Below are positions 1-64,000 of a stretch of 64,000 bases of DNA, one piece after another (position 1 is the stretch's first letter; every line of letters begins with the position of its first letter). This DNA is from an uncultured Anaerolineales bacterium. Lineage in GTDB: Bacteria; Chloroflexota; Anaerolineae; UBA1429. The stretch spans positions 7,817 through 71,816 of the forward strand of contig CAZYWU010000007.1 in the NCBI GenBank assembly GCA_964651255.1, in the 5' to 3' direction. The position numbers and the translations under genes were made by a program. The notes beneath the pieces were generated by a model. The model was given only the letters and a program-made list of their open reading frames with translations, was not told where the DNA came from and ran no database searches.

Positions 1-865
1 CCTCGCCGATGTCCTCATGGCGGAAAACGCCCCGGAGCCCTCAGGGAACGCTCACCAGGGATCTACGCCAGTCCGCACCGAGTTGGAGCGTCTGTTGGGG
101 AACAGCTCCGACCTCGTCGATCTAGCCGCGATCGTACGCCAGACCGCGCAGCAGATTGAAAGTCTTGCGCACGACCTTCAAGTGCAAGTCAACGTCAAGA
201 GCCCGAATAACCCGGTCTATGTAGTCGGTCAGCGCGTACTCCTCAGGCAGGCGCTGCTAAACCTGATTCGGCACCTCATTGCATGCACCCAACCAAACAC
301 AAGCCTGAGTGTTACGCTCGAGTCGCTTGAAGATAAGGCTCAGCTGTCTATGGTCTACGATGGGCAAGCTCCCGACCGCGAGCCAGAGGCCCAGAGCCCT
401 CTGGCTGTGGCGTACGAGATTTTCCGTCTTTTGGACATCTCTTGTGACACCCGCAAGATAGAAAAGACCTGCGTCGTCGAGGTACGACTGGGGCTGGCCT
501 CCGGGGCCTCAATACTGCTGGTTGATGACAACGAGGATATGATCGCGCTTCTCAGGCGCTACCTGCAATCTCTACCGTACCGGGTGTACAGCGCCGCAAG
601 CTACGACGAGGCCCTCATCCAAGTGGGGGAATACGGACCTCAGGTTGTCATCCTTGACATCATGCTGCCGGGCAGAGATGGCTGGGAGCTGATACACATG
701 CTGCAGCGTCTGCCTCAGGAGCGCAGACCACGCGTTATCGTATGCTCAGTCATCGATGACCCGGAGCTTTCGGCATCACTTGGAGCCGATGCGTTCCTGA
801 GAAAGCCAGTGACACAGCGACAGCTGGTCGAAGCGGTTCAGACCGTCTTGACAGGGCGTGCATAG
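1..865 (+). CDS. Hybrid sensor kinase fragment (5' end cut by window edge): C-terminal part of an HATPase_c domain followed by a CheY-like REC receiver domain
   Basis: The reading frame is open to position 1, so the gene starts upstream of the window. The C-terminal half matches a receiver domain (ILLVDDNEDMIALLRRYL...VVILDIMLPGRDGWELI...KP motifs). The N-terminal part resembles the end of a kinase ATPase domain. Confidence 0.7.
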   Translation, partial: LADVLMAENAPEPSGNAHQGSTPVRTELERLLGNSSDLVDLAAIVRQTAQQIESLAHDLQVQVNVKSPNNPVYVVGQRVLLRQALLNLIRHLIACTQPNTSLSVTLESLEDKAQLSMVYDGQAPDREPEAQSPLAVAYEIFRLLDISCDTRKIEKTCVVEVRLGLASGASILLVDDNEDMIALLRRYLQSLPYRVYSAASYDEALIQVGEYGPQVVILDIMLPGRDGWELIHMLQRLPQERRPRVIVCSVIDDPELSASLGADAFLRKPVTQRQLVEAVQTVLTGRA

Positions 866-3072
866 TCCGGGCGAACGACATCCAGCACTGCGGCGAGAAG
901 ATCCGTCAGCTTTCCGGCCGTAAGCCCGCCAGACTGCGTCAGCGTCAAGTAGTTTCCTCTCTGCAGGAGCAATTCTTCAGCATAGCTTGATGCCGTGATA
1001 CCAACGATCGGGATATCCCTCAGCTCTTTATCTTTATCCAGTTCGGAGATCACCGCGAATCCATCTAGTTCGGGCATCAGCAGGTCGAGAAGAACCAAAT
1101 CGGGCGAATGTGCGCGACAAGCGTCTAGCGCCTGTTCGCCCGAGTAGGCGACGTAAACCAGATAGTTCTCGTCAAGGGTCTCGATCATCCTGGTCATGAG
1201 ACTAACGAACCCAGGGTCATCGTCTACGACAAGCACACGTGCTCCCGGATTGGCCACACTGTGCAACACTCGCGACAGGATTTCGCGCGAGACAGGCTTG
1301 GTGAGGCAGTCGCGCATTCCTGTTACAAGCCCCAGCCAGGAGGGACTGGGGAGTGAGCACCTCAGAACAGGCACATTGTATCGCTCGCAGGATGTGCTGG
1401 GCGACGCCAGCCACTCAGATGGAGACGCATCAGGCAGCTGGTTCACAATCACAGCCGAAGGGTGCTGCTCCGTAATCGCTTCATCAAGATCCTCCAGTGA
1501 TGGTAACGCTCTTACATCACGATCACCGAGATAGCGAGACAACATCTCGGCAATACCGGGATCAGAATCCACGACCAGAACCGGCCCCAGATCCTCCTGC
1601 ACTGCTCTTGGAGGCACACTGACTAGGTCCTGTGCATAGGGCAGGCGAACGCCAGGCAAAGGCAGCGAGAATGTGAAACAACTTCCCTGACCCTCTTCAG
1701 ACTCTACCCACATGTCACCGCCATGCAGCCTGACGAACTGCCGGCTGAGCGCAAGTCCAAGCCCAGCTCCCCCGCGACTTCGTGCACCGACATGTGCCTG
1801 AGAGAACTTTTCGAATATGTGCGCGACCTGTTCACGCGGAATGCCAACTCCTGTATCACGTACAGAGACTTCTACGCGATCCTCGAAAGATCGAACTGCG
1901 ACAGTAATGGCACCCTGATCGGTAAAGCGGATCGCGTTGTTCAGAAGGTTCAGCATGACCTGACGGATCCTGGTACGGTCAATCAGCAGGCTGGGGATAT
2001 CTGGATCGTAGCTGATCTCATAGCGCAGACCCCGCTGTTCGAGCAACGGCCGAATAGTTTCAGCTGCCTCATCGATTACGGAACGCAGACTGAGCAGTTC
2101 ACGGAGCATGGGCATCCTGGCGGAATCGATCCGCGACAGGTCCAGAATATCGCTGATCAGGCTCTCCAGGTGTCGACCAGCGCGATACATTCGGCCAATG
2201 TCACCGACAAGCTCCGGAGTCCATCGTACCCCTTCATAGCTCTCAGGCGAGAGATACATCATCTCCACAAAACCTACGATCAGGTTTAGTGGCGTTCGCA
2301 ACTCATGGCTGATATTCACTACAAACTGCTCGCGGAGCGCCCGTGCCTCATCAGCTTCCTGCCGGGCAACGGCCAGTTCCCGGTTGCTGCGTTCGAGACG
2401 CCGCGATGCCTCCGTGAGCGCTTCCAAGGTGCGGTTCAGCTTTCCGCGGCTTTCGCGCAGCTGTGCAAGCAGTTGATTGGCACGTTCAGAGCTGTTCCAT
2501 GACCATTCTAGAAACGTATACAGGCCACGAAAAGAGATGAACTGGGTCACAACAATAATCGCATAGATGGGCACCAGCGGCACCAAACCCGGGAGTTGTC
2601 GGCCAAGTGCCAGGCCGCCGGCGTCCAGTACCGCCGCTGCCAGGCCATGCCATGGACCAACCGCTGCGTTAGTGAGAATGATCATGATACCGAAATACTG
2701 GAGAGGTCTTGGGTAGCCACCCAGGGCAACTATATGACTGGTGACGGGCAGAATCAGCAATGATGCATAGGCAAGCAGTGGCAGGCGTTCCCAAAACACC
2801 ACCGCTGTGACACCAGCCACGAGCACTAGCGCCCAAACAACAAACTCCTGCCATCGGAACGGGCTGCCTGGCAGGAACTCCCATGCCATATAGCCGGCCA
2901 CGACAATGTACAGCAGCCCCACGCGACGAGCCTGAGCACGGGTGACTTCCTGCAGGTCCAGTTTTCGGCTGTCGGCTGAATGCAACACCGTTTGCTCTAA
3001 AGTCCCCTCTGATGGGTCCAGACTGGCATTGCTTTCAACATTTGATGCCGTGCCCCACGTGTGCTCAAACAT
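838..3072 (-). CDS. Hybrid sensor histidine kinase: N-terminal multi-TM region, coiled coil, HisKA (ISHELRTPLN), HATPase_c (GGAGLGLALS), two C-terminal REC domains
   Basis: 744-aa ORF with canonical H-box, N/G1/G2 boxes and two receiver-like blocks (VLVVDDDPGF...LDLLMPELDGF). Its 3' end overlaps the convergent gene at 838-865. Confidence 0.8.
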   Translation of the reverse strand: MFEHTWGTASNVESNASLDPSEGTLEQTVLHSADSRKLDLQEVTRAQARRVGLLYIVVAGYMAWEFLPGSPFRWQEFVVWALVLVAGVTAVVFWERLPLLAYASLLILPVTSHIVALGGYPRPLQYFGIMIILTNAAVGPWHGLAAAVLDAGGLALGRQLPGLVPLVPIYAIIVVTQFISFRGLYTFLEWSWNSSERANQLLAQLRESRGKLNRTLEALTEASRRLERSNRELAVARQEADEARALREQFVVNISHELRTPLNLIVGFVEMMYLSPESYEGVRWTPELVGDIGRMYRAGRHLESLISDILDLSRIDSARMPMLRELLSLRSVIDEAAETIRPLLEQRGLRYEISYDPDIPSLLIDRTRIRQVMLNLLNNAIRFTDQGAITVAVRSFEDRVEVSVRDTGVGIPREQVAHIFEKFSQAHVGARSRGGAGLGLALSRQFVRLHGGDMWVESEEGQGSCFTFSLPLPGVRLPYAQDLVSVPPRAVQEDLGPVLVVDSDPGIAEMLSRYLGDRDVRALPSLEDLDEAITEQHPSAVIVNQLPDASPSEWLASPSTSCERYNVPVLRCSLPSPSWLGLVTGMRDCLTKPVSREILSRVLHSVANPGARVLVVDDDPGFVSLMTRMIETLDENYLVYVAYSGEQALDACRAHSPDLVLLDLLMPELDGFAVISELDKDKELRDIPIVGITASSYAEELLLQRGNYLTLTQSGGLTAGKLTDLLAAVLDVVRPDYARPVKTV

Positions 3073-3097
3073 CGTGCTGCCCTCCGCTCCGCGACGC

Positions 3098-3856
3098 TCA
3101 ACCGATGCGATCTCCGTTTCGGCCCATCCTCCCCAACGCCCACTCTACCGCCAGGGGCACCTGCGCATCCCAGGTCCCGTGGTCGTGGGCGCCGGCATGC
3201 TCGATCCAATCGTGCGCCAGGCCCAATGCGGCGAGGTGCTCGTGGAACGCCAGGTTTGTGCCGTACAGGTGGTCCTCGGTGCCGCAGGAGAGGCGCAGGG
3301 CGACCGAGGGGCTGCCTGGCGCCGGATGCTCCGTCAGGTAAAAGACATCGTTCGTCTCGCGGGGCAGCGCCCGCCCCAGAGCGCCCACGTCGTCATCCTC
3401 GTGCCGGCCGGTCATGTCGTGCCCGTAGTAGGTCGAGCCCGAGATCGATGCGCCGGCGCAGAACAGATCGGGGTGCTTGAGCGACAGCAACAGGGCGCCG
3501 TACCCGCCCATACTCAACCCAACGCAGGCGCGGGCCTCCCGCTCGCGCCGCACAGGAAAGACGCGTTCCACATAAGTGCGGATCTCGTCCGCCACATAGT
3601 CCTCGTACGGCAGGCCGCCCGGGCGCGGGTCGTTGGTGTAATAGGACCGATCGGCATCCGGCATTACCACGACCGCTGGCTTGCCCTCCATGATCCGCTC
3701 GAGGTTGTGGAACCTCGTCCAGACCGAGGCATCGGCTGAAAGGCCGTGCAGCAGATAGATGGTCGCAAAGGGAGGATCCCCATCGGGCACCAGCACCTGC
3801 ATCGTGGTGCTCTTACCGATCGTCGCGCTGTACCAGTGAATAATGTGCAGTCCCAC
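3098..3856 (-). CDS. alpha/beta-hydrolase esterase (esterase D / S-formylglutathione hydrolase-like, CE1-type)
   Basis: GLSMGG nucleophile elbow, HGLSADASVW oxyanion region, and a length and motif order typical of putative esterase family proteins. Confidence 0.75.
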   Translation of the reverse strand: MGLHIIHWYSATIGKSTTMQVLVPDGDPPFATIYLLHGLSADASVWTRFHNLERIMEGKPAVVVMPDADRSYYTNDPRPGGLPYEDYVADEIRTYVERVFPVRREREARACVGLSMGGYGALLLSLKHPDLFCAGASISGSTYYGHDMTGRHEDDDVGALGRALPRETNDVFYLTEHPAPGSPSVALRLSCGTEDHLYGTNLAFHEHLAALGLAHDWIEHAGAHDHGTWDAQVPLAVEWALGRMGRNGDRIG

Positions 3857-3901
3857 TATACGCCTCCCTGACGGTCGTTCTCGTCCCTTTTCTCCGTTCC
3901 A

Positions 3902-4822
3902 TCACAGGACCTGGGAACCGCCCCCCGCAGCCCGCTGCGTCCTGGGAACGATGAGCTGCACCGCTCCAGAGATCACACGGGCAGTGACGGGCGTGCAGCC
4001 GATCAAATCCCCATCGGCCTGAACGTCCAGCGGCTCGCGGCACGTGATCGTAACCTCATCATGAACGTCCAGGACCTGAATGTGCCGGCGCGTCCGGCGG
4101 CGACCGAGCAGCAGCTCCCAGGCTACATGCAAATAGTCGCGCACATCCCGGGCGCGAAAGGCGACAACCTGTAGAACGCCGTCCGCAGGATGGATGCTGG
4201 TCGAGGCGCGCAGATCGGGCAGGCCCATCGACGGGCAGTTGGCCACCAGAACCTCCGTGGCGCGCAGACGCATCTCCTCACCGTCAAGAGTGAGGTCGAT
4301 GTCCTTGACGCCTGCTGCGAATAGATTCCTGGCGCCCGCCCACACATACGCCAGCATGCCAAAGCGCTGCTTGTCCTCGGAGGCCGTGTCGCGGATAATC
4401 CCGGCACTCAGTCCGATGCTCAAGTTCAGAAACGCATAGGCGTCGCCCACCTGAATGGCGTCGAGGGCGAGGGTAGCATGCTCTCCAGCGATCAGACCCA
4501 GCGCATCCTCTAGCCGGCTAGGCAGACCCGTATCATGTGCGAGCACATTGGCGGTCCCCTCCGGAAGGATGCCCAGCTCGACGCCGGTCCCCACCAGATT
4601 TGCTGCGACGACACGCACGGTGCCATCGCCACCGGCGGCAACCACCGCGTCCACCCCCGCCGCCACATGCTCCTGGATCACCGGGCCAACATCGCGGCCC
4701 TCCTCGAGCAGGTACAGCTCATAGCTCCATGGATCGATCAGCCGGCGCGCCAGGGCTCCGCGCAACTGATCGATATTGGCACTGCCCGACCTGGGGTTCG
4801 CAACAACGAAGGCTTTCGGCAT
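3902..4822 (-). CDS. YegS/BmrU-type lipid kinase (diacylglycerol kinase catalytic domain family)
   Basis: Start is placed at MPKAFVV (an AGGAAG RBS precedes it), not at the upstream M of the track ORF. GGDGT motif (AAGGDGTVRVVA) and the DAGK_cat fold signature are present. Confidence 0.75.
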   Translation of the reverse strand: MPKAFVVANPRSGSANIDQLRGALARRLIDPWSYELYLLEEGRDVGPVIQEHVAAGVDAVVAAGGDGTVRVVAANLVGTGVELGILPEGTANVLAHDTGLPSRLEDALGLIAGEHATLALDAIQVGDAYAFLNLSIGLSAGIIRDTASEDKQRFGMLAYVWAGARNLFAAGVKDIDLTLDGEEMRLRATEVLVANCPSMGLPDLRASTSIHPADGVLQVVAFRARDVRDYLHVAWELLLGRRRTRRHIQVLDVHDEVTITCREPLDVQADGDLIGCTPVTARVISGAVQLIVPRTQRAAGGGSQVL

Positions 4823-5002
4823 ACGCTGCTTCCTACTGTGCCGCTCGCACGTAGCGCATCGGGTTTGCCAGCAGACGACTGCGAGCCGAGTATACCGGCG
4901 GCCGCCTGGCACCTCAAGCGCCCAGCCGGACCCCAGAGTTTACGGCGTTCTCTGGCCACGAGCCAGCGCGAGCCCTGTAATGTGAGCGGCGTCATCGTAG
5001 AG

Positions 5003-5929
5003 TCAAGAGGGATAATACTGCGCCGCGAAGAGCACAGGATCGGCATAGTGTCCGTTCCAGACCCAGTACTGCGGCTCGGGATGAGAGCCCCAGCAGAGCG
5101 CGTGATGCTCGCCGCGGACACTCAGCGCGTGAATCATCACAAAGGAGAGCAGGTCATCGGACATGTACTGCAGGTCTCCCATGGCCTCCTCGCAGGCGGC
5201 ACGAAGCGATAGTCCCATCTTGAGATAGAGCACTACGGCGCGCGCGGTGCCGGCACGGATGGTCAGCTCGCCCTGCCCAATACAGGCCGCAGCTCCGTAA
5301 CGGTCGTCCACGTAGGACCCGGCCCCCACGATGGGTGAATCACCGAGCCGCCCGGGATACTTGAGCGCCCATCCGCTCGTGCTCACGCCGGCCGCCATGT
5401 GACCGGCATCGTCCTGCGCCAGATACACCGTGGTCCCATGGGTGTGCATGGGATCGGCGGCGCGCCACGCCAGGTCCGCGAGCGGACCGGCCGACGCGGC
5501 TTCATCTCCGTCACCGGCATTGGCCTCGTCGCGCCAGCGCTCCCAAAAAGCCCTGGCCTCACTTGTGAGGTTGTCGCCCGCTTCCGAGCCGCACTCTGCC
5601 GCGAACAACGCCGCCCCTTGCCCGACCAGCAGCACGTGCGGTAACCGCTCCATCACACATCGAGCGACACTGATCGGGTGTAGATAACCCTGCAGCGCGC
5701 CCACTGCTCCGGTGCGCAGCGTGCGACCATCCATGATGGCGGCATCCAGCTCCACCTGGCCCAGAAGATTCGGCCAGCCGCCGGTCCCCACCGTGTGGTT
5801 CTCAGGATCCGCTTCCACAGCGCGGATGCCCCGCTCGATGGCATCGAGTGCGGCACCGCCCCCACGCAGCACACCAGCGGCCAGGCCAACTCCCACACCG
5901 CCTCCCTGATTGCAGATCACGATCCCCAT
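5003..5929 (-). CDS. Ntn-hydrolase of the asparaginase_2 family (isoaspartyl peptidase / L-asparaginase, or glycosylasparaginase)
   Basis: MGIVICNQGGG N-terminus, HGTT autoprocessing/nucleophile Thr motif, and GRLGDSPIVGAGSY and AACIGQGE blocks typical of plant-type asparaginase / aspartylglucosaminidase. Confidence 0.8.
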   Translation of the reverse strand: MGIVICNQGGGVGVGLAAGVLRGGGAALDAIERGIRAVEADPENHTVGTGGWPNLLGQVELDAAIMDGRTLRTGAVGALQGYLHPISVARCVMERLPHVLLVGQGAALFAAECGSEAGDNLTSEARAFWERWRDEANAGDGDEAASAGPLADLAWRAADPMHTHGTTVYLAQDDAGHMAAGVSTSGWALKYPGRLGDSPIVGAGSYVDDRYGAAACIGQGELTIRAGTARAVVLYLKMGLSLRAACEEAMGDLQYMSDDLLSFVMIHALSVRGEHHALCWGSHPEPQYWVWNGHYADPVLFAAQYYPS

Positions 5930-6078
5930 CGGCGCCCCCTCAAGTCGCTCTTGCGCTAACGCCCCGTTTCATGCGATTCATGCCCTGTAGCAACAGGGCA
6001 CGCGTTCGGTTGCGTGCCCTGCAGTCCTGTATATTTCGTGGTCCGAGATTCCGCTCTGGAGCGATTCCCGACCCGTGC

Positions 6079-6999
6079 TCAGATGGCGTAGGTGTGCAAG
6101 AGCTCCTGCGCCACAAGCAACGACTCTCGGGCAGCCGCCTCCGGGTCGTCGTTCTCGTTCAGGTCCACCGTCCACCAGGAGAGCTTTTTGAGCTCCTCGC
6201 GCAGGTAATAAAGGTCCGTTTCATAGTCGATCTTGCCCTGCCCCAACGCAACGTGCGAGCTGCTCTCGCTGCGCGGCGAGATCGTGCCATCGGTATCCGA
6301 AAGATGCAGGTGCCCGATATAGTCCTGGATATCGCGCCCCAACGAGACGATACCATACGGCAACGTCTGTCGAATGCCTGGCTGGCGCGCGCCCATGACT
6401 GTCATCATATAGGCATGGCTCATATCGAGAATGACGTGCATGTTGCGCTCGGGCATGGCCTCGAGCAGGCGACGCACTTCACTGGGCTTGTTGATCAGAA
6501 AGCGGGGTTCGAACTCCCACTGCAGCCCGACACCGATCTTCAGCCCTGCCTCGGCGGCCCTGTCCCAGTTTACGACTACCCTGCGAAAGCGCGCGGCGTA
6601 TTCCTCAGCGGTGAGCTCCTCGGGGGGCACGCCAGTGTCCACCCGCAGCACGTCGGTGCGCACGCCGACACAGAGCTCCATGGCCTTCATGATCTCGGCC
6701 AGATAGGTCTCCTCGTCGGTCAGTGCCGCCGGCACATGGCGCAGGTCAGGGGCGTAACCCGAAACGGCCAGCCCGCGGCTCTCGATCATGGCGCGCAAGG
6801 CCTGGCGCTTTTCCGGGGTGTCATAGTCGTCATAGTGAGCGTGTGGGCGATACCCGCTCAGTTCGACGCCCTCGTAACCGACCTCCGCCGCAAAGTCGAG
6901 CACGCGCTCAAGACTCCACGGATTGTCCGTATAGGGCCCTCGCAAAAAGGCCCATGTTCCCAGCGATATCTGCGGCATTCTTTTCTCCTCGCACGACAC
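6079..6999 (-). CDS. Sugar phosphate isomerase/epimerase (xylose-isomerase-like TIM barrel)
   Basis: AP-endonuclease-2 / xylose-isomerase-like TIM barrel signature (GYEGVEL, metal-binding H/D/E pattern). About 300 aa. Confidence 0.7.
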   Translation of the reverse strand: MSCEEKRMPQISLGTWAFLRGPYTDNPWSLERVLDFAAEVGYEGVELSGYRPHAHYDDYDTPEKRQALRAMIESRGLAVSGYAPDLRHVPAALTDEETYLAEIMKAMELCVGVRTDVLRVDTGVPPEELTAEEYAARFRRVVVNWDRAAEAGLKIGVGLQWEFEPRFLINKPSEVRRLLEAMPERNMHVILDMSHAYMMTVMGARQPGIRQTLPYGIVSLGRDIQDYIGHLHLSDTDGTISPRSESSSHVALGQGKIDYETDLYYLREELKKLSWWTVDLNENDDPEAAARESLLVAQELLHTYAI

Positions 7000-7208
7000 A
7001 TCTGCGCTCTTTGCCAGGCACGGCTCAGGGCCCCTCTGCCCGGAGCGACGCCTGCCTCAAGGCCTATATTCTAGCGAATGGCCGCCCCACCGGCAAACCG
7101 CGCGGGGCTCCAGCCACGGAGCGCAGCGTCTCGAGATGAGAGCGGGCCGCCCATCCAGGCGACCCGCCAGGGCAAATCCACCACGCTCTCGCGGTGCAGC
7201 GCACAACC

Positions 7209-7949
7209 CTATCCCCGGCCGAGGTACTTTTGCTGCAAGGGCAACACGATCGCCTCCAGCATATTGGCCTCGGGCGGCAAGGTCACCATCAGCAGCGCCG
7301 TGCGCGCGATGACGTCGACGTCGAACATCGGCTCCTCATCGGCCGCCCGCCCATGCTGCTGGCCCAGCGCGCGACGTTCAACGAAGGTGTTGCCCGGGTG
7401 CAGGGCGCTCACGGCAATGCCATAGTCGCGACCCTCCAGCGCAGCGGCCTGCGTAAGTCCCCAGACACCGAACTTGGTCGCGGTGTAGGGGGCCGACCGC
7501 TCGCGGCTGCGCTGGGCCGAGATGCTGCCAATATTGATGATGCGCCCGCCGCCGGCTGGCTTCATGATGCGAAAGGCCTCGCGGATGCAGAGGAAGGGCC
7601 CGGTCAGGTTCGCGTTCACCACGTTCTGCCAGGCAGAGAGGGGGATGTCCTCGATCCAGCCGCCATCAAAGGCGCCGGCGCTGTTTACCAGGATGTCCAG
7701 CCGGCCGTACTCTTGCATGGTGCGCGCGAACAGCGCCGCCACCTGCTCTTCATTGGCCACATCAGCAGGCACGGCCAGTGCCTTGCCGCCCGCCGCCCGC
7801 ATCTTCTCGGCAGCAGCCTCCAGGCGCTCAGCCTTGCGCCCCGCCAGCACCACGGCGCACCCTTCGCTGGCGTACAGTCTTGCGATGCCCTTGCCGATGC
7901 CGCTCCCGCCGCCCGTGATGATCGCTACTTTACCGTCCAGTTGTCCCAT
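7209..7949 (-). CDS. SDR-family NAD(P)-dependent oxidoreductase
   Basis: TGGGSGIGKG Rossmann motif, NSAG, and the S...YxxxK catalytic triad (SAPYTATK). Confidence 0.85.
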   Translation of the reverse strand: MGQLDGKVAIITGGGSGIGKGIARLYASEGCAVVLAGRKAERLEAAAEKMRAAGGKALAVPADVANEEQVAALFARTMQEYGRLDILVNSAGAFDGGWIEDIPLSAWQNVVNANLTGPFLCIREAFRIMKPAGGGRIINIGSISAQRSRERSAPYTATKFGVWGLTQAAALEGRDYGIAVSALHPGNTFVERRALGQQHGRAADEEPMFDVDVIARTALLMVTLPPEANMLEAIVLPLQQKYLGRG

Positions 7950-7973
7950 TTTGTCCTCCAGTATCGTCTGCGA

Positions 7974-9005
7974 TCAGGCCATGTGTTCCAGCATCTCGCG
8001 GGTGACGGCATAGCGCGGCACCCGGCCATCGCGCCACTCGCAGAATGCTTCCATGGCATAGTCGGCCAGCCGGCCCACCTCATTGTTCAACGAGCCGGCG
8101 ATGTGGCTGCTCAGATGGACGTTGGGCAGCCGGTACAGCGGTGAATCCGGCTCGGGCGGCTCCGGATACGTCACATCCAGCAAAGCCGTCAGATCTGCCC
8201 GCTCCGCCATGACCGCGGCGAACTCGCTCTCGACCACCTGCGCCCCGCGACCGGTGTTGATGAACACTGCACCGGGCTGCATGCTGGCGAAAAGGTTACC
8301 GCCCAGTACGCCCACCAGCTCCGGCAGGTTCGGAAGGTGGTTGCTCACCACATAGGCCTCGCGAAAGGCCTGCTCCATACTCACCAGCCGCACACCCAGG
8401 GCGGCTGCGTCAGTCTCGCTGAGGAAGGGGTCCACCACGAGAATCTCCAATCGGAAAGGTCTCAACCGTTCAATGAGGGCGCGCGCCACCTGCCCAGCCC
8501 CGATCAGGGCCACCGCCACGTCATAGATGCCCGGGCCGCGATAGCATTCGTGCGGTGTCAGACCCGTCTCGGGGCGATAGTCACGGACATTGCGAAAGTA
8601 GCCCTTGCACGCCAGCAGGATCTGCGCCAGCGCGAACTCGGCCACCGGGATGGCGTTGGCCGCCCACGCGCTGGTCAGCAGGATGCCGCGCTCCAACAGG
8701 GGCTCTGCGAAGGGCTTGACCGTGCCCGCCGCATAGAATACTGCCTGCAGTTTCGGCAGCAGATCCAGCGCGGCCCCATTTAGCAACGGCATCCCCCAGG
8801 TTGAAAAGATCACCTGCAGGTCACCCATCTGCTCCAGCAAGTGCAGGTTGCCCGCGTGCACGTCCTCAGAATAGAGGTCCGTCCACTCGGCGATGCGGCG
8901 ACGCCGCTCCGGCCCGTAGACATAGTCCACCTGGCTCTGCCGGCCGTAGATGCCCTGGCCGCCAAAGAACGCTGCCTTCGGGCGAGTCCCCGGTTCTGTC
9001 ATCAA
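7974..9005 (-). CDS. D-isomer-specific 2-hydroxyacid dehydrogenase family protein
   Basis: NAD-binding GxGxxG (LIGAGQVARA) and catalytic-domain blocks (FINTGRG, HIAGS with the catalytic His). Confidence 0.8.
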   Translation of the reverse strand: MMTEPGTRPKAAFFGGQGIYGRQSQVDYVYGPERRRRIAEWTDLYSEDVHAGNLHLLEQMGDLQVIFSTWGMPLLNGAALDLLPKLQAVFYAAGTVKPFAEPLLERGILLTSAWAANAIPVAEFALAQILLACKGYFRNVRDYRPETGLTPHECYRGPGIYDVAVALIGAGQVARALIERLRPFRLEILVVDPFLSETDAAALGVRLVSMEQAFREAYVVSNHLPNLPELVGVLGGNLFASMQPGAVFINTGRGAQVVESEFAAVMAERADLTALLDVTYPEPPEPDSPLYRLPNVHLSSHIAGSLNNEVGRLADYAMEAFCEWRDGRVPRYAVTREMLEHMA

Positions 9006-9014
9006 CTTCCTCCG

Positions 9015-11147
9015 TCAGTCGCCCAGCAGCACGGCCATGCCCCACTCGGACATGGTGAGGGTGGCGATCTGGCCGTCCACCACGGTTTCGATAGCCACCG
9101 CGCTGTCGCTCAACAGCTCGCGCCCCGACTGGCTAAAAGTCCCGGGAGGGAAGCGGAGCGTCACCGTCTCCGCCTGGTCGCAGAATACAAACACCATAGG
9201 CCGGCCGAGGGTATAGCCGGTGCGCAAATACACGTCGCGCGCGGCCAGCCCCTCCGGGGACACCACCTCCGCCGGCAGCTCTACGCCGGCCTCACGCACA
9301 ATCGCCGCTACAAAACTCTCAAAGTCGGCTGCGTACGGCGCATAGCGAGAGTCCTTGCTGGAAGAGCCTTCGAAATAGGCATCTCCCATGATGGCACCAC
9401 AGAGAATGACTTGCCCCTCACCCACGGGTACCCTGACGAACAGGGCGCCATCGGAGGCCTCGCCCAACACCTCGCCTGTACCGGTATTGAATGGAGTAAG
9501 CCACTGCTTCGCGGGCACCTGTAGCTCCTGTCCGGCAACCTTGACACTCACCGCATCCCCTGTCAGCGTCCGGCGTCCCACGTCGGCGACACCGGTCAGA
9601 TCGGCCAGGAAGCGATCCTCGGCGTAACGGTAAAGACCATTGCGGCCAAAGGCGCCGCACTCGGCCTCGGCCACCAGTGTGCCCCCGCTTTCCAGCCAAT
9701 CGGCCAGGGCATCCGCCTGCTCTGCATCGATCACCAGCGAGCGCGGCATGAACAGCACGTCGATCTCGTCCAGGCTGTCCAGGTGCTCCTCCTCGATGAT
9801 CGTATAGGGGATATGGCTGCGCAACAGCGCTCGGGTATACCCGAGGAGCGCGTTCTGCGGCAAATTCGCGTCGCCCTCCTGGTTCCAGTGCAGGTAGTAG
9901 CTCTGCGGGCTGAAATAAACACCCACCGCTGGTACATGCGGGGTGTAGGAGGCAATCTCATCGCGATACTGCTGCAGCACGCGCGCCGTCTTGCGCATGG
10001 CAGCGAGGCGAGGTTCCGCCAGGCCATCGGAGCCGATCAGCCCGAACCCGGACGACTCTGAACCAAAGACCTCATCGCGCCAGCACCAGAACAGGATCGT
10101 GTCGGCACCGCTGCTGATACCGGTCCAGACCCAGCGCTGCTGGTTGGCCGGCTGCACTGGATCGTGGCTCTCGAATCCGCGCGCGGCCCTGCCGCCCTGT
10201 AGCTCGCTCAGCCAGACCCGCTTGCCACGGGCAGCCGAGCGCACACACTCGATGCGCATCGCCAGGTCGGCATCGGAAAAGTGGAACCAGGTGGGAAAGC
10301 TCGAACAGCCAATCCCGTCCATCTCGTCGGCAAAGAACCAGTCATTGCCGCGGTTCAGAGCGGTCTCCGGGAAGCGCATGCCGTAGAGCACCGTCGGTGC
10401 GCCGCCATGGACGGTGACCGGATGATCAGGATCCAGTTCCTTAACCACATCGTAGCGCGCCAGGCCCAGCTCGGTAGCCCGCCAGGTGAGAAAATGCTCC
10501 CAGGCCATCATGGTAGTGTAGGGACTGCGCGGAAACTTGCCGGGCAGTATCTGTCGCCAGTCGGAGTAACGCGTATTCCACGCGGCGTTGACCCCCTCCA
10601 ACCCGCCATAGGTAGCATCGAGCCAGGCGTGGTACCGGTTGACGGTGTAGGGGCAATGGCACACCTGTCCATCGGCGTTGACGTTCCAGCGCAGCTCGTT
10701 CCAGGCGTCCCAGCCCACCAAATTGGGCGCCGAGCGATAGCGCGTGACGACTTGCTCGAGGAAACCGGCCATGCGGTCCCACACGCCGGGGTGGTCAGTG
10801 CATCCGCCCGGTGTAAGCCCAAAGTGACCTTCGCCGCGGTTGGACGAGATGACCTTGTGCCCCATATGGTCGATCATCTCGCTGCCGGGCACCGCATCAT
10901 GGATCCAGTATGGCTGGAGCTCAGCGATCGTGCTCAGCACGACACCCAACCCCGCCTTGTCCGCCAGCGAAACCAGTTCGTCATAGTCCTCGAATCGATA
11001 GTTGTCCGGCCGCGGCTCGCACCAGCTCCACAACACCCAGAGCTGCACCGTGTTCAGCCCGGCGTCCGCCATGCGCATCATGTCGTCGCGCCAGTAGCGG
11101 CGATTCGGGAACGGTGCCCGATAGTACTGTGCCCCCAGATGGATCAT
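9015..11147 (-). CDS. GH42 family beta-galactosidase
   Basis: Start is placed at MIHLGAQYYRAPFP (an AAAGGAA RBS precedes it). GH42 hallmark blocks are present (QYYR, WSWCEP, GWDAWNE with the acid/base Glu) plus the trimerisation and C-terminal domains. Confidence 0.85.
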   Translation of the reverse strand: MIHLGAQYYRAPFPNRRYWRDDMMRMADAGLNTVQLWVLWSWCEPRPDNYRFEDYDELVSLADKAGLGVVLSTIAELQPYWIHDAVPGSEMIDHMGHKVISSNRGEGHFGLTPGGCTDHPGVWDRMAGFLEQVVTRYRSAPNLVGWDAWNELRWNVNADGQVCHCPYTVNRYHAWLDATYGGLEGVNAAWNTRYSDWRQILPGKFPRSPYTTMMAWEHFLTWRATELGLARYDVVKELDPDHPVTVHGGAPTVLYGMRFPETALNRGNDWFFADEMDGIGCSSFPTWFHFSDADLAMRIECVRSAARGKRVWLSELQGGRAARGFESHDPVQPANQQRWVWTGISSGADTILFWCWRDEVFGSESSGFGLIGSDGLAEPRLAAMRKTARVLQQYRDEIASYTPHVPAVGVYFSPQSYYLHWNQEGDANLPQNALLGYTRALLRSHIPYTIIEEEHLDSLDEIDVLFMPRSLVIDAEQADALADWLESGGTLVAEAECGAFGRNGLYRYAEDRFLADLTGVADVGRRTLTGDAVSVKVAGQELQVPAKQWLTPFNTGTGEVLGEASDGALFVRVPVGEGQVILCGAIMGDAYFEGSSSKDSRYAPYAADFESFVAAIVREAGVELPAEVVSPEGLAARDVYLRTGYTLGRPMVFVFCDQAETVTLRFPPGTFSQSGRELLSDSAVAIETVVDGQIATLTMSEWGMAVLLGD

Positions 11148-11277
11148 CTTTTGTTCCTTTCCGCCTCGGGGGTTGCCCGGGCTGGCTCGATTGTATGCGA
11201 GGCGGGGGCCCATGCACAAGCGCCCCCGCACAGAACGTTCCCACGACCCCATGCAATGACTGCGGCGTTACACCGTC

Positions 11278-12459
11278 TCAGGCTTTGATCACCACACAGG
11301 GAGACTGGTTCACCACCTCATCATTCAAGGCAATGCCCAGCCCGGGCTCTTCGGGCACCACAAAGACACCCCGCTCCGGCTGCAGGTTCGGCGTGCAGAG
11401 GGCGATGTTATCCGCCTTGAGCGCGCGGGTGTGATGCTCGTGGATGCCAAAGTTCGGGATGGCCGCCTCGAGGTGCAGGGCCGCGGCGGTAGCCACTGGA
11501 CTGCCGCACACGTGCACTTGCACCAGGATGTCGTAGACATGGGCATAATCGCAGATCTTTTTGCCCTCAGAGATGCCGCCCACCAGGCCCAGATCGGGCT
11601 GGATCAGGCTCAGGGTCTGCTGCTCAAAGTAGGGACGGTAGCCCCAGCGCGTGTAGATGCGCTCGCCGGCCGCCGTAGGGATCGACACACTGTGTGCCAC
11701 CAACTCGTGCAGGGCGGGGTTCACATAGTGCACAGGCTCCTCGTACAGGATGCACTCAAAGGGCTCCCACAGCCTGCCGAGCTGAATGGCGTTGCTCGTA
11801 GTGAGATGCGAGTGCGCCTCAATGATGATATCGACGTCCGGCCCCACTGCCTCCCGGATGGCGCCCACCCGGTCGCGGTAGCAACGCAGCTGGGCGGCAG
11901 AGAACAACCCCCGTAACATCCGTGTGTCCGTCTCGCCTTGCGGTCCGAACATGATCGGATCGACCTTGACACAATCGTATCCCTCTTCGACCGCTTTGAG
12001 CGCGGCCTCCGCATACTCCTCCGGTTGCACCAACTTCTCAGTCTCCGGACCCCAGCCGAACTGAATCTGGCTGGCATAAGTACGCAGGCGTTCGTTTGTC
12101 TTTCCGCCCAGCAACTGGTACACCGGCACGCCCAGCGCCTTGCCCTTGATGTCCCACATCGCTGTGTCGATGGCGCTCATGCCGCCATACACCACGGGGC
12201 CGCCGCCACGCCCCCAAAAGCTCGCGCGGAACATGGTGTCCCACAACAACTCGCTCTGGAACGGGTCGGCACCCAGCACAAACTGCTCGGCCAGATTGCG
12301 CGCCATGCCGATGCCGGCGCTATGGCCCGTGCCGTAGGCCAGCCCCACCTCGCCCAGTCCCGTGATACCGTCGTCGGTCGTGGCCCGCAGGATCACCGGA
12401 TGCCACGCTGGGGCGCTCTCCATGTGGATATCGAAAACCTCAACCTGTACGACCTTCAT
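11278..12459 (-). CDS. Enolase-superfamily sugar-acid dehydratase, D-mannonate/D-galactonate dehydratase-like subgroup
   Basis: Start is at MKVVQVEV with a GGAGG RBS. The motif order (GITGLGE ... FWGRGGGPV ... AMWDIKGKALGVPVYQLLGG) parallels ManD. The track ORF extends upstream with an implausible Arg/Trp-rich leader. Confidence 0.8.
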   Translation of the reverse strand: MKVVQVEVFDIHMESAPAWHPVILRATTDDGITGLGEVGLAYGTGHSAGIGMARNLAEQFVLGADPFQSELLWDTMFRASFWGRGGGPVVYGGMSAIDTAMWDIKGKALGVPVYQLLGGKTNERLRTYASQIQFGWGPETEKLVQPEEYAEAALKAVEEGYDCVKVDPIMFGPQGETDTRMLRGLFSAAQLRCYRDRVGAIREAVGPDVDIIIEAHSHLTTSNAIQLGRLWEPFECILYEEPVHYVNPALHELVAHSVSIPTAAGERIYTRWGYRPYFEQQTLSLIQPDLGLVGGISEGKKICDYAHVYDILVQVHVCGSPVATAAALHLEAAIPNFGIHEHHTRALKADNIALCTPNLQPERGVFVVPEEPGLGIALNDEVVNQSPCVVIKA

Positions 12460-12520
12460 TTGTCCCTCCAGTTTCCTTTTGTCACCTGCCCAGTCGCAGC
12501 CATCCGCGCCGCGCCCCGGG

Positions 12521-14857
12521 TCACGCAACGAGGACACGCCGCAGCGCGGCATGGTCCAACTCTTCAGCCACACGCAACCAGACCTCGCGCGCGCCAGGAT
12601 AGCCGAGGTCCGGCTCAAAGCCCAGATCCAGATACAGGCGAATGGCCCCCAGCCGATACGATTGGGTGCCGAGGTAGGCGCGCGTGTGCCAGCGGGCCAG
12701 CTGGTGCAGCGTATAGGCCAGCGCCGCGCGTGCCAGCCCCAGCCGGCGATACGCCGGGCGGATGGCGACCCAGTGCACCTGCCCCCACGATTCCCCCTGC
12801 GCATCCTCGCGGATCCAGGCGGAGATGGTGCCGACAGCCACGCCGCGCGGTCCCGTCACCAGGTAGCAGCGCCAACCGATAGCCGGCAGGTTGCTGCCAA
12901 ACACGCGCTCGAAAAGTCCGTCCTCGATGGCAAAGTAGGGCTCGGCATCGCGCCAGATATCCGCCCACAGCCCGCCCTCGTCCGGCTGCATGGGGCGGAT
13001 GCCATACCCCTCGGGGAAGGGCACATCAGGAATATCTGTGAGATCGCGACGGATCATATGGAGCACGTCTCCAGCAGCATTCCGCTCAGGTCCCGGTGGG
13101 AGCGGAGGCGGCAGACCTTGCCTGGCGCGAAACAGCCTTCTCACCGTGGCCAGGGCCCGCTTGGGCCGGCGGTCACGGGTTACCACGCCGTATGGGCTCA
13201 GCGCCAGGCCGTGGCAGAAGGATAATACGTTTGCCGGCCAGGAATGATCGGCCCAGCACCACATGGTAGCGCCACAGACATACGGGGCATCCATGCCGGC
13301 CAATTCCGCTTCTATCGCCCGGGCCTGCCAGTCTTCGCCCAGAGCACTCTCCCGGCTGCCCTCCAGCGCCGCGTAGCCGAACTCGGTCACCAGGATGGCC
13401 TTGTCCGGGTGGCGGGCGTGCAGTTCGGCCAGTCCATCACGCCACCAGACCGTCGACTCTGCCAGGTCGTAGCCGGAATCCCCGGCCAGCCCGCGCCGAT
13501 CCAGCGTGGGATAACCATTGACGCAGAGCACATCGTCCTCTTCGAAATGGGGCTGATCGCGCCAGTGGTTGCTCACGTGGACCGCCAGCCGGGTCGGATC
13601 TGCCTCGCGAGCCACGCGGATCAGGTGGGCGTTGCCCGCTGCCACCTCTGGCCGCTGCTCCTCCGTCTCATTACTGACCGACCAGACGATCAGGGCGGGG
13701 TGATGGCGGTCGCGCTCGATCATGGCCCTGAGCTGGCGTTCCGCAGCCTCCAGTTTCGCTTCGGGCATGCCCGCGCCCTCGGCCTCGCCGCGCCACCAGT
13801 AGAGCGGGATCTCGCCCATCGCCAGCAAGCCCAGCTCATCGCACAAATCCAGTTCGTCCGGGTGGTGCGGGTAGTGGCACAGACGCACGAAATTGGCGCC
13901 CGCATCACGCATGCTGCGCAGATCGCGACGCACTGTGTCGCGATCCTCAGCCATGGCCACCGTTGGCGCGTCCTCGTGGCGGTTGAACCCGGTGAGCACC
14001 AGCGGCTCACTGTTCAGCAGCAGCCTGCCTTCTTGCGCCGCTATGCTGCGAAAGCCCGTGCGCCGACTGATGCTGTCGACGACCGCTCCGTCGCAGAGCA
14101 GTGACGCCTCGACCGTGTACAACACCGGCGCGACAGGCGACCAGAGGGTGACGCCCGGCACCTGGCTGCGGAGCACGCAGGGGGCCGCCTTGCCAGGAGC
14201 AAGGCACATGTCCCCGCTCTCTACACAGGCCAGCTCGTGGCCCTCCCCATCGAGCACGCGCACGCGCAAACATGCATCGGCCGATTGCGAGCGCGCGTTG
14301 GCCAGCGTAGCGCAAGCCGTCAGCGTACCGCCCCGCTTGGCCGGCAGCGCATCCAGCGCCACATCCTTGATGTATAGCCGGTCCGTCGCGACCAACTCGA
14401 CTCGCCGCTGCAGCCCGCCACAGGTCCGCCAGCCCCGCTCCAGGCCGGGCACGTCCCCGGCCCGCCGGATGTTGTCCGTGCACACCGCCAGGGTCGTCGG
14501 GCCGTCCCAGTTGACGTGATCGGTTATGTCGACCTCAAAGCCCAGGAACCCATCGGGATGGGTTCCGGCGAGCCGGCCATCGACCCACACCTGCGCGTGG
14601 TAATGCACCCCGTGAAACCGCAGGACGATGCGACGCCCCTGCCACTCTGAGGGGATGTCCAGCCCCCGCCGGTACCAGCCGGCTCCCTCATAGTCCGCCA
14701 GCGCAGGCACCGCCACATCCCAACAGGAGGGCACCCACACCTCGCGCCAGTGCTCGTCTGTGCACAGCGGACTGGCAAAGCCCAGGGTCTCGCCCTCGCC
14801 GGTCGGATCAGGCTGAAAGCGCCACACGCCTGTCAGATCGATGCTCTCTCTCAACAC
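12521..14857 (-). CDS. GH2 glycoside hydrolase (beta-galactosidase/beta-mannosidase/beta-glucuronidase family) with a fused C-terminal GNAT N-acetyltransferase domain
   Basis: N-terminal sugar-binding and Ig-like domains. TIM barrel with acid/base WSVSNETEE and nucleophile ILVTEFGY. The C-terminal ~170 aa carry GNAT motif A (RRLGLARAALAYTL) in the same ORF. Confidence 0.8.
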   Translation of the reverse strand: MLRESIDLTGVWRFQPDPTGEGETLGFASPLCTDEHWREVWVPSCWDVAVPALADYEGAGWYRRGLDIPSEWQGRRIVLRFHGVHYHAQVWVDGRLAGTHPDGFLGFEVDITDHVNWDGPTTLAVCTDNIRRAGDVPGLERGWRTCGGLQRRVELVATDRLYIKDVALDALPAKRGGTLTACATLANARSQSADACLRVRVLDGEGHELACVESGDMCLAPGKAAPCVLRSQVPGVTLWSPVAPVLYTVEASLLCDGAVVDSISRRTGFRSIAAQEGRLLLNSEPLVLTGFNRHEDAPTVAMAEDRDTVRRDLRSMRDAGANFVRLCHYPHHPDELDLCDELGLLAMGEIPLYWWRGEAEGAGMPEAKLEAAERQLRAMIERDRHHPALIVWSVSNETEEQRPEVAAGNAHLIRVAREADPTRLAVHVSNHWRDQPHFEEDDVLCVNGYPTLDRRGLAGDSGYDLAESTVWWRDGLAELHARHPDKAILVTEFGYAALEGSRESALGEDWQARAIEAELAGMDAPYVCGATMWCWADHSWPANVLSFCHGLALSPYGVVTRDRRPKRALATVRRLFRARQGLPPPLPPGPERNAAGDVLHMIRRDLTDIPDVPFPEGYGIRPMQPDEGGLWADIWRDAEPYFAIEDGLFERVFGSNLPAIGWRCYLVTGPRGVAVGTISAWIREDAQGESWGQVHWVAIRPAYRRLGLARAALAYTLHQLARWHTRAYLGTQSYRLGAIRLYLDLGFEPDLGYPGAREVWLRVAEELDHAALRRVLVA

Positions 14858-14902
14858 ATCCTCCTCACCTGTCGGGCAGGTTACTGAGCGGGATCCATGA
14901 CG

Positions 14903-15685
14903 CTACAAGCGGAGGCACGCCTCAAAGGCCAGCCTCAGCACCTGCTCGCGGTTGTCGTGCCGGTGCACCCAACCTCGCGAGTCCCAGTCCAGGCCGCTGA
15001 CATCGTCACCGGCGTAGAGCAGCTGTCCGAGAACGATGTCGCGGAACTGCGCCACGGCAAAGAGGGCCGCGGCCTCCATCTCCACGCAGAGGCAACCCTC
15101 GCTTCGGCGCAGGCGCACCTTGGCGGGCGTCTCGCGGTAAAAGGCGTCCGTGGTCCAGGCCGTGGCCAGGAGGTGCGGTATCCCGTGACCCTCAAGCGTG
15201 CCGACGAGCGCTGCCACCGCTTCCGGATGAGGGGCGGCGCGGCGGCTTGGCGGCAGATAATGATATGAAGTGCCCTCGTCGCGCACGGCATCCTGCAACA
15301 CCAGCAGATGGCCAACGGCGATCTCCCGATCCAGCACGCCGCCCCCGCCGCATACAATGACCTTGCGCACGCCGCAGGCGATGGCCTCCTCGAGCACGGC
15401 CGCGGCAAAGGGCGCACCCACTCCGGGGTGCAGCAGCCCGATCCGGCGCCCCTCAAAGTCGACTTCATAGGCCGGATTTGGCCCTACCTCTGAGCTGAGC
15501 GTCGCCAGCGGGCGTGCGATGCCCGCGTCAACCAGCGCTTGGATCTGCTCGGCGAAAAAGCAGAGCACCAGGCGCTCGGGAAAGGGCGTGTCGAGCCGAA
15601 AACGGCTGGGCTCGATGACCGCCGGCGAAGGGTCATACTCCAATAGCGGGATCTCCTGCGGCGGCACTTCCTTCAATCTGTTCAT
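14903..15685 (-). CDS. Nucleoside phosphorylase family protein (PNP_UDP_1 fold; purine/uridine phosphorylase or nucleosidase-like)
   Basis: GVGAPFAAAVLEE and VEMEAAALF blocks typical of phosphorylase family 1. Confidence 0.7.
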   Translation of the reverse strand: MNRLKEVPPQEIPLLEYDPSPAVIEPSRFRLDTPFPERLVLCFFAEQIQALVDAGIARPLATLSSEVGPNPAYEVDFEGRRIGLLHPGVGAPFAAAVLEEAIACGVRKVIVCGGGGVLDREIAVGHLLVLQDAVRDEGTSYHYLPPSRRAAPHPEAVAALVGTLEGHGIPHLLATAWTTDAFYRETPAKVRLRRSEGCLCVEMEAAALFAVAQFRDIVLGQLLYAGDDVSGLDWDSRGWVHRHDNREQVLRLAFEACLRL

Positions 15686-15908
15686 CCTTTCAGCGCCAGC
15701 CAGCCTCGTTGCGCGTTCTCAGCCAGCGGTGGCGTGATTGCAGACAGATCATAGCGTTACTGCCCAGGAGGCTCAAGCGCAACACGGCTCCTCCGCAACG
15801 TCTTGACCGTTTCTTCACATCGTGGTGGTATACTCTTACTATATGTGGAAAATGTGTGCTGTCTTCCGGGAGATGTCGGCAGGCGACCTGTGCCAGGTCC
15901 ACGAATGA

Positions 15909-15924
15909 GCTGCCTGCAGGCAGC
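15909..15924. repeat. Perfect 16-bp palindrome GCTGCCTGCAGGCAGC about 18 nt upstream of the response-regulator start; candidate operator
   Basis: Read directly from the sequence. It lies between a candidate extended -10 (TGGTATACT, about 15825) and the RBS of the regulator gene. Confidence 0.5.
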
Positions 15925-15941
15925 GGCCACAGAGGTTGAGC

Positions 15942-16628
15942 ATGAACGAACGCATACTGGTTGTGGATGACGAGCCCGAGATCGTGCGGGTGTTACGAGG
16001 ATACCTGGAGCAGGCCAACTACACTGTTTTGACGGCCTCCAGCGGGCCGGAGGCGCTGCGCCGCGCGCGCACCGAAGCTCCTGACCTCATTCTGCTGGAT
16101 GTGATGCTCCCGGGCATGGACGGCATCGATGTCTGTCGCAGCATCCGCCAGACCTCCAACGTCCCCATCATCATGGTGACCGCCCGCGTCGAAGAGACCG
16201 ACCGCGTGCTGGGCCTGGAGCTGGGCGCCGATGACTATATCACCAAGCCCTTTTCGCCGCGCGAGGTCGTCGCCCGGGTGCGCGCCGTACTGCGCCGCAC
16301 TCACGCCGAGCCCGTCGCCGAATCCGAGATCCTCACGGTGCACGACCTGACGCTGGACGTCGGCCGCCACTCGGTCGTCAGAGGCGACGAGGTGCTGGAG
16401 CTCACCCCCTCGGAGTTTGAGATTCTGCGCGCCATGATGAGCGCGCCCGGGCGCGTCTTGACACGGCTACAGCTGCTGGAGGCGGCTCAGGGCCAGGCCT
16501 ATGAGGGCTATGAGCGCACGGTGGATACCCACGTCAAGAACCTGCGGCGCAAGATCGAGCCGGACCCGCCCAACCCCTCGTACATTCTCACAGTGCACGG
16601 GATCGGCTACAAGCTCAAGGAAACCTGA
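15942..16628 (+). CDS. OmpR/PhoB-family response regulator (REC + winged-helix DNA-binding domain)
   Basis: ILVVDDEPEI...LLDVMLPGMDG...KPF receiver motifs and a C-terminal trans_reg_C wHTH. ATG at 15942 has better RBS spacing (AGAGG) than the TTG at 15936. Confidence 0.9.
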   Translation: MNERILVVDDEPEIVRVLRGYLEQANYTVLTASSGPEALRRARTEAPDLILLDVMLPGMDGIDVCRSIRQTSNVPIIMVTARVEETDRVLGLELGADDYITKPFSPREVVARVRAVLRRTHAEPVAESEILTVHDLTLDVGRHSVVRGDEVLELTPSEFEILRAMMSAPGRVLTRLQLLEAAQGQAYEGYERTVDTHVKNLRRKIEPDPPNPSYILTVHGIGYKLKET

Positions 16629-16629
16629 C

Positions 16630-18006
16630 ATGCTCAAGCGCCTGCCCCTCGCCGTCAAGATCTCGCTGGTGGTCGCTCTGGCGGTGGCCGTATCCACGGC
16701 CGCGCTGGCCACAGCGGTGCTCTATGCCGCTCGCAGCGGATTTGGCGATTACCTGTCGGTGGAGGTCACCGAGCGCACCTATGAGCTGCGCCCGCTGCTG
16801 GAAGAGTACTATGCCACTCAGGGCTCCTGGGAGGGTGTCGATCGCTTGATGCGCCAGGACATAATGCAGGGTGGCATGGTTCGGCGCGGCCGGATGGGGC
16901 CGGGCACCACATCGCTGGTGCTGGTCGATCCCACCGGCCAGGTGCATTACGCCCCCTTTGGCACCCCGAGCGTCTCGATCACCCTGCGCAACATCCGGCG
17001 CTATGGCGTGCCTCTGCAAGTCGATGGACACACGGTGGGGTATTTGATGGTGCAATCCGGCGTCCAGGAGGAGGGGTTTTACCGGAGTCTGTTGGGCACT
17101 ATCATCCGCGCCGGCGCCATCACCACCCTCCTGGCCATCGGAATCGGCCTGTTGCTGACCAGAAGCGCCTTGCGTCCCCTGAGGGAGCTGGAGGCAGCGA
17201 CCGAGCGCATCAGCGCTGGCGACCTCTCAGCCCGCGTGCCGGTGCGCGCCCGCGACGAGGTGGGAGCGGTGGCCGAGCGCTTTAACGCCATGGCTGCGGA
17301 CCTGCAGGATCAGGACGCCATCCGGCGCCGCATGATGAACGATATCGCCCACGAGCTGCGCACCCCCCTGACAGTGATGCAGGGGCAGATCGAGGCACTG
17401 CAGGACGGTGTGTTCGCCCTCTCACCCGAGAACCTCGAGCCGGTCCACGGGCAGACCTTGCTGCTCAAGCGGCTGGTGAACGATCTGCGGGACCTCGCCC
17501 TGGCCGAGTCCGGCCAGATCGCGCTGGACATGGCGCCGGTGGATCTGGGCCGGCTGGTGCCACGGGTAATCGCACGCTTTGCGCCCCAGGCCCAGGCGCA
17601 GGACGTGACACTGGAGATCTCGCAGCCCGGCGCGGTGCCTTCGATCCAGGGCGATGCCCAGCGGCTGGAGCAGGTGCTGAACAACCTGCTCAGCAACTCG
17701 CTGCGGCACACCCCCGCCGGGGGCCATGTAACGCTGGCTTTGAGCGCCACTTCCGACCGCGTGCGCATCACTGTACAGGACACGGGCGAGGGCATCCCTG
17801 CGGATGACCTGCCGCACATCTTTGAGCGTTTTTACCGCAGCGACCGCGCCCGGCAGCGCGGCGACGGCCACACCGGTCTCGGCCTGGCCATCGCCCGGGA
17901 GCTGGTGCGCGCCCACGGCGGCGACATCAGCGCCGCCAGCGTTCCCGGCGAGGGTACGACACTGACCATCGATCTGCCTGCCTCCCCGGCGGCGCCTAGT
18001 CTCTGA
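16630..18006 (+). CDS. Sensor histidine kinase (2 TM, HAMP, HisKA, HATPase_c), partner of the upstream regulator
   Basis: ATG overlaps the regulator's stop (TGACATG). H-box IAHELRTPLT. N, G1 (DTGEGI) and G2 (GLGLAIA) boxes present. Confidence 0.85.
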   Translation: MLKRLPLAVKISLVVALAVAVSTAALATAVLYAARSGFGDYLSVEVTERTYELRPLLEEYYATQGSWEGVDRLMRQDIMQGGMVRRGRMGPGTTSLVLVDPTGQVHYAPFGTPSVSITLRNIRRYGVPLQVDGHTVGYLMVQSGVQEEGFYRSLLGTIIRAGAITTLLAIGIGLLLTRSALRPLRELEAATERISAGDLSARVPVRARDEVGAVAERFNAMAADLQDQDAIRRRMMNDIAHELRTPLTVMQGQIEALQDGVFALSPENLEPVHGQTLLLKRLVNDLRDLALAESGQIALDMAPVDLGRLVPRVIARFAPQAQAQDVTLEISQPGAVPSIQGDAQRLEQVLNNLLSNSLRHTPAGGHVTLALSATSDRVRITVQDTGEGIPADDLPHIFERFYRSDRARQRGDGHTGLGLAIARELVRAHGGDISAASVPGEGTTLTIDLPASPAAPSL

Positions 18007-19102
18007 CGCCGAACTGCTCCAGGGTCTCCTCGCGCAGTTCGGTGCCGAACCCGATCCCCTCGGGCGCATAGATCATTCCGCCCTCGATGCGGGCGCGATC
18101 CACATACATCCCGGGGCCTTTGGGCTTGCCGCCAGTCTCGCACCAGATGGCCGTGGGGGTGGCCATCAACAGATGCGTGGTGACGCCCTCTCCGCCGTGG
18201 CTGGCGACGGCCACATGGTTGGCGGAGGCGAGGCCGGCGATCTCCATCCACTCGCTGGGGCCGCCGGTGCGCCGTGCATCGGGCTGCAGGATGTCGCAGC
18301 CCCGTGCAGTGATGAGCTCCTGCACCGCATGGCGCCCATAGTGATTCTCGCCTGTCGCCACAGGAACGGCGAGTTGGTCGCACAGCCAGGTGTACCCGGC
18401 CGTATCGTGCGGCCGCAGCGGCTCCTCAAACCAGTGCACGCCCAGCTCCTGGTAGACCAGACCGCGACGCAGCGCTTCGTTGCGGTCCAGCACCTGGTTC
18501 GCGTCCACCATGACGAGGCCCGACGGCCCCACGATCTCGCGGGCGATCTCGATGCGTCGCACGTCGTCTTCCAGCGGGCCGCCGGCGACCTTGATCTTGA
18601 CCCCCGTGAATCCATCGCGCACCACAGTCTCCAGCGCCCGCCGGTAATGGCTGAGGTCGCCATCGTCGTCATAGTACCAGCCGACCATGGCGTAGGCCGG
18701 GATGCGATCGCGGCAGGCGCCCAGCAGGCGCCAGCCGGGCACCCTCAGGGACCGAGCCATCAAATCCCAGAGGCAGGCGTCCAGCGCCGTCAGGGCGAAA
18801 TGGGCCATGCCCTGGGCGCCGACGTACTCCAGTTCGTGGGTCATGCGCTCACGCAAGAGCCGTGGCAGGAAGGGGTCCCCGCCAACCAGTGCCGGCGCCA
18901 GCTGCCGCTCGATCAGCACCTGCAGCGCAGGCGCAGCATGAATCGAGACGCCCAGATAGATATAGCCGTGGCCCGTGAGGCCGGCGTCGGTACGCACGCG
19001 GACCACGACCCCGGCACGATCGCCAAAGCGGTGCTGGGCATCGGCATAGCCGCCGCGATCGGGAAAAGCCAGGCGGATGGTTTCTACCGAGGTGATCTGC
19101 AC
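17996..19102 (-). CDS. Mandelate racemase/muconate-lactonizing-enzyme family protein (enolase superfamily), second copy in the window
   Basis: Capping domain plus TIM barrel with KxK (VKIKV), the metal ligands D/E/D (VDANQ, FEEP, QPD) and a His-Asp dyad region. Confidence 0.8.
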   Translation of the reverse strand: MQITSVETIRLAFPDRGGYADAQHRFGDRAGVVVRVRTDAGLTGHGYIYLGVSIHAAPALQVLIERQLAPALVGGDPFLPRLLRERMTHELEYVGAQGMAHFALTALDACLWDLMARSLRVPGWRLLGACRDRIPAYAMVGWYYDDDGDLSHYRRALETVVRDGFTGVKIKVAGGPLEDDVRRIEIAREIVGPSGLVMVDANQVLDRNEALRRGLVYQELGVHWFEEPLRPHDTAGYTWLCDQLAVPVATGENHYGRHAVQELITARGCDILQPDARRTGGPSEWMEIAGLASANHVAVASHGGEGVTTHLLMATPTAIWCETGGKPKGPGMYVDRARIEGGMIYAPEGIGFGTELREETLEQFGVRD

Positions 19103-19259
19103 AGAGGGCCTCCTTCGATAGGCATTTGCGCGGCTAGTATCGCCTGGGCAAGCGGCATTGGCAAGTCGCGGGGCCTGGCGGCCGTCTCACTGGTCGCGTT
19201 ACAGCCGAGGACATCGCCAGCGCTCTCGCCTGGGCCGGCATCGGTCAGCCGTAAGGGGG

Positions 19260-19931
19260 TCAGTTCAGCTCCCAGGTGGAGCGCACCGCCCGCATAAAGG
19301 TCGCCAGTTTCGCCTCATCGAGCCGGCCATCGGTCCGCACACCGGAGCAAATGTCCACGCCGTAAGGTCGCACCTGCCGGATGGCGTCCGCCACGTTGCC
19401 GGGGTTCAGCCCTCCCGCCAGAAACACTGGCACAGGCGACCGCGCACAGATCTCGCGGCTAATGTCCCAGTTGTGCGTCCTTCCAGTGCCCCCCAGCTCT
19501 TTGACCGGCAGCCCCGGGTTGCCTGAATCCAGTAGCAGCGCATCCGCATGCCCGGCCGCTGCCAGAGCCTGGTCTATGCTTGTTGGACCCAGCACGTGTA
19601 TCACCTGGATCAAGGCCATGCCCGGCAGCGCAGCACGCAGTTCCGCAAAAGCTTCGGGTTCCACATGGTCCACCAGCTGGATAGCGCGTGGCCGCAGCCG
19701 CCGCTGCTGGTCGATGATCGCGGGAGCGTCCTGCTCGGCGGTGAGCAGCACCGGCGTCACGCCTGGAGGCGTGGCCGTGGCCACGTCTGAGATGACCGCA
19801 TCGGGGATGACGCCTGGCCCGCTGGGCATGGCCGAGACCAGCCCCAGAGCGTTGGCGCCGTAGGCGATCGCCAGCCGGGCCTCTTGCAGGCTGCTGATGC
19901 AGCATATCTTGACGCGAACGATGCTGGGCAT
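19260..19931 (-). CDS. trpF: N-(5'-phosphoribosyl)anthranilate isomerase
   Basis: Start is at MPSIVRVKICCI (the VKICGI motif). The C-terminal block VFLAGGLNPGNVADAIRQVRPYGVDICSGVR is the TrpF signature. No other trp genes lie adjacent. Confidence 0.8.
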   Translation of the reverse strand: MPSIVRVKICCISSLQEARLAIAYGANALGLVSAMPSGPGVIPDAVISDVATATPPGVTPVLLTAEQDAPAIIDQQRRLRPRAIQLVDHVEPEAFAELRAALPGMALIQVIHVLGPTSIDQALAAAGHADALLLDSGNPGLPVKELGGTGRTHNWDISREICARSPVPVFLAGGLNPGNVADAIRQVRPYGVDICSGVRTDGRLDEAKLATFMRAVRSTWELN

Positions 19932-20473
19932 GGGAACCCCCGGGGACGACACATCACACAGACTGTCTGGGGAATGGCTTGCGGCGAGTGAGCCGGTAAG
20001 CCGAATTCTGTTGCGGCGTGCCTCCACGCCGCCGGCGATCATCTATCTGGGACGCCGATTGCTCGACGCCTCCTGCGACCTACCCGAGGCCTGGGACGAG
20101 CAGCCCCTGTCCCGGTTGCCCGGGACGCCTCATGCTTGGTCTTGCTCCCGATGGGGTTTGCCTGGCCGGCCCGGTCGCCCGGTCCGCCGGTGGTCTCTTA
20201 CACCACCGTTTCACCCTCGCTGACGTTGGCGGCAAGCCGCCAACGTTTAGCAATTTCCTCTCTGTTGCACTGTGCCGTCGGGTCACCCCGCCTGGACGTT
20301 ATCCAGCATCGTGCTCTGGGGAGTTCGGACTTTCCTCGAACATCGCAATGGATGCCCGCGATCGCCTGGCCCACTCGCCTCAGTGATAATACCATTGACC
20401 GCCTCGCGCGGCAAGTTTACACATTACACAGTGCTGATTGCCGTCAGCAACGCCGTGCGCCTCAGACGAACCT

Positions 20474-20502
20474 TTGACACCCCCCGTTGCCCCCGCTATC
20501 AT
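20474..20502 (+). promoter_or_regulatory. Sigma70-like promoter: TTGACA, 17 nt spacer, TATCAT, about 24 nt upstream of the radical-SAM start codon
   Basis: Consensus -35 hexamer with exact 17-nt spacing to a near-consensus -10, read from the sequence. Confidence 0.5.
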
Positions 20503-20525
20503 CGTTTATCGGAAAGGACGCGGGG

Positions 20526-22112
20526 ATGGCACGACGCGACGTAGAGATAGCCCGAGACTATGCGCAGGGCGAGACGGGCGCGGTGGTCCGGGACTGGGGC
20601 GGGCACGTACCCATCGCGCTGATATACCCCAACGGCTACGGCGTCGGGATGTCCAGCCTGGCCATGCACGCCCTGTACGGGTTGCTGAACACGCAGGCGG
20701 GCCTGCTGGCCGAGCGCGCCTTTGCCTGGCTGGACCGCAGGCCACAGTCAGACAGCCCGGTGCTTCTCCTCGAGTCCGGACGCCCTATCTCGGACGCCGC
20801 CGTGCTGGCCGCGACCCTCTCCTTTGAGATGGACTATTTCCACCTGATTGACCTGCTGCGCCGGGCAGGCATCCCGCCGCGCGCGTCCGACAGGGATGCC
20901 TCACATCCCCTTGTGCTGCTAGGGGGACCGGCGGTCTCGGCCAACCCGGCGCCGCTCATGGGCCTGGCAGATGCGATCCTGATCGGCGAGATCGAGCCCG
21001 TGCTTGCCGATCTGGCACAGGTGCTCCGCGGGATCTGGGATACCGACCGCGCGGACACGCTCGAGGCTCTGGCCGCCCTGCCGGGCGTCCTCGTGCCATC
21101 CATCAACGGCGATCAGCCTGTGCAGCGTCTGCAGCTATGTGATCTGGATGCCTATCCCACACAGACGCAGATCCTGGCCCCCCGGGCCGAGTTTGGGGAC
21201 ATGCACCTGATCGAGATCTCGCGGGGCTGTGTGCACGGCTGCCGGTTCTGCCTCGCGGGGAGCCTCTACCGCCCCTACCGCGAGCGCTCGCCGGACAGCA
21301 TCCTCGACCAGGCGCGGCAGGGCCTGCGCTGGAGGAGAAAGCTCGGCCTGGTCGCCGCCGCGGTCTCGGATCATACACAGATCGATGAGCTGGCAGCCAG
21401 ACTCTCCGAGATGGGTGCGGCCATCTCGGTGTCATCGCTGAGGGTGCGCCCCCTGCCAGAGAGCCTCATCGACGCCCTGGAGGCCTCGGGCAGCCGCTCC
21501 ATCACCATCGCACCGGAGGCCGGCTCGGAGCGGCTGCGCCGGCTGATCCGCAAGGGGATCACACATGAGGACATACTGCGCGCGGCGGAGCGGCTCCGCG
21601 GCCGCTTTGCCTCGCTCAAACTCTATAGCATGATCGGCCTGCCCACCGAGACCGACGAAGATGTGACGGAACTGCTCAGCCTGGTGGCCGAGGTCCAGAC
21701 GCGCTTTGACCGCGAGGTGGTGCTCAACGTGACCCCCTTTGTGCCCAAAGCGCACACGCCGTTCCAGCGGGTCGGCATGGCCGAGGGTCCGGTACTGGAG
21801 GCCCGCATCCGCCAGCTCCGCGAGGGCTGCCGCGCACTGCGGGTCCAGCTCCGGGCAGAAAGCGTGGAGGCGTCGCAGGTACAGGCAGTGCTGGCACGCG
21901 GCGACCGGCGCATCGGCGAGGTGCTGCTCAGCATGGAGAGACCCACGGCCAGGGATTTCCCTCGCGCCTTGCGGCGAGCCGGTGTCGACATGGAAAAGGA
22001 ACTGTCGGCCCGCCCGGCCGAGGCTGAGCTGCCCTGGCAACAGGTCCAGATCGGCCCCCGGAGAGCCGCAGAGTGGTCCCCTACGATGAAGGAAGACAGT
22101 TGTGAAGAGTGA
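20526..22112 (+). CDS. Radical SAM protein with an N-terminal B12-binding-like domain (TIGR03960-type conserved hypothetical)
   Basis: CxxxCxxC cluster motif (CVHGCRFC). The N-terminal ~200 aa resemble a B12-binding/Rossmann-like domain. Start is at MARRDVEI with an AAGGA RBS. The 3' end overlaps the next gene by 11 nt. Confidence 0.75.
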   Translation: MARRDVEIARDYAQGETGAVVRDWGGHVPIALIYPNGYGVGMSSLAMHALYGLLNTQAGLLAERAFAWLDRRPQSDSPVLLLESGRPISDAAVLAATLSFEMDYFHLIDLLRRAGIPPRASDRDASHPLVLLGGPAVSANPAPLMGLADAILIGEIEPVLADLAQVLRGIWDTDRADTLEALAALPGVLVPSINGDQPVQRLQLCDLDAYPTQTQILAPRAEFGDMHLIEISRGCVHGCRFCLAGSLYRPYRERSPDSILDQARQGLRWRRKLGLVAAAVSDHTQIDELAARLSEMGAAISVSSLRVRPLPESLIDALEASGSRSITIAPEAGSERLRRLIRKGITHEDILRAAERLRGRFASLKLYSMIGLPTETDEDVTELLSLVAEVQTRFDREVVLNVTPFVPKAHTPFQRVGMAEGPVLEARIRQLREGCRALRVQLRAESVEASQVQAVLARGDRRIGEVLLSMERPTARDFPRALRRAGVDMEKELSARPAEAELPWQQVQIGPRRAAEWSPTMKEDSCEE

Positions 22113-22887
22113 CGCGCCCGTGCTCTACCGGTTTGACAGCCTGGCTCAGCAGGAACTCGTTCATGGCATCTCCCTGAGCTGCGGCGGCGTGAGCCACGGC
22201 GCCATCACTGGCCTCAACCTGGGGCATACGGTGGGCGATGACCCTCAAGCCGTGGAGGCCAACCACGCGCTTCTCTACGCCGCGCTGGGCATTGCGCCGG
22301 AGCAGGTAGTGACCGCGCACCAGGTGCATGGCGCGCACGTCGCGGCCGTCGGCCCCGACCAGGCAGGGACCATCATCCCCGCCACCGACGGGCTCATCAG
22401 CAACACGCCGGGGCTGTATTTGCTGATGCGCTTTGCGGACTGCGTCCCTGTGCTGTTTTTCGATCCCGTGCGGCGCGCTATCGGCCTGGCGCACGCCGGC
22501 TGGCGCGGCGCCCTGGCCCGCGTGGCCGCCCGCACAGCGAGCGCCATGGTTCGCGAGTATGGCTGCCGGCCGGAGCATATCCTGGCCGCCATCGGCCCAT
22601 CAATCGGCCCCTGCTGTTATGAGGTGGGACCCGAGGTGGTCGCGGCTGTATCGACGGCCTTTCCGGAAGCCCATGATCTCGTTTCCCGCCCTCAGGCCTC
22701 GGGGCATGCCCATCTCAATCTGTGGGCCATGGTACACGCCCAGCTGTTGGAGGCCGGCCTGGAACACATCGAGACCGCGCGCCTGTGCACCGCCTGCCGC
22801 AGCGACCTCTTTTACAGTTACAGAAGGCAAGGGGCCTCCTCAGGGCGCTTTGGGGCAATCATCGGCTTGAGACCATCGGGTGTATAA
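22102..22887 (+). CDS. pgeF: YfiH/PgeF family protein (DUF152, purine nucleoside phosphorylase / laccase-domain, peptidoglycan editing factor)
   Basis: GTG start. Conserved His/Cys/His metal triad context (HAGWRG, CCYEV, HAH) typical of YfiH/YlmD. Confidence 0.8.
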   Translation: MKSDAPVLYRFDSLAQQELVHGISLSCGGVSHGAITGLNLGHTVGDDPQAVEANHALLYAALGIAPEQVVTAHQVHGAHVAAVGPDQAGTIIPATDGLISNTPGLYLLMRFADCVPVLFFDPVRRAIGLAHAGWRGALARVAARTASAMVREYGCRPEHILAAIGPSIGPCCYEVGPEVVAAVSTAFPEAHDLVSRPQASGHAHLNLWAMVHAQLLEAGLEHIETARLCTACRSDLFYSYRRQGASSGRFGAIIGLRPSGV

Positions 22888-22898
22888 TAGGAGACACT

Positions 22899-23657
22899 GT
22901 GGACGACAAACGGGACGAGCAGGCCGCGATCGCTGGCCTGATTGCCAGAAACCTGAGCCGTGTTGAGCACCGCATCGCCGCAGCCTGTGAGGCTGCGGGG
23001 CGCGATCGCAGCGAGGTTCTTCTCGTTGCTGTAAGCAAAGGACGCAGCGTCGAACAGATCGTGGCCGCCTACTCGTGTGGGCTGAGGCAGCTGGGCGAGA
23101 ACCGGATCGAGGAACTGGAGGCCAAGCGGCCGCTGGTTGAGAAAGCCCTGGCTCCTGAGCGCCCCACCTGGCACATGATTGGGCACGTGCAGAGCCGCAA
23201 GGCGGCTCGCGTGGCCGCCGCCGGGGTCCTGGTGCACTCGGTCGACACCCTGCGGCTGGCGCAGCGCCTGGAGAGCTACGGCCAGTCCCACGGTGAGACG
23301 ATAAGGGTTCTGCTGCAGGTGAACGTGTCCGGCGAGGAGACCAAGTCCGGCTTTGATGCCTCGACCGACGAGGCCGCATCGGCCTTTGTAGACGTCTGCG
23401 CCGGCCTGCGCGAGCATGCGCATCTCCAGATTGAGGGGCTGATGACCATCGCCCCCGCCGTACCGGATGCTGAGCAAGCCCGGCCGGTGTTTCGCAGGCT
23501 GAGGTTGCTGCGAGACCGCCTGCGCAGCGAGTGCCCCTGGAGCCAGTGGAACGCGCTATCCATGGGCATGTCCGACGATTTCAAGATCGCGATTGAAGAA
23601 GGCGCCACTATCGTCCGTATCGGACGGGCGCTCTTTGACCCACAAGAGAGTGAGTAG
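22899..23657 (+). CDS. yggS: YggS-family pyridoxal-phosphate homeostasis protein (YlmE)
   Basis: GTG start is preceded by GGAGAC and a TATAAT box. PLP-lysine context LLVAVSKGRS. The HxIGHxQSNK-like block is HMIGHVQSRK. Confidence 0.85.
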   Translation: MDDKRDEQAAIAGLIARNLSRVEHRIAAACEAAGRDRSEVLLVAVSKGRSVEQIVAAYSCGLRQLGENRIEELEAKRPLVEKALAPERPTWHMIGHVQSRKAARVAAAGVLVHSVDTLRLAQRLESYGQSHGETIRVLLQVNVSGEETKSGFDASTDEAASAFVDVCAGLREHAHLQIEGLMTIAPAVPDAEQARPVFRRLRLLRDRLRSECPWSQWNALSMGMSDDFKIAIEEGATIVRIGRALFDPQESE

Positions 23658-23667
23658 GATTCACAGC

Positions 23668-24495
23668 ATGAGTCAAGCCCTGCAAAACCAGCAGATTGCC
23701 CTTATCGGGGGCGGCGTCATGGGAGAGGCAATCATCCGCGGATTGCTGAACGTCGGCGCCCTGCCGCCTGAACAAATCATCGTCAGCGAACCGGTCGCCG
23801 AGCGCCGCCAGGCGCTGCGGGAGGCACTGGGCGTCCGGTGCACCGGGGACAATATCGAGGCCGTGCGAGGGGCGAATATCATAGTGTTCGCGGTCAAACC
23901 CCAGGTACTCACTGGCGTCCTGGAAGGATTGCGAGGGCGCATCGCTGCGGATAGCCTGGTCATCAGCATCGTCGCGGGGGCGCCGATTGCGCGCTTCCGC
24001 GAAGCGCTGGACACGCGTGCGATCGTGCGGGTGATTCCCAACACCCCGGGGCAGATCGGCCAGGGGGTCTCGCTCTGGACAGATACGCCCGAGACCACGG
24101 ACGTGCAACGGGAGCAGGCGCGCGCGTTGCTGGCGGCGCTCGGCGTGGAGGTGCATGGCCACAACGAGGATGAAGTCGACATGGCCACGGCGATCAGTGG
24201 TTCGGGCCCTGCCTATGTTTTTTTGTTCATCGAGGCGCTCACGGACGCGGGGGTGCAGATGGGCCTCTCGCGGGATGTGGCCTCTGCGCTGGCACTGCAG
24301 ACGGTGCTGGGCTCCGCCGCCTACGCCCAGAACGCCGCAGTACATCCGGCTATCCTGCGCAATCGGGTGACGTCGCCCGGCGGGACGACGGCCGCTGCGC
24401 TCTATGAATTGGAAGCAGGCGGATTTCGTGCCACGCTGACGCGCGCCGCGCTGGCAGCGTACCGGCAAGCACAGCGTCTGGGGGGTGTTCAGTGA
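23668..24495 (+). CDS. proC: Pyrroline-5-carboxylate reductase
   Basis: N-terminal NADP Rossmann (IALIGGGVMGEAI) and the C-terminal dimerisation signature (VTSPGGTTAAAL). Confidence 0.9.
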   Translation: MSQALQNQQIALIGGGVMGEAIIRGLLNVGALPPEQIIVSEPVAERRQALREALGVRCTGDNIEAVRGANIIVFAVKPQVLTGVLEGLRGRIAADSLVISIVAGAPIARFREALDTRAIVRVIPNTPGQIGQGVSLWTDTPETTDVQREQARALLAALGVEVHGHNEDEVDMATAISGSGPAYVFLFIEALTDAGVQMGLSRDVASALALQTVLGSAAYAQNAAVHPAILRNRVTSPGGTTAAALYELEAGGFRATLTRAALAAYRQAQRLGGVQ

Positions 24496-24758
24496 TTACG
24501 GTCTTGATCAACTTTGTGCAGCTACTCGCTCAGGCGCTCAACCTGGCGATTTTCGCCCGCGTGATCATCTCCTGGCTGCCGATCTCGCCGGAGAGCCCTT
24601 TTGTGCGCTTTCTTCTGGGCATTACAGAGCCTATCCTGGGGCCCATTCGCCGGGCCATGCCCCGCACCGGCATGTTCGATCTGTCGCCCTTCCTGGGGCT
24701 GATTCTCATCAGCCTCGCCGAGCAGGTGCTATTGATGGCTCTCAGAAGGCTGGGCTAG
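24492..24758 (+). CDS. yggT: YggT-family small membrane protein (Ycf19/YlmG)
   Basis: 88 aa with two TM helices. Start overlaps the proC stop (ATGA). Standard position after yggS/proC. Confidence 0.8.
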   Translation: MITVLINFVQLLAQALNLAIFARVIISWLPISPESPFVRFLLGITEPILGPIRRAMPRTGMFDLSPFLGLILISLAEQVLLMALRRLG

Positions 24759-26888
24759 CGTCAAGGGCTGGTAGGCCGGGTACTGCTCCATATCGACGCT
24801 CTGGGTGATGTTGGTGCGGGTCCCTGTGCGCAGATCCAGCGTAAAGATGTCCCAGCCCCCATCACGATTGCTGAAATAGGCGATCTGGCCGCCATCGGGG
24901 GACCAGGTGCCCCCGTGATCATCGGCATAGACGTCCTGCGTCAGGTTGCGCGGCTGGCCGCCCTCGATGGCGATCGCCATGATCTCCATGTTCCTGTCGC
25001 GATAGCTCTCCCACAGCAACTGGCGCCCATCAGGGGACCACGCCGGGCCCTGATCGGTGCCCTCATCGGTGGTGAGCGCGCGCACATCCGATCCATCGGG
25101 AGCCATCAGGTAGATGTCGAGATTTCCCGAGCGATCGGATACAAAGGCGAGCGTGTCCCCGGCGGGAGACCAGGCAGGGGCATAGTCCGCAGACGGGGAC
25201 TGCGTGAGTCGCTGCTGGTTGCCGCCGCCGGCATCCATAACATAGATCTCCCAGTTCCCGTCCCGATAGCTGGCAAAGGCGAGCTGCTGATTATCAGGCG
25301 ACCAGGTGGGCGTCCAATCCTCGGCCGGGTTCTCTGTGAGGTTCACGGGATCGCTACCGTCAGCATTCATGACGAATATCTCGCGGTTTCCCACACGATC
25401 GCTCACAAAGGCCAGTCGCTCACCATCAGGGGACCAGGCTGGTCCAGTGTTATCGCCCGCGCCTTGCGTCAGCCGCACAGGATCCAGGCCATCTCCCTGC
25501 ATCAGATAGATGTCCCACTGCTGTCCGGCCTCGGGCTTTCCCATATAGGCCAGCCGGTACACCGCATCAGCCTGAGCACTCTCGGCCACGACGGGTTCCT
25601 CCCCTTCAGCCGCGACAACCTGTCTCGTGGGAGGAGCATCGGTCCAGCTGATGCGCGTCTCTCGAGCCCGCCAGACGGAGCCCACGGCGATAATCAGTGC
25701 GCCAATGACCACCCACAGCCCGAGGCCGACCCAGTCGATCCGCCGGTTGAGCAGGGGAGGTACAGAGGGATGTGGCAGGGTCTTGTACTCGCGAGACTGG
25801 CGCACGGTCTCCATCAGGCTGCGATTGTTTCTCAGCCACCGCAAAAAGAGGGCATTCCGGAAGCGATAGAGGCCACCACCGAGCTGTTCCACAAGGTCAC
25901 GCTGGCGCAGCTCGTCCAGCCCCTGCTCTACATCGGCGAGCGGCATCTCGACACGTTCCCGCTGCAGGCGGCGACGCACGTCGTCGGGCGTCCCAAAGCC
26001 GTGTGTCCCGATGCTCTCGGCAAAGACGCACAACATGATGCGCGCACGAATGCTGCAGCGCTCCCAGAGCTCTGAGAACTGGGGCGAGGCCCACTCTACC
26101 ACCTCATCCACCGCCTGCTCCGTCTCGATCAATCCCACCCAGCCGCGCTGGGCACGTTTCTCAAACAGGATGTGCCCATAGAGCTGCACCAGGTGCGGCT
26201 CGCCCCCTGTGAGCGCATAGATGCGCCGCATCGACTCGAGATCGTAGGTGAGATTGCCCCGTGCCGGCACCAGGAGCAGATCCTCCGTCTCCCCCAGCGA
26301 CAAACCGCTCAGAACCACAGACGGTATGCTGATATCGATGCTCTGGCACTCTTCGGGACGCGCATCGATCGCAAGCACGAGCGCCACCGGGCCGCCGCGA
26401 CAGACGCTGTCCAGGGCAGCAACAGCCTGTGGCCAGCTCCGGTCCGCGGCACACTCGCGCAGGCCAAGACCGTCGATGGCCACATACGCAGAACGCGCCT
26501 CTGGATCAGATGCGATTATCTGCAGACACGCGCCCAGATCAGCCAGTGCATCGCCAGTCTCCTGCCCAGGCCATTCGAGAGCGCCAGTCATTGCCCGTGC
26601 GATCCTCTGAGCGAGCGTTCCCGGGCCGGCGCAGTCTTGCCAATCCAGGATGATCATGTCGGCGAGCGACCCGATGCGAACGCTCAGGTGGTTGAGAAGG
26701 GATGTTTTGCCGATGTGGGGCTTGCCGTAGACCACCACGAGCCGCCGGTCCGTCTGCCAGATGTCCTGCAAGGTGACAAGCTCGCGCTCGCGGCCGAAAA
26801 AGAGGTCTTCACCGCCCAGCGGCCGGTCGATGATATACGGATTACGCAAGAATGAACTCCCTAGGCCTGGTAGAGGATGCGGCCGCAA
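24729..26888 (-). CDS. Multidomain protein: N-terminal P-loop ATPase (ORC/AAA-like, GKPHIGKT), one TM helix, C-terminal TolB-like beta-propeller (PD40 repeats)
   Basis: Walker A YGKPHIGKTSLL. A central hydrophobic segment (WVVIGALIIAVGSVW). Six or more GPAWSPDG.../FVSDR-type PD40 repeats at the C-terminus. Confidence 0.75.
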   Translation of the reverse strand: MRPHPLPGLGSSFLRNPYIIDRPLGGEDLFFGRERELVTLQDIWQTDRRLVVVYGKPHIGKTSLLNHLSVRIGSLADMIILDWQDCAGPGTLAQRIARAMTGALEWPGQETGDALADLGACLQIIASDPEARSAYVAIDGLGLRECAADRSWPQAVAALDSVCRGGPVALVLAIDARPEECQSIDISIPSVVLSGLSLGETEDLLLVPARGNLTYDLESMRRIYALTGGEPHLVQLYGHILFEKRAQRGWVGLIETEQAVDEVVEWASPQFSELWERCSIRARIMLCVFAESIGTHGFGTPDDVRRRLQRERVEMPLADVEQGLDELRQRDLVEQLGGGLYRFRNALFLRWLRNNRSLMETVRQSREYKTLPHPSVPPLLNRRIDWVGLGLWVVIGALIIAVGSVWRARETRISWTDAPPTRQVVAAEGEEPVVAESAQADAVYRLAYMGKPEAGQQWDIYLMQGDGLDPVRLTQGAGDNTGPAWSPDGERLAFVSDRVGNREIFVMNADGSDPVNLTENPAEDWTPTWSPDNQQLAFASYRDGNWEIYVMDAGGGNQQRLTQSPSADYAPAWSPAGDTLAFVSDRSGNLDIYLMAPDGSDVRALTTDEGTDQGPAWSPDGRQLLWESYRDRNMEIMAIAIEGGQPRNLTQDVYADDHGGTWSPDGGQIAYFSNRDGGWDIFTLDLRTGTRTNITQSVDMEQYPAYQPLTLAQPSESHQ

Positions 26889-27565
26889 CCCTCACAGGTA
26901 GCCACTGCATCTTGCCCGCCCTCTGCGATGGTGATCTTGTGTCGGGGGACCGTAACATGACATATCTGGCAGACACCGTCACGCATGGGTGCCAGCGGCC
27001 TGCCACCCTTTGTACGGCGAAGCTCATCATATAGCGCCATCTCCCGCGCCGGTACAGTGGCGCGAAGCCGTTCGCGCTCAATCTGCAGTTGCTGTAAGCG
27101 TGCACGGAGCGTCGAATAGGTCTCGCGAGCCTCGGCCGTGCCCTGCTCCCACGTTTCCTCAAACGCCGCCAGATCGGCAGCACCGTTCCGCACCTGCGTC
27201 TCCAGATCTTCCAGGAGGGCCATCAGTTCAAGGCCTTGATCCTCAAGGTGGGCCATCTGTGCCCGCAGTTGCTCGCTGTCGCGACGCAGGTTCTCCAGCT
27301 CTCGCGGCGCAGTGATCTCGCCGCCATAGAGGTCCTTTTCCACCTGAGACACATGGGCCTGAAGGCTTTCCAGCTCCAGTTCGATATTGGCCAGCCGCGC
27401 ACGCACATCTGCGGCCGACTGCACCAGGCGTTCTTGCCTCTCGCGACGCTCGTTGAGCTCGCGCGGGTTGGTCAGGCGCTCGCGCGCCTCCTGGTAGATG
27501 CGCCCCTTTTCATCCCATTCCTCATCGACAGCGGCCAGGCGTATCAGGGCCTGGATGAGATCCAT
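26861..27565 (-). CDS. C4 zinc-ribbon, coiled-coil protein (DUF164-like)
   Basis: Start is at MDLIQAL with an AGGAGG RBS. Long heptad-rich coiled-coil body and a terminal CQICH...CEGCGRIL zinc ribbon. The 3' end overlaps the start of the downstream ATPase-TolB gene by about 28 nt. Confidence 0.7.
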   Translation of the reverse strand: MDLIQALIRLAAVDEEWDEKGRIYQEARERLTNPRELNERRERQERLVQSAADVRARLANIELELESLQAHVSQVEKDLYGGEITAPRELENLRRDSEQLRAQMAHLEDQGLELMALLEDLETQVRNGAADLAAFEETWEQGTAEARETYSTLRARLQQLQIERERLRATVPAREMALYDELRRTKGGRPLAPMRDGVCQICHVTVPRHKITIAEGGQDAVATCEGCGRILYQA

Positions 27566-27676
27566 ACCTGTCCTCCTGCGTCGGTTCCTTACGGGGGTGC
27601 TGTTACATGAGTATATCACCGCGAACTCGGGCCTCCAAGCGTCGCCCGAGGCTCGCCGCGCAGTGTGTACACAAGT

Positions 27677-30472
27677 CTAGGGATGGGCGATGGTGATCGG
27701 GCCAACAGGCATCCGCTCATCCAACAGCGGCCGGCCCCCGACGTCACTCGCTGCCCAGCGCGCCAGTGTCATCGGATCATAGAGGCCCACATAGAGCATG
27801 TACTCGCCATCCACCGCATCGGCCGGGACGCTGAGCTGATAGCCGTCAGTGATCACCTCGCCGGCGCGCCAGCCACTGGTGGGGCGCTGCCAGTGCACCG
27901 GGACCGCATCGACCTGGGCGATGACAGCACCCGTTGGATCGACGAGGTGGACAAAGACTTTGGCGTCCGGCAGGGGCTCCAGATTGGCGCGCCAATAGAG
28001 CGTCAGCGCCAGCGAGTCGCCTGGACGCGCGTGAACAGAGCTCAGATCGTAACCCAGCAGCTCTACGCCCTCTCCAAAGTGAACACCCGAGTTGTGTTCC
28101 ATCTCTGGCACAACATAGTTTCTGAGAGAGGTTGATGCAACGACCCCACCCAGACTCAGGCTGCCATAGAGCCCTGGCACGCTGAGCAAGACGTCATAGC
28201 GCCCGGCTGGCAGGTCAGGGAGTTGCAGCCTGTAATAGGCATGGACCACCTCGCCAGCGACCCAGGCACTGGTGGCATGTTGCCCTGCCAGGGGAAGGGT
28301 CTCGCTGTATACCGGGTGACCGGCCGCGTCAGCGAGCTGCAACGTCACGACATGATCCTCTGCCGGTGCGCGCAGCGCCTGCCAGGTCACGTCCAACTCC
28401 AGTTCTGGCGACACAAGCTCCTGCCCATCCAGCGATTGGTGGGCGATGACCGCCAGATCATCGCCGAACAGGGTGCCCTGCTGCGCTTCGCGCACGGTGG
28501 GGCCCTCCGCGGTCAATTCCACCCTTCCAAGATCCACCGCAAAACCGGCGCTCTTGCCTTGCGCGCTCACAGGAAAAGGTACCGCTGCGCTATCCGCCAC
28601 GACAAACGCCAGCCGATATGTGCCTGCCGGAATCCCCTCAGGAAGAGGCACTTCGAACAGCTGGTAAACCGTGTCACCGGGCTGCCACTGCTCAGGCATA
28701 AATCCCAGGTCAGTGTGCTCACTCCAGAGTCGCCCTGCCTCGTCCAGCAGGTGAACAGAGAACACGCGTCCGTCGCTCGTGGTCTTACTCACGCGCCAGG
28801 TGAGCTCTACCGCCAGAGGCTCATCGCGCGGCGCGCTGCCGGCAGATGCCCAGCCCAATACCTCAATCTCGCCCACCGACGCAATCGCAGGCGAGTCGCG
28901 CAGCGCCTGTACCACCTCCTCTCGGAGACGGTAGATCTCCAGCCCGACCTCGCCGGCGGGATCCAACACCCGCCGCTCCAGCTCTGCCACAACTGGCAAA
29001 CGAGCCTCGATATACGGTTGCGACACGCCCAGGTCTCGAGGCCAGTAGACGACTGTCTCAGCCCCGGCGCGTGACGGAATCACGATGGTACGATTCTGCA
29101 CCAGCCAGAGAGCATCATGCATCCGTGGCTCCAGAAACACCGCCGTGGGGTGACGGTAGTGCTCCGCGATCACAATTACGGTATCCCCCGCATCCAGTGC
29201 GGCACGGGCATCGGCTGCAGCGATCTGGTAGGGCGCATGAAAACGGTAATAGTTCTCGGGTAGCCTGGCCCACACGCCAAAGTAGGTACGGGCCGCCCAG
29301 GCCCCCTCGAGAGCCAGCACCATTGCCACGGCGATTGTCGCCACATGTTGCCGGCCTTGTGCGTGCGCCGAGATCCACGCGTGGGCGCGCTCCAGACCCA
29401 GTGCTGCGAGTAGATAGATCGCCGGCATGATGCCGGTCATCCGCTGGCTCTGGGGCATGATGTCATCGGTGAGGACAGCGGGGAGGCACATGCCCAGTAC
29501 CCAGATCGGCAGCAGGCCGTACTCGACCCGCCTGGGCTGGCGGAACACCCTCACGAGCCCGATCAAGAAAAAGATCGCCATCACGGGCGTAAAGATCGGT
29601 TTGCCCGGCAGGTTGAACATCGGGCGCGGATCGCCCCGCACAAAGAGCCCGCCCAGATTCTGCACCAGGTTCATGCTCATGGTACGCAGCCAGGCGGCCC
29701 AACCCCCTTCTGATTCAAAGACGAGCACCTGGCTGGCGCGCTCAACGAAATCCGCCGGGTGCTGGAGAAAGTGGAACCCCAGGGGCGCAAAGACCAGCGC
29801 GGCGACCAGAACCGCCAGGGCCGCGCCTCCCAGCCGGCTTTTCGCCCGCTGGCGGTCCACCGCCAGGATGTACAGCGCAAAGAACACCAGCGTCACCGGA
29901 AAGAGCCGCGCGGCCAGATACGTGTACAGCACCAGACCAACGCACAGCCCCGCCAGCGCCATGTACCCGAGGCGACGATCGCGGTAACCGCGCCACAGGA
30001 AGGTCACGGCCAGGCATTCCAAGGGGGGGATCAGGATGTTGGGGTAGCCATTACGACTCATCGACAGGTGCCAGTAATTGCCCGCCATGACTGCCGCTGC
30101 CAACAGCCCGGCACGACGACCATAGAGCTCACGCCCAAGCAGATAGAGCGCGGGGACGCTGGCGATCCCGATCAGAGCAGAGGTGAGGCGGAGCGTGACA
30201 GCGGTGCTGCCGAATAGCGCAAAAATCCCGGCCATCAAGTACATGTAGAGAGGCTCGCGCCCGGTATAGCCCGAGAAAAAGACTGGCCAGTACCCAGGCC
30301 CGATCTGGCGAGCCATCAGCCCGTAAACGGCCTCATCAAAGTGTAGAGCGGGCGGGGCGCTATCCAGCAGCACCAGGCGTCCTGCGGCCCCCGCGAGGGT
30401 GACGCACAGCAACCCCAGAGCAAACAGGCGATGGCGAGCGGCGCTTGATGTCGGCAGTTTTGCCCCTGACAC
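27677..30472 (-). CDS. GT39/ArnT-like (PMT_2 fold) membrane glycosyltransferase with a large (~450 aa) extracytoplasmic C-terminal domain
   Basis: About 11 predicted TM segments in the first ~450 aa with the DE-like loop (HFDEAVYGLMARQ) typical of 4-amino-arabinose / protein-mannosyl transferases. The soluble C-terminal half has no recognisable motif. Confidence 0.7.
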   Translation of the reverse strand: MSGAKLPTSSAARHRLFALGLLCVTLAGAAGRLVLLDSAPPALHFDEAVYGLMARQIGPGYWPVFFSGYTGREPLYMYLMAGIFALFGSTAVTLRLTSALIGIASVPALYLLGRELYGRRAGLLAAAVMAGNYWHLSMSRNGYPNILIPPLECLAVTFLWRGYRDRRLGYMALAGLCVGLVLYTYLAARLFPVTLVFFALYILAVDRQRAKSRLGGAALAVLVAALVFAPLGFHFLQHPADFVERASQVLVFESEGGWAAWLRTMSMNLVQNLGGLFVRGDPRPMFNLPGKPIFTPVMAIFFLIGLVRVFRQPRRVEYGLLPIWVLGMCLPAVLTDDIMPQSQRMTGIMPAIYLLAALGLERAHAWISAHAQGRQHVATIAVAMVLALEGAWAARTYFGVWARLPENYYRFHAPYQIAAADARAALDAGDTVIVIAEHYRHPTAVFLEPRMHDALWLVQNRTIVIPSRAGAETVVYWPRDLGVSQPYIEARLPVVAELERRVLDPAGEVGLEIYRLREEVVQALRDSPAIASVGEIEVLGWASAGSAPRDEPLAVELTWRVSKTTSDGRVFSVHLLDEAGRLWSEHTDLGFMPEQWQPGDTVYQLFEVPLPEGIPAGTYRLAFVVADSAAVPFPVSAQGKSAGFAVDLGRVELTAEGPTVREAQQGTLFGDDLAVIAHQSLDGQELVSPELELDVTWQALRAPAEDHVVTLQLADAAGHPVYSETLPLAGQHATSAWVAGEVVHAYYRLQLPDLPAGRYDVLLSVPGLYGSLSLGGVVASTSLRNYVVPEMEHNSGVHFGEGVELLGYDLSSVHARPGDSLALTLYWRANLEPLPDAKVFVHLVDPTGAVIAQVDAVPVHWQRPTSGWRAGEVITDGYQLSVPADAVDGEYMLYVGLYDPMTLARWAASDVGGRPLLDERMPVGPITIAHP

Positions 30473-30640
30473 GCGACTGTCTCCTTTGAGATCCCCGATT
30501 TCGCGCGGATTATCAGCGGGCCACAGGCTCCTGTCAAAACAGGGCGTCGCCGGACCACGGCGGACCCGTTGCCTTTGCCGGTTGGCCGCCCCATGGTTGT
30601 GGCCTAGAATGGATTGCCGAATCTTCCAGGGGAGACCTGC

Positions 30641-31927
30641 ATGGGAAATCTGGCCCGGCTCACCTTTATCTCGTTCCTCCTCTTTATGTCGCGAGGCATC
30701 GTCGGCCCTGTCTCGTCGCTCTATTCGGAATCACTGGGCGCCGATTATGTGGCCATTGGGCTGCTCGGGACCGTCTCCTCGTTTACGGCGGTCCTTGCCA
30801 GCGCCTTATGGGGGACTCTATCGGACCGGATTGGGCGCCGCAAGAACATTCTCGTCGCCGGGTTATTCTTGCTGTCCCTGGCGGAGATCCTGGTGGCCAC
30901 GGCTCCTGGTTACCGGTATCTGTACGCCTGGAACATGCTCAGTGCACTGGCCACAGCCGCCTACAGTACTGCCAGCCTGGCCCTGATGGGAGATCTCCTG
31001 GAACAGGGCAACACCACGCGGGGGCTGCACATGGGCACGTACCGAGGGCTGGCCTCACTCGGTTTCGGCCTGATGGCCCTCATCGCCGGGACGGTGACTG
31101 ACAGGCTGGGCCTCTCGTCGCCATTCTTTATTGCGGCGGCTCTGGCCCTGTCCGCGGGACTGGTGGCGCTCTTTGTCCAGGAGCCAGCAGGGCGGCCGCC
31201 TTCGCACGGCGCCGTGCGCGCATGGCTGCGACAGGCGCCAGAGGACCTCGCGCGCAAGATCCGAGGTCTGACGCAGGTGATAGTGCAGATCGGCCGCAGT
31301 ACCCGGCCCACGCCAGAGGCCGAGACGACAGATCGATCTCCTGCGTTGCCGCTGGCGCCTTTGCTGCTCGCCTCTCTGCTCTGGTCGCTGGTCACGGGAG
31401 CGGTATACGCAGTATGGGCCAACTATATGGTGACCGACATCGGATACACACCCACCCTGATGAGCCGCCTCTGGGCGGTGGCATCGCTGAGCGAGTTTCC
31501 GTTGATGATCCTCGCTGGCTGGCTGTCGGACCGTATAGGCCGTCTGCCGATGCTCAGCCTGGGCTTTGCCGCCTGGTCCCTGGTGTTTGCAGGGTATATC
31601 GCAGCCCCGATGATGCCGTGGATCATCGGCGTGCAGCTGCTTCGGGGCTTTGCCTACTCGGCATTCACCGCCACAGCGATGGCCTATGCGGCGGAGGTGC
31701 GGGGCCGCGATCAACGCGGGCGGGTCTCCGGGCTGTACAGCTCCGCCGGGGGGCTGGGCTCCATCCTGGGGGGTGCAGTGGGAGGCACTCTGACGCAGTT
31801 ACTGGGTTTTCGCGCCATGTTTGGCGTCAATGCGGCGCTCATTCTGGGTGGCGCGATCTATCTGGCGATTGTAGCCATCCAGCATCGTCAGGCCATCGCC
31901 CGGTCGGCCAGTGTCTACCCATTGTAG
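30641..31927 (+). CDS. MFS transporter
   Basis: 12-TM pattern, the MFS loop motif GTLSDRIGRRK, and a GGGAGA RBS before the ATG at 30641. Confidence 0.8.
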   Translation: MGNLARLTFISFLLFMSRGIVGPVSSLYSESLGADYVAIGLLGTVSSFTAVLASALWGTLSDRIGRRKNILVAGLFLLSLAEILVATAPGYRYLYAWNMLSALATAAYSTASLALMGDLLEQGNTTRGLHMGTYRGLASLGFGLMALIAGTVTDRLGLSSPFFIAAALALSAGLVALFVQEPAGRPPSHGAVRAWLRQAPEDLARKIRGLTQVIVQIGRSTRPTPEAETTDRSPALPLAPLLLASLLWSLVTGAVYAVWANYMVTDIGYTPTLMSRLWAVASLSEFPLMILAGWLSDRIGRLPMLSLGFAAWSLVFAGYIAAPMMPWIIGVQLLRGFAYSAFTATAMAYAAEVRGRDQRGRVSGLYSSAGGLGSILGGAVGGTLTQLLGFRAMFGVNAALILGGAIYLAIVAIQHRQAIARSASVYPL

Positions 31928-32014
31928 AGAGCATGTCGACGCAGCGAGATCAGCACCATCAGCAGCGGCGCGGATCAGGTGATCCGGGCCGCTGAACATT
32001 CTCAAAACACCAGG

Positions 32015-33385
32015 CTATGCCTGGTCTGGAACGGGCGGAATGAACTCCCGCTCCATCATCGTATCGATCATCGCGCGTGCCGTCGCAATGCGCGCCACGG
32101 CTCCGTCAAAGAGCGCTTGCTCGCTCAACGCAACGCGCGCCAGCCCCTGCTCAATCGCTTTGAGCCCCACGGCTGTGGCCTCGTGCGCATAGAGATCCGG
32201 CTCTTGCATGTCTGGCACGATGTGCTGGTCGTCCAAACCCCGGGCCTCGCCGAGATCCGCCAGCGCCTGCGCTGCCGCCAGGCACATCTCATCGGTGATG
32301 GTGCGGGCGCGCACATCCAGCGCGCCGCGAAAGATCCCGGGAAAGCCCAGAGAGTTATTGAGCTGGTTGGCGAAATCCGAACGGCCGGTTCCCACGATAC
32401 GCGCCCCCGCATCGTAAGCCTCCCAGGGCCAGATCTCGGGGACCGGGTTGGAGCAGGCAAAGACAATACTATCCGGTGCCATATCCTTGACCCACTCTGG
32501 CTTGATCGTGCCAGGCCCCGGGGCAGCAAAGGCGATCAAGACATCCGCTGACCGCATGGCCTCCGGTAGCCCGCCGCGCAGGTCGTCCGGGTTGCTCTCG
32601 GTGCACAGGAGGTACTTGTCGGGGAACTCGTCCTGGCGCGCGATGACATCCTCGCGCTCGCAATGCAGGATGCCCCGGCTGTCGCAGGCGACCACCTGTT
32701 CCAGGCTGACCCCGCTGGCCCGCAGCAGGCGCAACGTCGCCACGTTCGCGGCGCCCATCCCCACCATGGCAAAGCGCGTATTCCGTATGTCGCGGTTCGT
32801 CAGCTTGAGGGCGTTCAGCAACCCGGCCAGCAGCACGGTCGCTGTGCCCTGCTGATCGTCGTGGAAGACAGGGATCTCGATCGCAGGATCGGCGCGCAGC
32901 GTATCGAGCACGTCGAAACAGCGGGGCTGAGCGATGTCTTCGAGGTTGATGCCCCCAAAGGTGGGCTGGATCAGCCGCACCGTGTTGACGATATCCTCGG
33001 CCGACCGCGTGTCCAGACATAGGGGAACAGCGTCCACACCGCCCAGATACTTGAACAGCAGGGCCTTACCCTCCATCACCGGCATGCCGCCACGCGGGCC
33101 AATATCGCCCAGGCCAAGCACGCGGGTGCCATCGGTGACGATGGCCACGGTGTTGGCCTTGTTGGTGTACTCATAGACCAGCTCTGGCTCGGTCGCAATG
33201 GCGCGACAGGGCGCTGCGACGCCAGGCGTGTACCAGATCGAGAAATCGTCCCAGTCGCGTACGGGCACCTTGGCCATCGTCTGGATCTTGCCGCGGTAAA
33301 AGGGGTGCAGGCGCATCGCATCAGCCGAGGGCCGGTTGGCCCTGGCCAGTTCCTCATCATGGTTCATTGGGGCGCTACCGGCCAT
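32015..33385 (-). CDS. NAD(P)-dependent malic enzyme (short, non-fused type)
   Basis: Malic_M and NAD-binding blocks (VTDGTRVLGLGDIGP, GGINLEDIAQPRCF, MVGMGAANVA). About 450 aa. The exact start is uncertain. Confidence 0.85.
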   Translation of the reverse strand: MAGSAPMNHDEELARANRPSADAMRLHPFYRGKIQTMAKVPVRDWDDFSIWYTPGVAAPCRAIATEPELVYEYTNKANTVAIVTDGTRVLGLGDIGPRGGMPVMEGKALLFKYLGGVDAVPLCLDTRSAEDIVNTVRLIQPTFGGINLEDIAQPRCFDVLDTLRADPAIEIPVFHDDQQGTATVLLAGLLNALKLTNRDIRNTRFAMVGMGAANVATLRLLRASGVSLEQVVACDSRGILHCEREDVIARQDEFPDKYLLCTESNPDDLRGGLPEAMRSADVLIAFAAPGPGTIKPEWVKDMAPDSIVFACSNPVPEIWPWEAYDAGARIVGTGRSDFANQLNNSLGFPGIFRGALDVRARTITDEMCLAAAQALADLGEARGLDDQHIVPDMQEPDLYAHEATAVGLKAIEQGLARVALSEQALFDGAVARIATARAMIDTMMEREFIPPVPDQA

Positions 33386-33399
33386 GAGGTCCTCCTCCT

Positions 33400-34341
33400 C
33401 TATACATTCGATGAAACGAGTTCCGCCTCTGATACGATGTCCACGGGCGCCGCAACTGGCTCCGCGGGGAGCAATCCCTCTGAGCGAAGCACCGTCTTGA
33501 GCGAGGCAATCGCCACCTCGAGCATGTCCAGGCTCGGCTCCCGCGTGGTAAGCTGCTGCAGCGCCAGCCCGGGGGCCATGATCGCCCGGACGACCTTGCT
33601 ACGATCATAGTTACGCGCACTGAACTTTATCATCTCATAGGCGATGCCAGAGACGATGGGGATCAGCACAAGCCGCGAGAGGATCCGCATGGGGATCGAG
33701 GGACGACCAAAAAGCGTCGAGACCAACACAAAGATCACCAGCACCACCAGCATAAAGCCTGTACCGCACCGGGTATGCACCCGGGAATAACGAGCAGCGG
33801 ACTCGGGCGTAAGCTCGGCGCCGCTCTCGTAGGCGTTGATGGTCTTGTGCTCGGCACCATGGTAGGCAAAGACGCGGCGAATGTCCGGCATCAGTCCGAT
33901 GATCGCAATGTACCCGACAAAGATCGCCAGGCGTATCGCGCCCTCGACCAGGTTACTGAGGAGGCTGGACGAGATATAGGGGTCCGTGAGGCTGGTGAGA
34001 AACATCGGCAGCAGGAAAAAGAGCCCCACCCCAAAGGCAAGGGCCACGGCCACCGTTCCCCAGGCAAGAGGCCCGGTAAAGCGCATCTCCTCATCCTCTC
34101 CCAGCGCGATATCGCTCGACCACATTAGCGCCCGCATCCCGAGTCCGAGGGAATCCCAGAGAGAAATCAACCCCCGTAACAAGGGCAGTTTGAGCCAGCG
34201 GCTACGGTAACCGGCGGGCAACGTCTCCCTATGCTGGACGATCGCCCCACTTGGAGCGCGTACCGAAACCGCCCATTCCTGCTCGCCGCGCATCATGACG
34301 CCTTCCATGACCGCCTGGCCCCCGTAATTCAGACTACTCAT
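33400..34341 (-). CDS. DUF1385 family (YqhQ-like) membrane-associated metal-dependent protein
   Basis: AYHGAEHKTINAYE core motif. ATG at 34341 with a GGAG RBS (the track ORF starts at an upstream GTG). Confidence 0.75.
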   Translation of the reverse strand: MSSLNYGGQAVMEGVMMRGEQEWAVSVRAPSGAIVQHRETLPAGYRSRWLKLPLLRGLISLWDSLGLGMRALMWSSDIALGEDEEMRFTGPLAWGTVAVALAFGVGLFFLLPMFLTSLTDPYISSSLLSNLVEGAIRLAIFVGYIAIIGLMPDIRRVFAYHGAEHKTINAYESGAELTPESAARYSRVHTRCGTGFMLVVLVIFVLVSTLFGRPSIPMRILSRLVLIPIVSGIAYEMIKFSARNYDRSKVVRAIMAPGLALQQLTTREPSLDMLEVAIASLKTVLRSEGLLPAEPVAAPVDIVSEAELVSSNV

Positions 34342-34400
34342 CCCAATGCTCCAGTCTTGTACCGACACTGGCCAGGCCAGCGCCAGCTATGCATCACTCG

Positions 34401-34997
34401 TCAGGCCGCACCGGGCCGGTGCGGCACACGATGACAGGCGCGGCAGCGAGCCTCATAGTTCTCGCTGGCCCCAACCTGAATAATGGGCTCCTCAAAGGCA
34501 GCGGGCTCACCGTCCAGCAAGCGCTGGGTACGGCTGGCCGGGGCACCACACACGACACAAATCGCCCGCAGCTTGGTAACCTCTTCCGCCAAAGCAAGCA
34601 GTGTGGGCATCGGCCCAAAGGGCATCCCCCTAAAGTCCATGTCCAGCCCTGCCACGATCACGCGGCGCCCCTCATCGGCAAGCCGGTTACATAGCGCCGC
34701 CAGATCCTCGCCGAAAAACTGCGCCTCATCGATGGCCACTACCTGCGTATCGGGTTTCACCGCACACGCGATGTCGACCGCATCCACCACCGGCGTGGCT
34801 TCCAACTGGCTCCCCGAGTGCGAGCTCACCCGCTCCGGGCCATAACGCGTATCCAGGGCATTGTAGAATACCTGGACCCTCTGCCTGGCGATCTGCGCCC
34901 GTTTTACCCGGCGGATCAACTCCTCGCTCTTGCCGCTGAACATTCCACCACAGATCACTTCCACCCAGCCACCACGACCAGCCTGCTCCGCCATCAA
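34401..34997 (-). CDS. tdk: Thymidine kinase
   Basis: P-loop [12 protein letters not shown], the AIDEAQFF motif and a C-terminal Zn lasso CVVCG...CRACH. Confidence 0.9.
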
Positions 34998-35054
34998 CAG
35001 CTCCCCCTTGAGGTGTGTCGGCCACCCGACGATTGTACCCCGCGCGTCAGAGAT

Positions 35055-35090
35055 ACAAAAAAGAGGCAGAGATGTGACTCTGCCTCTGTT
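35055..35090. terminator. Rho-independent terminator hairpin (10-bp stem AGAGGCAGAG/CTCTGCCTCT) with a T-run on the minus strand, downstream of rpmE
   Basis: Perfect inverted repeat at 35062-35087, followed on the minus strand by TTTTTTG. Also flanked by an A-run, so possibly bidirectional. Confidence 0.7.
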
Positions 35091-35138
35091 CTTTCCTCTC
35101 GCGAGGCATCAGCGTGCCAAAAGCACGACCGAAATTCC

Positions 35139-35477
35139 TTACTCCTGCTCGTCGTCAGCAGCCAGATCGATGGCCTCGACGTTCTCCTCATCGACGATCT
35201 CTACCAGTTGGCGCTCACGTTCGCGCCGCGCCTTGTCCTGCGCCCGGCTCGCGAGTTCCTGCCGCAGGCCTGAGGCCTGCTCAACGCGCCGGTTGAAGCG
35301 CTCCACCTGGCCGCCACGGTCTACCAGCCGCTGCGTCTGTCCCGTAAAGAACGGGTGGCAGGCGCTGCATATATCCGTGTGCAACTCGGGAACTGTCGCA
35401 CCGGTCACCCAGGTGTTGCCACATGAACAGATGACCCTGGCCTCTGGATAGTACTTGGGATGGATGTCTGCCTTCAT
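35139..35477 (-). CDS. rpmE: 50S ribosomal protein L31 (type A, Zn-binding) with a ~40-aa acidic C-terminal extension
   Basis: MKADIHPKY start. CxC...CxxC (CSCGN...CSACH). The tail after about residue 70 is Arg/Glu-rich and ends [20 protein letters not shown]. Confidence 0.85.
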
Positions 35478-35741
35478 TTATTGCTGCCTCCCCGCGTACA
35501 CAGAGACCTGCTTCCGCCCTCTGGTATACGGTTCGAATTTCACATAGCCATCGATGGTGGCGAACAGCGTGAAATCACGCCCGCAACCAACATTTTCACC
35601 GGGATGGATCCGGGTACCCACCTGACGAACAATGATCGTCCCCGCGGAGATCTCCTCACCGTCATAGCGCTTGATGCCACGCCTCTTGCCGGCGCTGTCC
35701 TGCTTGTTCGAGGTGCTTCCGCTACCTTTTTTGTGTGCCAT
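35478..35741 (-). CDS. rpmA: 50S ribosomal protein L27
   Basis: [12 protein letters not shown]...GRD canonical L27 N-terminus. Confidence 0.95.
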
Positions 35742-35780
35742 CTGCCGCTCCTCCTCTGCGAATAGGACGTCGCCGCAACG

Positions 35781-36092
35781 CTAGGCCGTGATGGCCTCAA
35801 TATGCAAGCGCGTAAGATTCTGACGGTGGCCCTTTTTCACCCGGATGCGTTCCTTGGGCCGGTACTTGAAGATCAAGAGCTTGGGACCGCGAATCTGATC
35901 GACGACGGTGGCCTTGACGCGGGCCGTTGCGATCACGGGTGTGCCGATCTCTACGCCATCGTCCCCACCAATCATGAGAACGCGGTCGAGTTCCACCGTA
36001 TCGCCAGCCTGAACGTCCAGGCGCTCAACATCGACCGTCTGGCCAACCTGCACACGATACTGCTTGCCACCGGTCTCTACGATTGCATACAT
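35781..36092 (-). CDS. rplU: 50S ribosomal protein L21
   Basis: MYAIVETGGKQYRV canonical L21 N-terminus. GGAGG RBS. Confidence 0.95.
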   Translation of the reverse strand: MYAIVETGGKQYRVQVGQTVDVERLDVQAGDTVELDRVLMIGGDDGVEIGTPVIATARVKATVVDQIRGPKLLIFKYRPKERIRVKKGHRQNLTRLHIEAITA

Positions 36093-36276
36093 GGGGTCTG
36101 TCCTCCGAAAGCCTGATCAGCAGGCGGTCAGCATAGTCATCTGCGGTCAGCGAACCGCCAGACAGCGATTATACCCGTGCTCACTCTGGTGTCAAAATCC
36201 GCGCCAGTTACCTGCCACGAAACGTGCAGAACACCCTGTTCTTCCGCAATGACACTGTGTCGCCTGAAGCCGGTTG

Positions 36277-36300
36277 TGCTATACTCTCGACGTTGGAGGA
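36277..36300 (+). promoter_or_regulatory. Extended -10 promoter (TGCTATACT) and GGAGGA RBS upstream of glgX
   Basis: TGn-TATACT at 36277-36285 and the RBS at 36295-36300, 6 nt before the ATG at 36307. Confidence 0.45.
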
Positions 36301-36306
36301 GAGCAC

Positions 36307-38409
36307 ATGACGGAAACGGCCCACAACGGCCTCGTTCACTATGAAATTCAGCCCGGAAGGCCCGCCCCACTCGGCGCCACGGTTGCCGGCGAAGGTGTCA
36401 ACTTTTCCATCTACTCGACCAATGCGACCGGCATCGAGTTCTTGCTCTTTGACCGTTACGATCAGGATACACCATCTCAGGTCTTCTCTCTGAATCCAGA
36501 GGTCAATCGCACCTATTACTACTGGCATCACTTTATCCCGGGACTCAAGGCCGGCGCCATCTACGCATATCGAGCGTATGGTCCGTATCTCCCTGAGGAG
36601 GGGCTGCTGTTCAACCCCAACAAGGTATTGCTGGAGCCGTATACTCGAGCCGTGGCCTATGGCGACAACTGGCGACGAGCAGAAGCCTACGGCTATGACA
36701 ATAACACCCGGTCAGCGCTCAAGTCAGTCGTGGTGGACTGTAGCACGTACGACTGGGGCGATGACCGTCCGTTGCAGAGAGCGATCGAGACCACCGTCAT
36801 CTACGAAGTACATGTGCGCGGATTCACGCGGCACGCCTCTGCCGCGGTGAGCTACCCGGGAACCTATCGCGGCTTTATTGAAAAGATCCCCTACCTGAAA
36901 TCGCTCGGCATCACGGCGGTGGAACTCCTGCCGGTGCAACAGTTTGACCCACAGGAAGTGGAACGATCCAACCCGCTGACGGGTGAGCCGCTCACGAACT
37001 ACTGGGGCTATGCCCCGGTGGCCTTTTTCGCGCCCCACCAGGGCTATGCCTGCATGCCAGGGGGCACAGCTGTAGTGGACGAGCTGCGCGACATGATTAA
37101 GGCACTGCACGCCGCGGGCATCGAGGTGATCGTCGATGTAGTGTTCAACCACACCGCCGAAGGGGACGAGAACGGACCCACGATCTCGTTCCGGGGGCTG
37201 GAGAACAGCACCTACTATATGCTGACTGAGGACCAGCGCGAGTATCTCGACTTTACCGGGTGCGCCAACACAGTCAACGCCAACCATTCGATCGTGCGCA
37301 GGCTGATCCGGGATTGCCTGCGCCACTGGGTCCAGACCTACCACATCGATGGTTTTCGCTTTGATCTGGCCTCGGCGCTGTCTCGCGACTCGCAGGGCAG
37401 GCCGATCACCAATTCGCCCATCCTCTGGGAGATCGAGTCTGACCCCGTGCTGGCCGGCACCAAGCTCATCGCCGAGGCCTGGGACGCGTCCGGGCTTTAT
37501 CAGCTGGGCGGGTTCACCGGTGACCGCTGGGCAGAGTGGAATGGCCGTTTCCGTGACGACGTGCGCCGCTTTTTCCGGGGAGACCCCGGCACGGTGCGCG
37601 ATCTGGCATGGCGCATGACTGGCAGTTTCGATCTGTTCCGGAAAAAGGTCAGCTACACCTCTCACCGCAGCATCAATTTCGTCACCGCCCATGACGGTTT
37701 CACGCTGGCAGATCTGGTGTCCTACAACCGCAAGAACAACGCGGCCAACGGCGAGGATAACCGTGACGGGACCGATCATAACCACTCGTGGAATTGCGGT
37801 GTGGAGGGCCCCACCGACGATCCGGCTGTGCTGGCGCTGCGTGCCAGGCAGATGCGCAATCTGCTGGCTACCACTCTGCTGGCCCGCGGCACACCAATGC
37901 TCCTGGGCGGCGACGAGTTTGGACGGACACAGCGCGGCAATAACAATGCCTATTGCCAGGACAATGAGATCAGCTGGTTTGATTGGACGCTGGCCGACGA
38001 GAATGCAGCCCTGGTGCGCTTTGCGCGGAACATGATCGCGCTGCGGCAACGACACCCCACTCTGACCACGGCGCACAAGATGAATGGCAAGTCCTATGAC
38101 GCCATGCTGTATGATGGTGTCACCTTTCACGGGGTACACCTGAACCAGCCCGACTGGGGCTACCACTCGCATTCACTGGCGATGCATTTTCACGCCGTGT
38201 CCAGCGATACGGGACTGTACCTGATCATGAACGCATACTATGAGCCATTGACCTTTGATCTGCCACGGGACAAGCGGTGGCGAAGGCTCATAGATACATC
38301 GCTGGCGTCGCCAGATGATATCGTCGAGGATGAGCAACACGCGCTGCTGCTTACAGAGGATCGTTACCGCGCAGCGCCCCACTCTGTGGTCGTGCTCTGC
38401 GAAGACTAG
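36307..38409 (+). CDS. glgX: Glycogen debranching enzyme (GH13, isoamylase-type)
   Basis: Start is at MTETAHNG. N-terminal CBM48, GH13 regions (GFRFDLASAL, EAWD with the catalytic Glu, FVTAHDGFTLAD), about 700 aa. Confidence 0.85.
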   Translation: MTETAHNGLVHYEIQPGRPAPLGATVAGEGVNFSIYSTNATGIEFLLFDRYDQDTPSQVFSLNPEVNRTYYYWHHFIPGLKAGAIYAYRAYGPYLPEEGLLFNPNKVLLEPYTRAVAYGDNWRRAEAYGYDNNTRSALKSVVVDCSTYDWGDDRPLQRAIETTVIYEVHVRGFTRHASAAVSYPGTYRGFIEKIPYLKSLGITAVELLPVQQFDPQEVERSNPLTGEPLTNYWGYAPVAFFAPHQGYACMPGGTAVVDELRDMIKALHAAGIEVIVDVVFNHTAEGDENGPTISFRGLENSTYYMLTEDQREYLDFTGCANTVNANHSIVRRLIRDCLRHWVQTYHIDGFRFDLASALSRDSQGRPITNSPILWEIESDPVLAGTKLIAEAWDASGLYQLGGFTGDRWAEWNGRFRDDVRRFFRGDPGTVRDLAWRMTGSFDLFRKKVSYTSHRSINFVTAHDGFTLADLVSYNRKNNAANGEDNRDGTDHNHSWNCGVEGPTDDPAVLALRARQMRNLLATTLLARGTPMLLGGDEFGRTQRGNNNAYCQDNEISWFDWTLADENAALVRFARNMIALRQRHPTLTTAHKMNGKSYDAMLYDGVTFHGVHLNQPDWGYHSHSLAMHFHAVSSDTGLYLIMNAYYEPLTFDLPRDKRWRRLIDTSLASPDDIVEDEQHALLLTEDRYRAAPHSVVVLCED

Positions 38410-38455
38410 CCCGACGCCGGTCCGGCGAAAGGCGATCCGCATAGGGGAGATTTCC

Positions 38456-39535
38456 ATGACCGAATGCCCTGTCCCATCCTTCGATCCACAACGGCCGTTC
38501 AGGCTCTCGCAGCTGGCCAAGGCCGCCGGTTGAGGTGGCAAGCGGGCCTCGCAGGCCCTGGCGCGAGTTACGCGCCGTCTGGCTGATGTGTTCGACGAAT
38601 CGCTGTGGCCGGATCTGCTGGTGGGACTGACCCTCGCCGACGATGCCGCCGCCTGGCGGCTGAGTGATGACCGGGCACTGGTGGCGACAGTGGACTTTTT
38701 CACGCCGGTCATCGATGACCCCTACGACTATGGGGCTATCGCCGCCGCCAACGCCCTCAGCGATATCTATGCCATGGGCGCAACGCCCTTTATGGCCCTT
38801 AACCTGGCCGCCTTTCCGCCCGAGATGCCGGAGGATATCCTGCTGGAGATCCTGCGCGGGGGCGCGGAGAAGGTGCGCGAGGCCGGGGCTGTGGTAGCGG
38901 GCGGGCATACCATCGATGACGACGAGCCCAAGTTTGGCTATTGCGTGCTGGGCATGGTGCATCCGGCTCGCATCGGCCGCAAGTCGGCCGCGGTGCCAGG
39001 CGACCGGATCCTGCTCACCAAGCCGCTCGGCGTAGGGATCATCACTACAGCCTTCAAGGCCGACCTGGCGGACCCTGAGCACACCTCTGTCGCCGTGGAA
39101 TGGATGAAACGCCTCAACCGCCTTGCAGGCGAGGCCCTGATCACGATCGCCCGGCCCCACGCGGTCACCGATGTGACCGGCTTTGGCCTGCTGGGGCACG
39201 CGTGGGAGATCGCATCTCAGAGCGGCGTGCGGCTGCAGTTCCGTTATGATGCTCTGCCGTTCCATCCAGGCGCCCGCCAGTACGCCGACGACTTGCTTTT
39301 CCCCGCCCTGGCCAACAACAACATGGCCGACTATGGAGAGCACGTCACGTTCAGCCTCGGTCTGGAGTATGAACAGCAATTGTTGCTGTTCACGCCAGAG
39401 ACCTCTGGCGGCCTGCTGCTCACCTTGGCCCCGGGGGACGCAGAGCGCTACATCGCCGCCGCACAGGCGTTGGAGCAGCCGGTGTGGACCATCGGCGAGG
39501 TGACAGACGGCGAACCGGCGATCGCCGTCTACTGA
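38456..39535 (+). CDS. selD: Selenide, water dikinase (selenophosphate synthetase) with in-frame UGA selenocysteine at codon 26 (TGA 38531-38533)
   Basis: The ATG at 38456 opens MTECPVPSFDPQRPFRLSQLAKAAG-TGA-GGKRASQALARVTRRLADVFDE..., which continues in the same frame into the 38588 track ORF. The TGA aligns with Cys17 of E. coli SelD (GAG-C-GCK). The downstream sequence aligns to SelD throughout (LLVGxxxxDDAAV, TTDFFxPVIDDPYDYGxIAAxNAxSDIYAMG, GGHTIDD, DVTGFGLLGH). Confidence 0.85.
38544..38558 (+). promoter_or_regulatory. Candidate bacterial SECIS hairpin (GGGCC-ucgca-GGCCC) starting 11 nt 3' of the UGA
   Basis: Perfect 5-bp GC stem with a 5-nt loop, at the canonical distance from the UGA. 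It can be extended to a longer imperfect stem (GCGGGCC...GGCCCTGGC). Confidence 0.55.
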
Positions 39536-39544
39536 CCGGGCGCC

Positions 39545-40489
39545 TCAACTGGCGCCGACGCGGGGATCCTCGTCATAGGCCGCGTAGAACTCGTTGCCGC
39601 AAAAGTCACAGACCACGGGCAGCGCATAGGCCGCGCCCTGGGCGGAGCGACGGCCCTCGCAGGCCAGGTCAAGGGCTCGCTGCGGCACTGGCACGTTCGG
39701 ATTCTTGCGCCCGCAGTACGCGCAGGTGCAGGACACAAACGCCATCGGAATGCCGAGCTTGCTCATGGTGACATTGAGGGGAATCCTGTCATCTCCGCGC
39801 GGGTTGACCCTGTGGCCGAGCACCCGGCCAGCCAGCACTGCCCTGCGCTGCTCGGTGTCCAGTAGTTCGTGATAGATGGTCCACAGCGGGCGGACCGAAT
39901 ACCGGTTGCCCGCCAGGCTGTTCCTGACATCCGCTCGAACGTCCGGATCGGGGTCGTCCAGGCGCGCAAAGAGCTCGTCAAAGGCTTCTTGCATCTCCAC
40001 GGCGTCCGGTGAGAACGCGATCATCTTTTCGCGTAGCGCCACCATATCGTCGATCTTGATCTGGCTGGCGCGCGCGATGCCCCAGCCTTTTTTTTCGACA
40101 ACCGCCCGCTCGGCTGCCTCACCCGGGCCCAGCTCGCGCAGCGCCCCCACCAGCGCAAAGAGCGCTGGCGAATCCGCCGGCTCTAGCTGAAGCGCGTCCA
40201 TCACGGGGGTGACAGGGACTCTGGCATACTCGGCGATCGCCCGGATGCTGCGGGCCGCTGCCTCCCGCACACGCACATCGCGATCGCCTACCGCCGCCGA
40301 GAGCGCGGCCCCCGCCGCATCGCTCGGAAAAGCGCCCAAAGCCTCTGCAGCCGCTGCCCGCACTGACGCGTCGGACGACGTGAGCTGTCCGATCAGGCGC
40401 GCCTGCTCTTCTGCATCAACTTCTGGCGGCGGCCCCGCAAAGAGCTGCCGTATGCGATCTATGATGGTCCTGGGTCTGGCCATGCTCAC
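39545..40489 (-). CDS. HEAT/armadillo-like repeat protein with a C-terminal Cys-rich zinc-ribbon-like motif; function unknown
   Basis: Repeated alpha-helical VRxAAAEALG-type HEAT motifs. C-terminal CTCAYCG...CDFCG cysteine pairs. Confidence 0.6.
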   Translation of the reverse strand: MSMARPRTIIDRIRQLFAGPPPEVDAEEQARLIGQLTSSDASVRAAAAEALGAFPSDAAGAALSAAVGDRDVRVREAAARSIRAIAEYARVPVTPVMDALQLEPADSPALFALVGALRELGPGEAAERAVVEKKGWGIARASQIKIDDMVALREKMIAFSPDAVEMQEAFDELFARLDDPDPDVRADVRNSLAGNRYSVRPLWTIYHELLDTEQRRAVLAGRVLGHRVNPRGDDRIPLNVTMSKLGIPMAFVSCTCAYCGRKNPNVPVPQRALDLACEGRRSAQGAAYALPVVCDFCGNEFYAAYDEDPRVGAS

Positions 40490-40989
40490 TCTCCTGGTGA
40501 CAAGTTGACACTGGCAACCTGGTCAGATTGCCTCATCTCTGGCAGCGGACATTATGACCCGGCCATCGCGTATATGTCAACAAAGCCGAACCTGCGGTTT
40601 GCATCCGAATCCCCGCCATCGATGCTGATGCCCGTACACTCACGGGGGACATCCAGTGCTCTGGCGCGAGGATGATACGATGAGTCATGGCGTTCGCCTG
40701 CAATTTCGTGAAGGCAGCCGCCTTGACGGCCCTGCGGTTGTGCTCGGCCAGAGCGTGACCGATAGCAGCGCGTGCTGACCAAAGCTGGCTCCGATCCTGG
40801 CCGAGCGCTAATCGCGTCGTCGCCTATGATGCACACAATCATCGCGGCTCAGAGTTCGTCGATCAGGTCTGTGGCTGCGATACGTTCGGAGACAAAATCC
40901 GGCGGAAGCAGTTCACGGCCTGCCCGGCGCCCGTGCCGGGCTTTCGCACAGTTTGATCAGCCCTGCGCCCCGATGGTGCGGGCTTGCCC

Positions 40990-41892
40990 TCAGCGACGGC
41001 GCGCCCGCGCCACATCGCCCTCATCCGCGCCTTTGAGCGTCGAGGGGCCGTAGCGCCGCAGGAGCAGCAGCGCCACCAGCCAGGAAGCGAGGCCCAGCAC
41101 CATCTGCGACAGGGAGGGCCAGCTCAAAAACGTGGTGGCCACGGTCCATAGCGTGAATGCCATGGCGACATAGAGCATACATATCCACAGGCTTGCGGTA
41201 TTGTTATAGAGCCAGGTCAGGATCACCGACGCGCCCACCAGATAGATGCCCCAACCGATCAGGTGCAGGGGCAGCGTCGTGCCCACTGAGGTACCGATGT
41301 ACAGCGCCAGCAGATAGGGCAGCATCCACAGAATCCACATGATGGCCACGAGGTAGGAGGATTGTTCTGCCGTGGTGCGCCGCTGCGCGAGCGCCAGCGC
41401 GGTCCCCCGCCATCCGAACTCTCCTGTGGCCAGCGTCACCAGATTAAAGAGCAGGAGCAGCGGGATCAGCCCCGGCCTGGCCCCCGCTGAGGCAGCCTCG
41501 CCACCAGTCACCAGGCCGATGACCATCGCCGGAAGCATGATCGCGACAGGAAGTACGAGGGCGATAGCATACCAGCGCCCTTGCAGACGCCAGTGCCCCA
41601 TCCGCCCCCACAGGGTGCGCACCCCCTGCGCGCCCCCCAGGCGCGCGCTGATGCCCAGCCCACTCAGGAGAGGCCCGTAGGAGCCCAGCAGGAACAGCAC
41701 CAGCACCACGACATGGACGTTGTCCACGGGAGTCACGCCGCCGCTGAGCAACCGCGCTCCGGTGAGGGGCACATACCCGGCCCGCCCCGCCAGCAGCAGA
41801 GCGGGAAGCCAGGCCGCCCAGGAGATGAAACATGCCTGGATCGTATAGGCCCAGGCCGCCGAAATTCGCTTGCCACCGCTTCTGCGCAACAT
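40990..41892 (-). CDS. Polytopic membrane protein, possibly CPBP (CAAX protease/Abi) family intramembrane metalloprotease
   Basis: About 8 TM segments. GEFGWRG resembles CPBP motif 1 (EExxxR) and LPLHLIGW resembles motif 2. The assignment is tentative. Confidence 0.5.
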   Translation of the reverse strand: MLRRSGGKRISAAWAYTIQACFISWAAWLPALLLAGRAGYVPLTGARLLSGGVTPVDNVHVVVLVLFLLGSYGPLLSGLGISARLGGAQGVRTLWGRMGHWRLQGRWYAIALVLPVAIMLPAMVIGLVTGGEAASAGARPGLIPLLLLFNLVTLATGEFGWRGTALALAQRRTTAEQSSYLVAIMWILWMLPYLLALYIGTSVGTTLPLHLIGWGIYLVGASVILTWLYNNTASLWICMLYVAMAFTLWTVATTFLSWPSLSQMVLGLASWLVALLLLRRYGPSTLKGADEGDVARARRR

Positions 41893-41919
41893 ACCGAACT
41901 CTGGCCCCTTTCAGATTCT

Positions 41920-42855
41920 CTACTGCTGCCACCGGGCACAGCGCACAGGCTCTCCGCAATCGAGGTCCCGATGACATCGATCGCAGTGCGCACAGGGCGC
42001 CGGATCCAGTCCTGCTCGGATGCGCTCCGGCCAGAAGGGATCGGCGATCAGCCCGCGGCCCACCGCGACCAGATCGGCCCGTCCCTCGCGCAACACCTCA
42101 ACAGCCCTGGAAACGTCATCGAGGCCATTGACCGCAATCACGGGCACCCCGAGGATACGGAAGGGTGCCGACCGATCGCCAGGCGCCTCGATAGAAGAGG
42201 GAGAGAGATCCAGGATGTCCACGCCGGCGTCGACCAGCGCCCGAGCCAGCGTCAGGCTCTCCTCGATGCCATATCCGGGACCCACCGGCGTATGCCGGTA
42301 CAGGAGCAGCCGGTCATCCGGCAGCACGGCCCGGATCGCCCGCACAATCTGGACAGCCAATAACATCCGGCCGTTCAACGTGGCCCCATACGCGTCCGTG
42401 CGCGTATTCTGCGTGGCTGAGAAGAACTGGTTCAGCAAAAAGCCGTGGGCGCCATGCACCTCCACACCATCGAAACCCGCTTCGGCGCAGATCCGGGCAG
42501 CCTCGGCATAGTCGCCGATCAATGCGTCTATGGCGGCCCGGTCCATCTCACCGGGCGTGACGTGCTGGCCCCTGGTGCCGGGGAAAAGCTGGATCGCCGC
42601 CAGGGCGCCGGCCTCCTGAATAGCAGTAGCCAGCGGACGCAGCCCATCGGCGGTATAGCGGTTCGCAAAGCCTGCCACGCCGGTGGCCTCTACGATCACC
42701 AAACCCACACCGCCGCGGGCGTGCTCGCCGTACCAGGCGATCGCCTCCGGCGTGTCAATGCCGCGATTGACCACCATCGGCGGCATGACGATGCGGTTGG
42801 GCAGGCAGCGCCCACGCACCTCCAGCGGCTCAAACAGCAGCGCGATTTCGGACAT
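41920..42855 (-). CDS. Old Yellow Enzyme-family NADH:flavin oxidoreductase (FMN TIM barrel) with a C-terminal Cys cluster (CxxCxxCx5C), FadH-N-terminal-like
   Basis: FEPLEVRGRCLPNRIVMPPM N-terminus. The HGAHGFLLNQF active-site block. C-terminal CAHCDRCHRDLDCGEPVRC. Confidence 0.8.
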   Translation of the reverse strand: MSEIALLFEPLEVRGRCLPNRIVMPPMVVNRGIDTPEAIAWYGEHARGGVGLVIVEATGVAGFANRYTADGLRPLATAIQEAGALAAIQLFPGTRGQHVTPGEMDRAAIDALIGDYAEAARICAEAGFDGVEVHGAHGFLLNQFFSATQNTRTDAYGATLNGRMLLAVQIVRAIRAVLPDDRLLLYRHTPVGPGYGIEESLTLARALVDAGVDILDLSPSSIEAPGDRSAPFRILGVPVIAVNGLDDVSRAVEVLREGRADLVAVGRGLIADPFWPERIRAGLDPAPCAHCDRCHRDLDCGEPVRCARWQQ

Positions 42856-42891
42856 AGATGGCGTCCCCTCTCACCCGCAGAATCGCCCGGC

Positions 42892-44241
42892 CTAGATAGA
42901 GCTCAGCAGCACCCGTGCCGCAGTCTGCACCGGGTCCCAGACCGGGGAGAAAGGCGGCGCATAGGCCAGATCCATGTCCACCAGGTCCTGCACCGTGAGT
43001 CGCGCGGTCAGGCAAGCCGCCACGGCATCGATACGCTTGCCAGAGCCGGGGCCGCCGACAATCTGCGCCCCAAGCATGCGCCCGCTGCCCTTTTCAGCAC
43101 ACAGCTTGACCCTGATCTGCGCCGCGCCAGGATAATACCCGGCCCGGGTGCGGTCCTCGATCGTGGTGCAGGCATAGTCGATGCCCAGCGCCTGAGAATC
43201 GCGCTCGCGCAGACCCGTGCGGGCGATCTCTGTATCACCCACTTTGGTAATGGCCGTCCCGACCACCCCGGGGAAGGTCGCCTGCCCACCGGTCAGGTTC
43301 AGCCCGGCGACGCGGCCCATTTTGTTGGCCACCGTGCCCAGCGGCGCCCAAACCGGCCGCCCGCTGACGCGATCGACCGTCTCAGCACAATCGCCGGCGG
43401 CCCACACATGCGGGATCGTCGTGCGCATCCTCTCATCGACCCGGATCGCGCCATGAACGCCCAGCGGCACGCCCGCCCTGGCCGCCAACTCGCTCACCGG
43501 CTGCGCGCCGGTGCCAAAGACCACCAGATCCGCGGCTAGCGTCTGGTTGCTGAGCACCACGCCGGTCACGTGACCGTCCGAATCTACCAGCGCCCGCGGA
43601 CTCTCGTTCAAGTAGAGCATGACGCCGATATCCCGCAGCGCCTGCGTCGCCAGGGCGCCCATATCGGGGTCCAGCGTCGACATGACCTCCGCCCGACGGT
43701 GCACCAGCGCGGTGTCGATGCCGCGCAGGCGCAGCGCCTCCGCCACCTCCAGCCCGATATAGCCGCCACCGATGACCACGGCCTGTTGAGGAGCACGCTC
43801 GTTGATCGACTCCCACAAAGCGATGCCGCTGGCCAGGCCCCGCAAAGCGAACACGCCCGCGGCATCCGTGCCGGGGATGTTGGGGAACACCTCGCGAGCG
43901 CCGGTGGCGATCAGCAACTCGTCGTACGGCTGGACAAACGCGTCGCCCCCGCGCGCAGCCACTGTGACCTCTCGGGCCTCAGTGTCGATGGCAGTGACCT
44001 CGTGCCCGGTGAACACCTGAATGTTTTGCCGCGCAAATTGCTCGGGGCGGCGCGCGATCAACCGCTCGGGCCCGCTCACCTGCCCGCCCACCAGGTAGGG
44101 CATACCGCAGGCGGCGTAGGAGATGTGCTCCCCGCGCTCATAGACGATAATCTCGAGATCGGCGTCCCGACGGCGCGCCTGCGATGCGGCGCTCATACCC
44201 GCCGCATCGCCGCCGATCACCACCAGCCTGCGTGCCGCCAC
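42892..44241 (-). CDS. FAD-dependent pyridine nucleotide-disulfide oxidoreductase, CoA-disulfide reductase / NADH oxidase (Nox) subfamily
   Basis: GGDAAGMSAA FAD motif, redox Cys in SYAACGMPY, a second Rossmann (VIGGGYIGLE) and the dimerisation domain. Confidence 0.85.
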   Translation of the reverse strand: MAARRLVVIGGDAAGMSAASQARRRDADLEIIVYERGEHISYAACGMPYLVGGQVSGPERLIARRPEQFARQNIQVFTGHEVTAIDTEAREVTVAARGGDAFVQPYDELLIATGAREVFPNIPGTDAAGVFALRGLASGIALWESINERAPQQAVVIGGGYIGLEVAEALRLRGIDTALVHRRAEVMSTLDPDMGALATQALRDIGVMLYLNESPRALVDSDGHVTGVVLSNQTLAADLVVFGTGAQPVSELAARAGVPLGVHGAIRVDERMRTTIPHVWAAGDCAETVDRVSGRPVWAPLGTVANKMGRVAGLNLTGGQATFPGVVGTAITKVGDTEIARTGLRERDSQALGIDYACTTIEDRTRAGYYPGAAQIRVKLCAEKGSGRMLGAQIVGGPGSGKRIDAVAACLTARLTVQDLVDMDLAYAPPFSPVWDPVQTAARVLLSSI

Positions 44242-45506
44242 TACTGGATGTACCCCAGATACTGGCTCTGGCGTTCCAAAATCGTATCGAGCATCGCCTC
44301 TGCCGCCGCAACCTTGTCCACATTGAGGTCGGCCAACAGCGCCTGCATAACCACCTTCCTTGAGCCGGTCAGCACCGCCTCCGCGGTCAGTTCGTGGATG
44401 GCCACCTGGTTCTGCAACAGCCCCAGGAACCCGGCGGGGATCCTGGGCAACGGCGTGCCGTGCACACCGCTGCCGTCGATAGTGCCGGGCACCTCGACCG
44501 CGATATCGTTTGGCAGCCCGTCGATCAGCCCACGGTTGGGCAGGTTGAGTGCGGCCTCATGGGCCAGCTCGCCCGAGACCATCGCCTCAATGATGGGGAT
44601 CACGCGCTCGCCCTCCTGGAACTGGTCCAGACTGAGCACCGCCGCTGGCGCACGCCCATGGGCATACTCTTTGTAGTGGGCGTAAAAGTCGAGGATGCCC
44701 TTGTGATCGACCACATCGTGCGCCCACTGCAGGTACTCGCCCAGGTGGCTGTCGGTAGTAATGGGCAGCAGGTCATAACGCCGCAACAACTCCATGAACA
44801 GGCCGCGCTCGACACTCCCCTGAAAGTATTCGGGGGCCGCGGCACGGATATCCGGATAGGCGTCCTCGCCGGTATCTTTGTAGCGCGCCTCCAGCAGCAT
44901 GGAAAAGTGGTTCAAGCCGCCAGCCACCAGCTCCAGGTCCTCGATGGGGCGTCCCAGGATGCCGGGCAGGTGCCGGCCCAACGAGGCGATCTCATGGCAC
45001 AGGCCCACCAGATGCAGATCCGGGTACTTGTGGTGCACGGTGGTGCAGATGCGGCTCATGGGATTGGAAAAGTTGATCACCCAGGCGTCGGGGCAGAGCC
45101 GCATGACGTCGTCGCAGATCGCCAGGATCGGCGGGATGATCCGCAGGGAGTGAAACAGCCCGCCGGGGCCGCCATTCTCCCCATAGACCTGACGAAAACC
45201 ATACTGCTGCGGAATCCTCCAGTCCTGTTCCCAGAGCTCGAACCGGTCACCGACCTCAATCGAGATGATGATATAGTCGGCGCCCTTGAGGGCCGTCTCC
45301 CGGTCCGGCGTCGCCTCGATCGTGTAGGGCAGCCTGTGCTCCTTGACATGCGCCAGGCCGACCTCGTGCACCCGGGCCAGAGCCGTCGGATTGATGTCAT
45401 GCAGCACCACCGTGCTACCCTCCAGCACCTTGCTGCGAAAGACATCCGCCAGCGTGCCAAGGCCAAATTGCGCGCTCCCCGCCCCTACCAGAACCACACG
45501 AGCCAT
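44241..45506 (-). CDS. GH4 family glycoside hydrolase (NAD+/Mn2+-dependent alpha-glucosidase / alpha-galactosidase / 6-phospho-glycosidase type)
   Basis: N-terminal Rossmann VVLVGAGSAQFG, the GH4 Cys/His metal-site block (NFSNP...GLCHE), about 420 aa. Its stop overlaps the start of the downstream oxidoreductase. Confidence 0.85.
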   Translation of the reverse strand: MARVVLVGAGSAQFGLGTLADVFRSKVLEGSTVVLHDINPTALARVHEVGLAHVKEHRLPYTIEATPDRETALKGADYIIISIEVGDRFELWEQDWRIPQQYGFRQVYGENGGPGGLFHSLRIIPPILAICDDVMRLCPDAWVINFSNPMSRICTTVHHKYPDLHLVGLCHEIASLGRHLPGILGRPIEDLELVAGGLNHFSMLLEARYKDTGEDAYPDIRAAAPEYFQGSVERGLFMELLRRYDLLPITTDSHLGEYLQWAHDVVDHKGILDFYAHYKEYAHGRAPAAVLSLDQFQEGERVIPIIEAMVSGELAHEAALNLPNRGLIDGLPNDIAVEVPGTIDGSGVHGTPLPRIPAGFLGLLQNQVAIHELTAEAVLTGSRKVVMQALLADLNVDKVAAAEAMLDTILERQSQYLGYIQ

Positions 45507-45536
45507 GTCACACCTCCTTTGTCAATGACAACTTTG

Positions 45537-46658
45537 CTAGTCCCAGTATGCCTGCGGCGCGTCCTCCAGGACGGCCAGCGCTGCCCGTTGGCGGGCCATC
45601 CGGCTGCGCACTGCCCGATACAGCCCCTCGGTCGTCTCGTCGATATCCAGCAGGCTGTTAGTGTATGGATCTGCCTTGGTCGCGGCGTTGACCTGGGCGA
45701 TCCACTCTGGTTCCAGATCGCCCGCGCCCGAAAGCGCCCCGGCGAGCCCCGCTGCCACCGCCGCCAGGCAGTCGGTGTCGCGGCCAAAGTTGACCGCGGC
45801 GATCATGGCTGGACGAAGTTGTCCACCTGTGGCAGCCACGATGGCCAGTCCCTTGGCGACCACCTCGTTGGCCTGCGACTGGCCGTAGACGATATAGTTG
45901 CCGCCCGAATAGTAGGCGTTCAGCTCGTCCCACATACCCATAGGATCGCCGGGATGGCCGGCCGCAATCTCCAGCGCCCGCTCGACTTCGCGCTCGACAC
46001 GGTCATAGCCGCCATAGGGCGTATTCTTTTGCGAACGGTAGGCCGCGAACTCGCGCGCGGTGTCAAGCACCGACTCGATCGTGGCGTTCGGGCTGAGCGC
46101 GGCCGCCAGCGCCGCGTCATAGAGTGCGGCCCAGCGCAGCGCAAAAGTTGTCTCGTTCGCATAGACCAGGCCCACATCATAGACATCTGCCGCCGCTGCC
46201 GCGGGGTCCCCAGCGTTGATAATCCCCAGTGTGTGGCTGGCGCGCGCCATGGAGACGACGTTGTTGAACGGCCAGAGGCGCCCCAGCTCGCGCGGGGGCA
46301 CACCGGCACGCGCCATCTCGAGCAAGCTCTTGTCAAAGGGCTCCTGCTTGTACCGCATCCGGTCAGGATCAAGCACGTCCACCCAGACGGTCACAAAGTC
46401 GTCCGCGGTGATGCGGTCCTGCTTGCGAATGACGGCCAGGTTCATCAGTTTCTGCCGCTCGATGCCATCCTCGGTGGTGCCAGGCAACCGCTGCCAGTCG
46501 GTGTACGAGGTATAGTGCTTGTAGGATCGCAGTTCCTGCAAGGTGCCATAGGTTTGCTGGATGCGCTCGCGCGACCAGCCCTCGACCGCCGCGCCCATGG
46601 CCGAGCCGACCCACGAGCCGGCGATACATCCGCGTATCTTGTCCTTCAAAGTGAGCAT
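45537..46658 (-). CDS. ADP-ribosylglycohydrolase family protein (ARH/DraG fold)
   Basis: CIAGSWVGSAMGAAVEG N-terminal signature and the C-terminal dimetal Asp/Thr block (NFGRDTDCLAAVAAGLAGA). Confidence 0.85.
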   Translation of the reverse strand: MLTLKDKIRGCIAGSWVGSAMGAAVEGWSRERIQQTYGTLQELRSYKHYTSYTDWQRLPGTTEDGIERQKLMNLAVIRKQDRITADDFVTVWVDVLDPDRMRYKQEPFDKSLLEMARAGVPPRELGRLWPFNNVVSMARASHTLGIINAGDPAAAAADVYDVGLVYANETTFALRWAALYDAALAAALSPNATIESVLDTAREFAAYRSQKNTPYGGYDRVEREVERALEIAAGHPGDPMGMWDELNAYYSGGNYIVYGQSQANEVVAKGLAIVAATGGQLRPAMIAAVNFGRDTDCLAAVAAGLAGALSGAGDLEPEWIAQVNAATKADPYTNSLLDIDETTEGLYRAVRSRMARQRAALAVLEDAPQAYWD

Positions 46659-46736
46659 CTGTATCTCCTCTCCACGCTCAGACTGTCCACGCGGAGTATA
46701 CCCGATACCGCCCGCGCCGGCACGCTACCTCAGCGG

Positions 46737-47705
46737 CTAGCTGACGCGAATCCCCAGCGTCAGGTCGAGACGGTTACGCAGCGGCTCGCCCCGCACATAG
46801 CGGCCGAGGTTCTCCTCAAAGATCGCCAGGGCACGCTCGTCATAGGCGGGAGTGCTGCCCGAATAGTGCCCAGTAATGAGGACATTGTCCAGGTCCCAGA
46901 GGGGCGAGTCGGCGGGCAGGGGCTCGGGGTCCGTGACGTCTAGCCCGGCGCCCGCGATCTGACCGCTGCGTAGCGCCTCGATCAGTGCCTCCTGATCGAT
47001 GGTGCCGCCACGACCGATGTTGTATATGGTAGCAGTGGGCTTCATCAGGGCAAGCTGCCTGGCGCCGATAAGGTGCTGCGTCTCAGGCGTCAAAGGCACG
47101 GTCAGCACGACGAGATCGGCCTCCGGCAGCACGGCATCCAGCTCCGCTGGACTTACCATGCGTTCGATGCCGCGCACCTGTCGCTCCGGGTCGCGCCGCA
47201 CCCCGATCACGTGCATCTCCAGGGCGGCCGCCAGACGCGCTGTGCGCTGGCCGATGGCGCCCACACCGATCAGCAGCAGCGTCTTGCCCGCCAGCTCGAA
47301 CACGGGATGCGACCAGCCGCCCCGCAGCCACTCATGCCGGTCCTGAGCCCGTACCGCATCGGGAATCTGCCGCGCCAGCGCCAGCATCATGGCCAGCAGG
47401 TGCTCGCTGATCGGCACAGCATGGACCCCAGACGCATTGGTGACCACAAGATCGCGTTCACGGATCTCGGGATGCTCTATGATCCATTCGGCACCCGCGC
47501 CCCATTGCTGGTACCAGCGCAGATGCGGCATCGCCAGCACCGTCTCAAGCGCGATGTGTCCTGAAACGACCTCAATATCCGCCATCGCCGCGGCAATGGC
47601 GTCAACATCGCGGGTCACCAGCAGGTCGTAGCCGGTCGCCAGCAAGCGCAGCCGCTCCGCTGTCTCCGGGGCAAGATGATCCATGGCTAACAATACTGTG
47701 GGCAT
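46737..47705 (-). CDS. D-isomer-specific 2-hydroxyacid dehydrogenase family protein (second copy)
   Basis: Start is at MPTVLLAM with a GGAGGTG RBS. GxGxxG LIGVGAIGQRTA. Catalytic His in ITGHYSG. Confidence 0.8.
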   Translation of the reverse strand: MPTVLLAMDHLAPETAERLRLLATGYDLLVTRDVDAIAAAMADIEVVSGHIALETVLAMPHLRWYQQWGAGAEWIIEHPEIRERDLVVTNASGVHAVPISEHLLAMMLALARQIPDAVRAQDRHEWLRGGWSHPVFELAGKTLLLIGVGAIGQRTARLAAALEMHVIGVRRDPERQVRGIERMVSPAELDAVLPEADLVVLTVPLTPETQHLIGARQLALMKPTATIYNIGRGGTIDQEALIEALRSGQIAGAGLDVTDPEPLPADSPLWDLDNVLITGHYSGSTPAYDERALAIFEENLGRYVRGEPLRNRLDLTLGIRVS

Positions 47706-47803
47706 ACGCACCTCCGAATTCCCTTGGGCCAGCCTTTGCTGCCAGAGACGAGCACCGGCAGGAGGCTGTTCCTGCCGGTGGATGGAACGAGACAAACCGT
47801 GAA

Positions 47804-48229
47804 TCAGGCCAGATAAGCCATTTGCTTGGCGTCAGGCGTGTACTGGTGCAGCTCGATGCGGTTGCCATCGGGATCCGCCAGCCAGGCCTGGTAAGCGCCG
47901 TCGCCGCCGAGCTTGACCTCGCCCACCTCGACGCCACGCTCGCGCAGCACCGACACAGTGCGATGAATGTCCTCAACTTCGAGGCAGATATGGCGGTAGG
48001 ACTGGCCCTCGGCGGGCTCGCTCAGGGTGCCCACGAAGAGCTCGATAAAATTGCGCCCGCCGGCGTAAATGTACTGGCCGTGCCAGGTCCCATCGGGACG
48101 GCGGAACTCGAACGCTTTGGTCATGCCGAGCTGGCCGCAGTAAAAGTCCACCGAGGCCTGCAGGTCGGAGACGGTAAAGCAGACGTGCGCGAGGCAGGAG
48201 ACGATCTTGGCGTCGGACTGTTCGCTCAT
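47804..48229 (-). CDS. VOC-family protein (glyoxalase / bleomycin-resistance / dioxygenase fold)
   Basis: HVCFTVSDLQASVDFY beta-alpha-beta-beta-beta module repeated twice. 141 aa. Confidence 0.8.
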   Translation of the reverse strand: MSEQSDAKIVSCLAHVCFTVSDLQASVDFYCGQLGMTKAFEFRRPDGTWHGQYIYAGGRNFIELFVGTLSEPAEGQSYRHICLEVEDIHRTVSVLRERGVEVGEVKLGGDGAYQAWLADPDGNRIELHQYTPDAKQMAYLA

Positions 48230-48405
48230 GGTTGGGTTCCTTTCACTGGCAGTATGCGTACGATCTCACAGGCGTGCTGATTATATCACCCCCTGTCGGA
48301 GCCCGCGACAAAGCTCGCGCCCGTGGTTGGCAGCCGACCGCCGCCAGTGTATCCTTGGCGAAACGTCAGATCAGTAGCTCGAAACTGCCAGCAAAGGAGT
48401 GCCCC

Positions 48406-49635
48406 GTGACTGCAGAACCCAGGCCGCTCGAACAATACCGCGCCGATGACGGGCGTGGCCTCAAAATCCGCTGCGTCGAACCATTCTCCCTGCATGTGCC
48501 CACCCGGCCCTTTTCCACCGTGTGGACTTTTTGCCGCATCACTACCGAGGAGGGACTCGTGGGCCTCGGCGAGGGCATCGGCACCCCCGGCCCGGTGTGC
48601 GCCGCCATCCAGTACTTTGGCAACTCGCTGGTGGGTCAGTCCGCCTGGGACATAGAGCGGCTCTGGGTGGGCATGTACCGCGCCGCAGAGTTCAGCCGCA
48701 GCGGTGTGAACCAGGCCGCCATCAGCGCCATCGACATCGCGCTGTGGGACCTGGTGGGACAAAAGACCGGCCTGCCCGTCTATGCCCTGCTCGGCGGCAA
48801 GGTCAACGACCGCGTGCCGATCTACCACCACCCCTGGGATGAGGTAGGCGATGAGTCGGCCTTTGCCGAGGGGCGCCTGCGGCAGGGCTATGTGGAGGCG
48901 ACCCGGGACCTGGTGGCGCAGGGGATCATCGCCGGCAAGCTGGACCCCTTCCCGCGCGAGCCGGGCTATAACCGGGAGATCTCGCCCTTTGCACTGCGCT
49001 ATGCCACCGACATCATCCGACAGATACGCGAGGGCGGCGGCCCGGATTACAGGATCTGTGTCGAAATGCACGCGCGCTTTAATGTCGGCTCGGCACTACG
49101 CATCGCGCAGGCCCTGGAGCCCTACGATCCCTTCTGGATTGAGGAACCCGTGGCACCCGAGAGCCTGGCCGAGACGCGCGAGGTGCAGCGCGCCACCCCG
49201 CTGGCGGTGGCCACCGGGGAGCGCCTTTACCAGCGCATCGATTTTCGCGATGCGTTCGAGCAGCGCTGCTGCCGTATCATCCAACCCGACATCGCCCACG
49301 TAGGCGGCATCACCGAGATGAAAAAGATCGGCGCCCTGGCCGACGCCTACTATGTCACGGTGGCCCCTCACGAGTGGAACGGCCCGGTGACGCTGCTCGC
49401 GGGTGCGCATGTGGGCGCGACGCTGTCCAACCTGCTCATGTGCGAGTACCACATACAGCTCAAGGGCGTGCTCGAAGACACCATGCCAGATGGTTATCGC
49501 TATGATCCGCAGTATATTGACCTGCCCGAGACACCGGGCATCGGCGTGGCCTTTTCTGAGGCTTACATCCGCGAGCACCGTGTCGACCCGGATGCTTACG
49601 GGCGCACGGGCTATGTGGGGCACATCCGCTTCTAG
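48406..49635 (+). CDS. Mandelate racemase/muconate-lactonizing-enzyme family protein (enolase superfamily), third copy
   Basis: GTG start after an AAGGAG RBS (the track ORF extends upstream). AISAIDIALWDLVGQKTGLPVYALLGG capping/barrel junction. Metal ligands in VEMHARF / IEEP / QPD. Confidence 0.8.
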   Translation: MTAEPRPLEQYRADDGRGLKIRCVEPFSLHVPTRPFSTVWTFCRITTEEGLVGLGEGIGTPGPVCAAIQYFGNSLVGQSAWDIERLWVGMYRAAEFSRSGVNQAAISAIDIALWDLVGQKTGLPVYALLGGKVNDRVPIYHHPWDEVGDESAFAEGRLRQGYVEATRDLVAQGIIAGKLDPFPREPGYNREISPFALRYATDIIRQIREGGGPDYRICVEMHARFNVGSALRIAQALEPYDPFWIEEPVAPESLAETREVQRATPLAVATGERLYQRIDFRDAFEQRCCRIIQPDIAHVGGITEMKKIGALADAYYVTVAPHEWNGPVTLLAGAHVGATLSNLLMCEYHIQLKGVLEDTMPDGYRYDPQYIDLPETPGIGVAFSEAYIREHRVDPDAYGRTGYVGHIRF

Positions 49636-49728
49636 CCGGGAACGCACTTGACGGTCGCTGGCAAGATTAACGGCCAGGTACGCACAGTACAGCTATCAGA
49701 ACAAATATACAGACAGTAGGAGAGCGCC

Positions 49729-50997
49729 ATGCGCGTTGACTTGAAATACGGCAAGACGGGGCTGCAGGTCACCCTCCCCGATGACGCCACCGTGATTTAC
49801 CCCAAAGAGATGCCCGGGCTGCCAGACGAACAGGCGGCGCTGCGCGCTGCGCTGGCGATGCCGATCGGCATGCCCCCGCTCTCGCGCGTCGTCCAGCCTC
49901 GAGATCGTGTGGCGATAGTATTCAGCGACATCACCCGTCCCATGCCCTCCGACCGCGTGCTGCCAGTGCTGCTGCAGGCATTGGACGGCCTCGTCCCCCG
50001 CGAGCAGATCCTGCTGATCAACGGCACGGGGACGCACATGGCCAACACCCGCGAGGAATTGATCGGAATGCTGGGCCAGAAGATCGTGGACAACTATCGC
50101 GTCGTGAACCACGATGCCTGGGACAATGACAATCTGTTGGATCTGGGTATGACGCCGCAGGGCCATCGTGTGCTGGTGAACAAGGCCTTCTACCAGGCCG
50201 ATTTCAAGATCCTGACAGGCTTTATCGAGCCGCACATCTTTGCCGGGTTCAGCGGCGGGCCCAAGGCGGTGCTGCCGGCCGTGGCCGGTATCGACAGCAT
50301 CATGGATAATCATGGCTTTGCGATGCTGAACGATCCTCGTGCCACCTGGGGCCGCCTCGAGGGCAACCCGGTTTGGCAAGAGATGCGGGCTTTCGCCACA
50401 ATGGCCAAACCCGACATGATTCTTAATGTGACGCTCAACCGCCTGGGTCAGATCACAGGCGTTTTCGCCGGCCAGATGGACCTGGCCCACGCCCAGGGAG
50501 CGGCACAGGTGCGCGAGCACGCCATGGTGCCCGTGGACGGCCATTTCGATGTGGTGCTGACCACCAACAGCGGCTATCCGCTGGACATTAACCTGTACCA
50601 GACCGTCAAGGGGCTCTCGGCGGCCGCACAGGTGGTGAAACCTGGCGGAAGTATCATCGTGGCCAGCGAGTGTCGCGGCGGTATCCCCGACTATGGCGAG
50701 TACCGCAACCTGGTGGTGGAGGGCGGCTCGGCCGAGGGGATCCTCAAGCTGGTCGGCGCGCCTGGGTTCCGGCGGCACGACCAGTGGGAGGCGCAGTTGC
50801 ACGCCTTTATCATGCAGGCTGCACAAGTCTTTGTATACAGCGACGGCCTGAGCGACGACCAGGTGCGCGAGATGCTGTTTACGCCCGTTCACGATATCGA
50901 GGCCACGGTGACGCGCGAACTGGAACGACACGGGCCAGGCGCCCGCCTGCTGGTGATCCCCGAGGGGTCTCAGAGCATCCCCTACATCGCGTCTTGA
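49729..50997 (+). CDS. LarA-family protein (nickel-pincer-nucleotide-dependent lactate racemase / 2-hydroxyacid racemase-epimerase homolog)
   Basis: N-terminal DUF2088 pattern (VIYPKEMPGL...RDRVAIVFSDITRP) and the LarA C-terminal domain. About 420 aa. Confidence 0.8.
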   Translation: MRVDLKYGKTGLQVTLPDDATVIYPKEMPGLPDEQAALRAALAMPIGMPPLSRVVQPRDRVAIVFSDITRPMPSDRVLPVLLQALDGLVPREQILLINGTGTHMANTREELIGMLGQKIVDNYRVVNHDAWDNDNLLDLGMTPQGHRVLVNKAFYQADFKILTGFIEPHIFAGFSGGPKAVLPAVAGIDSIMDNHGFAMLNDPRATWGRLEGNPVWQEMRAFATMAKPDMILNVTLNRLGQITGVFAGQMDLAHAQGAAQVREHAMVPVDGHFDVVLTTNSGYPLDINLYQTVKGLSAAAQVVKPGGSIIVASECRGGIPDYGEYRNLVVEGGSAEGILKLVGAPGFRRHDQWEAQLHAFIMQAAQVFVYSDGLSDDQVREMLFTPVHDIEATVTRELERHGPGARLLVIPEGSQSIPYIAS

Positions 50998-51010
50998 GCA
51001 AAGGAGCATC

Positions 51011-53050
51011 ATGACCAGATCACTTGCCCGAATCCTGCCCCCGCCGCAGCAGATCAGCCCTGCGGAGGGCTGCTTTCGCCTGGACGCACGGACCCGCATC
51101 CTGATTGTTCCCGAGAGTGGACCCGAAGCGTTCGCCGCGGCGAGCAGCCTGCGGGCCGAGATCAAGACGACAACGGGGCTGCGGCTGCAGATTCTCCGGA
51201 CAGCCCGGCCGCCGCGCCGCGAGAATGTCATCCTGCTCTGCGACGACCCCGGGGCCGCGGCAGAGTACCTGGGCATCCCCTTCCCCTCGGAGGGGAGCGC
51301 CGGACACGGCGAGCAGGCCTATACCGTTTCGATCTCGCCCGAGCGCGTGCTGGCCGGCGGTGAGGGCGCCGTCGCGCTGCATTATGCCGTCCAGACGCTG
51401 CGACAGATCGTGCGGCTGCAGGGCACCATCTGGAGCGCGTGCCAGATCGAAGACTGGCCGGTGCTGGCTTACCGGGGCGTGATGCTGGATATCTCGCGCG
51501 GCAAGGTGCCCACGCTGGATACACTCAAGGCCATCGTGGATTTCTGCGCCCTGTTCAAGATGAATGTGCTGCAGCTCTACACAGAGCACACCTTTGATTT
51601 CGCCAGCCACCCGCAGATCGGGCTGGGATCCGATCCCCTCACCAGCGAGGACATTCTCACGCTGGATGCCTATGCCCGCGAGCGGCATGTGGAGCTGATG
51701 CCTAACCTGAACTGCTTTGGCCATTGCGCCCACCTGCTCAGCCTGCCCGAGTTCGCCCACCTGGCCGAGTCCGCGGTGCCCTGGACGCTCACGCCGGTAG
51801 ACGAAGGCACCTACACCCTCCTGGGCGACATGCTGGACGACATGCTGCCCGCCTTTTCCTCGCGCGTGTTCAACGCCGGCTGCGATGAGACTTGGGACCT
51901 GGGCAAGGGCCGCTCGGCAGCGCTGGCAGCGGAGATCGGCGTAGGGCGCGTGTATTTGCAGCACCTGCAGCGTCTGCATGCCATGGCGCGCGAGCGCGGC
52001 TATCGCATCCAGTTCTGGGGCGACATCCTGCTGCACCACCCCGAGCTAGTCCCTGAGCTGCCCGAAGACGTCACCCTGTTGGACTGGCACTATGAGGCGC
52101 AGGACGATTACCCCTCGTTGAACATCTTTGCCGAGAGCGGGCGGCCCTTCTGGGTGTGCCCGGGCACCTCGTCCTGGAATACACTGTTCCCGCGCCTCGA
52201 GAACGCCAACGGCAACATCCGCACCCTGGCCCGCCTGGGGGCCGAGCGCGGCGCGGAGGGTCTGCTCAATACCGACTGGGGCGATCACGGGCACTATCAG
52301 CCGCTAGGGCAATCCTGGTACGGCTATGCCTATGGCGCCGTGCAGGCCTGGACAGGAGGCGCCACCGAGGACGCCGACTTTGATCCGCGTTTCGGACGCA
52401 TCTGGTTCGGTAGCCGTGGGGAAGAGATCGTCGAGGCGATACGCGCGCTCGGCCGGCTGAACACGCTTGAGGGCATGCCCCGGCCCAACAGCAGCAACAG
52501 CATCACCATGCTGCTGGAGGAGCCGCTGGCAGGCGAGCTCGCCGATGTCGTTCCGGGTGAGACGCTCGATGAGATCGCCAGAGTCACGGCCGAGGCGGAG
52601 GCCATCTTTCGCGCCGCCTGGGGACATAGCCGTGATCGGATCGCACTGGAGGAGATGATCAACTCGGCGCAGTGGATGGCCTATGCCGCCAAAAAGGTGC
52701 GAGCTACGGCCGCGATCCGCACATCACTGGCTGGCGCCGAGGACCGCCGCGCCGTTGCGGCCGCTGGCGTGCCAGGTTTGCGAGAGATGGAGCGCGCCCT
52801 CGCCCCGCTGCAGGCCGAGTTTGTGCGCCTCTGGCGCCGGCGCGCACGGGAATCCGAGATCGGCCAGCATCTGGGTGCGCTGGCCGCCCTGCGCGAGCGC
52901 TTTGCCCTGGCGCAAGCATGGCTGGGCACCATCGCGGCCGGCGAACGAGACGAACTCGATATTGATGCCTATCTGGCGTCGACACCGCGCTATGAGATCC
53001 TGGGGCAGCATTTCTGGCGGCTGATGCGCGAGGTCAACGACAGCCTGTAG
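51011..53050 (+). CDS. GH20 family beta-N-acetylhexosaminidase-like protein
   Basis: AYRGVMLDISRGKVPTL TIM-barrel start and an H/N-x-G-x-DE catalytic-pair region (FNAGCDETWDLG). The C-terminal ~200 aa are helical and unassigned. Confidence 0.8.
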   Translation: MTRSLARILPPPQQISPAEGCFRLDARTRILIVPESGPEAFAAASSLRAEIKTTTGLRLQILRTARPPRRENVILLCDDPGAAAEYLGIPFPSEGSAGHGEQAYTVSISPERVLAGGEGAVALHYAVQTLRQIVRLQGTIWSACQIEDWPVLAYRGVMLDISRGKVPTLDTLKAIVDFCALFKMNVLQLYTEHTFDFASHPQIGLGSDPLTSEDILTLDAYARERHVELMPNLNCFGHCAHLLSLPEFAHLAESAVPWTLTPVDEGTYTLLGDMLDDMLPAFSSRVFNAGCDETWDLGKGRSAALAAEIGVGRVYLQHLQRLHAMARERGYRIQFWGDILLHHPELVPELPEDVTLLDWHYEAQDDYPSLNIFAESGRPFWVCPGTSSWNTLFPRLENANGNIRTLARLGAERGAEGLLNTDWGDHGHYQPLGQSWYGYAYGAVQAWTGGATEDADFDPRFGRIWFGSRGEEIVEAIRALGRLNTLEGMPRPNSSNSITMLLEEPLAGELADVVPGETLDEIARVTAEAEAIFRAAWGHSRDRIALEEMINSAQWMAYAAKKVRATAAIRTSLAGAEDRRAVAAAGVPGLREMERALAPLQAEFVRLWRRRARESEIGQHLGALAALRERFALAQAWLGTIAAGERDELDIDAYLASTPRYEILGQHFWRLMREVNDSL

Positions 53051-53070
53051 TCTTGAGCAGCTATGACAAG

Positions 53071-53101
53071 GCAGCGGGGGGAGCAATGCTCCCCCCGCTG
53101 C
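53071..53101. terminator. Strong hairpin (perfect 14-bp GC-rich stem GCAGCGGGGGGAGC/GCTCCCCCCGCTGC, 3-nt loop) between convergent genes; probable bidirectional terminator
   Basis: Read from the sequence. It lies 20 nt after the GH20 stop and about 90 nt after the stop of the convergent small membrane-protein gene. Confidence 0.7.
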
Positions 53102-53189
53102 TTCACTCCCGGGGAGGGGGGTGCGTGGATGACGCGCTCGCCAGCGCGAGCGGGTGCCTGGCCTGACGCGATCCGCGGCCGGGCCGCGC

Positions 53190-53474
53190 TCAGGTCGGGT
53201 TAGGCTTGTCGACAATGCGCTCGATGACAATCGAGCAGTCGGTCGCCAATGCCGCAAAGGCGCCCACCGCCGCCAGCACCGGCGCAAACACCACGCCCAC
53301 GGCAGCCAGCGTAAGCGGCAGCTCCAGCACACTCTCGCCATCGTGCTTGATCACGATACGCCGTATATTGCCTTCGTGCAGCAACTCTTTGACCTTGTCC
53401 ACCAGCTGCGACCCGTCGACCTTGATCTCCTCGCGACGCACTCCGGGATCTGCGGTCTCAAATGGCTCTGTCAT
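53190..53474 (-). CDS. Small membrane-anchored protein (DUF4342-like, tentative)
   Basis: Start is at MTEPFE with an AGGAGG RBS. Soluble N-terminal ~55 aa followed by one C-terminal hydrophobic helix. Confidence 0.55.
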   Translation of the reverse strand: MTEPFETADPGVRREEIKVDGSQLVDKVKELLHEGNIRRIVIKHDGESVLELPLTLAAVGVVFAPVLAAVGAFAALATDCSIVIERIVDKPNPT

Positions 53475-53510
53475 GATACCTCCTGCCAGCAAATGATACT
53501 GCAATGCCGT

Positions 53511-53774
53511 CTACCGCGAGACGACTCTGAACGTATATCCCAGCACGATGCCGAGAACGAATACCAGCGCCGCCACGTGTGGGAAACCGACTCCCAGCAG
53601 TATGGCGAGCACCAGCGGAAGCTGAATCAGGGTCTCGCCCTTACGACCTATGATCAGCGTCTGCTTCCACAACGTGTTCCAGGCCTTTACCAGCTGATCC
53701 CCGAAGGTCGGCTTGGGAGCCGCGCCTCCCTGACTGGCACCTGGCTGCTCATCGATGTCGAATGGTTCTGTCAT
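53511..53774 (-). CDS. Small membrane-anchored protein, paralog of the adjacent gene (DUF4342-like, tentative)
   Basis: Start is at MTEPFDIDE with an AGGAGA RBS. Same architecture and shared N-terminal MTEPF and (L/I)xLPL motifs as the neighbouring gene. Confidence 0.5.
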   Translation of the reverse strand: MTEPFDIDEQPGASQGGAAPKPTFGDQLVKAWNTLWKQTLIIGRKGETLIQLPLVLAILLGVGFPHVAALVFVLGIVLGYTFRVVSR

Positions 53775-54008
53775 GATGATCTCTCCTGAATTATGGCACA
53801 CATTCACAATCCAATCTCTATACGCAAACACTGCCTGCAGGTTGCTCGCTCGGGAGAGAATTCTTGGCTCCTACCCTGGCGCAAGCAAGGAACTATGGTC
53901 AACATACGGGAAGGCGATCCATCGCGCTCAACAAAGCCTGTTCGCGCCCGCCAAAGCAGGATGAAGGGAATGTGTCATAGCCAGGCACGCCTCGTGTGCA
54001 GCGCTATG

Positions 54009-55331
54009 TCAAAAGCCCGTCTCGCGTGCGCCCGGATCGTTGACGAGGCGGCCCGTGAGGCCGGCATCATCGGCCTGCAGACACTGAACCTGGCGAATCT
54101 GGTTATGCAGATCCTCACGAGACGGCACCCAGATGCGCAGGTAATTGTCCGTGAGCCCGCTCCAGCCGGCAACGCCATCATGCGCGACCGCTGTCTCGAA
54201 CAGCACGGTCAACTTCTGACCTGCGTACCGCCGGTGATAGTCCCGAGCCAACTGCTGGCCGACGGATGCCAACTCTCTGGCGCGCTGCTGGACGACGCCA
54301 TCGGCCACGCGATCGGGCAGGTCCGCAGCCACCGTCCCGGCGCGCGGCGAGAAACGGAACACGTGAAGCCTGGAAAAGCGCACAGCCCGTGCCAGCTGGC
54401 AGGTCTCAGAAAAGTCCTCCTCGGACTCGCCGGGGAATCCCACGATCAGATCGGTTGAGATAGACATCTCGGGCACTCGCGCCCGCACACGAGCCACCAG
54501 GTCACGGTACCGGGCGACGCCCATCGGCCGGCCCATTCGATTCAACACCGCATCGCTGCCGCTCTGCAGCGGCAGGTGAAGCTGGCGGCACAATCTGGGA
54601 TCATCCCAGAGAGCCAGGAGCGTCTCATCGACATCCCACGGCTCCAGGCTGGAGAGCCTGATCCGCGGAACAGTGGTGCGCTCAAGCACCTCGCGAACCA
54701 GGTATGATAGATTCAGCCGGCCGCTCCCCTGGCTGTCGCCCGGAAGATCCCGTCCATAGGCGCCGATGTTCACTCCGGAGAGCACGACCTCCTGGGCCCC
54801 CTCATCGGCGCGCTCGAGCACTTGCTCAAGCACCTCTGGCAGCGGACGGCTCCGCGAGGGTCCGCGAGCGATGCACACGACACAATACGTGCAGTGGTTG
54901 TCACAGCCATCCTGGACCTTGATGAATGCCCGCGTTCGCCCGCGCCAGGTAGCAAACTTGCTATCACGCGCGGAAGCATCGTCGCCTGCGGTAAGGGATG
55001 CACTCTCCATCAGCGCGAGGGCCTGCTCTTTGCTGGTGTTGGGAATCACCAGCGCGACGCCAGCGAGCGCGCCCACGTCCTCTGCGGACATGGTGGCATA
55101 GCAACCCATGACCGCAAGGCGGGCCTCCGGAGCCTGGCGGTGCAACTGCCTAATCGCCTGGCGCGACTTGCGCGCCGCGACGTGCGTCACGGTGCAGGTA
55201 TTGATCACCGCCCAGTCAGCATCGCGGGGGTCATCGACGACCTCGTGCCCGGCTGTGCGCGCCGCACGGGCAAGCGCCTCGATTTCTGCCTCGTTCAGCC
55301 TGCAGCCCAGAACGGAGAGATGCACTCTCAT
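54009..55331 (-). CDS. mtaB: tRNA t6A37 methylthiotransferase (MiaB-like radical SAM methylthiotransferase, MtaB type)
   Basis: N-terminal MTTase Cys triad region (GCRLNEAE...NTCTVT), radical-SAM CxxxCxxC (CDNHCTYC) and a C-terminal TRAM domain. Confidence 0.85.
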   Translation of the reverse strand: MRVHLSVLGCRLNEAEIEALARAARTAGHEVVDDPRDADWAVINTCTVTHVAARKSRQAIRQLHRQAPEARLAVMGCYATMSAEDVGALAGVALVIPNTSKEQALALMESASLTAGDDASARDSKFATWRGRTRAFIKVQDGCDNHCTYCVVCIARGPSRSRPLPEVLEQVLERADEGAQEVVLSGVNIGAYGRDLPGDSQGSGRLNLSYLVREVLERTTVPRIRLSSLEPWDVDETLLALWDDPRLCRQLHLPLQSGSDAVLNRMGRPMGVARYRDLVARVRARVPEMSISTDLIVGFPGESEEDFSETCQLARAVRFSRLHVFRFSPRAGTVAADLPDRVADGVVQQRARELASVGQQLARDYHRRYAGQKLTVLFETAVAHDGVAGWSGLTDNYLRIWVPSREDLHNQIRQVQCLQADDAGLTGRLVNDPGARETGF

Positions 55332-55406
55332 GCACCGTATCCCGCCAGGCATACGCCAGGAGCACCCCGTCCGGGCCGGAGTGCAGGCGTCAGTGAAAAC
55401 GCTGGC

Positions 55407-56090
55407 TCATCCATCAAGATCGTCCCACGGAAAGTCCTCTGTCCAACTTGCAGCCGCCCGTATCTCTGGATCGTCGGAGTAGAGACCGCGTCTTTCGGGC
55501 GGGATCAGCAACGCGATGCGCTGCATGATCTCATGCCCAATGGCATCTAGCTCATCGCGTCGGGCCTGACCTTTGCCTGAAGCATGGAGCGGACCAAAGG
55601 GCTCTCCGATTCGCACAGTCACGGGGGCGCGTCTGAGCCTGGCCACAGATGGCAGCACATTGGGCATCCCGTCGATGCCCACGGGCAGAATGCGGGCCCC
55701 CGAACGGGCGGCAAGGAAAGCAGTCCCGGGCCGGGCATGGCGCAGCGTCTGGGCCCAGGATCCCGCCTCGGGAAACACACCCAGAAATCCTTTCCCGCGG
55801 AGGACCCGCTCCGCCTGGCGCAAGGCGGTGCGCGAACCCACCGAGCCGCGCCGCACGCGAAGGGCGCCCCAGAGCGTCGGAATCCAGCGCACGATCGGCG
55901 GCGCACCCGGCAACTGCCGCCCCGCAAGGTACTCCATATTGACTGGCGCCACAGCCACCATCAGGGCGGGATCACCAAAGTGGAAATGATTGGCGACCAC
56001 GATCACCGGCCCGGTAGCGGGCCAGTTCTCCATGCCAATGACAGTGACGCGAGCCAGCAGGCCAAACACAAAGCGCGCCAGAGAGTGCAT
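55407..56090 (-). CDS. plsC: 1-acyl-sn-glycerol-3-phosphate acyltransferase family protein
   Basis: HxxxxD acyltransferase motif (NHFHFGD) and a FPEAG-like block (GVFPEAG). The start is uncertain: MHSLARF at 56090 is used here; upstream in-frame starts at 56171 and 56216 are possible. Confidence 0.65.
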   Translation of the reverse strand: MHSLARFVFGLLARVTVIGMENWPATGPVIVVANHFHFGDPALMVAVAPVNMEYLAGRQLPGAPPIVRWIPTLWGALRVRRGSVGSRTALRQAERVLRGKGFLGVFPEAGSWAQTLRHARPGTAFLAARSGARILPVGIDGMPNVLPSVARLRRAPVTVRIGEPFGPLHASGKGQARRDELDAIGHEIMQRIALLIPPERRGLYSDDPEIRAAASWTEDFPWDDLDG

Positions 56091-56160
56091 CACCTGCCGG
56101 CGGGCACCAATGAGCAGCGGCGCTTCCAGCGTATGGTCCGCGTCGCCCGGTCCGGACGTG

Positions 56161-57510
56161 CTACGCACCATCGTTGACCCGTATTGTCGTTGAACGCTTG
56201 TACCCAGCGTGGACAAACATCAGCATCACCAGTCCCGCAAGCAAAAAGGCGCCGATCGCGAGGATGGCCACACGCTGGCCCATCTTTTCCGCAAGCAAGA
56301 TAGCGTGCCCACTGGCCCGGTACCACAGCGCCATCTCAGCGGCCACAAAGCCATACACTGCCGGTCCAATAAAGGCCGATCCCTGACCCGCGACCGCGAA
56401 GAAGGAGTAGAACTCGGCACTTTGATCATCAGGGCTCATCTCGCCCACGATGGCCCGGCTGAGGGATTGGATGCCCGCCATGGCAAAGCCTGCAAAGGCC
56501 CCTACGATGAAAAAGCCCATCGTGGTCTGAACCAGGAACATGGCCACAATCACCATCACCATCATGACAAGCGACGCGATCAACGATTGCCGCGCGTCCA
56601 GTTTGCGCGCCAGATGCCCAAAGGCCCAGGCGCCCAGCACATTAGTGACATTCACCACGATCACAAAGATGATCAGGTCCTGCTGCCCCATACCGAAGAG
56701 GACAGCCCCTATGATCGAGGCAAAGTTCAGGGCCATCAGGACGCCACCGTTGAACACGGTATAGGAGCCGATGTACTTGAGAAACTCCCTAAAGCTACCT
56801 GCCCTGCGCATCGTGTTCGTCAGACGCGCCCGAGCGATCGTGAAATAGTTCTCGCCTGGAGGTAGTTCGCGCGACTCGCCCCGCTCGGCCAGCCAGAGAA
56901 AGATCGGCACGGCAGAGAGCGCATAGTAAGCGGCCGTGATGACCATTGCCAACCGAGCCATAAAGGCCCCCGGAAACAGCATGATCAGCGGGAGGATGAT
57001 CAACAGACAGATGATGCCCCCCAACGAACCGATCGCCCATCCGTTACCCGAGATGGAAGCGATCTCATCGGGATGCGCGATATCCACCAAAAGTGCATTG
57101 TAGAATACCTGGGCGCTTCGGTAGCCAAACTCTGCTATGATAAAGAGCCCCATGCCGAGGGCTATATCGCCCTGTTCGACAAAAAAGAGACCGGCGGTAG
57201 CGCCTACCGCGATCCCAGTAAAGAGCAGCAGGAAACGCTTCTTGCGGCGAGCATAGTCGGCAACGGCGCCCAACACAGGGGACGTGATAGCTACCGCGAT
57301 CATGGCCACGGCCAGGGAAATACCCCACAGGCGTGAACCCTCGGCGCCGCCCACGACGGTGCCTTTAAAGTAGGTTGCGTACACAGCCAACAGAACGACG
57401 GCAGCATAGGCAGAGTTGCCAAAGTCATAGAAATACCAGGCCCAGGTCTCCCGCCGGGTGGCCCGGGGCGCTCGGACTGCGGTTTCGGAAATAGCTAAAG
57501 ATGCCGACAT
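56161..57510 (-). CDS. MFS transporter (UMF1/YcaD-like)
   Basis: Start is at MSASLAIS with a GGAGAGG RBS. 12-14 TM helices. MFS signature loops. Confidence 0.75.
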   Translation of the reverse strand: MSASLAISETAVRAPRATRRETWAWYFYDFGNSAYAAVVLLAVYATYFKGTVVGGAEGSRLWGISLAVAMIAVAITSPVLGAVADYARRKKRFLLLFTGIAVGATAGLFFVEQGDIALGMGLFIIAEFGYRSAQVFYNALLVDIAHPDEIASISGNGWAIGSLGGIICLLIILPLIMLFPGAFMARLAMVITAAYYALSAVPIFLWLAERGESRELPPGENYFTIARARLTNTMRRAGSFREFLKYIGSYTVFNGGVLMALNFASIIGAVLFGMGQQDLIIFVIVVNVTNVLGAWAFGHLARKLDARQSLIASLVMMVMVIVAMFLVQTTMGFFIVGAFAGFAMAGIQSLSRAIVGEMSPDDQSAEFYSFFAVAGQGSAFIGPAVYGFVAAEMALWYRASGHAILLAEKMGQRVAILAIGAFLLAGLVMLMFVHAGYKRSTTIRVNDGA

Positions 57511-57685
57511 GAACTTGACCTCTCCAATCACTAGTCTCGCTGACGATACACCAAACGCGGCAAGCGCCGCCAAAAGACCTGACCGGTGCACCCGGCCACC
57601 AGGCAGGCGCACGCTACCTTGACACATTCTTATACTGCGAATAGAATCGCTTTGCCTTGGGCAAAGCTGTTCAGGAGATGATCAG

Positions 57686-58357
57686 ATGCTTGAATATAGA
57701 CCAAAAAGAGCAGCACTCACAATCAGCATCCTGCTCATCGCCATGGCCCTGACTAGTTGCCTGAGCCATTCCGGCCCCAATGCCGCACAGCTCACCTACA
57801 ATCTGCCGACAACGCTATCGATCGAGCGTGGGGCAGCGCTGTTCAACACCGACATCGTCTATGAGTCGTATTCAGAAGATGGTGTCTGGCTGCTCATTGA
57901 CGGACAGCGTGCCCTGAAACGCAAAGGAGACTCTGTCAGCTGGACGGGTTCTTTTCTACCCGAGACAGAGACGGAGCTGGACCTGCGCGTGATCTGGACC
58001 ACCGAGGAAAAGGTGGATTTCGCGGGTACGGCCAAAGTGACGGTGAAGAACGTCGCCCCACAAAAGCGCGGCATTGTCACGACATCACCCATCACCTTTA
58101 GCGGTCCGGTAGCCTATGGCGTTGCCAGGGATAGTTTTGTTCCTGGCACTACACTGTCGTACCTGGGCGCCACGGAGCAGGGCGCGCAGCTGGGCGGCAT
58201 GGACGAAGAGTATCCCTATCGCCAGATCGGGGATTCCATCCTCTGGGAAGGGACCCTGCGTGACGGCGTGTATCTGCGCGCAGAGCTGCGTACGGTGCAG
58301 TTTGATGACAACGGCCTCAGATTGGCCGGCATCGCGACACTGTGGCTGGGCGAATAG
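57686..58357 (+). CDS. Predicted lipoprotein (signal peptide with lipobox LTSC), function unknown
   Basis: The N-terminus MLEYRPKRAALTISILLIAMALTSC fits a SPase II substrate. The mature part is Thr/Ser-rich beta-type. GC content looks lower than the neighbours. Confidence 0.6.
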   Translation: MLEYRPKRAALTISILLIAMALTSCLSHSGPNAAQLTYNLPTTLSIERGAALFNTDIVYESYSEDGVWLLIDGQRALKRKGDSVSWTGSFLPETETELDLRVIWTTEEKVDFAGTAKVTVKNVAPQKRGIVTTSPITFSGPVAYGVARDSFVPGTTLSYLGATEQGAQLGGMDEEYPYRQIGDSILWEGTLRDGVYLRAELRTVQFDDNGLRLAGIATLWLGE

Positions 58358-58407
58358 CCACGCTTGCATCTGCGCCAAGTGAATAACGGACGGCTCAGAT
58401 GCCTCCT

Positions 58408-58436
58408 TTGTGTTCTATTATGAAGGCCTGTATAAT
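58408..58436 (+). promoter_or_regulatory. Candidate promoter of rpsA: TTGTGT, 17 nt spacer, TG-TATAAT extended -10
   Basis: Consensus -10 with a TG extension at 58429-58436, and a partial -35 at 58408-58413. Confidence 0.5.
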
Positions 58437-58463
58437 TGTCATAGTTGAGATCCTGCGAGGAGA

Positions 58464-59681
58464 GTGAGCGTGGACAATTTCGAGCACCGCACCGTTTTGC
58501 ACAAAGGAGAGGAGACCTCGGAGCAGCCAGATCATCCGATGACAGAGTTGCTTGAGCAGGAGTTCTCCCATGTCATCCCCCAGCACGGAGAGACGCTGGA
58601 GGGGACAATCGTGGAGATAACCCCCAACGAGATCGTCGTCGACATTGGTTGCAAGTCCGAAGGCATCGTGCCTGCCCACGACCTTGATCGCATGGATCCC
58701 GATATGCTGCAAGAACTCGCGGTCGGTGACACGGTTTACGTGTACGTGGTGCGCAGCCAGGACCAGTCGGGCAACAGCATTCTCTCGCTGTCGCGCGCTC
58801 TCCTGGAGACCGATTGGCAAAAAGCCAGCGAGATGTTCGAGGCCGAAGAGGTTTTTGAGGGCACCGTCTCAAGCTGCAACCGCGGCGGCGTCATCGTCCG
58901 TGTTGGCCGCGTCCGCGGATTTGTGCCGGCTTCACAGATCGCCAGCATCCGGCTCAGTCGCTCCGACAGCGAAGAGGAACGGATCGAGCGCCTTAGTGAG
59001 CTGGTCAACCATAACTTTATGTTCAAGATCATTGAGCTGGACCGCCGCCGCAATCGCCTGATTCTGTCCGAACGGGCGGCGATGCGCGAGTGGCGACAGG
59101 ATCAAAAGGATCGCCTCCTCGATGAACTGAAGGAGGGCGAGACCCGCAAGGGCACTGTGAGCAGCCTGTGTGACTTTGGTGCCTTTGTCGACCTCGGTGG
59201 TGCTGACGGTCTGATCCACCTCTCCGAGCTGTCCTGGAGCCGCGTGGGCCATCCGCGTGAAGTGCTCAAGGTTGGACAAGAAGTAGAGGTCTACGTCCTG
59301 GGGGTGGACCGCGATCGCAAGCGTATCGCGCTCAGCCTCAAGCGACTCAAGGCCGAGCCCTGGACGACCGTCGAGGAGCGCTATGAAATCGGGCAACTCG
59401 TCAAGGCCACGGTCACCAAAATTACCGACTTTGGTGCCTTTGCACGGCTGGACGAAGAGATCGAGGGCCTCATCCATATCTCAGAGCTTTCGGAGGACCG
59501 CATCGGGCATCCGAGCGAGGTCGTAAGCGAGGGCCAGGAGCTGGAGCTGAGGATCATCCGGATCGATGCGGCCAGGCAGCGCATGGGGCTCAGCCTCAGG
59601 CGCGTGAACGAGGACCAGTATTTCGCAGACTATGACTGGAGCACGGCCGGCGACGAGGGCGACGACTCGGACAGTTACTAG
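58464..59681 (+). CDS. rpsA: 30S ribosomal protein S1 (four S1 domains)
   Basis: GTG start after a GAGGAGAG RBS. Four repeats of the S1 OB-fold with the GxV...G...GL(I/V)H(I/L)SE pattern. Confidence 0.9.
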   Translation: MSVDNFEHRTVLHKGEETSEQPDHPMTELLEQEFSHVIPQHGETLEGTIVEITPNEIVVDIGCKSEGIVPAHDLDRMDPDMLQELAVGDTVYVYVVRSQDQSGNSILSLSRALLETDWQKASEMFEAEEVFEGTVSSCNRGGVIVRVGRVRGFVPASQIASIRLSRSDSEEERIERLSELVNHNFMFKIIELDRRRNRLILSERAAMREWRQDQKDRLLDELKEGETRKGTVSSLCDFGAFVDLGGADGLIHLSELSWSRVGHPREVLKVGQEVEVYVLGVDRDRKRIALSLKRLKAEPWTTVEERYEIGQLVKATVTKITDFGAFARLDEEIEGLIHISELSEDRIGHPSEVVSEGQELELRIIRIDAARQRMGLSLRRVNEDQYFADYDWSTAGDEGDDSDSY

Positions 59682-59824
59682 ATCCGAATATGCTGCCCGT
59701 TGCGGACAGTGACGGACACCCGGCACGACCGGGCTAGACCGAACAGCACGAGGGGGCTGGTGTATAGATATACGCGGCTCCCTCTTGCTATCCCCCGGAT
59801 TCCTGCAGCGCCGGACAAGATGGT

Positions 59825-59832
59825 GTATAATA
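59825..59832 (+). promoter_or_regulatory. Extended -10 element (TG-TATAAT) about 128 nt upstream of clpC, implying a long 5' leader
   Basis: Read from the sequence. There is no convincing -35. No canonical CtsR (GGTCAAA repeat) or CIRCE element was recognised in the leader. Confidence 0.4.
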
Positions 59833-59959
59833 CAGATGTACAGAGCAAGTACACCGCCGCAAAGTTTCGCCGCAGTGCAACGGGGCGAGCGATACTGCGT
59901 ATATAGGTTAGGCAATCAGCAAGTCTTATTGTTTAGGACTTTTCTTCGCAAGGAGTATC

Positions 59960-62440
59960 ATGGCTAACGGATTCGATCGGTTCAGCAGGGGCGCACGGCA
60001 GTCCCTGAGCATGGCTCAGGAGGAAGCTCGGCGGCTGAACCATCGGTACATTGGTACCGAACATCTTTTGCTGGGACTCATGCGGGAGGAAAAAGGCGAG
60101 GCTGCCCGTATCCTCTCCGAAATGGGGCTTTCTATTGGCCAGCTTAGGGACGCCGTCGAGCGAATGGTCGGGACGGGTGATCGTGCTCCGGCCAGTTTGC
60201 AGCTTGGAGAACAGACCAAGAAGGTCATTCAGCTTGCCATCGACGAGTCAAAGCGGCGCGGTCACGAGCAGATCGGCACCGAGCACCTGCTTATGGCGCT
60301 GGTGCACCTGCCCGACTCTATGGCAGCCGCGATCCTTGAGGGACTGGCGATCAATCTGGACGTACTCAACCGGCGTCTGCGCTACTACATGAATGAGCGG
60401 CCGGCTGCTCTGGCAAGTGAAACACCGGTGCCAGCGCGGCGCGGGTCGCGCGGCAGCAGCCGGGAATCGACCTCTGCCTCGAGCAAGGAGAAATCCCTGC
60501 TGGAGCAGTTGAGCACCGACCTCACCGATCTGGCTGAGGAAGGGGAGCTGGACCCCGTCATCGGTCGTCAGACCGAGATCGAGCGAGTGATTCAGATCCT
60601 GGCGCGTCGAACCAAGAACAACCCGGCACTCATCGGAGAGCCCGGAGTGGGCAAGACGGCGATTGTCGAGGGTTTGGCCCAGCGCATCATCGATGGGCGC
60701 GTGCCCGTGGACCTGCGCAACAAGCGACTGGTCCGGCTGGATGTCGGCTCGCTGGTGGCGGGCACAATGTACCGCGGCCAGTTCGAAGAGCGCCTCAAGA
60801 AGGTCATCGACGAGATCAAGTCGACGGATACGGTGCTCTTTATCGACGAGCTGCACATGCTGGTGGGTGCTGGCTCCGCCGGTAGCTCGATGGACGCCGC
60901 CAATATCCTGAAACCGGCGCTGGCGCGCGGGGAGTTGCAGTGCATCGGCGCGACGACGCTGGATGAGTACCGCAAGTATATCGAGAGCGACTCGGCGCTG
61001 GAGCGTCGCTTCCAGCCGGTGTTCGTCGGCGAGCCCTCTCAGGAGGAGACGCTGGAGATTCTGCGCGGTATCCGCGCACGGTACGAAGAGCATCATGGCC
61101 TCCATATCACCGATGAGGCGCTGAGCGCGGCAGCCCGGTTGGCCACGCGCTATGTCCCCGACCGGTTCCTGCCGGACAAGGCCATCGACCTGGTGGATGA
61201 GGCAGCCTCGCGCGTGCGCGTCTTTCACGTGCTGCACCCGGAAAAGCAGGAGCGGAAAGAGGCAGCTGTCGCCCGCCCAGAGCACGCGACTCTGCTGGGA
61301 CCGATTGCCGATGCGGATGCCGACTTTGCTCTCACGGACGACCTGCAGTTCGAGACGCCGGAAGAGGGCTTGGTCGTGACGGCAGAAGATATCGCCGAGA
61401 TCGTGGCGATGTGGACTGGCGTCCCCGTAACGAGCATCGCTGAGGAAGAGTCGCTGCGGCTGCTGCGCATGGAGGATACGCTCCATGAGCGGATCGTGGG
61501 TCAGGAGGAGGCCATCCACACGCTGGCGCGCTCGGTGCGCCGCGCCCGGGCGGGCCTCAAGGATCCTCGCCGCCCGATCGGGTCGTTCATCTTCCTGGGC
61601 CCCACAGGTGTCGGCAAGACCGAGCTTGCCAAGGCGCTGGCCGAGTTCATGTTCGGCAGCGAGGAAGCGTTACTTCAGTTCGACATGTCCGAGTTCATGG
61701 AGCGGCATACGATCTCACGTTTGGTCGGCGCGCCTCCAGGCTATGTGGGCTATGAGGAAGCCGGCCAGCTGACCGAGGCTGTCCGTCGCCGGCCTTACTC
61801 GGTGATCTGCTTTGACGAGATCGAAAAGGCGCACCCCGAAGCGTTCAACATGCTCCTCCAGATCATGGAAGAGGGCAAGCTGACCGATGCCAAGGGTCGC
61901 AAGGTTGACTTTCGCAATGCGATCATCATTCTGACCTCGAACATCGGCAGCTCGGACATCTCGCCGGAATCCGCGCTGGGCTTTTCTTCGGCTCGCCAGC
62001 CGGAGGGCAGCGATAGCGAATACCGCGAAATGAAGAGCAAGTTGATGCGCGAGCTGCGACGGCTCTTTCGCCCTGAGTTCCTGAACCGTGTGGACGAGGT
62101 GATCGTCTTCCACGAACTCGCCCGCTCGGACATTGAGCAGATCGTCGAGATCCAACTGAGACTGCTGAACAAGCGTCTGGCAGAGCAGAACGCAACACTG
62201 GAGCTTACGTCTGCGGCACGGGAGCTACTGGTGAGCGAGGGCTTTGACCCGCAATATGGTGCGCGACCGCTCAAGCGTGCCATCCAGCGGCTCATCGAAG
62301 ACCCGCTGGCGGAAAAGCTCCTGGGGCTCGAGCCGGCTGTGCGCACGGTAGTGGCTGACGTTCAGGACGGCGAGATCGTCTTTGAGACCCGCGAGGACAT
62401 CGCAGAGCCAGAGACGCTTCTCTCGGGGGAGAAGCGGTAG
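59960..62440 (+). CDS. clpC: ATP-dependent Clp protease ATP-binding subunit ClpC (Clp_N repeats, AAA-1, middle domain, AAA-2, ClpB_D2-small)
   Basis: The Clp_N double repeat (GTEHLLLGL / GTEHLLMAL). Walker A GEPGVGKT and GPTGVGKT. A short M-domain (ClpC-type, not ClpB-length). Confidence 0.95.
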
Positions 62441-63817
62441 ATGACCAGGGCGCGGCGCCGCTTTGTCTGTGAAAACTGCGGCGCCACGCAGTCCAAATGG
62501 ATGGGCCGTTGCCCAGAATGTGGCGAATGGAACACGATGGTGGAGGCGTTTGTCGACCCACCGTCGCGTTCTGTCACTGTGGGGAGCGCTTTTCCCGCAC
62601 AGACCCTGAACACGCAGGCGTATGCGCTGGATACTATTCCGCCCTACTCCCAGAGCCGTTTGCCCGTGCCCATGGAGGAACTGAGCCGTGTCCTCGGCGG
62701 CGGCATCGTCCCAGGAAGCGTCGTCCTGATCAGTGGCGATCCGGGCATCGGCAAGTCCACGCTCCTGCTGCAGCTGGCGGCCCAGCTTGGCGAAGGGCCC
62801 GAACGCGTGCTCTATGCCTCGGGCGAGGAATCGCTTCAACAGATCAAGATGCGGGCAGACCGTCTGGGCATGCGCTCAGAGAACCTCCTGGTCTTGAGCG
62901 AGACCAATCTGGCCCAAATTCTGGGGCAGATCGAGCAGGTGCGTCCCTCCCTCACAATCGTCGACTCGGTGCAGTCGATCTACACCGAAGAACTCAATGC
63001 CTCGCCGGGCAGCGTCAGTCAGGTGCGCGAGTGCGCCTCGGCGTTGCAGCGGCAGGCCAAGGAACTGGGTGTAGCCACGTTCCTCGTGGGCCATGTCACC
63101 AAGACGGGCAGCATCGCGGGGCCGCGAGTACTCGAGCACATTGTCGATGCGGTTCTGTACCTGGAGGGTGAACGTTTCCACAGCTACCGGCTGTTGCGCA
63201 GCGTCAAAAACCGCTTTGGCTCGACCAACGAGGTGGGCGTATTCGAGATGACCGACAAGGGCATGACCGAGGTGGCTAACCCCTCACAGGTCTTTCTCGA
63301 GGAGCGGATTGAGCAGGCCACCGGCTCGACTGTGGCGGTCACCATGGAGGGTACGCGACCGATCCTCGTCGAGGTACAGGCGCTGGTCAGCCCGGGCATC
63401 CCGGAGCACCCCCGGCGTACCTGCAACGGTGTGGACGTGAACCGCGTGCTTTTACTCGCTGCCGTCCTCACACGACGCGTCGGGCTCAAGCTCAGCGATC
63501 AAGACATTTTTGTCAACGTCGTCGGAGGCCTGCACGTCCAGGAGCCCGCCGTAGACCTGGCGGTAGCGTGCGCCATCGCCTCTAGCTACCACAATCGCCC
63601 GGTCCACCCCCAGATGGCAATCTTTGGTGAGGTGGGACTCGCGGGTGAACTCCGCAGCGTTGGGCAGAGTGATCGACGCGTGCGCGAGGCTGCCAAGCTG
63701 GGGTTTGACGAGATCCTCATGCCGCGCACCCGCGGCGACGCCCTGCTTGCACAGGGCCAGGCACGCCCACTGTTCTGCCGCACAGCGGCGGAGGCGATCA
63801 GCCAGGCAATGAGCTGA
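62441..63817 (+). CDS. radA: DNA repair protein RadA/Sms (Zn ribbon, RecA-like ATPase, Lon-protease-like domain)
   Basis: N-terminal CENCG...CPECGEW zinc finger, Walker A GDPGIGKST, the KNRFG motif and a C-terminal Lon-like domain. Start overlaps the clpC stop (TAGATG). Confidence 0.95.
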   Translation: MTRARRRFVCENCGATQSKWMGRCPECGEWNTMVEAFVDPPSRSVTVGSAFPAQTLNTQAYALDTIPPYSQSRLPVPMEELSRVLGGGIVPGSVVLISGDPGIGKSTLLLQLAAQLGEGPERVLYASGEESLQQIKMRADRLGMRSENLLVLSETNLAQILGQIEQVRPSLTIVDSVQSIYTEELNASPGSVSQVRECASALQRQAKELGVATFLVGHVTKTGSIAGPRVLEHIVDAVLYLEGERFHSYRLLRSVKNRFGSTNEVGVFEMTDKGMTEVANPSQVFLEERIEQATGSTVAVTMEGTRPILVEVQALVSPGIPEHPRRTCNGVDVNRVLLLAAVLTRRVGLKLSDQDIFVNVVGGLHVQEPAVDLAVACAIASSYHNRPVHPQMAIFGEVGLAGELRSVGQSDRRVREAAKLGFDEILMPRTRGDALLAQGQARPLFCRTAAEAISQAMS

Positions 63818-63834
63818 GACTCATTGATCGCAGA

Positions 63835-63869
63835 CGGGCGCATGGGCATAGACCGTGCGCCGGTTTTTG
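63835..63869 (+). terminator. Rho-independent terminator after radA (stem CGGGCGCA/TGCGCCGG with one mismatch, followed by TTTTT)
   Basis: Read from the sequence, 18 nt after the radA stop. Confidence 0.6.
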
Positions 63870-63919
63870 TCTACAGTACTGCTGATTGTCTCAATATCAA
63901 TGCGTGAAGGAGCAGACCC

Positions 63920-64000
63920 ATGCGACAGGTCCCCCTGGGCCGTACAGGATTGACCGTCTCCGAGGTTGCCTTTGGTGGCATCCCGATCCAGCGCCTCACC
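63920..64000 (+). CDS. Aldo/keto reductase, N-terminal fragment (3' end beyond window)
   Basis: AAGGAG RBS, then MRQVPLGRTGLTVSEVAFGGIPIQRL, the typical AKR N-terminus (LGxTGLxVSxxxFG). Confidence 0.6.
   Translation, partial: MRQVPLGRTGLTVSEVAFGGIPIQRLT

Follow-up and report, generated by a model that had tools for sequence, protein, structure and literature searches.

Whether a glycosidase gene that runs in frame into an acetyltransferase is a genuine fusion, and what such a protein might do, are questions raised by a locus of an uncultured Anaerolineales bacterium. The window analyzed here, a contig stretch of 64,000 nucleotides, contains an open reading frame (ORF) that combines a glycoside hydrolase of family 2 (GH2) with a C-terminal GNAT acetyltransferase domain. 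A sequence-only reading had interpreted this gene as a fusion and proposed that deglycosylation and acetylation are coupled in its product, or that the GNAT domain is regulatory. The architecture, conservation, active sites, and genomic context of the fusion were therefore analyzed and compared with known systems.

Architecture of the fusion protein

The 778-aa ORF is present exactly where it had been placed from sequence, and lies on the minus strand (Table 1). Its start codon is a GTG (position 14857), with the neighboring TTG (14854) being equally possible. All four Pfam matches of the protein exceeded the curated cut-offs and describe a complete three-domain GH2 enzyme followed by the C-terminal GNAT domain, whose Acetyltransf_1 match reached 45.6 bits (cut-off 20.7). 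The motifs that had been quoted for both parts were all located, namely WSVSNETEE (containing E397), VTEFGY (containing E492), the linker at residues 579–595, and RRLGLA at residues 704–709. The AF2 model of the full-length protein (pLDDT 93, pTM 0.91) suggests a fixed arrangement of the GH2 and GNAT domains; in this model the linker has a lower pLDDT (approximately 81) than the flanking regions, and it is poorly conserved (35% identity to the homolog at locus L003). A search of the 778-aa protein for an N-terminal signal sequence found none. Since a signal peptide is lacking and the GNAT domain needs acetyl-CoA, the protein is most likely located in the cytoplasm.

Table 1. Features of the GH2-GNAT fusion gene and its neighbors (positions refer to the window).
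Feature	Position	Strand	Basis or remark
Whole GH2-GNAT fusion ORF	12521..14857	minus	778 aa + stop; 83%-identical full-length orthologue P0001/L061
Shine-Dalgarno-like GAGGAGG	14860..14866	minus	just 5' of GTG/TTG start; read from sequence
GH2 N-terminal sugar-binding beta-sandwich, ~residues 1-160	14378..14857	minus	Pfam Glyco_hydro_2_N 46-127, E 1.7e-15; all-beta in AF2 model
GH2 immunoglobulin-like beta-sandwich, residues 162-270	14048..14374	minus	Pfam Glyco_hydro_2 162-270, E 2.3e-9
GH2 TIM-barrel catalytic domain, residues 274-578	13124..14038	minus	Pfam Glyco_hydro_2_C 274-576, E 2.2e-35; Foldseek
Pro/Gly-rich linker RQGLPPPLPPGPERNAAG, residues 579-595	13073..13123	minus	motif mapping; lower pLDDT
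GNAT domain, residues 596-778	12524..13072	minus	Pfam Acetyltransf_1 664-747, E 9.6e-12
E397 codon, predicted acid/base (N396-E397)	13667..13669	minus	invariant in 77 members; aligns with NE of B. uniformis GUS-2
E492 codon, predicted nucleophile (TEFGY)	13382..13384	minus	invariant in 77 members; aligns with SEYG of BuGUS-2
S554-P555-Y556-G557 loop	13187..13198	minus	site of N-x-K carboxylate-binding motif in beta-glucuronidases; HMMER alignment to 5uj6
GNAT motif A, R704-R-L-G707-L-A709	12731..12748	minus	Q/R-x-x-G-x-G/A, predicted acetyl-CoA pyrophosphate loop; G707 and R700 invariant
Y742 codon, helix alpha4 tyrosine (usual GNAT general acid)	12632..12634	minus	invariant in fusion family
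PNP_UDP_1 (nucleoside phosphorylase superfamily) gene	14903..15685	minus	upstream, co-directional, 45 nt from fusion gene; Pfam
Enolase-superfamily sugar-acid dehydratase gene, 393 aa	11278..12459	minus	downstream, co-directional; Pfam MR_MLE_N/C
Divergent GH42 beta-galactosidase-like gene, 745 aa	9015..11252	minus	co-directional; Pfam GH42 1.8e-44

Conservation and distribution of the fusion

The fusion is real, old, and widely conserved. More than 115 full-length homologs containing both domains share 47–83% identity with the window protein, and the closest of these has the same length of 778 aa. Among the loci from GTDB species genomes, 72 of 80 carry the GNAT region directly 3' of the GH2 region in the same frame. 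Nine GH2-only genes, distributed over eight loci, lack a GNAT within 10 kb, which indicates that the glycosidase can function without this domain. Split orthologs, that is, adjacent genes for GH2 and GNAT, were not detected by tblastn in 82 loci with flanks of up to 10 kb (less on short contigs). Purifying selection acts on both domains, with dN/dS values relative to the ortholog at L061 of 0.13 for the GH2 and 0.10 for the GNAT region, and the linker is co-linear with its homologs and has a dN/dS of 0.10. The probability that the fusion is a sequencing or assembly error, with a frameshift or a missing stop codon having joined two neighboring genes, is thus practically nil: the continuous architecture recurs in independent assemblies, always in one frame, and selection extends across the junction.

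Most carriers are uncultured Chloroflexota, members of the PVC group, and Armatimonadota. They include Anaerolineae, Brocadiia, Lentisphaerae, Kiritimatiellia, Armatimonadota, and Poribacteria, from habitats such as sludge, sediments, and sponges. Full-text literature searches retrieved no paper on a GH2-GNAT fusion. Public annotation of these proteins is inconsistent, with NCBI assigning “GNAT family N-acetyltransferase” and JGI “beta-glucuronidase,” which is of consequence when glucuronidases are counted in metagenomic surveys.

The GH2 module

The GH2 part is matched above the gathering cut-offs by PF02837, PF00703, and PF02836, and the secondary structure of the AF2 model fits this family. 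Its best Foldseek matches are beta-glucuronidases, with TM(target) values of 0.84–0.88. It has the GH2 catalytic pair, consisting of an Asn-Glu acid/base and a nucleophile Glu that both align to BuGUS-2. Among 77 members of the fusion family E397 and E492 show no variation and N396 hardly any; Y449 and, in the GNAT domain, G707, R700, and Y742 are likewise invariant or nearly so.

The N-x-K motif that contacts the C6 carboxylate of glucuronate in beta-glucuronidases (N566/K568 in the E. coli enzyme) was not found in the family, all members having the S554-P555-Y556 site in its place; in the HMMER alignment NNKG of 5uj6 pairs with SPYG of the window protein. S554, P555, and G557 are invariant among the 77 sequences, and SP[YF]G is retained in the GH2-only orthologs as well. 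The NCBIfam equivalog model for beta-glucuronidase (NF007538) scored 241 bits (cut-off 544). With N-x-K missing and the score below this threshold, membership in the beta-glucuronidases was rejected, and the label used by JGI is probably wrong for the fusion family. Models of other GH2 types were also far from their cut-offs, the best GalA/GalB-type beta-galactosidase models reaching 207–210 bits (cut-offs 900) and the LacZ models 122–173 bits (cut-offs 999–2000). No further GH2 C-terminal domain was matched by Pfam, the region behind the barrel being the GNAT domain, and the top 60 PDB matches included no enzyme of the known GH2 exo-beta-glucosaminidase type. A PDB search with only the 60 residues around the SPYG loop, aimed at characterized GH2 enzymes that have this loop, returned spurious additive matches to TALE repeats and was discarded. 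Judged from these sequence comparisons, the GH2 part appears to represent a separate, uncharacterized subfamily that has the three-domain architecture of beta-glucuronidases and has lost their carboxylate-binding motif.

The GNAT domain

The C-terminal domain displays the mixed beta-sheet and the beta4-alpha3 pyrophosphate loop of the GNAT fold, supplemented by one additional N-terminal strand and a pair of C-terminal helices, which are features of its own GNAT family. The family consensus at motif A is Q-G-x-G-L-G. Y742 is 98% conserved in 88 stand-alone GNAT relatives, in which G707 is likewise conserved. Four putative acceptor-side residues (W631, W681, W696, and H724) are also kept in the stand-alone members, which speaks for a small acceptor common to the family and not for a lineage-specific protein target. 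MshD is the best structural match, whereas the sequence matches in the PDB are weak and mostly to N-terminal acetyltransferases (Naa10/Ard1, RimI); acceptors are not distinguishable from the structural similarity of GNATs. In a search for a subfamily name, every NCBIfam model remained far from its cut-off.

The closest stand-alone relatives (35–50% identity) occur in heterogeneous, non-glycan gene surroundings. Members of this GNAT family are also joined to esterases, in an esterase-GNAT protein (P0241) and a GNAT-erythromycin-esterase-like protein (P0212). Something other than a sugar could thus serve as the acceptor. One stand-alone member (P0126, locus L083) had drawn attention by its position beside two genes suspected to encode a clan-A glycosidase and a URO-D-like protein, but this candidate was dropped; neither neighbor had a Pfam match or BLAST similarity to the fusion loci, and no report of URO-D-like genes at glycan loci was retrieved by full-text searching.

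Gene neighborhood

The neighbors named in the sequence-only reading were a nucleoside phosphorylase, a ManD-like dehydratase, and a GH42 enzyme. All three were confirmed by Pfam on the same strand as the fusion gene, the dehydratase as a member of the enolase superfamily, but the label “ManD-like” could not be upheld: the ManD model scored 191 bits (cut-off 550) and was surpassed by galactonate dehydratase, the best NCBIfam match at 231 bits, itself below its cut-off of 311, so that the enzyme is assignable to neither. Promoter-like sites lie at 15748–15865, by the PNP_UDP_1 gene, whose adjacency to the fusion gene was otherwise seen only in the closest relative (L061). An adjacent enolase-superfamily dehydratase recurs in L001 and L061. 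The GH42 neighbor has GH42 beta-galactosidases as best PDB matches (5e-29), and its interpretation as an archaeal-type exo-beta-glucosaminidase (GlmA) was rejected, the E-values to GlmA being 1e-11 and 1e-7.

Across the fusion loci, sugar-acid dehydratases from three superfamilies (enolase, UxuA, and ILVD/EDD) were found together with glycosidases of families GH42, GH4, GH29, GH20, and GH127, with sulfatases carrying the C-domain of N-sulfoglucosamine sulfohydrolase (SGSH_C), with heparinase II/III-like proteins, and with SASA esterases. SGSH_C sulfatases directly adjoin the fusion gene in three loci from three lineages, heparinase II/III-like proteins and UxuA mannonate dehydratases occur nearby in seven loci each, and GH4 in six loci from three phyla. 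These neighborhoods are glycan and sugar-acid catabolic but lineage-variable; the contexts differ by phylum and in part reflect plain synteny within the Anaerolineae. No amino-sugar gene (NagA, NagB, NagK, or deacetylase) is consistently adjacent across the fusion loci. An argument for glucuronate, based on ManD and UxuA as non-homologous mannonate dehydratases beside the same gene, was weakened because the dehydratase in the window scores higher as galactonate dehydratase and stays under every cut-off.

Proposed function and alternatives

The fusion family is uncharacterized, and its most likely role is the intracellular handling of glycans that contain amino sugars. Our preferred reading, held tentatively and with somewhat less than even confidence, is that of a cytoplasmic bifunctional enzyme of glycan catabolism in which hydrolysis by the GH2 part is coupled to amino-sugar N-acetylation by the GNAT domain. 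The N-terminal 578 residues would act as a retaining exo-beta-glycosidase with E397 as acid/base and E492 as nucleophile, the C-terminal 183 residues as an acetyl-CoA-dependent GNAT, and both on one imported oligosaccharide or glycoside. For N-acetylation by the GNAT domain the acceptor would be a free amino group, with a de-N-acetylated or de-N-sulfated hexosamine as its most plausible carrier; the GH2 step would expose or release this hexosamine, or else its acetylation would have to precede the action of the next glycosidase. What is formed would feed into the usual GlcNAc/hexose or sugar-acid catabolism. This reading draws support from the age of the fusion, the intact active sites, the equal selection on the two halves, the domain arrangement of the AF2 model, the missing signal sequence, and the carbohydrate-catabolic neighborhoods; against it stand the lack of a consistently adjacent amino-sugar gene, the GH2-only genes, the non-glycan contexts and esterase fusions of the GNAT relatives, and the absence of the exo-beta-glucosaminidase type from the best PDB matches. 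The functional interpretation given in the sequence-only reading is in part supported. The architecture, the conservation of both catalytic sets, the purifying selection on both domains, and the wide distribution were demonstrated; the coupling itself we infer, as we do the acceptor, the sugar specificity, and the cellular location. A farther-reaching version, which we regard as unlikely, is that the fusions found in Chloroflexota, Planctomycetota, Verrucomicrobiota and their relatives, and Armatimonadota form an unrecognized soluble bifunctional class, in which a new GH2 specificity, on a beta-glucuronidase-like fold devoid of the carboxylate motif, is mechanistically coupled to a glycan N-acetyltransferase that “repairs” terminal free-amine hexosamines. 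On polysaccharides that have in part been de-N-acetylated or de-N-sulfated, a single polypeptide would acetylate such termini and perform the neighboring exo-hydrolysis, as a bacterial, GNAT-based analog of the lysosomal HGSNAT step.

Other roles of the GNAT domain were weighed against this. A GH2 enzyme and an acetyltransferase in one transcription unit are classical from the lac operon, and the fusion could be the fused counterpart of that LacZ/LacA pairing, acetylating non-processable glycosides, aglycones, or toxic products at O or N and thereby blocking their re-import or enabling their export. The joining of the same GNAT family to detoxifying-type hydrolases (P0241, P0212) and the GH2-only orthologs, in which the GNAT is dispensable for hydrolysis, agree with such a safeguard. 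It nevertheless seems improbable, as LacA is a left-handed beta-helix acetyltransferase and hence not homologous to GNATs, no exporter is consistently adjacent across the fusion loci, and an accessory detoxification function should be less conserved than the glycosidase, yet the GNAT region has the lower dN/dS. To a similar degree improbable is a regulatory or sensory domain that binds acetyl-CoA and tunes the glycosidase to the carbon status, or that acetylates a lysine or the N-terminus of the GH2 part or of a partner protein. Sensor- or enzyme-fused bacterial GNATs, such as ACT-GNAT, are regulated protein acetyltransferases (PMC6434083), the weak PDB matches to N-terminal acetyltransferases point in the same direction, and the pTM of the model is suggestive of tight domain packing. 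However, the partner here is a glycosidase with intact catalytic residues instead of a ligand sensor, MshD as the closest structural match is a small-molecule enzyme and not a protein acetyltransferase, and the acceptor-side residues shared with stand-alone members point to a small acceptor.

In a heparan-like pathway, the GH2 part would remove a terminal beta-uronic acid and the GNAT domain would then N-acetylate the exposed alpha-glucosamine after N-desulfation. The fusion would thus do in soluble form in bacteria what GUSB and HGSNAT do in the lysosome, where the logic of these steps is established (PMC11357348). The proximity of the GH2 part to beta-glucuronidases in sequence and fold and the recurrence of SGSH_C sulfatases, heparinase II/III-like proteins, UxuA, and GH4 fit this scheme, but the family-wide replacement of N-x-K by S-P-Y and the low score of the beta-glucuronidase model speak against it, the SGSH_C and Hepar_II_III Pfam matches are generic, and neither a sulfatase nor a lyase is encoded at the locus in the window itself, so that we rate this pathway as distinctly improbable. 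Very improbable is a catalytically silent structural or oligomerization module resembling the pseudo-acetyltransferase of eukaryotic GH84 O-GlcNAcase: a non-catalytic GNAT-like domain on a glycosidase has a precedent (discussed in PMC4680927) and GH2-only orthologs exist, but motif A and Tyr742, whose loss would be expected in a silent domain, are invariant or nearly so in fusions and stand-alone relatives alike.

If the two activities are coupled as in the preferred bifunctional reading, GH2 would be the third glycosidase family, after GH3 and GH84, in the short list of glycosidase-GNAT fusions, and the GH2 part would constitute a new subfamily whose specificity is not readable from the rules for beta-glucuronidases. 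Free-amine hexosamine residues block ordinary exo-glycosidases, and the fusion could explain how abundant uncultured glycan degraders handle them.

Comparison with known systems

The beta-glucuronidases of GH2 (C. perfringens, 4jkm/6cxs; B. uniformis GUS-2, 5uj6; human, 3hn3) have the same three-domain architecture and provide the best matches in sequence (E about 1e-50) as well as in fold. They share the NE acid/base, the TE(F/Y)G nucleophile, and an N-x-Y motif with the fusion, but are only 23–26% identical to it, have N-x-K instead of S-P-Y, and lack a GNAT domain. In the lac operon, the GH2 glycosidase LacZ is functionally paired with the acetyl-CoA-dependent LacA, which acts on glycosides; these proteins are encoded by separate genes in E. 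coli, LacA being a hexapeptide-repeat O-acetyltransferase and LacZ a five-domain GH2 enzyme. The lysosomal pair of GUSB and HGSNAT follows the same logic, in that exo-hydrolysis by a GH2 enzyme and N-acetylation of terminal glucosamine are consecutive steps of heparan sulfate degradation (PMC11357348). HGSNAT, however, is a protein of its own, a multi-pass membrane acetyltransferase without relationship to the GNATs, and the GH2 part of the fusion is devoid of the glucuronate motif.

The lineages that carry the fusion are not known as producers of mycothiol, and the likeness of the GNAT domain to mycothiol synthase MshD (Rv0819, PDB 1ozp) is one of fold only: MshD is an actinobacteria-specific tandem GNAT of more than 290 aa, whereas the fusion has a single GNAT that scored 16 bits with TIGR03448 (cut-off 163). 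Glucosamine/glucosaminide N-acetyltransferase GlmA of Clostridium acetobutylicum (PDB 5kf1) is encoded by a separate gene, consists of a 316-aa tandem GNAT, and is only 17% identical. The GH84 O-GlcNAcases have glycosidase and GNAT-like domains in the same order in one polypeptide, but they act on GlcNAc by substrate-assisted catalysis and the catalytic status of their GNAT-like domain is reported to be controversial (PMC4680927), whereas the fusion belongs to GH2 and has kept motif A and the catalytic Tyr. RmNag of Rhizomucor miehei (PDB 4zm6; PMC4680927) combines a GH3 beta-N-acetylglucosaminidase with a C-terminal tandem-GNAT region functioning as glucosamine N-acetyltransferase, which acetylates (GlcN)n and thereby renders it cleavable by the glycosidase. 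As a bacterial GH2 protein with a single GNAT (13% identical in this domain), the fusion lacks the GH3 NagZ-type module and the tandem GNAT with GlcN pocket that define the fungal type. RmNag is nonetheless a direct biochemical precedent and thereby supports the coupled bifunctional reading; by analogy, the fusion may work in the RmNag manner without being a member of that type.

Conservation of the GH2-GNAT fusion

The GH2-GNAT gene starts with GTG, adjoined by a TTG at 14854 as alternative start, and a Shine-Dalgarno sequence (GAGGAGG) lies directly 5' of the start. All motifs quoted in the sequence-only reading were located in the translation at verified positions, and its proposal that one ORF of 778 aa encodes both modules was confirmed by Pfam, with all matches above the gathering cut-offs. 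The protein, whose full-length AlphaFold model was confident (pLDDT 93.2, pTM 0.91), has the tested features of both the GH2 family and the GNAT superfamily and is a member of each.

Features of the fusion gene, its product and its surroundings in the window
Feature	Location	Strand	Basis
GH2-GNAT fusion ORF, 778 aa	12521..14857	-	ORF list, GTG start
Glyco_hydro_2_N	residues 46-127		Pfam
Glyco_hydro_2	residues 162-270		Pfam
Glyco_hydro_2_C	residues 274-576		Pfam, E 2.2e-35
Acetyltransf_1	residues 664-747		Pfam, E 9.6e-12
PNP_UDP_1 protein, co-directional neighbour	14903-15685	-	Pfam
Enolase-superfamily dehydratase, co-directional neighbour	11278-12459	-	Pfam
GH42, co-directional neighbour	9015-11252	-	Pfam
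Asparaginase_2 protein	5003-5929	-	
Xylose-isomerase-like TIM-barrel protein	6079-6999	-	
Response regulator	15936-16628	+	
HAMP histidine kinase	16501-18006	+	
Second enolase-superfamily dehydratase	17996-19102	-	

A search of 5.8 billion proteins recovered more than 115 full-length homologues (770-830 aa, 47-83% identity), virtually all containing both the GH2 and the GNAT Pfam domains. Their automatic names are generic and mutually inconsistent ("GNAT family N-acetyltransferase" at NCBI, "beta-glucuronidase" at JGI). A GTDB scan with one genome per species yielded 201 relatives, the closest in Anaerolineae bacterium AnMBR.bin515 (83% identity), and 80 of the loci were fetched. Their source genomes, all of them MAGs, belong to the Chloroflexota (Anaerolineae, Thermoflexales, "Chloroflexia"), Planctomycetota (Brocadiia, Phycisphaerae, Tepidisphaerales), Verrucomicrobiota, Lentisphaerales and Kiritimatiellia, Armatimonadota and Poribacteria, plus one Polyangiaceae MAG. 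When the two halves were queried separately by tblastn, the GNAT followed the GH2 directly and in frame in 72 of the 80 loci; the other eight contained GH2-only orthologues of 575-660 aa that end just past the barrel, with no GNAT found within 10 kb, and a split arrangement was seen in none. The question raised by the sequence-only reading, whether orthologues are fused or split, is thus answered in favor of fusion, and the shared frame and the many two-domain homologues establish a single fused gene. In a Phycisphaeraceae MAG (L069), two GH2-only paralogues of 603 and 582 aa occur in tandem (3648-5459 and 5477-7225) with no GNAT nearby.

In a rough neighbor-joining tree of the GH2 parts, calculated without support values, the GH2-only genes were scattered among the fused ones, which suggests an old fusion from which the GNAT may have been lost now and then. 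The dN/dS values relative to the closest orthologue were 0.13 for the GH2, 0.10 for the linker and 0.10 for the GNAT, indicating equally strong purifying selection on both halves.

The GH2 half

An alignment of 77 family members shows no variation at the acid/base E397, the nucleophile E492, N447-x-Y449 and W533, and almost none at N396. In sequence searches of the PDB, gut and clostridial beta-glucuronidases scored highest (E about 1e-50 to 1e-47); the AlphaFold model, too, matched beta-glucuronidases best when compared with the PDB by Foldseek (TM 0.84-0.88 by target length, 23-26% identity). The top NCBIfam model was beta-glucuronidase as well, yet its 241 bits fall short of the 544-bit cut-off; the beta-galactosidase equivalogs all scored far below their cut-offs, and the features tested for LacZ, GalA and GalB were not found. 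Beta-glucuronidases recognize the glucuronate carboxylate by an N-x-K motif. In the HMMER alignment, S554-P555-Y556-G557 stands opposite the N-N-K-G of Bacteroides uniformis GUS-2; S554, P555 and G557 do not vary across the fusion family, and the GH2-only orthologues retain SP[YF]G. With N-x-K replaced in this way, the GH2 half has a beta-glucuronidase-like architecture but lacks the feature that defines a beta-glucuronidase. Searched alone against the PDB, the loop region gave only spurious TALE-repeat matches and no solved GH2 with the same loop.

The GNAT half

Conservation of both motif A (R704-R-L-G707-L-A709; family consensus Q-G-x-G-L-G) and Tyr742 suggests a domain that is still able to catalyze, in contrast to a pseudo-acetyltransferase. 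A HMMER search with the GNAT domain, run exhaustively over 1.84 billion representatives, returned 1504 matches (485 at E <= 1e-10), many of them stand-alone proteins of about 185-200 aa with 35-50% identity over the whole length and heterogeneous gene contexts. M601, R603, W631, R663, W681, H695, W696, motif A, H724, Y742 and W760 are common to 88 of these stand-alone proteins. The N-terminal strand and the C-terminal helices are thus part of the GNAT family itself, and the fusion arose when an already existing GNAT was linked to a GH2. NCBIfam has no name for the family, and the fusion protein lacks the features tested for MshD. The family seems prone to pairing with hydrolases: in one other fusion a PF00756 esterase precedes the GNAT (P0241, 442 aa), and in another an erythromycin-esterase-like domain follows it (P0212, 768 aa; locus L089, 7001-9307).

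Genomic neighborhood

The neighbors named in the sequence-only reading, a PNP-type gene, a dehydratase and a GH42, are present on the same strand. The dehydratase had been called ManD-like; it is a dehydratase, but its best score was to galactonate dehydratase, itself below the cut-off. The ORF list also has a longer version of the dehydratase gene, which is extended upstream and thereby overlaps the fusion gene. Promoter-like hexamers occur 5' of the PNP gene, and terminator-like matches in the region were not above chance.

An enolase-superfamily sugar-acid dehydratase follows the fusion gene in the window and in two of its three closest related loci, L061 and L001, whereas the third, L003, has an enolase gene upstream instead. 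GH42 also is downstream in the window, L061 and L003 and is replaced in L001; a 2-hydroxyacid dehydrogenase, an SDR, a xylose-isomerase-like TIM-barrel protein and an Asparaginase_2 protein are downstream in all four. The latter two genes, syntenic with the fusion gene in these loci, encode a member of the isoaspartyl peptidase/glycosylasparaginase family and a TIM-barrel protein weakly matching fructoselysine 3-epimerase. The GH42 is very divergent (best PDB match only E 5e-29) and has a short local match, below orthologue level, to an archaeal exo-beta-D-glucosaminidase model. Upstream of the operon, the second dehydratase (best L-talarate/galactarate dehydratase, 188 bits, below the cut-off) lies just past the response-regulator/histidine-kinase pair, whose listed ORFs overlap by 128 nt, so that the kinase probably starts further downstream. 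L001, a 165-kb contig, has a heliorhodopsin gene (PF18761; 2269-3099) about 7 kb upstream of the fusion gene.

Genes in the related loci were called approximately with our own script, and the context counts are descriptive. Outside the four loci just described, the surroundings of the fusion gene vary. AP_endonuc_2 proteins are directly upstream in 9 loci, and nearby are URO-D-like proteins (about 19 loci, three phyla, four separate sequence clusters), UxuA (7), heparinase II/III-like proteins (7) and GH4 (6 loci, three phyla); in 3 loci from three lineages the fusion gene adjoins an S1 sulfatase with an SGSH_C domain. GFO/IDH/MocA-GH109-like oxidoreductases, ILVD/EDD dehydratase, GH127, GH29, GH20 and SASA esterases were also recorded. 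Overall, the neighbors point to glycan and sugar-acid catabolism; no universal partner gene was found among the loci compared, and the recurrence of neighbors partly is plain synteny within the Anaerolineae.

The URO-D-like (PF01208) genes lie directly downstream in L005, L008, L011, L012, L017, L018, L024, L027-L029, L043, L053 and L059 and upstream in L012, L017, L020, L043, L014, L038 and L039; the adjoining proteins form four unrelated clusters from Chloroflexota, Brocadiia and Poribacteria. Their presence, in the two Brocadiia loci together with an MttB-family methyltransferase and GH4, may point to methyl transfer or demethylation connected with the same substrate. In six Anaerolineae loci (L012, L017, L020, L022, L029, L059), NIF3/DUF34 and GT4 glycosyltransferase genes follow the fusion and URO-D-like genes, 2-4 genes downstream of the fusion; this GT4 has a QTMAN_N (tRNA-queuosine mannosyltransferase-like) N-terminal domain.

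Proposed function and comparison with known systems

The fusion is a conserved single polypeptide in which a retaining GH2 and a GNAT are both predicted to be active; function beyond domain identity and conservation we infer. GNATs need acetyl-CoA, which is cytoplasmic. Since the protein does not begin with a hydrophobic signal sequence and the GNAT depends on this cofactor, the enzyme should act on imported oligosaccharides or glycosides. Both halves would work on one substrate stream, the GNAT N-acetylating a free amine, most plausibly of a hexosamine without an N-acetyl or N-sulfate group, that the GH2 step would expose or release or that, alternatively, would have to be acetylated before further exo-hydrolysis. 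We favor this coupling tentatively, with rather less than even confidence.

A detoxifying acetylation like that of LacA is unlikely, and a regulatory or protein-acetylating GNAT equally so. A specific heparan-like route analogous to GUSB/HGSNAT would be in keeping with a fold resembling that of GUS and with sulfatases, heparinase-like proteins and UxuA as neighbors but is contradicted by the missing N-x-K motif, and we consider it improbable. That the GNAT is a silent structural domain appears very improbable given its conserved motif A and Tyr742, and an artefactual fusion can practically be dismissed in view of the many two-domain homologues.

Coupled hydrolysis and N-acetylation would have a direct precedent in the GH3-GNAT protein RmNag of Rhizomucor miehei, whose GNAT region acetylates GlcN and (GlcN)2-5 with acetyl-CoA and whose glycosidase can cleave only after this acetylation (PMC4680927). 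The same paper mentions a glucosamine N-acetyltransferase of C. acetobutylicum and the GH84-GNAT architecture of O-GlcNAcases. Full-text literature searches found no publication on a GH2-GNAT fusion. The protein represents a clean, testable and widely distributed uncharacterized family of uncultured lineages; it belongs to the already known type of glycosidase-acetyltransferase fusions and will not greatly surprise a CAZyme specialist. It differs from RmNag in the features tested for RmNag-type membership but may work like it.

What the first reader, a model, noticed from the sequence alone, without database searches (positions are those of the whole stretch)
38456..38565. selD is itself a selenoprotein: in-frame UGA at the catalytic Cys/Sec position plus a downstream SECIS-like hairpin
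The six-frame track splits this gene into a 72-aa ORF ending in TGA (38531-38533) and a 315-aa ORF in the same frame. Joined through the TGA, the product aligns with selenophosphate synthetase from the N-terminus: RLSQLAKAAG-U-GGK corresponds to E. coli RLTQYSHGAG-C-GCK, and the rest matches SelD blocks. A perfect GC hairpin (GGGCC ucgca GGCCC) begins 11 nt after the UGA, which is where bacterial SECIS elements sit. This means the organism decodes UGA as Sec, so selA, selB and tRNA-Sec should exist elsewhere. Automated annotation will probably call this a pseudogene or a 5'-truncated selD. Other TGA-interrupted genes in this genome, such as fdhA or grdB, deserve the same check.
Basis: partly seen in the sequence, partly recalled or inferred. 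Interest (0 to 1): 0.8.

Follow-up and report, generated by a model that had tools for sequence, protein, structure and literature searches.

The report
Selenocysteine-containing selD gene, tandem-hairpin SECIS
The gene for selenophosphate synthetase in this uncultured Anaerolineae bacterium uses an in-frame UGA to put selenocysteine in its own active site; this is real and conserved, but it belongs to one of the two commonest bacterial selenoprotein families.

Summary
Window 38456-39535 (+) is one selD gene. Its codon 26 (TGA, 38531-38533) aligns with the catalytic Cys17 of E. coli SelD. TGA sits at this codon in 74 of the 76 related loci where the site could be read, from Anaerolineae to Bacillaceae, Gemmatimonadota and Desulfobacteraceae. 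Sequence on both sides of the TGA evolves like coding sequence.

On its own it is weak evidence, since such a hairpin follows about 6% of random sites here. The better candidate for the SelB-binding SECIS core is the next hairpin, 38560-38576 (GGCGCG-AGUUA-CGCGCC). It keeps the same register in all three phyla, is 94% paired, shows compensatory changes in 4 of 7 pairs, has an invariant G-U in its loop, and fits the published bacterial SECIS model. A tandem layout of this kind was already noted for Clostridiales selD.

The window holds no selA, selB or tRNA-Sec. For this genome their presence is inferred only, from published tables for Anaerolinea thermophila.

Verdict: a correct call, a new member of a well-known kind, and of low novelty.

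The parts
38444..38449 (+). Shine-Dalgarno-like GGGGAG, 6 nt before the ATG
   Evidence: Read from the sequence. Relatives L001, L002, L012 and L045 have GAGG/AGGAG before an ATG 25 codons upstream of the TGA.
38456..39535 (+). Complete selD coding sequence: 359 codons plus the stop at 39533-39535. Codon 26 is UGA, read as selenocysteine.
   Evidence: Translation. TIGR00476 at 353 bits, NF002098 at 327 bits. AIRS and AIRS_C domains. PDB 3u0o and 2yye.
38528..38542 (+). Codons 25-29, G-U-G-G-K: the glycine-rich N-terminal loop holding the catalytic Sec26 and Lys29.
   Evidence: Aligns with E. coli G16-C17-G18-C19-K20 and with the Aquifex G-C-A-A-K.
38531..38533 (+). In-frame TGA, the Sec codon
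   Evidence: TGA at the homologous codon in 74 of 76 readable loci; TGT in L054 and L057 and in L081.
38544..38558 (+). Proximal helix of the tandem element.
   Evidence: 91% paired in 18 close relatives, with compensatory changes at pairs 15-27 and 18-24. The register shifts in more distant Anaerolineae. The loop sequence is not conserved.
38560..38576 (+). Hairpin 2: GGCGCG-AGUUA-CGCGCC, -10.3 kcal/mol. Loop at 38566-38570 with invariant G38567 and U38568. Probable SelB-binding SECIS core.
   Evidence: 100% paired in the 18 close relatives. 93.6% paired in 48 Anaerolineae. 93.9% paired in 33 sequences from three phyla, with changes on both sides in 4 of 7 pairs, against 30-54% paired when the partner is slid. 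G37/T38 are invariant. Meets the published bSECIS constraints.
38588..38590 (+). GTG taken by gene callers as the start of a truncated 315-aa 'SelD'; not a real start.
   Evidence: P0001 starts here. The codon is ATT, ATC, ATA or GTA in most relatives (alignment A2). I see no Shine-Dalgarno-like purine run upstream of it.

Best explanation
Window 38456-39535 encodes a full-length selenophosphate synthetase (SelD, selenide-water dikinase) whose catalytic residue 26 is selenocysteine.

**Inferred mechanism**
- While the ribosome translates the N-terminal 25 codons, the mRNA just downstream of UGA26 folds into two adjacent hairpins.
[quoted passage not shown] - The proximal hairpin (38544-38558) is a conserved helper helix. 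It may act as a spacer or stacking element, or slow the ribosome.
- The product carries Sec in the flexible G-U-G-G-K loop that handles selenide next to the ATP site.
- Because SelA needs selenophosphate to make Sec-tRNA(Sec), this enzyme's synthesis depends on its own product.

**Shown here:** the gene identity, the UGA position and its conservation, coding-type evolution on both sides of the UGA, and RNA-level covariation of both hairpins.

**Inferred, not shown:** SelB binding, which hairpin it binds, actual Sec insertion, and the presence of selA, selB and selC in this genome.
For: **Gene identity.** TIGR00476 at 353 bits (cutoff 125) and NF002098 at 327 bits (cutoff 299). AIRS and AIRS_C domains. 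In the alignment to E. coli SelD 3u0o, the TGA lies opposite Cys17, K29 opposite Lys20, and D63/D80/N99/D103 opposite D51/D68/N87/D91.

**Conserved UGA.** 74 of 76 readable related loci have TGA at this codon, at 38-93% protein identity.

**The N-terminus is translated in frame.** The 12 codons before the TGA differ mostly at third positions (441/233/900), and synonymous codon differences outnumber non-synonymous ones (668 against 465). An ATG with a Shine-Dalgarno-like sequence lies 25-26 codons upstream in several relatives.

**UGA is otherwise a stop.** About half of the roughly 49 genes in the window end in TGA.

**Hairpin 2.**
- It keeps a fixed register and is 93.9% paired across Chloroflexota, Bacillaceae and Gemmatimonadota. 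Four of seven pairs show changes on both sides. Slid controls are 30-54% paired.
- The covariation links synonymous sites: CAA...UUG against CAG...CUG. It also links an Ala-to-Thr change to a silent CGC-to-CGU change.
- The loop G-U is invariant.
- It meets the bSECIS model: a 5-nt loop, a 6-bp stem, G at loop position 2 followed by U, 32 nt between UGA and loop (allowed range 16-37), and -10.3 kcal/mol against a threshold of -7.5.
- The clade-B version, GCAGGUNCUGC, nearly matches the E. coli fdhF SelB site GCAGGUCUGC.

**A natural control.** The one Cys (TGT) relative in this clade has lost the loop G and two stem pairs.

**Literature.**
- SelD is the second most widespread bacterial selenoprotein family (PMC1794560, PMC13188914).
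- Anaerolinea thermophila has SelD, SelA and SelB, and 4 selenoproteins (PMC5029168, Tables S1/S2).
- A SelB gene is reported in A. thermophila and in Anaerolineales single-cell genomes (PMC4959059).
Against: - The 64-kb window holds no selA, selB or tRNA-Sec. None lies beside selD in 50 Anaerolineae-group loci. The decoding machinery is therefore unverified for this genome.
- There is no protein-level or selenium-labelling evidence.
- Single-sequence folding is not better than shuffles.
- The G-U of the loop is also the first two bases of a Val codon at a hydrophobic helix position, so part of its invariance could come from the protein.
- Hairpin 2 starts 26 nt after the UGA, whereas the E. 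coli fdhF minimal element starts after 11 nt. Hairpin 1 is the one at the E. coli-like distance.
Confidence: 0.9

Rival explanations
1. Hairpin 1 (38544-38558), is the SelB-binding SECIS. Hairpin 2 is conserved for another reason, such as protein constraint on the L-A-R-V-T-R helix or mRNA stability.
For: - It starts at the 11th nucleotide after the UGA, close to the 11-nt spacer of E. coli fdhF.
- Desulfobacteraceae selD genes carry their single GGUC-loop hairpin at this same position.
- It covaries in the close clade.
- Read as a 6-bp stem with a CGC loop, it barely meets the bSECIS rules: G at loop position 2 and 16 nt from the UGA.
Against: - Its loop sequence is not conserved (UCGCA, UCUGC, GCCAC, GCUAC, CCUGA and others), and its register shifts between clades. 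In the window's register it is only 47% paired over 48 sequences.
- Hairpin 2 shows covariation between synonymous sites, which protein constraint cannot explain.
- Hairpin 2 decays in the Cys relative.
Confidence: 0.15
2. The TGA is a true stop. Translation restarts at GTG 38588 or another internal start and gives an N-terminally truncated SelD without the Cys/Sec loop. This is what the public gene calls imply.
For: Gene callers produce such models: P0001 (315 aa), P0002 (304 aa), P0023 (324 aa) and P0007 (327 aa).
Against: - The internal starts differ from relative to relative. GTG 38588 is ATT, ATC, ATA or GTA in most relatives.
- The upstream 25 codons are under purifying selection in frame.
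- The truncated product would lack the Sec/Cys and Lys residues that align with E. coli Cys17 and Lys20. By established knowledge, not tested here, both are needed for catalysis.
- A real Shine-Dalgarno-like sequence precedes ATG 38456 and none precedes GTG 38588.
Confidence: 0.03
3. The TGA is a pseudogene lesion, or a sequencing or assembly error in a gene that normally has TGC or TGT.
For: A single-base change turns TGC or TGT into TGA. Cys versions exist in relatives (L054, L057, L081).
Against: The same TGA is present in 74 independent assemblies across several phyla, with intact reading frames and a covarying downstream structure. There are no other frame disruptions in the gene.
Confidence: 0.01
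4. UGA26 is read through without Sec, for example as Trp, Cys or Arg by near-cognate tRNAs, helped by the hairpins. This would resemble the non-Sec readthrough proposed for insect SPS1-UGA.
For: - Stem-loops next to the UGA promote Sec-independent readthrough in eukaryotic SPS genes (PMC4561486).
- selA, selB and selC are not demonstrated for this genome.
Against: - The loop motif matches the bacterial SelB-binding consensus.
- Cultured and single-cell Anaerolineae have SelA and SelB.
- Bacillaceae with the same tandem element have a SelB-like gene beside selD.
- The position is the catalytic Cys/Sec site.
Confidence: 0.04

Closest known systems
Sec-containing SelD (selenophosphate synthetase selenoprotein family), e.g. 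Aquifex aeolicus SelD (PDB 2yye/2zod), Haemophilus influenzae, Clostridia and Deltaproteobacteria
   Same: - The same enzyme family and domain layout.
- UGA at the same N-terminal loop position, G-U-x-x-K.
- The bSECIS lies inside the ORF directly after the UGA.
- SelD is described as the second most widespread bacterial selenoprotein (PMC1794560, PMC13188914).
   Different: Only lineage (an uncultured Anaerolineae genus, 87-88% nucleotide identity to MAG AnMBR.bin515) and sequence detail. The loop is G-U-G-G-K here, against G-U-A-S-K, G-U-G-C-K and G-U-A-A-K in other groups.
E. coli SelD (Cys17 form, PDB 3u0o)
   Same: The match covers residues 14-349 at E = 9.7e-71. The catalytic Lys and the Asp/Asn ligand positions are conserved.
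   Different: E. coli has Cys (TGC) where this gene has UGA/Sec, and it has no SECIS.
E. coli fdhF bSECIS (minimal 17-nt SelB-binding hairpin GGUUGCAGGUCUGCACC)
   Same: - A stem with a small apical loop carrying G-U.
- Anaerolineae clade-B hairpin 2 reads GGCGCAGGUNCUGCGCC, sharing GCAGGU-CUGC.
[quoted passage not shown]
   Different: - The fdhF hairpin starts 11 nt after the UGA. Here the G-U-loop hairpin starts 26 nt after it, with another hairpin in between.
- The window's loop is AGUUA, not GGUC.
- There is no bulged U.
Clostridiales-type selD bSECIS (Mariotti et al. 2015, Supplementary S6, PMC4561486)
   Same: It is described as having stem2 located downstream of stem1 rather than nested, with stem2 alone fitting the bSECIS model. 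That is the tandem layout seen here.
   Different: It was reported for Clostridiales only. Here the same layout appears in Chloroflexota (Anaerolineae), Bacillaceae and Gemmatimonadota. I could not view their figure to compare base by base.

Membership tests
SelD / selenide, water dikinase (TIGR00476, NF002098) | Score above the curated equivalog cutoff over the full length | tested here: met
   TIGR00476: 353.2 bits against 125, profile positions 1-309 of 311. NF002098: 326.9 bits against 299.
SelD / selenide, water dikinase (TIGR00476, NF002098) | PurM-like AIRS N-terminal and C-terminal domains | tested here: met
   PF00586 at 2.9e-28 (residues 62-168) and PF02769 at 1.6e-18 (residues 181-353).
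SelD / selenide, water dikinase (TIGR00476, NF002098) | N-terminal glycine-rich loop with catalytic Cys or Sec and Lys (E. coli Cys17, Lys20) | tested here: met
   G25-U26-G27-G28-K29 aligns with G16-C17-G18-C19-K20 of 3u0o.
SelD / selenide, water dikinase (TIGR00476, NF002098) | Conserved Asp/Asn metal and ATP ligands (E. coli D51, D68, N87, D91, D227) | tested here: met
   D63, D80, N99, D103 and the TDVTGFG Asp are identical in the alignment to 3u0o. Their roles are taken from established knowledge of the E. coli and Aquifex structures.
SelD / selenide, water dikinase (TIGR00476, NF002098) | Selenophosphate synthesis activity | not testable with these tools
   Needs an enzyme assay.
Bacterial selenoprotein gene (Sec-UGA) | In-frame UGA aligned with Cys in homologues, and with UGA in orthologues of other species | tested here: met
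   74 TGA and 2 TGT among 76 readable loci. A further TGT in L081. Cys in E. coli and Aquifex chains.
Bacterial selenoprotein gene (Sec-UGA) | Coding-type conservation on both sides of the UGA | tested here: met
   Upstream 12 codons: 441/233/900 differences by codon position. The downstream part is the SelD domain body.
Bacterial selenoprotein gene (Sec-UGA) | Selenium actually incorporated at the UGA | not testable with these tools
   Needs 75Se labelling or mass spectrometry.
Bacterial SECIS (bSECIS consensus model of Zhang and Gladyshev, as restated in PMC13188914) | Apical loop of 3-9 nt on an upper stem of 4-16 bp | tested here: met
   Hairpin 2 has a 6-bp stem and a 5-nt loop. Hairpin 1 has a 5-6-bp stem and a 5- or 3-nt loop.
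Bacterial SECIS (bSECIS consensus model of Zhang and Gladyshev, as restated in PMC13188914) | G in the first two loop positions, usually followed by G or U | tested here: met
   Hairpin 2 loop is A-G-U-U-A, and the G-U is invariant in 48 and in 33 aligned sequences. Hairpin 1 meets this only if read as a CGC triloop, and its loop is not conserved.
Bacterial SECIS (bSECIS consensus model of Zhang and Gladyshev, as restated in PMC13188914) | 16-37 nt between the UGA and the apical loop | tested here: met
   Hairpin 2: 32 nt (38534-38565). Hairpin 1: 15 or 16 nt, which is borderline (rule).
Bacterial SECIS (bSECIS consensus model of Zhang and Gladyshev, as restated in PMC13188914) | MFE of -7.5 kcal/mol or lower | tested here: met
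   Hairpin 2: -10.3. Hairpin 1: -9.5. Both together: -22.7 kcal/mol.
Bacterial SECIS (bSECIS consensus model of Zhang and Gladyshev, as restated in PMC13188914) | Binding by SelB | not testable with these tools
   Needs a binding or reporter assay. No bacterial SECIS family matched in Rfam.
Sec-decoding trait in this organism | selA, selB and selC (tRNA-Sec) present in the genome | not testable with these tools
   - They are absent from the 64-kb window and from the selD flanks of 50 Anaerolineae-group loci.
- Literature reports SelA and SelB in Anaerolinea thermophila UNI-1 (PMC5029168 Table S1) and SelB in Anaerolineales single-cell genomes (PMC4959059).

The most novel reading that the evidence does not exclude
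The tandem arrangement may be a distinct, obligatory two-part class of bacterial SECIS rather than one hairpin plus incidental structure. It consists of a variable proximal hairpin at +11 and a distal G-U-loop hairpin at +27, kept in the same register in Chloroflexota, Bacillaceae and Gemmatimonadota. In this reading the proximal helix acts like a eukaryotic Sec-redefinition element, or as a folded spacer that brings the distal SelB site to an effective 11-nt distance. That would imply a ribosome-SelB geometry different from the E. coli paradigm.
Probability: 0.25. Interest if true: 0.4.

Novelty: new member of a known kind. Interest (0 to 1): 0.2.

Why it matters
**For annotation.** This selD and nearly all its close relatives in public databases are called as 5'-truncated proteins that lack the catalytic residue. 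Correcting this marks the organism and its Anaerolineae relatives as selenocysteine users. It also flags that other UGA-interrupted genes may be mis-called in the same genomes.

**For biology.** It adds nothing new in kind, because SelD is one of the two most common bacterial selenoproteins. One minor point may interest specialists. The SelB-type hairpin sits behind a second conserved hairpin, and this tandem layout is shared across three phyla.

Tried and rejected
- **Single-sequence folding of 38525-38600.** It was no better than shuffles (z = -0.63), so I dropped it in favour of comparative analysis.
- **Rfam.** At gathering thresholds it found only RNase P in the window. A permissive scan of 38400-38700 gave only a 12.9-bit snoRNA chance match. 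No bacterial SECIS family matched.
- **ARAGORN.** It found no tRNA in the window and no tRNA-Sec near selD in 50 Anaerolineae-group loci, only Phe/Gly/Cys/Leu clusters.
- **Pfam scan of about 50 window genes.** No SelA, SelB, YbbB/SelU, YqeB/C, FdhA or Grd.
- **Motif scan for SelB-like GTPases (GH[VI]DHGK) in all loci.** Hits lay only beside selD in Bacillaceae and in one Coriobacteriia locus, none in Anaerolineae.
- **Scan of the window for hairpin-2-like elements 8-30 nt after an in-frame TGA.** Only selD lies in a coding frame. The other hits (TGA at 2943, 12458, 17467, 48368/48373) fall in non-coding frames or antisense to genes.
- **Helix 1 across all 48 Anaerolineae in the window's register.** Only 47% paired, because the register shifts between clades. 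It holds only within the close clade.
- **Reassigned UGA (genetic code 4 or 25).** Rejected because about half the window's genes stop at TGA.
- **Promoter and terminator scan around selD.** Nothing above shuffle expectation.

Full report
**1. The observation**

- An ATG at 38456, preceded by GGGGAG at 38444-38449, opens a frame that meets TGA at 38531-38533 (codon 26).
- The frame then continues without another stop to 39535.
- The 72-aa and 315-aa ORFs of the six-frame listing are two pieces of this one frame.

With the TGA read through, the 359-residue product is a full-length selenophosphate synthetase.
- NCBIfam TIGR00476 scores 353 bits (cutoff 125) and NF002098 scores 327 bits (cutoff 299).
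- Pfam finds AIRS and AIRS_C.
- E. coli SelD (PDB 3u0o) matches at E = 9.7e-71 and Aquifex SelD (2yye) at 2.2e-57.
- In the E. coli alignment the TGA lies opposite Cys17 and K29 opposite Lys20. The Asp/Asn ligand positions D51, D68, N87 and D91 are matched by D63, D80, N99 and D103.

**2. Where the window comes from**

A scan of one genome per prokaryotic species found 80 related loci.
- The closest are Anaerolineae/Anaerolineales MAGs at 93% protein identity.
- The window is collinear with two of them at 87-88% nucleotide identity.
- The order isoamylase-like glgX, selD, convergent HEAT-repeat gene is kept in more distant relatives.

The source is therefore an uncultured member of the Anaerolineae (Chloroflexota).

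**3. Is the UGA a sense codon?**

- The homologous codon could be read in 76 of the related loci. It is TGA in 74 and TGT in 2.
- The TGA-bearing loci span Anaerolineae, Bacillaceae, Gemmatimonadota, Desulfobacteraceae, Coriobacteriia and others.
- The twelve codons before the TGA differ between relatives mainly at third positions: 441/233/900 pairwise differences at codon positions 1/2/3 in the 18 closest sequences. Synonymous codon differences outnumber non-synonymous ones, 668 against 465. The N-terminal peptide is therefore translated in the same frame as the enzyme body.
- Several relatives have an ATG with a Shine-Dalgarno-like sequence 25-26 codons upstream of the TGA.
- TGA is otherwise an ordinary stop here. 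About half the window's genes end with it, which excludes a reassigned code.
- The alternative internal start at GTG 38588 is not conserved; it is ATT, ATC, ATA or GTA in most relatives. It would also remove the catalytic loop.

**4. The RNA element**

- The region folds no better than shuffles (z = -0.63).
- A hairpin of at least 5 bp begins 8-14 nt after about 6% of random sites in this G+C-rich window.
- Within the 18 closest relatives it is 91% paired, with compensatory changes at two pairs that fall on third codon positions. It is therefore a real, selected structure.
- Its loop sequence is not conserved, and its register shifts in more distant Anaerolineae. In the window's register it is only 47% paired over 48 sequences.

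*The next hairpin (hairpin 2, 38560-38576, GGCGCG-AGUUA-CGCGCC).* It follows one nucleotide later.
- It keeps exactly the same distance from the UGA in all 48 Anaerolineae sequences and is 93.6% paired there.
- It is also present in Bacillaceae and Gemmatimonadota. Over 33 sequences it is 93.9% paired, 4 of 7 pairs show changes on both sides, and slid controls are 30-54% paired.
- The covariation links synonymous choices (Gln CAA with Leu UUG, Gln CAG with Leu CUG). It also links an Ala-to-Thr change with a silent CGC-to-CGU change 14 nt away. Protein constraint cannot explain this.
- The second and third loop bases, G38567 and U38568, are invariant.

*Fit to the published model.* The bacterial SECIS model requires a 3-9-nt loop, a 4-16-bp stem, a G in the first two loop positions (usually followed by G or U), 16-37 nt between UGA and loop, and an MFE of -7.5 kcal/mol or lower (PMC13188914).
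- Hairpin 2 meets all of these: a 5-nt loop, 6 bp, A-G-U, 32 nt and -10.3 kcal/mol.
- Hairpin 1 meets them only marginally.

*Comparison with known elements.*
- In the wider Anaerolineae clade, hairpin 2 reads GGCGCAGGUNCUGCGCC. This is close to the E. coli fdhF SelB site GGUUGCAGGUCUGCACC, whose sequence I confirmed in 5419 E. coli genomes.
- The one Cys (TGT) relative within this clade (P0050/L081) has lost the loop G (Val to Ile) and two stem pairs. This is what is expected if hairpin 2 is kept for Sec insertion. It is a single case.
- Desulfobacteraceae selD genes instead carry a single GGUC-loop hairpin at the hairpin 1 position.
- A tandem layout, with 'stem2 downstream of stem1' and stem2 alone fitting the bSECIS model, was already noted for Clostridiales selD by Mariotti et al. 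(PMC4561486, Supplement S6). The architecture is therefore not new, only wider in distribution than reported there.

**5. The decoding machinery**

- The window has no tRNA at all, and its only Rfam match is RNase P.
- Pfam scans of about 50 genes found no selA, selB, selU/ybbB or yqeB/C, and no other familiar selenoprotein family.
- No tRNA-Sec or SelB-like gene flanks selD in the Anaerolineae loci. SelB-like genes do sit beside selD in the Bacillaceae loci that share the tandem element.
- Published comparative genomics lists Anaerolinea thermophila UNI-1 as SelD+, SelA+, SelB+, YbbB-, YqeB+, YqeC+ with 4 selenoproteins (PMC5029168).
- A single-cell study reports SelB genes in A. thermophila and in Anaerolineales SAGs (PMC4959059).

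**6. Annotation**

Of the 120 best database relatives, all but one cover only 74-91% of the query and are 269-381 aa long.
- P0001 begins at the equivalent of GTG 38588.
- P0002, P0007 and P0023 begin at other codons after the TGA. P0023 is an NCBI entry named SelD that starts inside hairpin 2.
It matches earlier reports that selenoprotein genes are often stored as truncated entries (PMC4607533).

**7. Comparison with what is known, and verdict**

SelD is described as one of the two most widespread bacterial selenoproteins, and Chloroflexi were already known to encode selenoproteins (PMC1794560; PMC13188914). This gene passes every membership test that sequence analysis allows, both for SelD and for a Sec-UGA gene with a bSECIS.

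The finding is correct and useful for annotation, but it is a new member of a well-known kind. The one point of modest specialist interest is the tandem-hairpin element. The G-U-loop hairpin lies 26 nt from the UGA, behind a second conserved helix, and this layout is shared by three phyla. Whether the proximal helix is a functional partner remains open and is testable with reporters.

Noticed in passing
window 19981-20377 (-): Bacterial RNase P RNA, class A: 268 bits, full-length model match. It abuts the start of a PRAI/trpF-like ORF at 19260-20042 (-).
   Followed up: no
window 9015-19102 and 44241-53050: Sugar and sugar-acid catabolism genes. There are three enolase-superfamily (MR_MLE) paralogues at 11278-12804 (-), 17996-19102 (-) and 48232-49635 (+). 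They lie among GH42, GH2, GH4 and GH20 hydrolases, two 2-hydroxyacid dehydrogenases and a LarA-like lactate racemase.
   Followed up: no
window 12521-14857 (-): The GH2 glycoside hydrolase ORF has a GNAT acetyltransferase domain at its C-terminus, roughly residues 679-762 of the stop-to-stop segment. This may be a fusion or two unresolved genes.
   Followed up: no
window 35139-36116 (-): Ribosomal protein genes L21, L27 and L31 lie head to tail in one reading frame, separated only by TAG and TAA stops.
   Followed up: no
L081 359-1462 (protein P0050): A Cys (TGT at 461) version of this selD clade, 61% identical. Downstream, the hairpin 2 region reads GGCCCGCATCACGCGGC: the loop G is lost (Val to Ile) and two stem pairs are broken. 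It looks like a decaying SECIS remnant after a Sec-to-Cys change.
   Followed up: partly
L063, L069-L072, L075-L077, L079 (Desulfobacteraceae and related selD loci): These Sec-selD genes have a single hairpin with a GGUC loop (for example CAGCCC-GGUC-GGGCUG) at the position of hairpin 1 and no hairpin 2. The SelB-type loop therefore sits at two different distances from the UGA in different phyla.
   Followed up: partly
L047, L049, L050, L053, L055, L056, L058, L061, L080, L065: SelB-like ORFs of 625-666 aa, with GHIDHGK near the N-terminus, lie within 6 kb of selD in Bacillaceae and one Coriobacteriia locus, on the opposite strand in the Bacillaceae. No Anaerolineae locus has one.
   Followed up: partly
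L014, L015, L017, L019, L022, L030, L067: A tRNA-Phe/Gly/Cys(/Leu) cluster lies about 0.2-1.9 kb upstream of selD in several Anaerolineae relatives. It is absent from the window.
   Followed up: no
window 40990-41892 (-), 53154-53789 (+), 53793-54458 (+), 57686-58357 (+): Four ORFs with coding-like composition have no Pfam match at E of 1e-5 or better.
   Followed up: no

Follow-up and report, generated by a model that had tools for sequence, protein, structure and literature searches.

GH4 glycosidases require NAD+, Mn2+ and reducing conditions, and their mechanism passes through an enone intermediate. In flavoproteins of the CoADR/Nox/Npx group, a single Cys reduces disulfides, O2 or peroxide, while in Escherichia coli the Old Yellow Enzyme (OYE) gene nemA is co-transcribed with the glyoxalase gene gloA as an electrophile defence. 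Among barrel enzymes related to OYE, a short BilR acts with a separate BilS, as opposed to a long BilR that has flavodoxin-like and NADP(H) domains fused to it (PMC10769871).

The window analysed here, a stretch of 64,000 nt from an uncultured Anaerolineales bacterium, carries a cluster in which genes for an ADP-ribosylglycohydrolase (ARH)-fold protein, a GH4 glycosidase, a CoADR/Nox-family flavoprotein (CoADR), an OYE and a CPBP-like membrane protein follow one another. We tentatively favour, at slightly less than even confidence, the view that this is a real, probably co-transcribed and lineage-restricted five-gene block, a mosaic of modules in which GH4, if coupled to the redox genes at all, would most likely be protected by them. 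The features concerned are the following.

47804-48229, minus strand: VOC/glyoxalase; Pfam and NCBIfam matches
46737-47795, minus strand: D-2-hydroxyacid dehydrogenase (2-HADH); Pfam and NCBIfam matches
45537-46658, minus strand: ARH-fold protein, 373 aa; PF03747 ADP_ribosyl_GH, 104.4 bits (cutoff 26.2), 1.1e-29
44241-45506, minus strand: GH4 glycosidase, 421 aa; PF02056, 145.8 bits (cutoff 23.2), and PF11975, 121.8 bits (cutoff 24.1)
42892-44241, minus strand: CoADR/Nox-family flavoprotein, 449 aa, GTG start; Pyr_redox_2, Pyr_redox and Pyr_redox_dim, 2.3e-61
41920-42855, minus strand: short OYE, 311 aa; PF00724 Oxidored_FMN, 157.9 bits (cutoff 27), 5.3e-46
40990-41892, minus strand: CPBP/Rce1-like polytopic membrane protein, 300 aa; PF02517, 26.2 bits, marginal (cutoff 22.4)
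40551-40580, minus strand: candidate sigma-70-like promoter, TTGACA-18-CATAAT, agreeing with the consensus at 11 of 12 positions, within the 500-nt gap beyond CPBP

Architecture of the block

The four open reading frames of the initial annotation, ARH, GH4, CoADR and OYE, were found on the minus strand at exactly the positions it gave, and all four domain identities proved correct. ARH and GH4 are separated by 30 nt, GH4 and CoADR by -1 nt, and CoADR and OYE by 36 nt; the overlap described between the GH4 stop and the flavoprotein start is a TAGTG at 44241, in which one G is common to the stop codon TAG and the start codon GTG. A fifth gene, CPBP, had been overlooked: it lies 27 nt beyond OYE and follows OYE in every instance of the block. 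Shine-Dalgarno-like sequences are present 5' of ARH (GGAGAGGAG), GH4 (AAGGAGGTG) and OYE (GAGAGGGGA). Each of the four genes first annotated has hundreds to thousands of homologues, as well as orthologues that are 60-98% identical, which indicates that these are real genes rather than chance reading frames. Antisense reading frames arising from greedy ORF calling in high-GC DNA (e.g., 44394-46943, plus strand, and likewise those of clusters 1 and 9) were disregarded.

Based on the common strand, the short gaps and an order kept in nine genomes, the five genes ARH-GH4-CoADR-OYE-CPBP are probably co-transcribed. A single operon, as first proposed for four genes, is thus likely, the gaps being -1 to 36 nt, but the unit comprises five genes, with GH4-CoADR-OYE-CPBP as its core and ARH as its least stable member. 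A consensus scan detected no promoter-like sites within the block, and its terminator-like matches were weak and in-gene only, a single one falling in the block, within the CoADR coding sequence. No RNA elements were identified by Rfam (E<=0.1) at 38-52 kb. A GC hairpin at 40941-40922, considered as a terminator after CPBP, was rejected, its folding being no better than that of shuffles (z = -0.11). Judging by its consensus match, the promoter-like site at 40551-40580 would mark where the following transcription unit, that of a HEAT-repeat gene, begins.

On the other side, the stretch with the glyoxalase and 2-HADH genes (46737-48229, minus strand) is 78 nt away from ARH on its upstream side. 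The stretch and ARH are adjacent in the window, L006, L007, L008 and L166 only, the stretch being separated or missing in L010, L012, L168, L173 and L176; these two may be co-transcribed context genes, outside the conserved block.

The encoded proteins

The GH4 protein has both domains of the family above the gathering score (E-values of 1.4e-42 for PF02056 and 5e-35 for PF11975). Its N-terminal Rossmann NAD+ motif GxGS (G8-A-G-S11) and its Mn2+ ligands (C170-H171 and H200), which align with the motifs of solved GH4s, are invariant in 27 homologues. It is roughly equally far from every solved GH4 structure, shares 26% identity with MelA of E. coli, and scores below both the MelA-type alpha-galactosidase models (NF011657, PRK15076; 268.2 bits versus 486) and the AglA alpha-glucosidase model (NF041089; 124 bits versus 650). 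It is predicted to be an NAD+/Mn2+-type enzyme of the non-phosphorylated-substrate class (GLCHE motif), from an uncharacterised subfamily. Signature residues, proposed at the outset as a guide to its substrate, do assign it to the non-phospho as opposed to the phospho class, but they do not separate alpha-glucosidase, alpha-galactosidase and uronidase. Relatives at 52-54% identity are found in loci with the order LysR-SBP-permease-permease-GH4-MalK-GH13, and the proteobacterial relatives may resemble 'PalH', a GH4 from the palatinose locus of Erwinia, a likeness on which nothing here relies. A literature search returned nothing relevant on GH4 combined with ARH or OYE, or on palH/palatinose.

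The first, variable gene of the block would encode a di-metal hydrolase of the ADP-ribosylglycohydrolase-like kind, from a subfamily that has diverged. Besides its match to the PF03747 HMM, its product has an all-helical AF2 model (pLDDT 89.6) with MJ1187, DraG and ARH3 as best Foldseek matches (TM 0.6-0.78, 12-18% identity, probability 1.00). Four acidic di-metal ligands (E26, D64, D294 and D296) do not vary, and the family pattern is kept save for an equally invariant C297 at the place of the Thr metal ligand of DraG/ARH3. Scores against the DraG and Tri1 equivalog models are far too low (29.3 bits versus 337 and 24 versus 490, respectively). Genes of the sugar-acid and glycan type lie next to ARH homologues, and remote relatives occur as fusions with Calx-beta, BT_3987-like and LRR surface domains, in keeping with the early suggestion that such proteins may act on glycosyl conjugates and not on protein ADP-ribose. 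Searches for literature on ARH as a new GH family, or on ARH in Anaerolineae, found nothing relevant.

At the opposite end, the CPBP protein retains only E158 and R162 of the catalytic motifs EExxxR, FxxxH and HxxxN: these two motif-1 residues are conserved, the motif-2 His is replaced by Tyr229, and the motif-3 His by Val in the window and by varying residues among orthologues. The product is probably degenerate and not a protease.

CoADR has the FAD, NAD(P)H and dimerisation domains of the CoADR/Nox/Npx group and its single redox Cys near residue 43, here Cys45 in SYAACGMPY, which is invariant among nine orthologues. It aligns over its full length with the nearest structure, 6ruz ('NADH oxidase', 6.6e-108), and with CoADR structures, which come next together with persulfide reductases. 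The best NCBIfam match is CoA-disulfide reductase TIGR03385 (437.6 bits, cutoff 578.8), and PRK09564 (NF007123) gives 424.6 bits (cutoff 458), both scores being under the equivalog level. No relevant literature on PDB 6RUZ was found.

The OYE is predicted to be an FMN TIM barrel followed by a C-terminal FadH-type [4Fe-4S] Cys4 motif, without reductase domains. In addition to the PF00724 barrel, the His pair H134/H137 (HGAHG) is invariant. The motif CxxCxxCx5C that had been read in this protein is literally there (C288, C291, C294, C300), but C300 is peculiar to the window protein; the conserved motif is CxxCxx(x)Cx11C, kept in 25 of 26 family members, with C306 as its fourth Cys. The asserted likeness to the N-terminal half of FadH is borne out by hhalign (probability 99.9 over residues 3-356 of E. 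coli FadH), in which all four Fe-S cysteines of FadH, in the motif CigCnqaC...C, align with C288/C291/C294/C306 as putative cluster ligands. The nearest structures are thermophilic-like OYEs, FadH (1ps9) matching too, whereas scores fall far under the equivalog cutoffs of BilR, BaiCD and NamA. The C-terminal FAD and NADPH domains of FadH are missing from this protein, which ends at residue 311 (FadH, 672 aa), and the presence of the four cluster cysteines without these domains indicates that it would need an external reductant.

One candidate for this donor is the neighbouring CoADR-like flavoprotein, whose FAD and NAD(P)H domains would, in a dedicated pathway, pass electrons to OYE for the reduction of an activated C=C bond in a product of GH4 and/or ARH, e.g., a 2-ene-3-ulose-type sugar enone or an unsaturated aglycone. 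We regard this as unlikely. Its appeal lies in the FadH-like cysteines of a barrel-only protein, in the split and fused precedent of BilR/BilS in the superfamily (PMC10769871), and in the retention by OYE of the His pair typical of classical OYEs, which binds enone carbonyls. The enone of the GH4 mechanism would also offer a substrate; however, GH4 enzymes do not normally release it. The flavoprotein itself, with its invariant Cys45 and dimerisation domain, looks like a true CoADR/Nox enzyme, nearest to NADH oxidase and CoADRs rather than to ferredoxin or rubredoxin reductases, and short Fe-S OYEs occur widely with no such flavoprotein next to them. The initial annotation had envisaged something close to this, a 'redox-supported unsaturated-sugar pathway'.

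Distribution of the block and linkage of its genes

The block is confined to one clade of Anaerolineae (Chloroflexota), comprising about nine genomes. The full order ARH-GH4-CoADR-OYE-CPBP is present in the window (L001), L007, L008, L010, L168, L175 and L176. L173 has GH4-CoADR-OYE-CPBP with ARH missing, and L166 and L012 have ARH followed by MR_MLE, glycerate kinase and enolase genes, the rest of the block being missing there. All assemblies of the P0013 genome are interrupted 203-218 nt before GH4 on its upstream side and do not cover the place of ARH. The upstream flanks differ (Glyox/2-HADH, HEAT/fucose isomerase, a giant GLUG protein or an ABC2 membrane protein), as do the downstream ones (HEAT, ASD1, DNA pol III or abhydrolase), and rearrangements have their breakpoints at both boundaries of the block in four lineages or more, while the order GH4-CoADR-OYE-CPBP is never interrupted. 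This order has outlasted considerable divergence, with identities between orthologues as low as 61-69% for the enzymes and 41% for CPBP. The gaps in CoADR-OYE-CPBP are at most 110 nt, whereas that between GH4 and CoADR ranges from -1 to 317 nt; overlaps or very short intergenic gaps occur in the window, L175 and L006. In L006 the CoADR gene is in fragments with its neighbours intact, which could be an assembly artefact.

These patterns bear in both directions on the proposed transfer of electrons from flavoprotein to OYE. A Pyr_redox_2 flavoprotein lies directly upstream of OYE in nine of nine block genomes, and the block outlives the rearrangement of its flanks; by contrast, 200-317 nt separate GH4 from CoADR in two genomes, and OYE is intact in L006 beside the fragmented CoADR. 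Very unlikely, in our estimate, is the stronger claim that CoADR and OYE form an undescribed two-component, split FadH-like ene-reductase acting on a sugar enone derived from GH4 or ARH, and that ARH is a glycosidase of a new family instead of an ADP-ribosyl hydrolase. If true, the split enzyme would add to GH4-type glycoside cleavage a branch that is reductive and non-hydrolytic.

Outside the clade, none of 80 loci with GH4 relatives (52-66% identity) has CoADR, OYE or ARH nearby, several of them being ABC sugar-transporter/GH13 loci. Likewise, other block genes are absent from about 70 ARH loci, whose contexts are sugar-acid or glycan, and from four loci with OYE relatives (61-64% identity). 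Conservation of the operon, the check first proposed, therefore extends to about nine related genomes and, at the GH4, ARH and OYE loci surveyed, never beyond the clade; orthologous genomes in which the genes do not co-occur, named at the time as grounds for abandoning the idea, exist among distant orthologues but not among close ones. A redox-supported pathway, or maintenance of GH4 by the Nox/CoADR protein, gains comparative support in this one clade only, with redox neighbours at 0 of 80 GH4 loci elsewhere.

Such a restricted distribution might also reflect an incidental neighbourhood, in which a housekeeping CoADR, a general OYE and a sugar hydrolase, with unrelated roles, share descent in one Anaerolineae family and their linkage is not selected. 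This is possible, if somewhat unlikely. It would account for genes that are together in a single clade, each with independent contexts elsewhere, for an ARH gained or lost among genomes, and for a block that contains no regulator or transporter genes. It is harder to reconcile with an internal order left unbroken by breakpoints at both boundaries in at least four lineages, with the overlaps and very short gaps in the window, L175 and L006, and with the retention of this order even as CPBP identity dropped to 41%.

In the mosaic of modules that we favour, GH4 would most likely hydrolyse an imported, non-phosphorylated glycoside by NAD+/Mn2+ oxidation-elimination, being a member of a large uncharacterised subfamily whose relatives elsewhere lie in ABC sugar-import/GH13 loci. 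The tightest sub-unit, CoADR/Nox-OYE-CPBP, would most likely be an NAD(P)H-driven module at the membrane for the reduction of thiols, oxygen and electrophiles, and ARH a putative di-metal glycohydrolase-fold enzyme associated mainly with genes for enolase-superfamily dehydratases, 2-hydroxyacid dehydrogenases and glycerate kinases. Coupling between GH4 and the redox genes would most likely serve to maintain the thiol pool and the oxidation-sensitive Cys/Mn/NAD site in reduced form, and would probably not be a dedicated chemical step, although a dedicated redox-assisted sugar pathway is possible. Several points weigh on this interpretation: a specific need for protection is not evident, given that the GH4 subfamily lacks a neighbouring reductase at 80 of 80 loci outside the clade; the persistence of the block through flank rearrangements suggests some selective linkage, unexpected for a purely incidental mosaic; the predicted Fe-S cluster of OYE implies a dedicated electron donor, a better fit to the pathway or two-component reading; and the flavoprotein gene of L006 is in pieces between intact neighbours, unless this reflects the assembly.

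Comparison with described systems

As a lineage-specific arrangement of well-known superfamilies, the cluster leaves the current picture unchanged. It does point to three large, never characterised protein subfamilies. One, abundant among Chloroflexota and Proteobacteria, consists of GH4 proteins with about 26% identity to any enzyme studied so far; another is a widespread OYE of 311-320 aa with the FadH Fe-S motif and no reductase domains; the third, with glycan and sugar-acid contexts, comprises ARH-fold proteins whose metal site includes a Cys.

With the non-phospho GH4s, i.e., the alpha-galactosidase MelA of E. coli, the alpha-glucosidase AglA of Thermotoga maritima and the alpha-galacturonidase LplD of Bacillus subtilis, the GH4 protein has both Pfam domains, the GxGS motif and the Cys/His ligands in common. 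Its 'GLCHE' resembles the 'GCCHEV' of LplD, unlike the 'GLCNVP'/'ICDMP' of phospho-sugar enzymes, but it stays below the NCBIfam cutoffs of the MelA-like and AglA models. CoADR shares the three-domain architecture and the single Cys in SxxxCGxPY with the CoADR/NADH oxidase/persulfide reductase group (6ruz, 4fx9, 3kd9, 1yqz and 3nta; E-values of 1e-108 to 1e-59), although it is under the equivalog cutoffs for both CoADR and H2O-forming Nox and lacks a rhodanese domain. ARH has the all-helical fold and acidic di-metal ligands of DraG, ARH1/ARH3, Tri1 and MJ1187, from which it differs by its low identity to solved members (12-18%), its Cys in place of the Thr ligand, its sugar-acid and glycan contexts, and the surface-glycan-type accessory domains of its distant relatives.

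OYE shares with FadH the FMN TIM barrel and the motif C-x2-C-x2/3-C-x11-C, but has no FAD/NADPH domains and has HGAHG where FadH has MGSEGY; like the short BilR it is barrel-only, and would require a separate electron donor. Finally, as in E. coli nemRA-gloA, an OYE and a VOC/glyoxalase gene lie on one transcript-sized stretch and may have comparable thiol-linked redox functions, whereas here a NemR-type regulator is missing and the glyoxalase gene is four genes off, outside the conserved block.

Layout of the block

Four minus-strand open reading frames, read in the initial annotation as a four-gene operon, were found in the window at exactly the positions claimed for them, and Pfam and NCBIfam-type matches bear out their domain identities. 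The tight spacing also stands, with gaps of 30 and 36 nt, a 1-nt overlap (TAGTG) of the GH4 stop with the flavoprotein start, and Shine-Dalgarno-like sequences 5' of ARH, GH4 and OYE. What had been overlooked is a fifth gene, CPBP, which starts 27 nt past OYE and accompanies it in every related genome:

45537-46658 (-): ADP-ribosylglycohydrolase-fold protein (ARH)
44241-45506 (-): GH4 glycosidase
42892-44241 (-): single-Cys CoADR/Nox-type flavoprotein (CoADR)
41920-42855 (-): short Old Yellow Enzyme (OYE)
41892-40990 (-): Rce1-like membrane protein (CPBP)

The CPBP gene is followed by a 500-nt gap and a HEAT-repeat gene, and the sole strong sigma-70-like site of the region in a consensus scan (TTGACA-18-CATAAT) lies in this gap just 5' of the HEAT-repeat gene; gap and site together indicate that the transcription unit most likely ends after CPBP. 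The block is real and probably polycistronic. An 849-aa plus-strand frame antisense to ARH and GH4 (44394-46943) was rejected as a high-G+C artefact (the window is ~64% G+C), its GC3 being 0.68 versus 0.77-0.83 in the block genes that neighbour the overlapped ARH and GH4. Elsewhere in the window, 12521-14857 (-) encodes a 778-aa protein with GH2 domains and a C-terminal GNAT acetyltransferase domain, an unusual fusion.

Conservation within and beyond one Anaerolineae clade

In the first of three anchored surveys, an ARH alignment (A1) was used to search a single genome of each GTDB species; the 80 loci that this yielded were compared with the window proteins by tblastn. Named homologues come nearly all from Anaerolineae/Chloroflexota MAGs, and the GH4 gene with its neighbours occurs as identical copies in several metagenome assemblies. 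Among the A1 loci, the full order ARH-GH4-CoADR-OYE-CPBP is restricted to close Anaerolineae relatives (loci L007, L008 and L010, and L006 with a fragmented flavoprotein); look-ups of single homologues found all five genes also in L168, L175 and L176, and GH4-CoADR-OYE-CPBP with ARH absent in L173. In L166 and L012, ARH (80% identical) is followed by an enolase-superfamily dehydratase, glycerate kinase (MOFRL), enolase and a TPP enzyme, with no block. In L006, the closest relative (ARH 98% identical), GH4 and OYE are intact, but of the CoADR-like gene (3893-4586) only the stretches for residues 1-66 and 319-449 are left, each in its own frame; this reflects either a pseudogene or the collapse of a co-assembly.

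The order GH4-CoADR-OYE-CPBP is unbroken in all block genomes, even where identity drops to 61-69% among the enzymes and to 41% in CPBP; the GH4-flavoprotein gap ranges from -1 to 317 nt, and the remaining internal gaps are short. The flanks vary by genome, both upstream (Glyox/2-HADH; a 5-kb GLUG/BACON giant protein; HEAT/fucose isomerase; an ABC2 membrane protein) and downstream (HEAT; ASD1; DNA pol III alpha; abhydrolase/MR_MLE; abhydrolase/Fe-ADH). That the block persists through these rearrangements weakens the view that the adjacency is purely incidental, which we consider unlikely.

Several further features were observed in individual loci. In L010 (5241-9839) and L012 (6782-9829) the gene of a giant secreted protein with GLUG, BACON and M26-like domains is inserted so as to separate ARH from the 2-hydroxyacid dehydrogenase gene, and L176 encodes, 3.6 kb downstream of the block, a 497-aa fusion of protein-tyrosine-phosphatase-like and ARH domains (11557-13050). 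Among the assemblies listed with GH4 protein P0013 (L180-L184), all five independent ones end ~100-220 nt 5' of the GH4 gene, four of them at 203-218 nt, which points to a repeat or a mobile element at this place.

Outside the clade the picture is different. When a GH4 alignment (A2) was scanned against metagenome contigs, none of the 80 resulting loci (GH4 relatives 52-66% identical) had an ARH, CoADR-like or OYE homologue within up to 10 kb on each side, many contigs being only 2-6 kb long. Block partners are likewise absent from ~70 ARH loci in Armatimonadota, Planctomycetota, Spirochaetota, Bacillota and archaea, two of which have merely a distant GH4 (27-32% identity), and four OYE relatives (61-64% identity) have none of the other block genes alongside. 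Gene order is thus kept within one Anaerolineae clade, but co-occurrence is absent from the distant ARH, GH4 and OYE loci surveyed; judged by these sequence comparisons, the arrangement is a clade-specific invention kept within the clade and not general to any of the four families.

The ARH-like and GH4 proteins

The evidence supports a mosaic block, in which CoADR-OYE-CPBP is the tightest sub-unit, and the two remaining families have their own recurrent neighbours. Those of ARH are enolase-superfamily proteins, Gfo/Idh/MocA and SDR oxidoreductases, sulfatases, FAD_oxidored, LacI, aldo-keto reductases and a PCC/DUF296 protein, supporting the view that ARH belongs primarily with sugar-acid genes. 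The protein matches PF03747 (1.1e-29), and its predicted structure (pLDDT 89.6) matches the ARH fold. Acidic metal ligands are retained, but C297, invariant across A1 in N[FY]GRDTDC, stands where DraG (T246) and ARH3 (T317) have a threonine metal ligand, which suggests altered metal chemistry in this subfamily. An exhaustive profile search found distant relatives (P0384, P0413, P0406, P0412 and P0361) that are fusions to Calx-beta plus BT_3987-like N domains, fusions to LRR (EndoS-like) repeats or tandem ARH-ARH proteins. Calx-beta/BT_3987-like and LRR domains typify surface proteins that act on glycans, a hint at extracellular glycan-related roles.

In the window, one further group lies directly upstream of Glyox-2HADH-ARH:

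48232-53050 (+): divergent trio of MR_MLE (enolase-superfamily), LarA-like lactate-racemase-family and GH20 hexosaminidase-like genes

MR_MLE genes adjoin ARH homologues in 7 other loci. A ~156-aa PCC/DUF296 protein directly adjoins ARH homologues in eight loci whose bacterial and archaeal lineages are unrelated (L027, L042, L055, L063, L064, L071, L072 and L076), a pairing more widely conserved than ARH-GH4.

GH4 relatives in the A2 loci recurrently neighbour ABC sugar-transport components, with the order LysR-SBP-permease-permease-GH4-MalK-GH13 in five proteobacterial-looking loci, and this supports a sugar-import-linked subfamily. The protein (PF02056 and PF11975; invariant motifs GxGS, ENGGPGG, NPM, GLCHE and GLNHF) shows roughly the same distance to each of the solved GH4 structures, with 26% identity to MelA. 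As to specificity, its 'CHE' places it among the enzymes acting on non-phosphorylated substrates (LplD 'CCHEV') and apart from the phospho-sugar enzymes ('CNVP', 'CDMP'); this class assignment is as fine as the sequence allows.

The redox genes and a possible two-component enzyme

The flavoprotein (Pyr_redox_2/Pyr_redox/Pyr_redox_dim) best matches the CoA-disulfide reductase family at 437.6 bits, under the equivalog cutoff of 578.8. Among structures its nearest match is 6ruz, a 443-aa 'NADH oxidase' (6.6e-108), with archaeal and bacterial CoADRs and persulfide reductases coming next; its redox Cys45 is invariant among orthologues. CPBP is a polytopic, weakly Rce1-like/CPBP membrane protein that has lost the canonical histidines and is thus probably no protease. 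OYE (311 aa; PF00724, 5.3e-46) had been assigned the motif CxxCxxCx5C, of which C288, C291 and C294 are conserved and C300 is unique to the window protein; across 26 short-OYE family members the conserved cysteines are C288, C291, C294 and C306. These four align with the E. coli FadH motif C-x2-C-x3-C-x11-C (profile comparison, probability 99.9, FadH residues 3-356), so the proposed likeness to the N-terminal half of FadH is sounder than the original motif implied, although OYE, unlike FadH, keeps the classical HGAHG His pair and is without FAD/NADPH domains.

We tentatively favour a reading in which GH4 would be a cytoplasmic glycosidase and CoADR-OYE-CPBP an NAD(P)H-driven module reducing thiols, oxygen and electrophiles; any advantage that GH4 drew from it would be protective. 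Although this reading comes close to one suggestion of the initial annotation, it is unsupported outside the clade.

Each block protein is a new member, as yet uncharacterised, of a known superfamily, and no description of the cluster was found in the literature that could be searched; it is taxonomically narrow, its function inferential and its interest modest. That interest would grow substantially only if GH4 chemistry were shown to be tied to a two-component ene-reductase. In this rival and more interesting reading, flavoprotein and OYE would form a split FadH-like enzyme acting on a sugar-derived enone. We regard it as improbable: the flavoprotein has the look of a genuine CoADR/Nox enzyme, and members of the OYE family are usually without such a neighbour; yet the Fe-S OYE would need a donor, the flavoprotein always adjoins it in block genomes, and the BilR/BilS system is a known precedent for such a split arrangement (PMC10769871).
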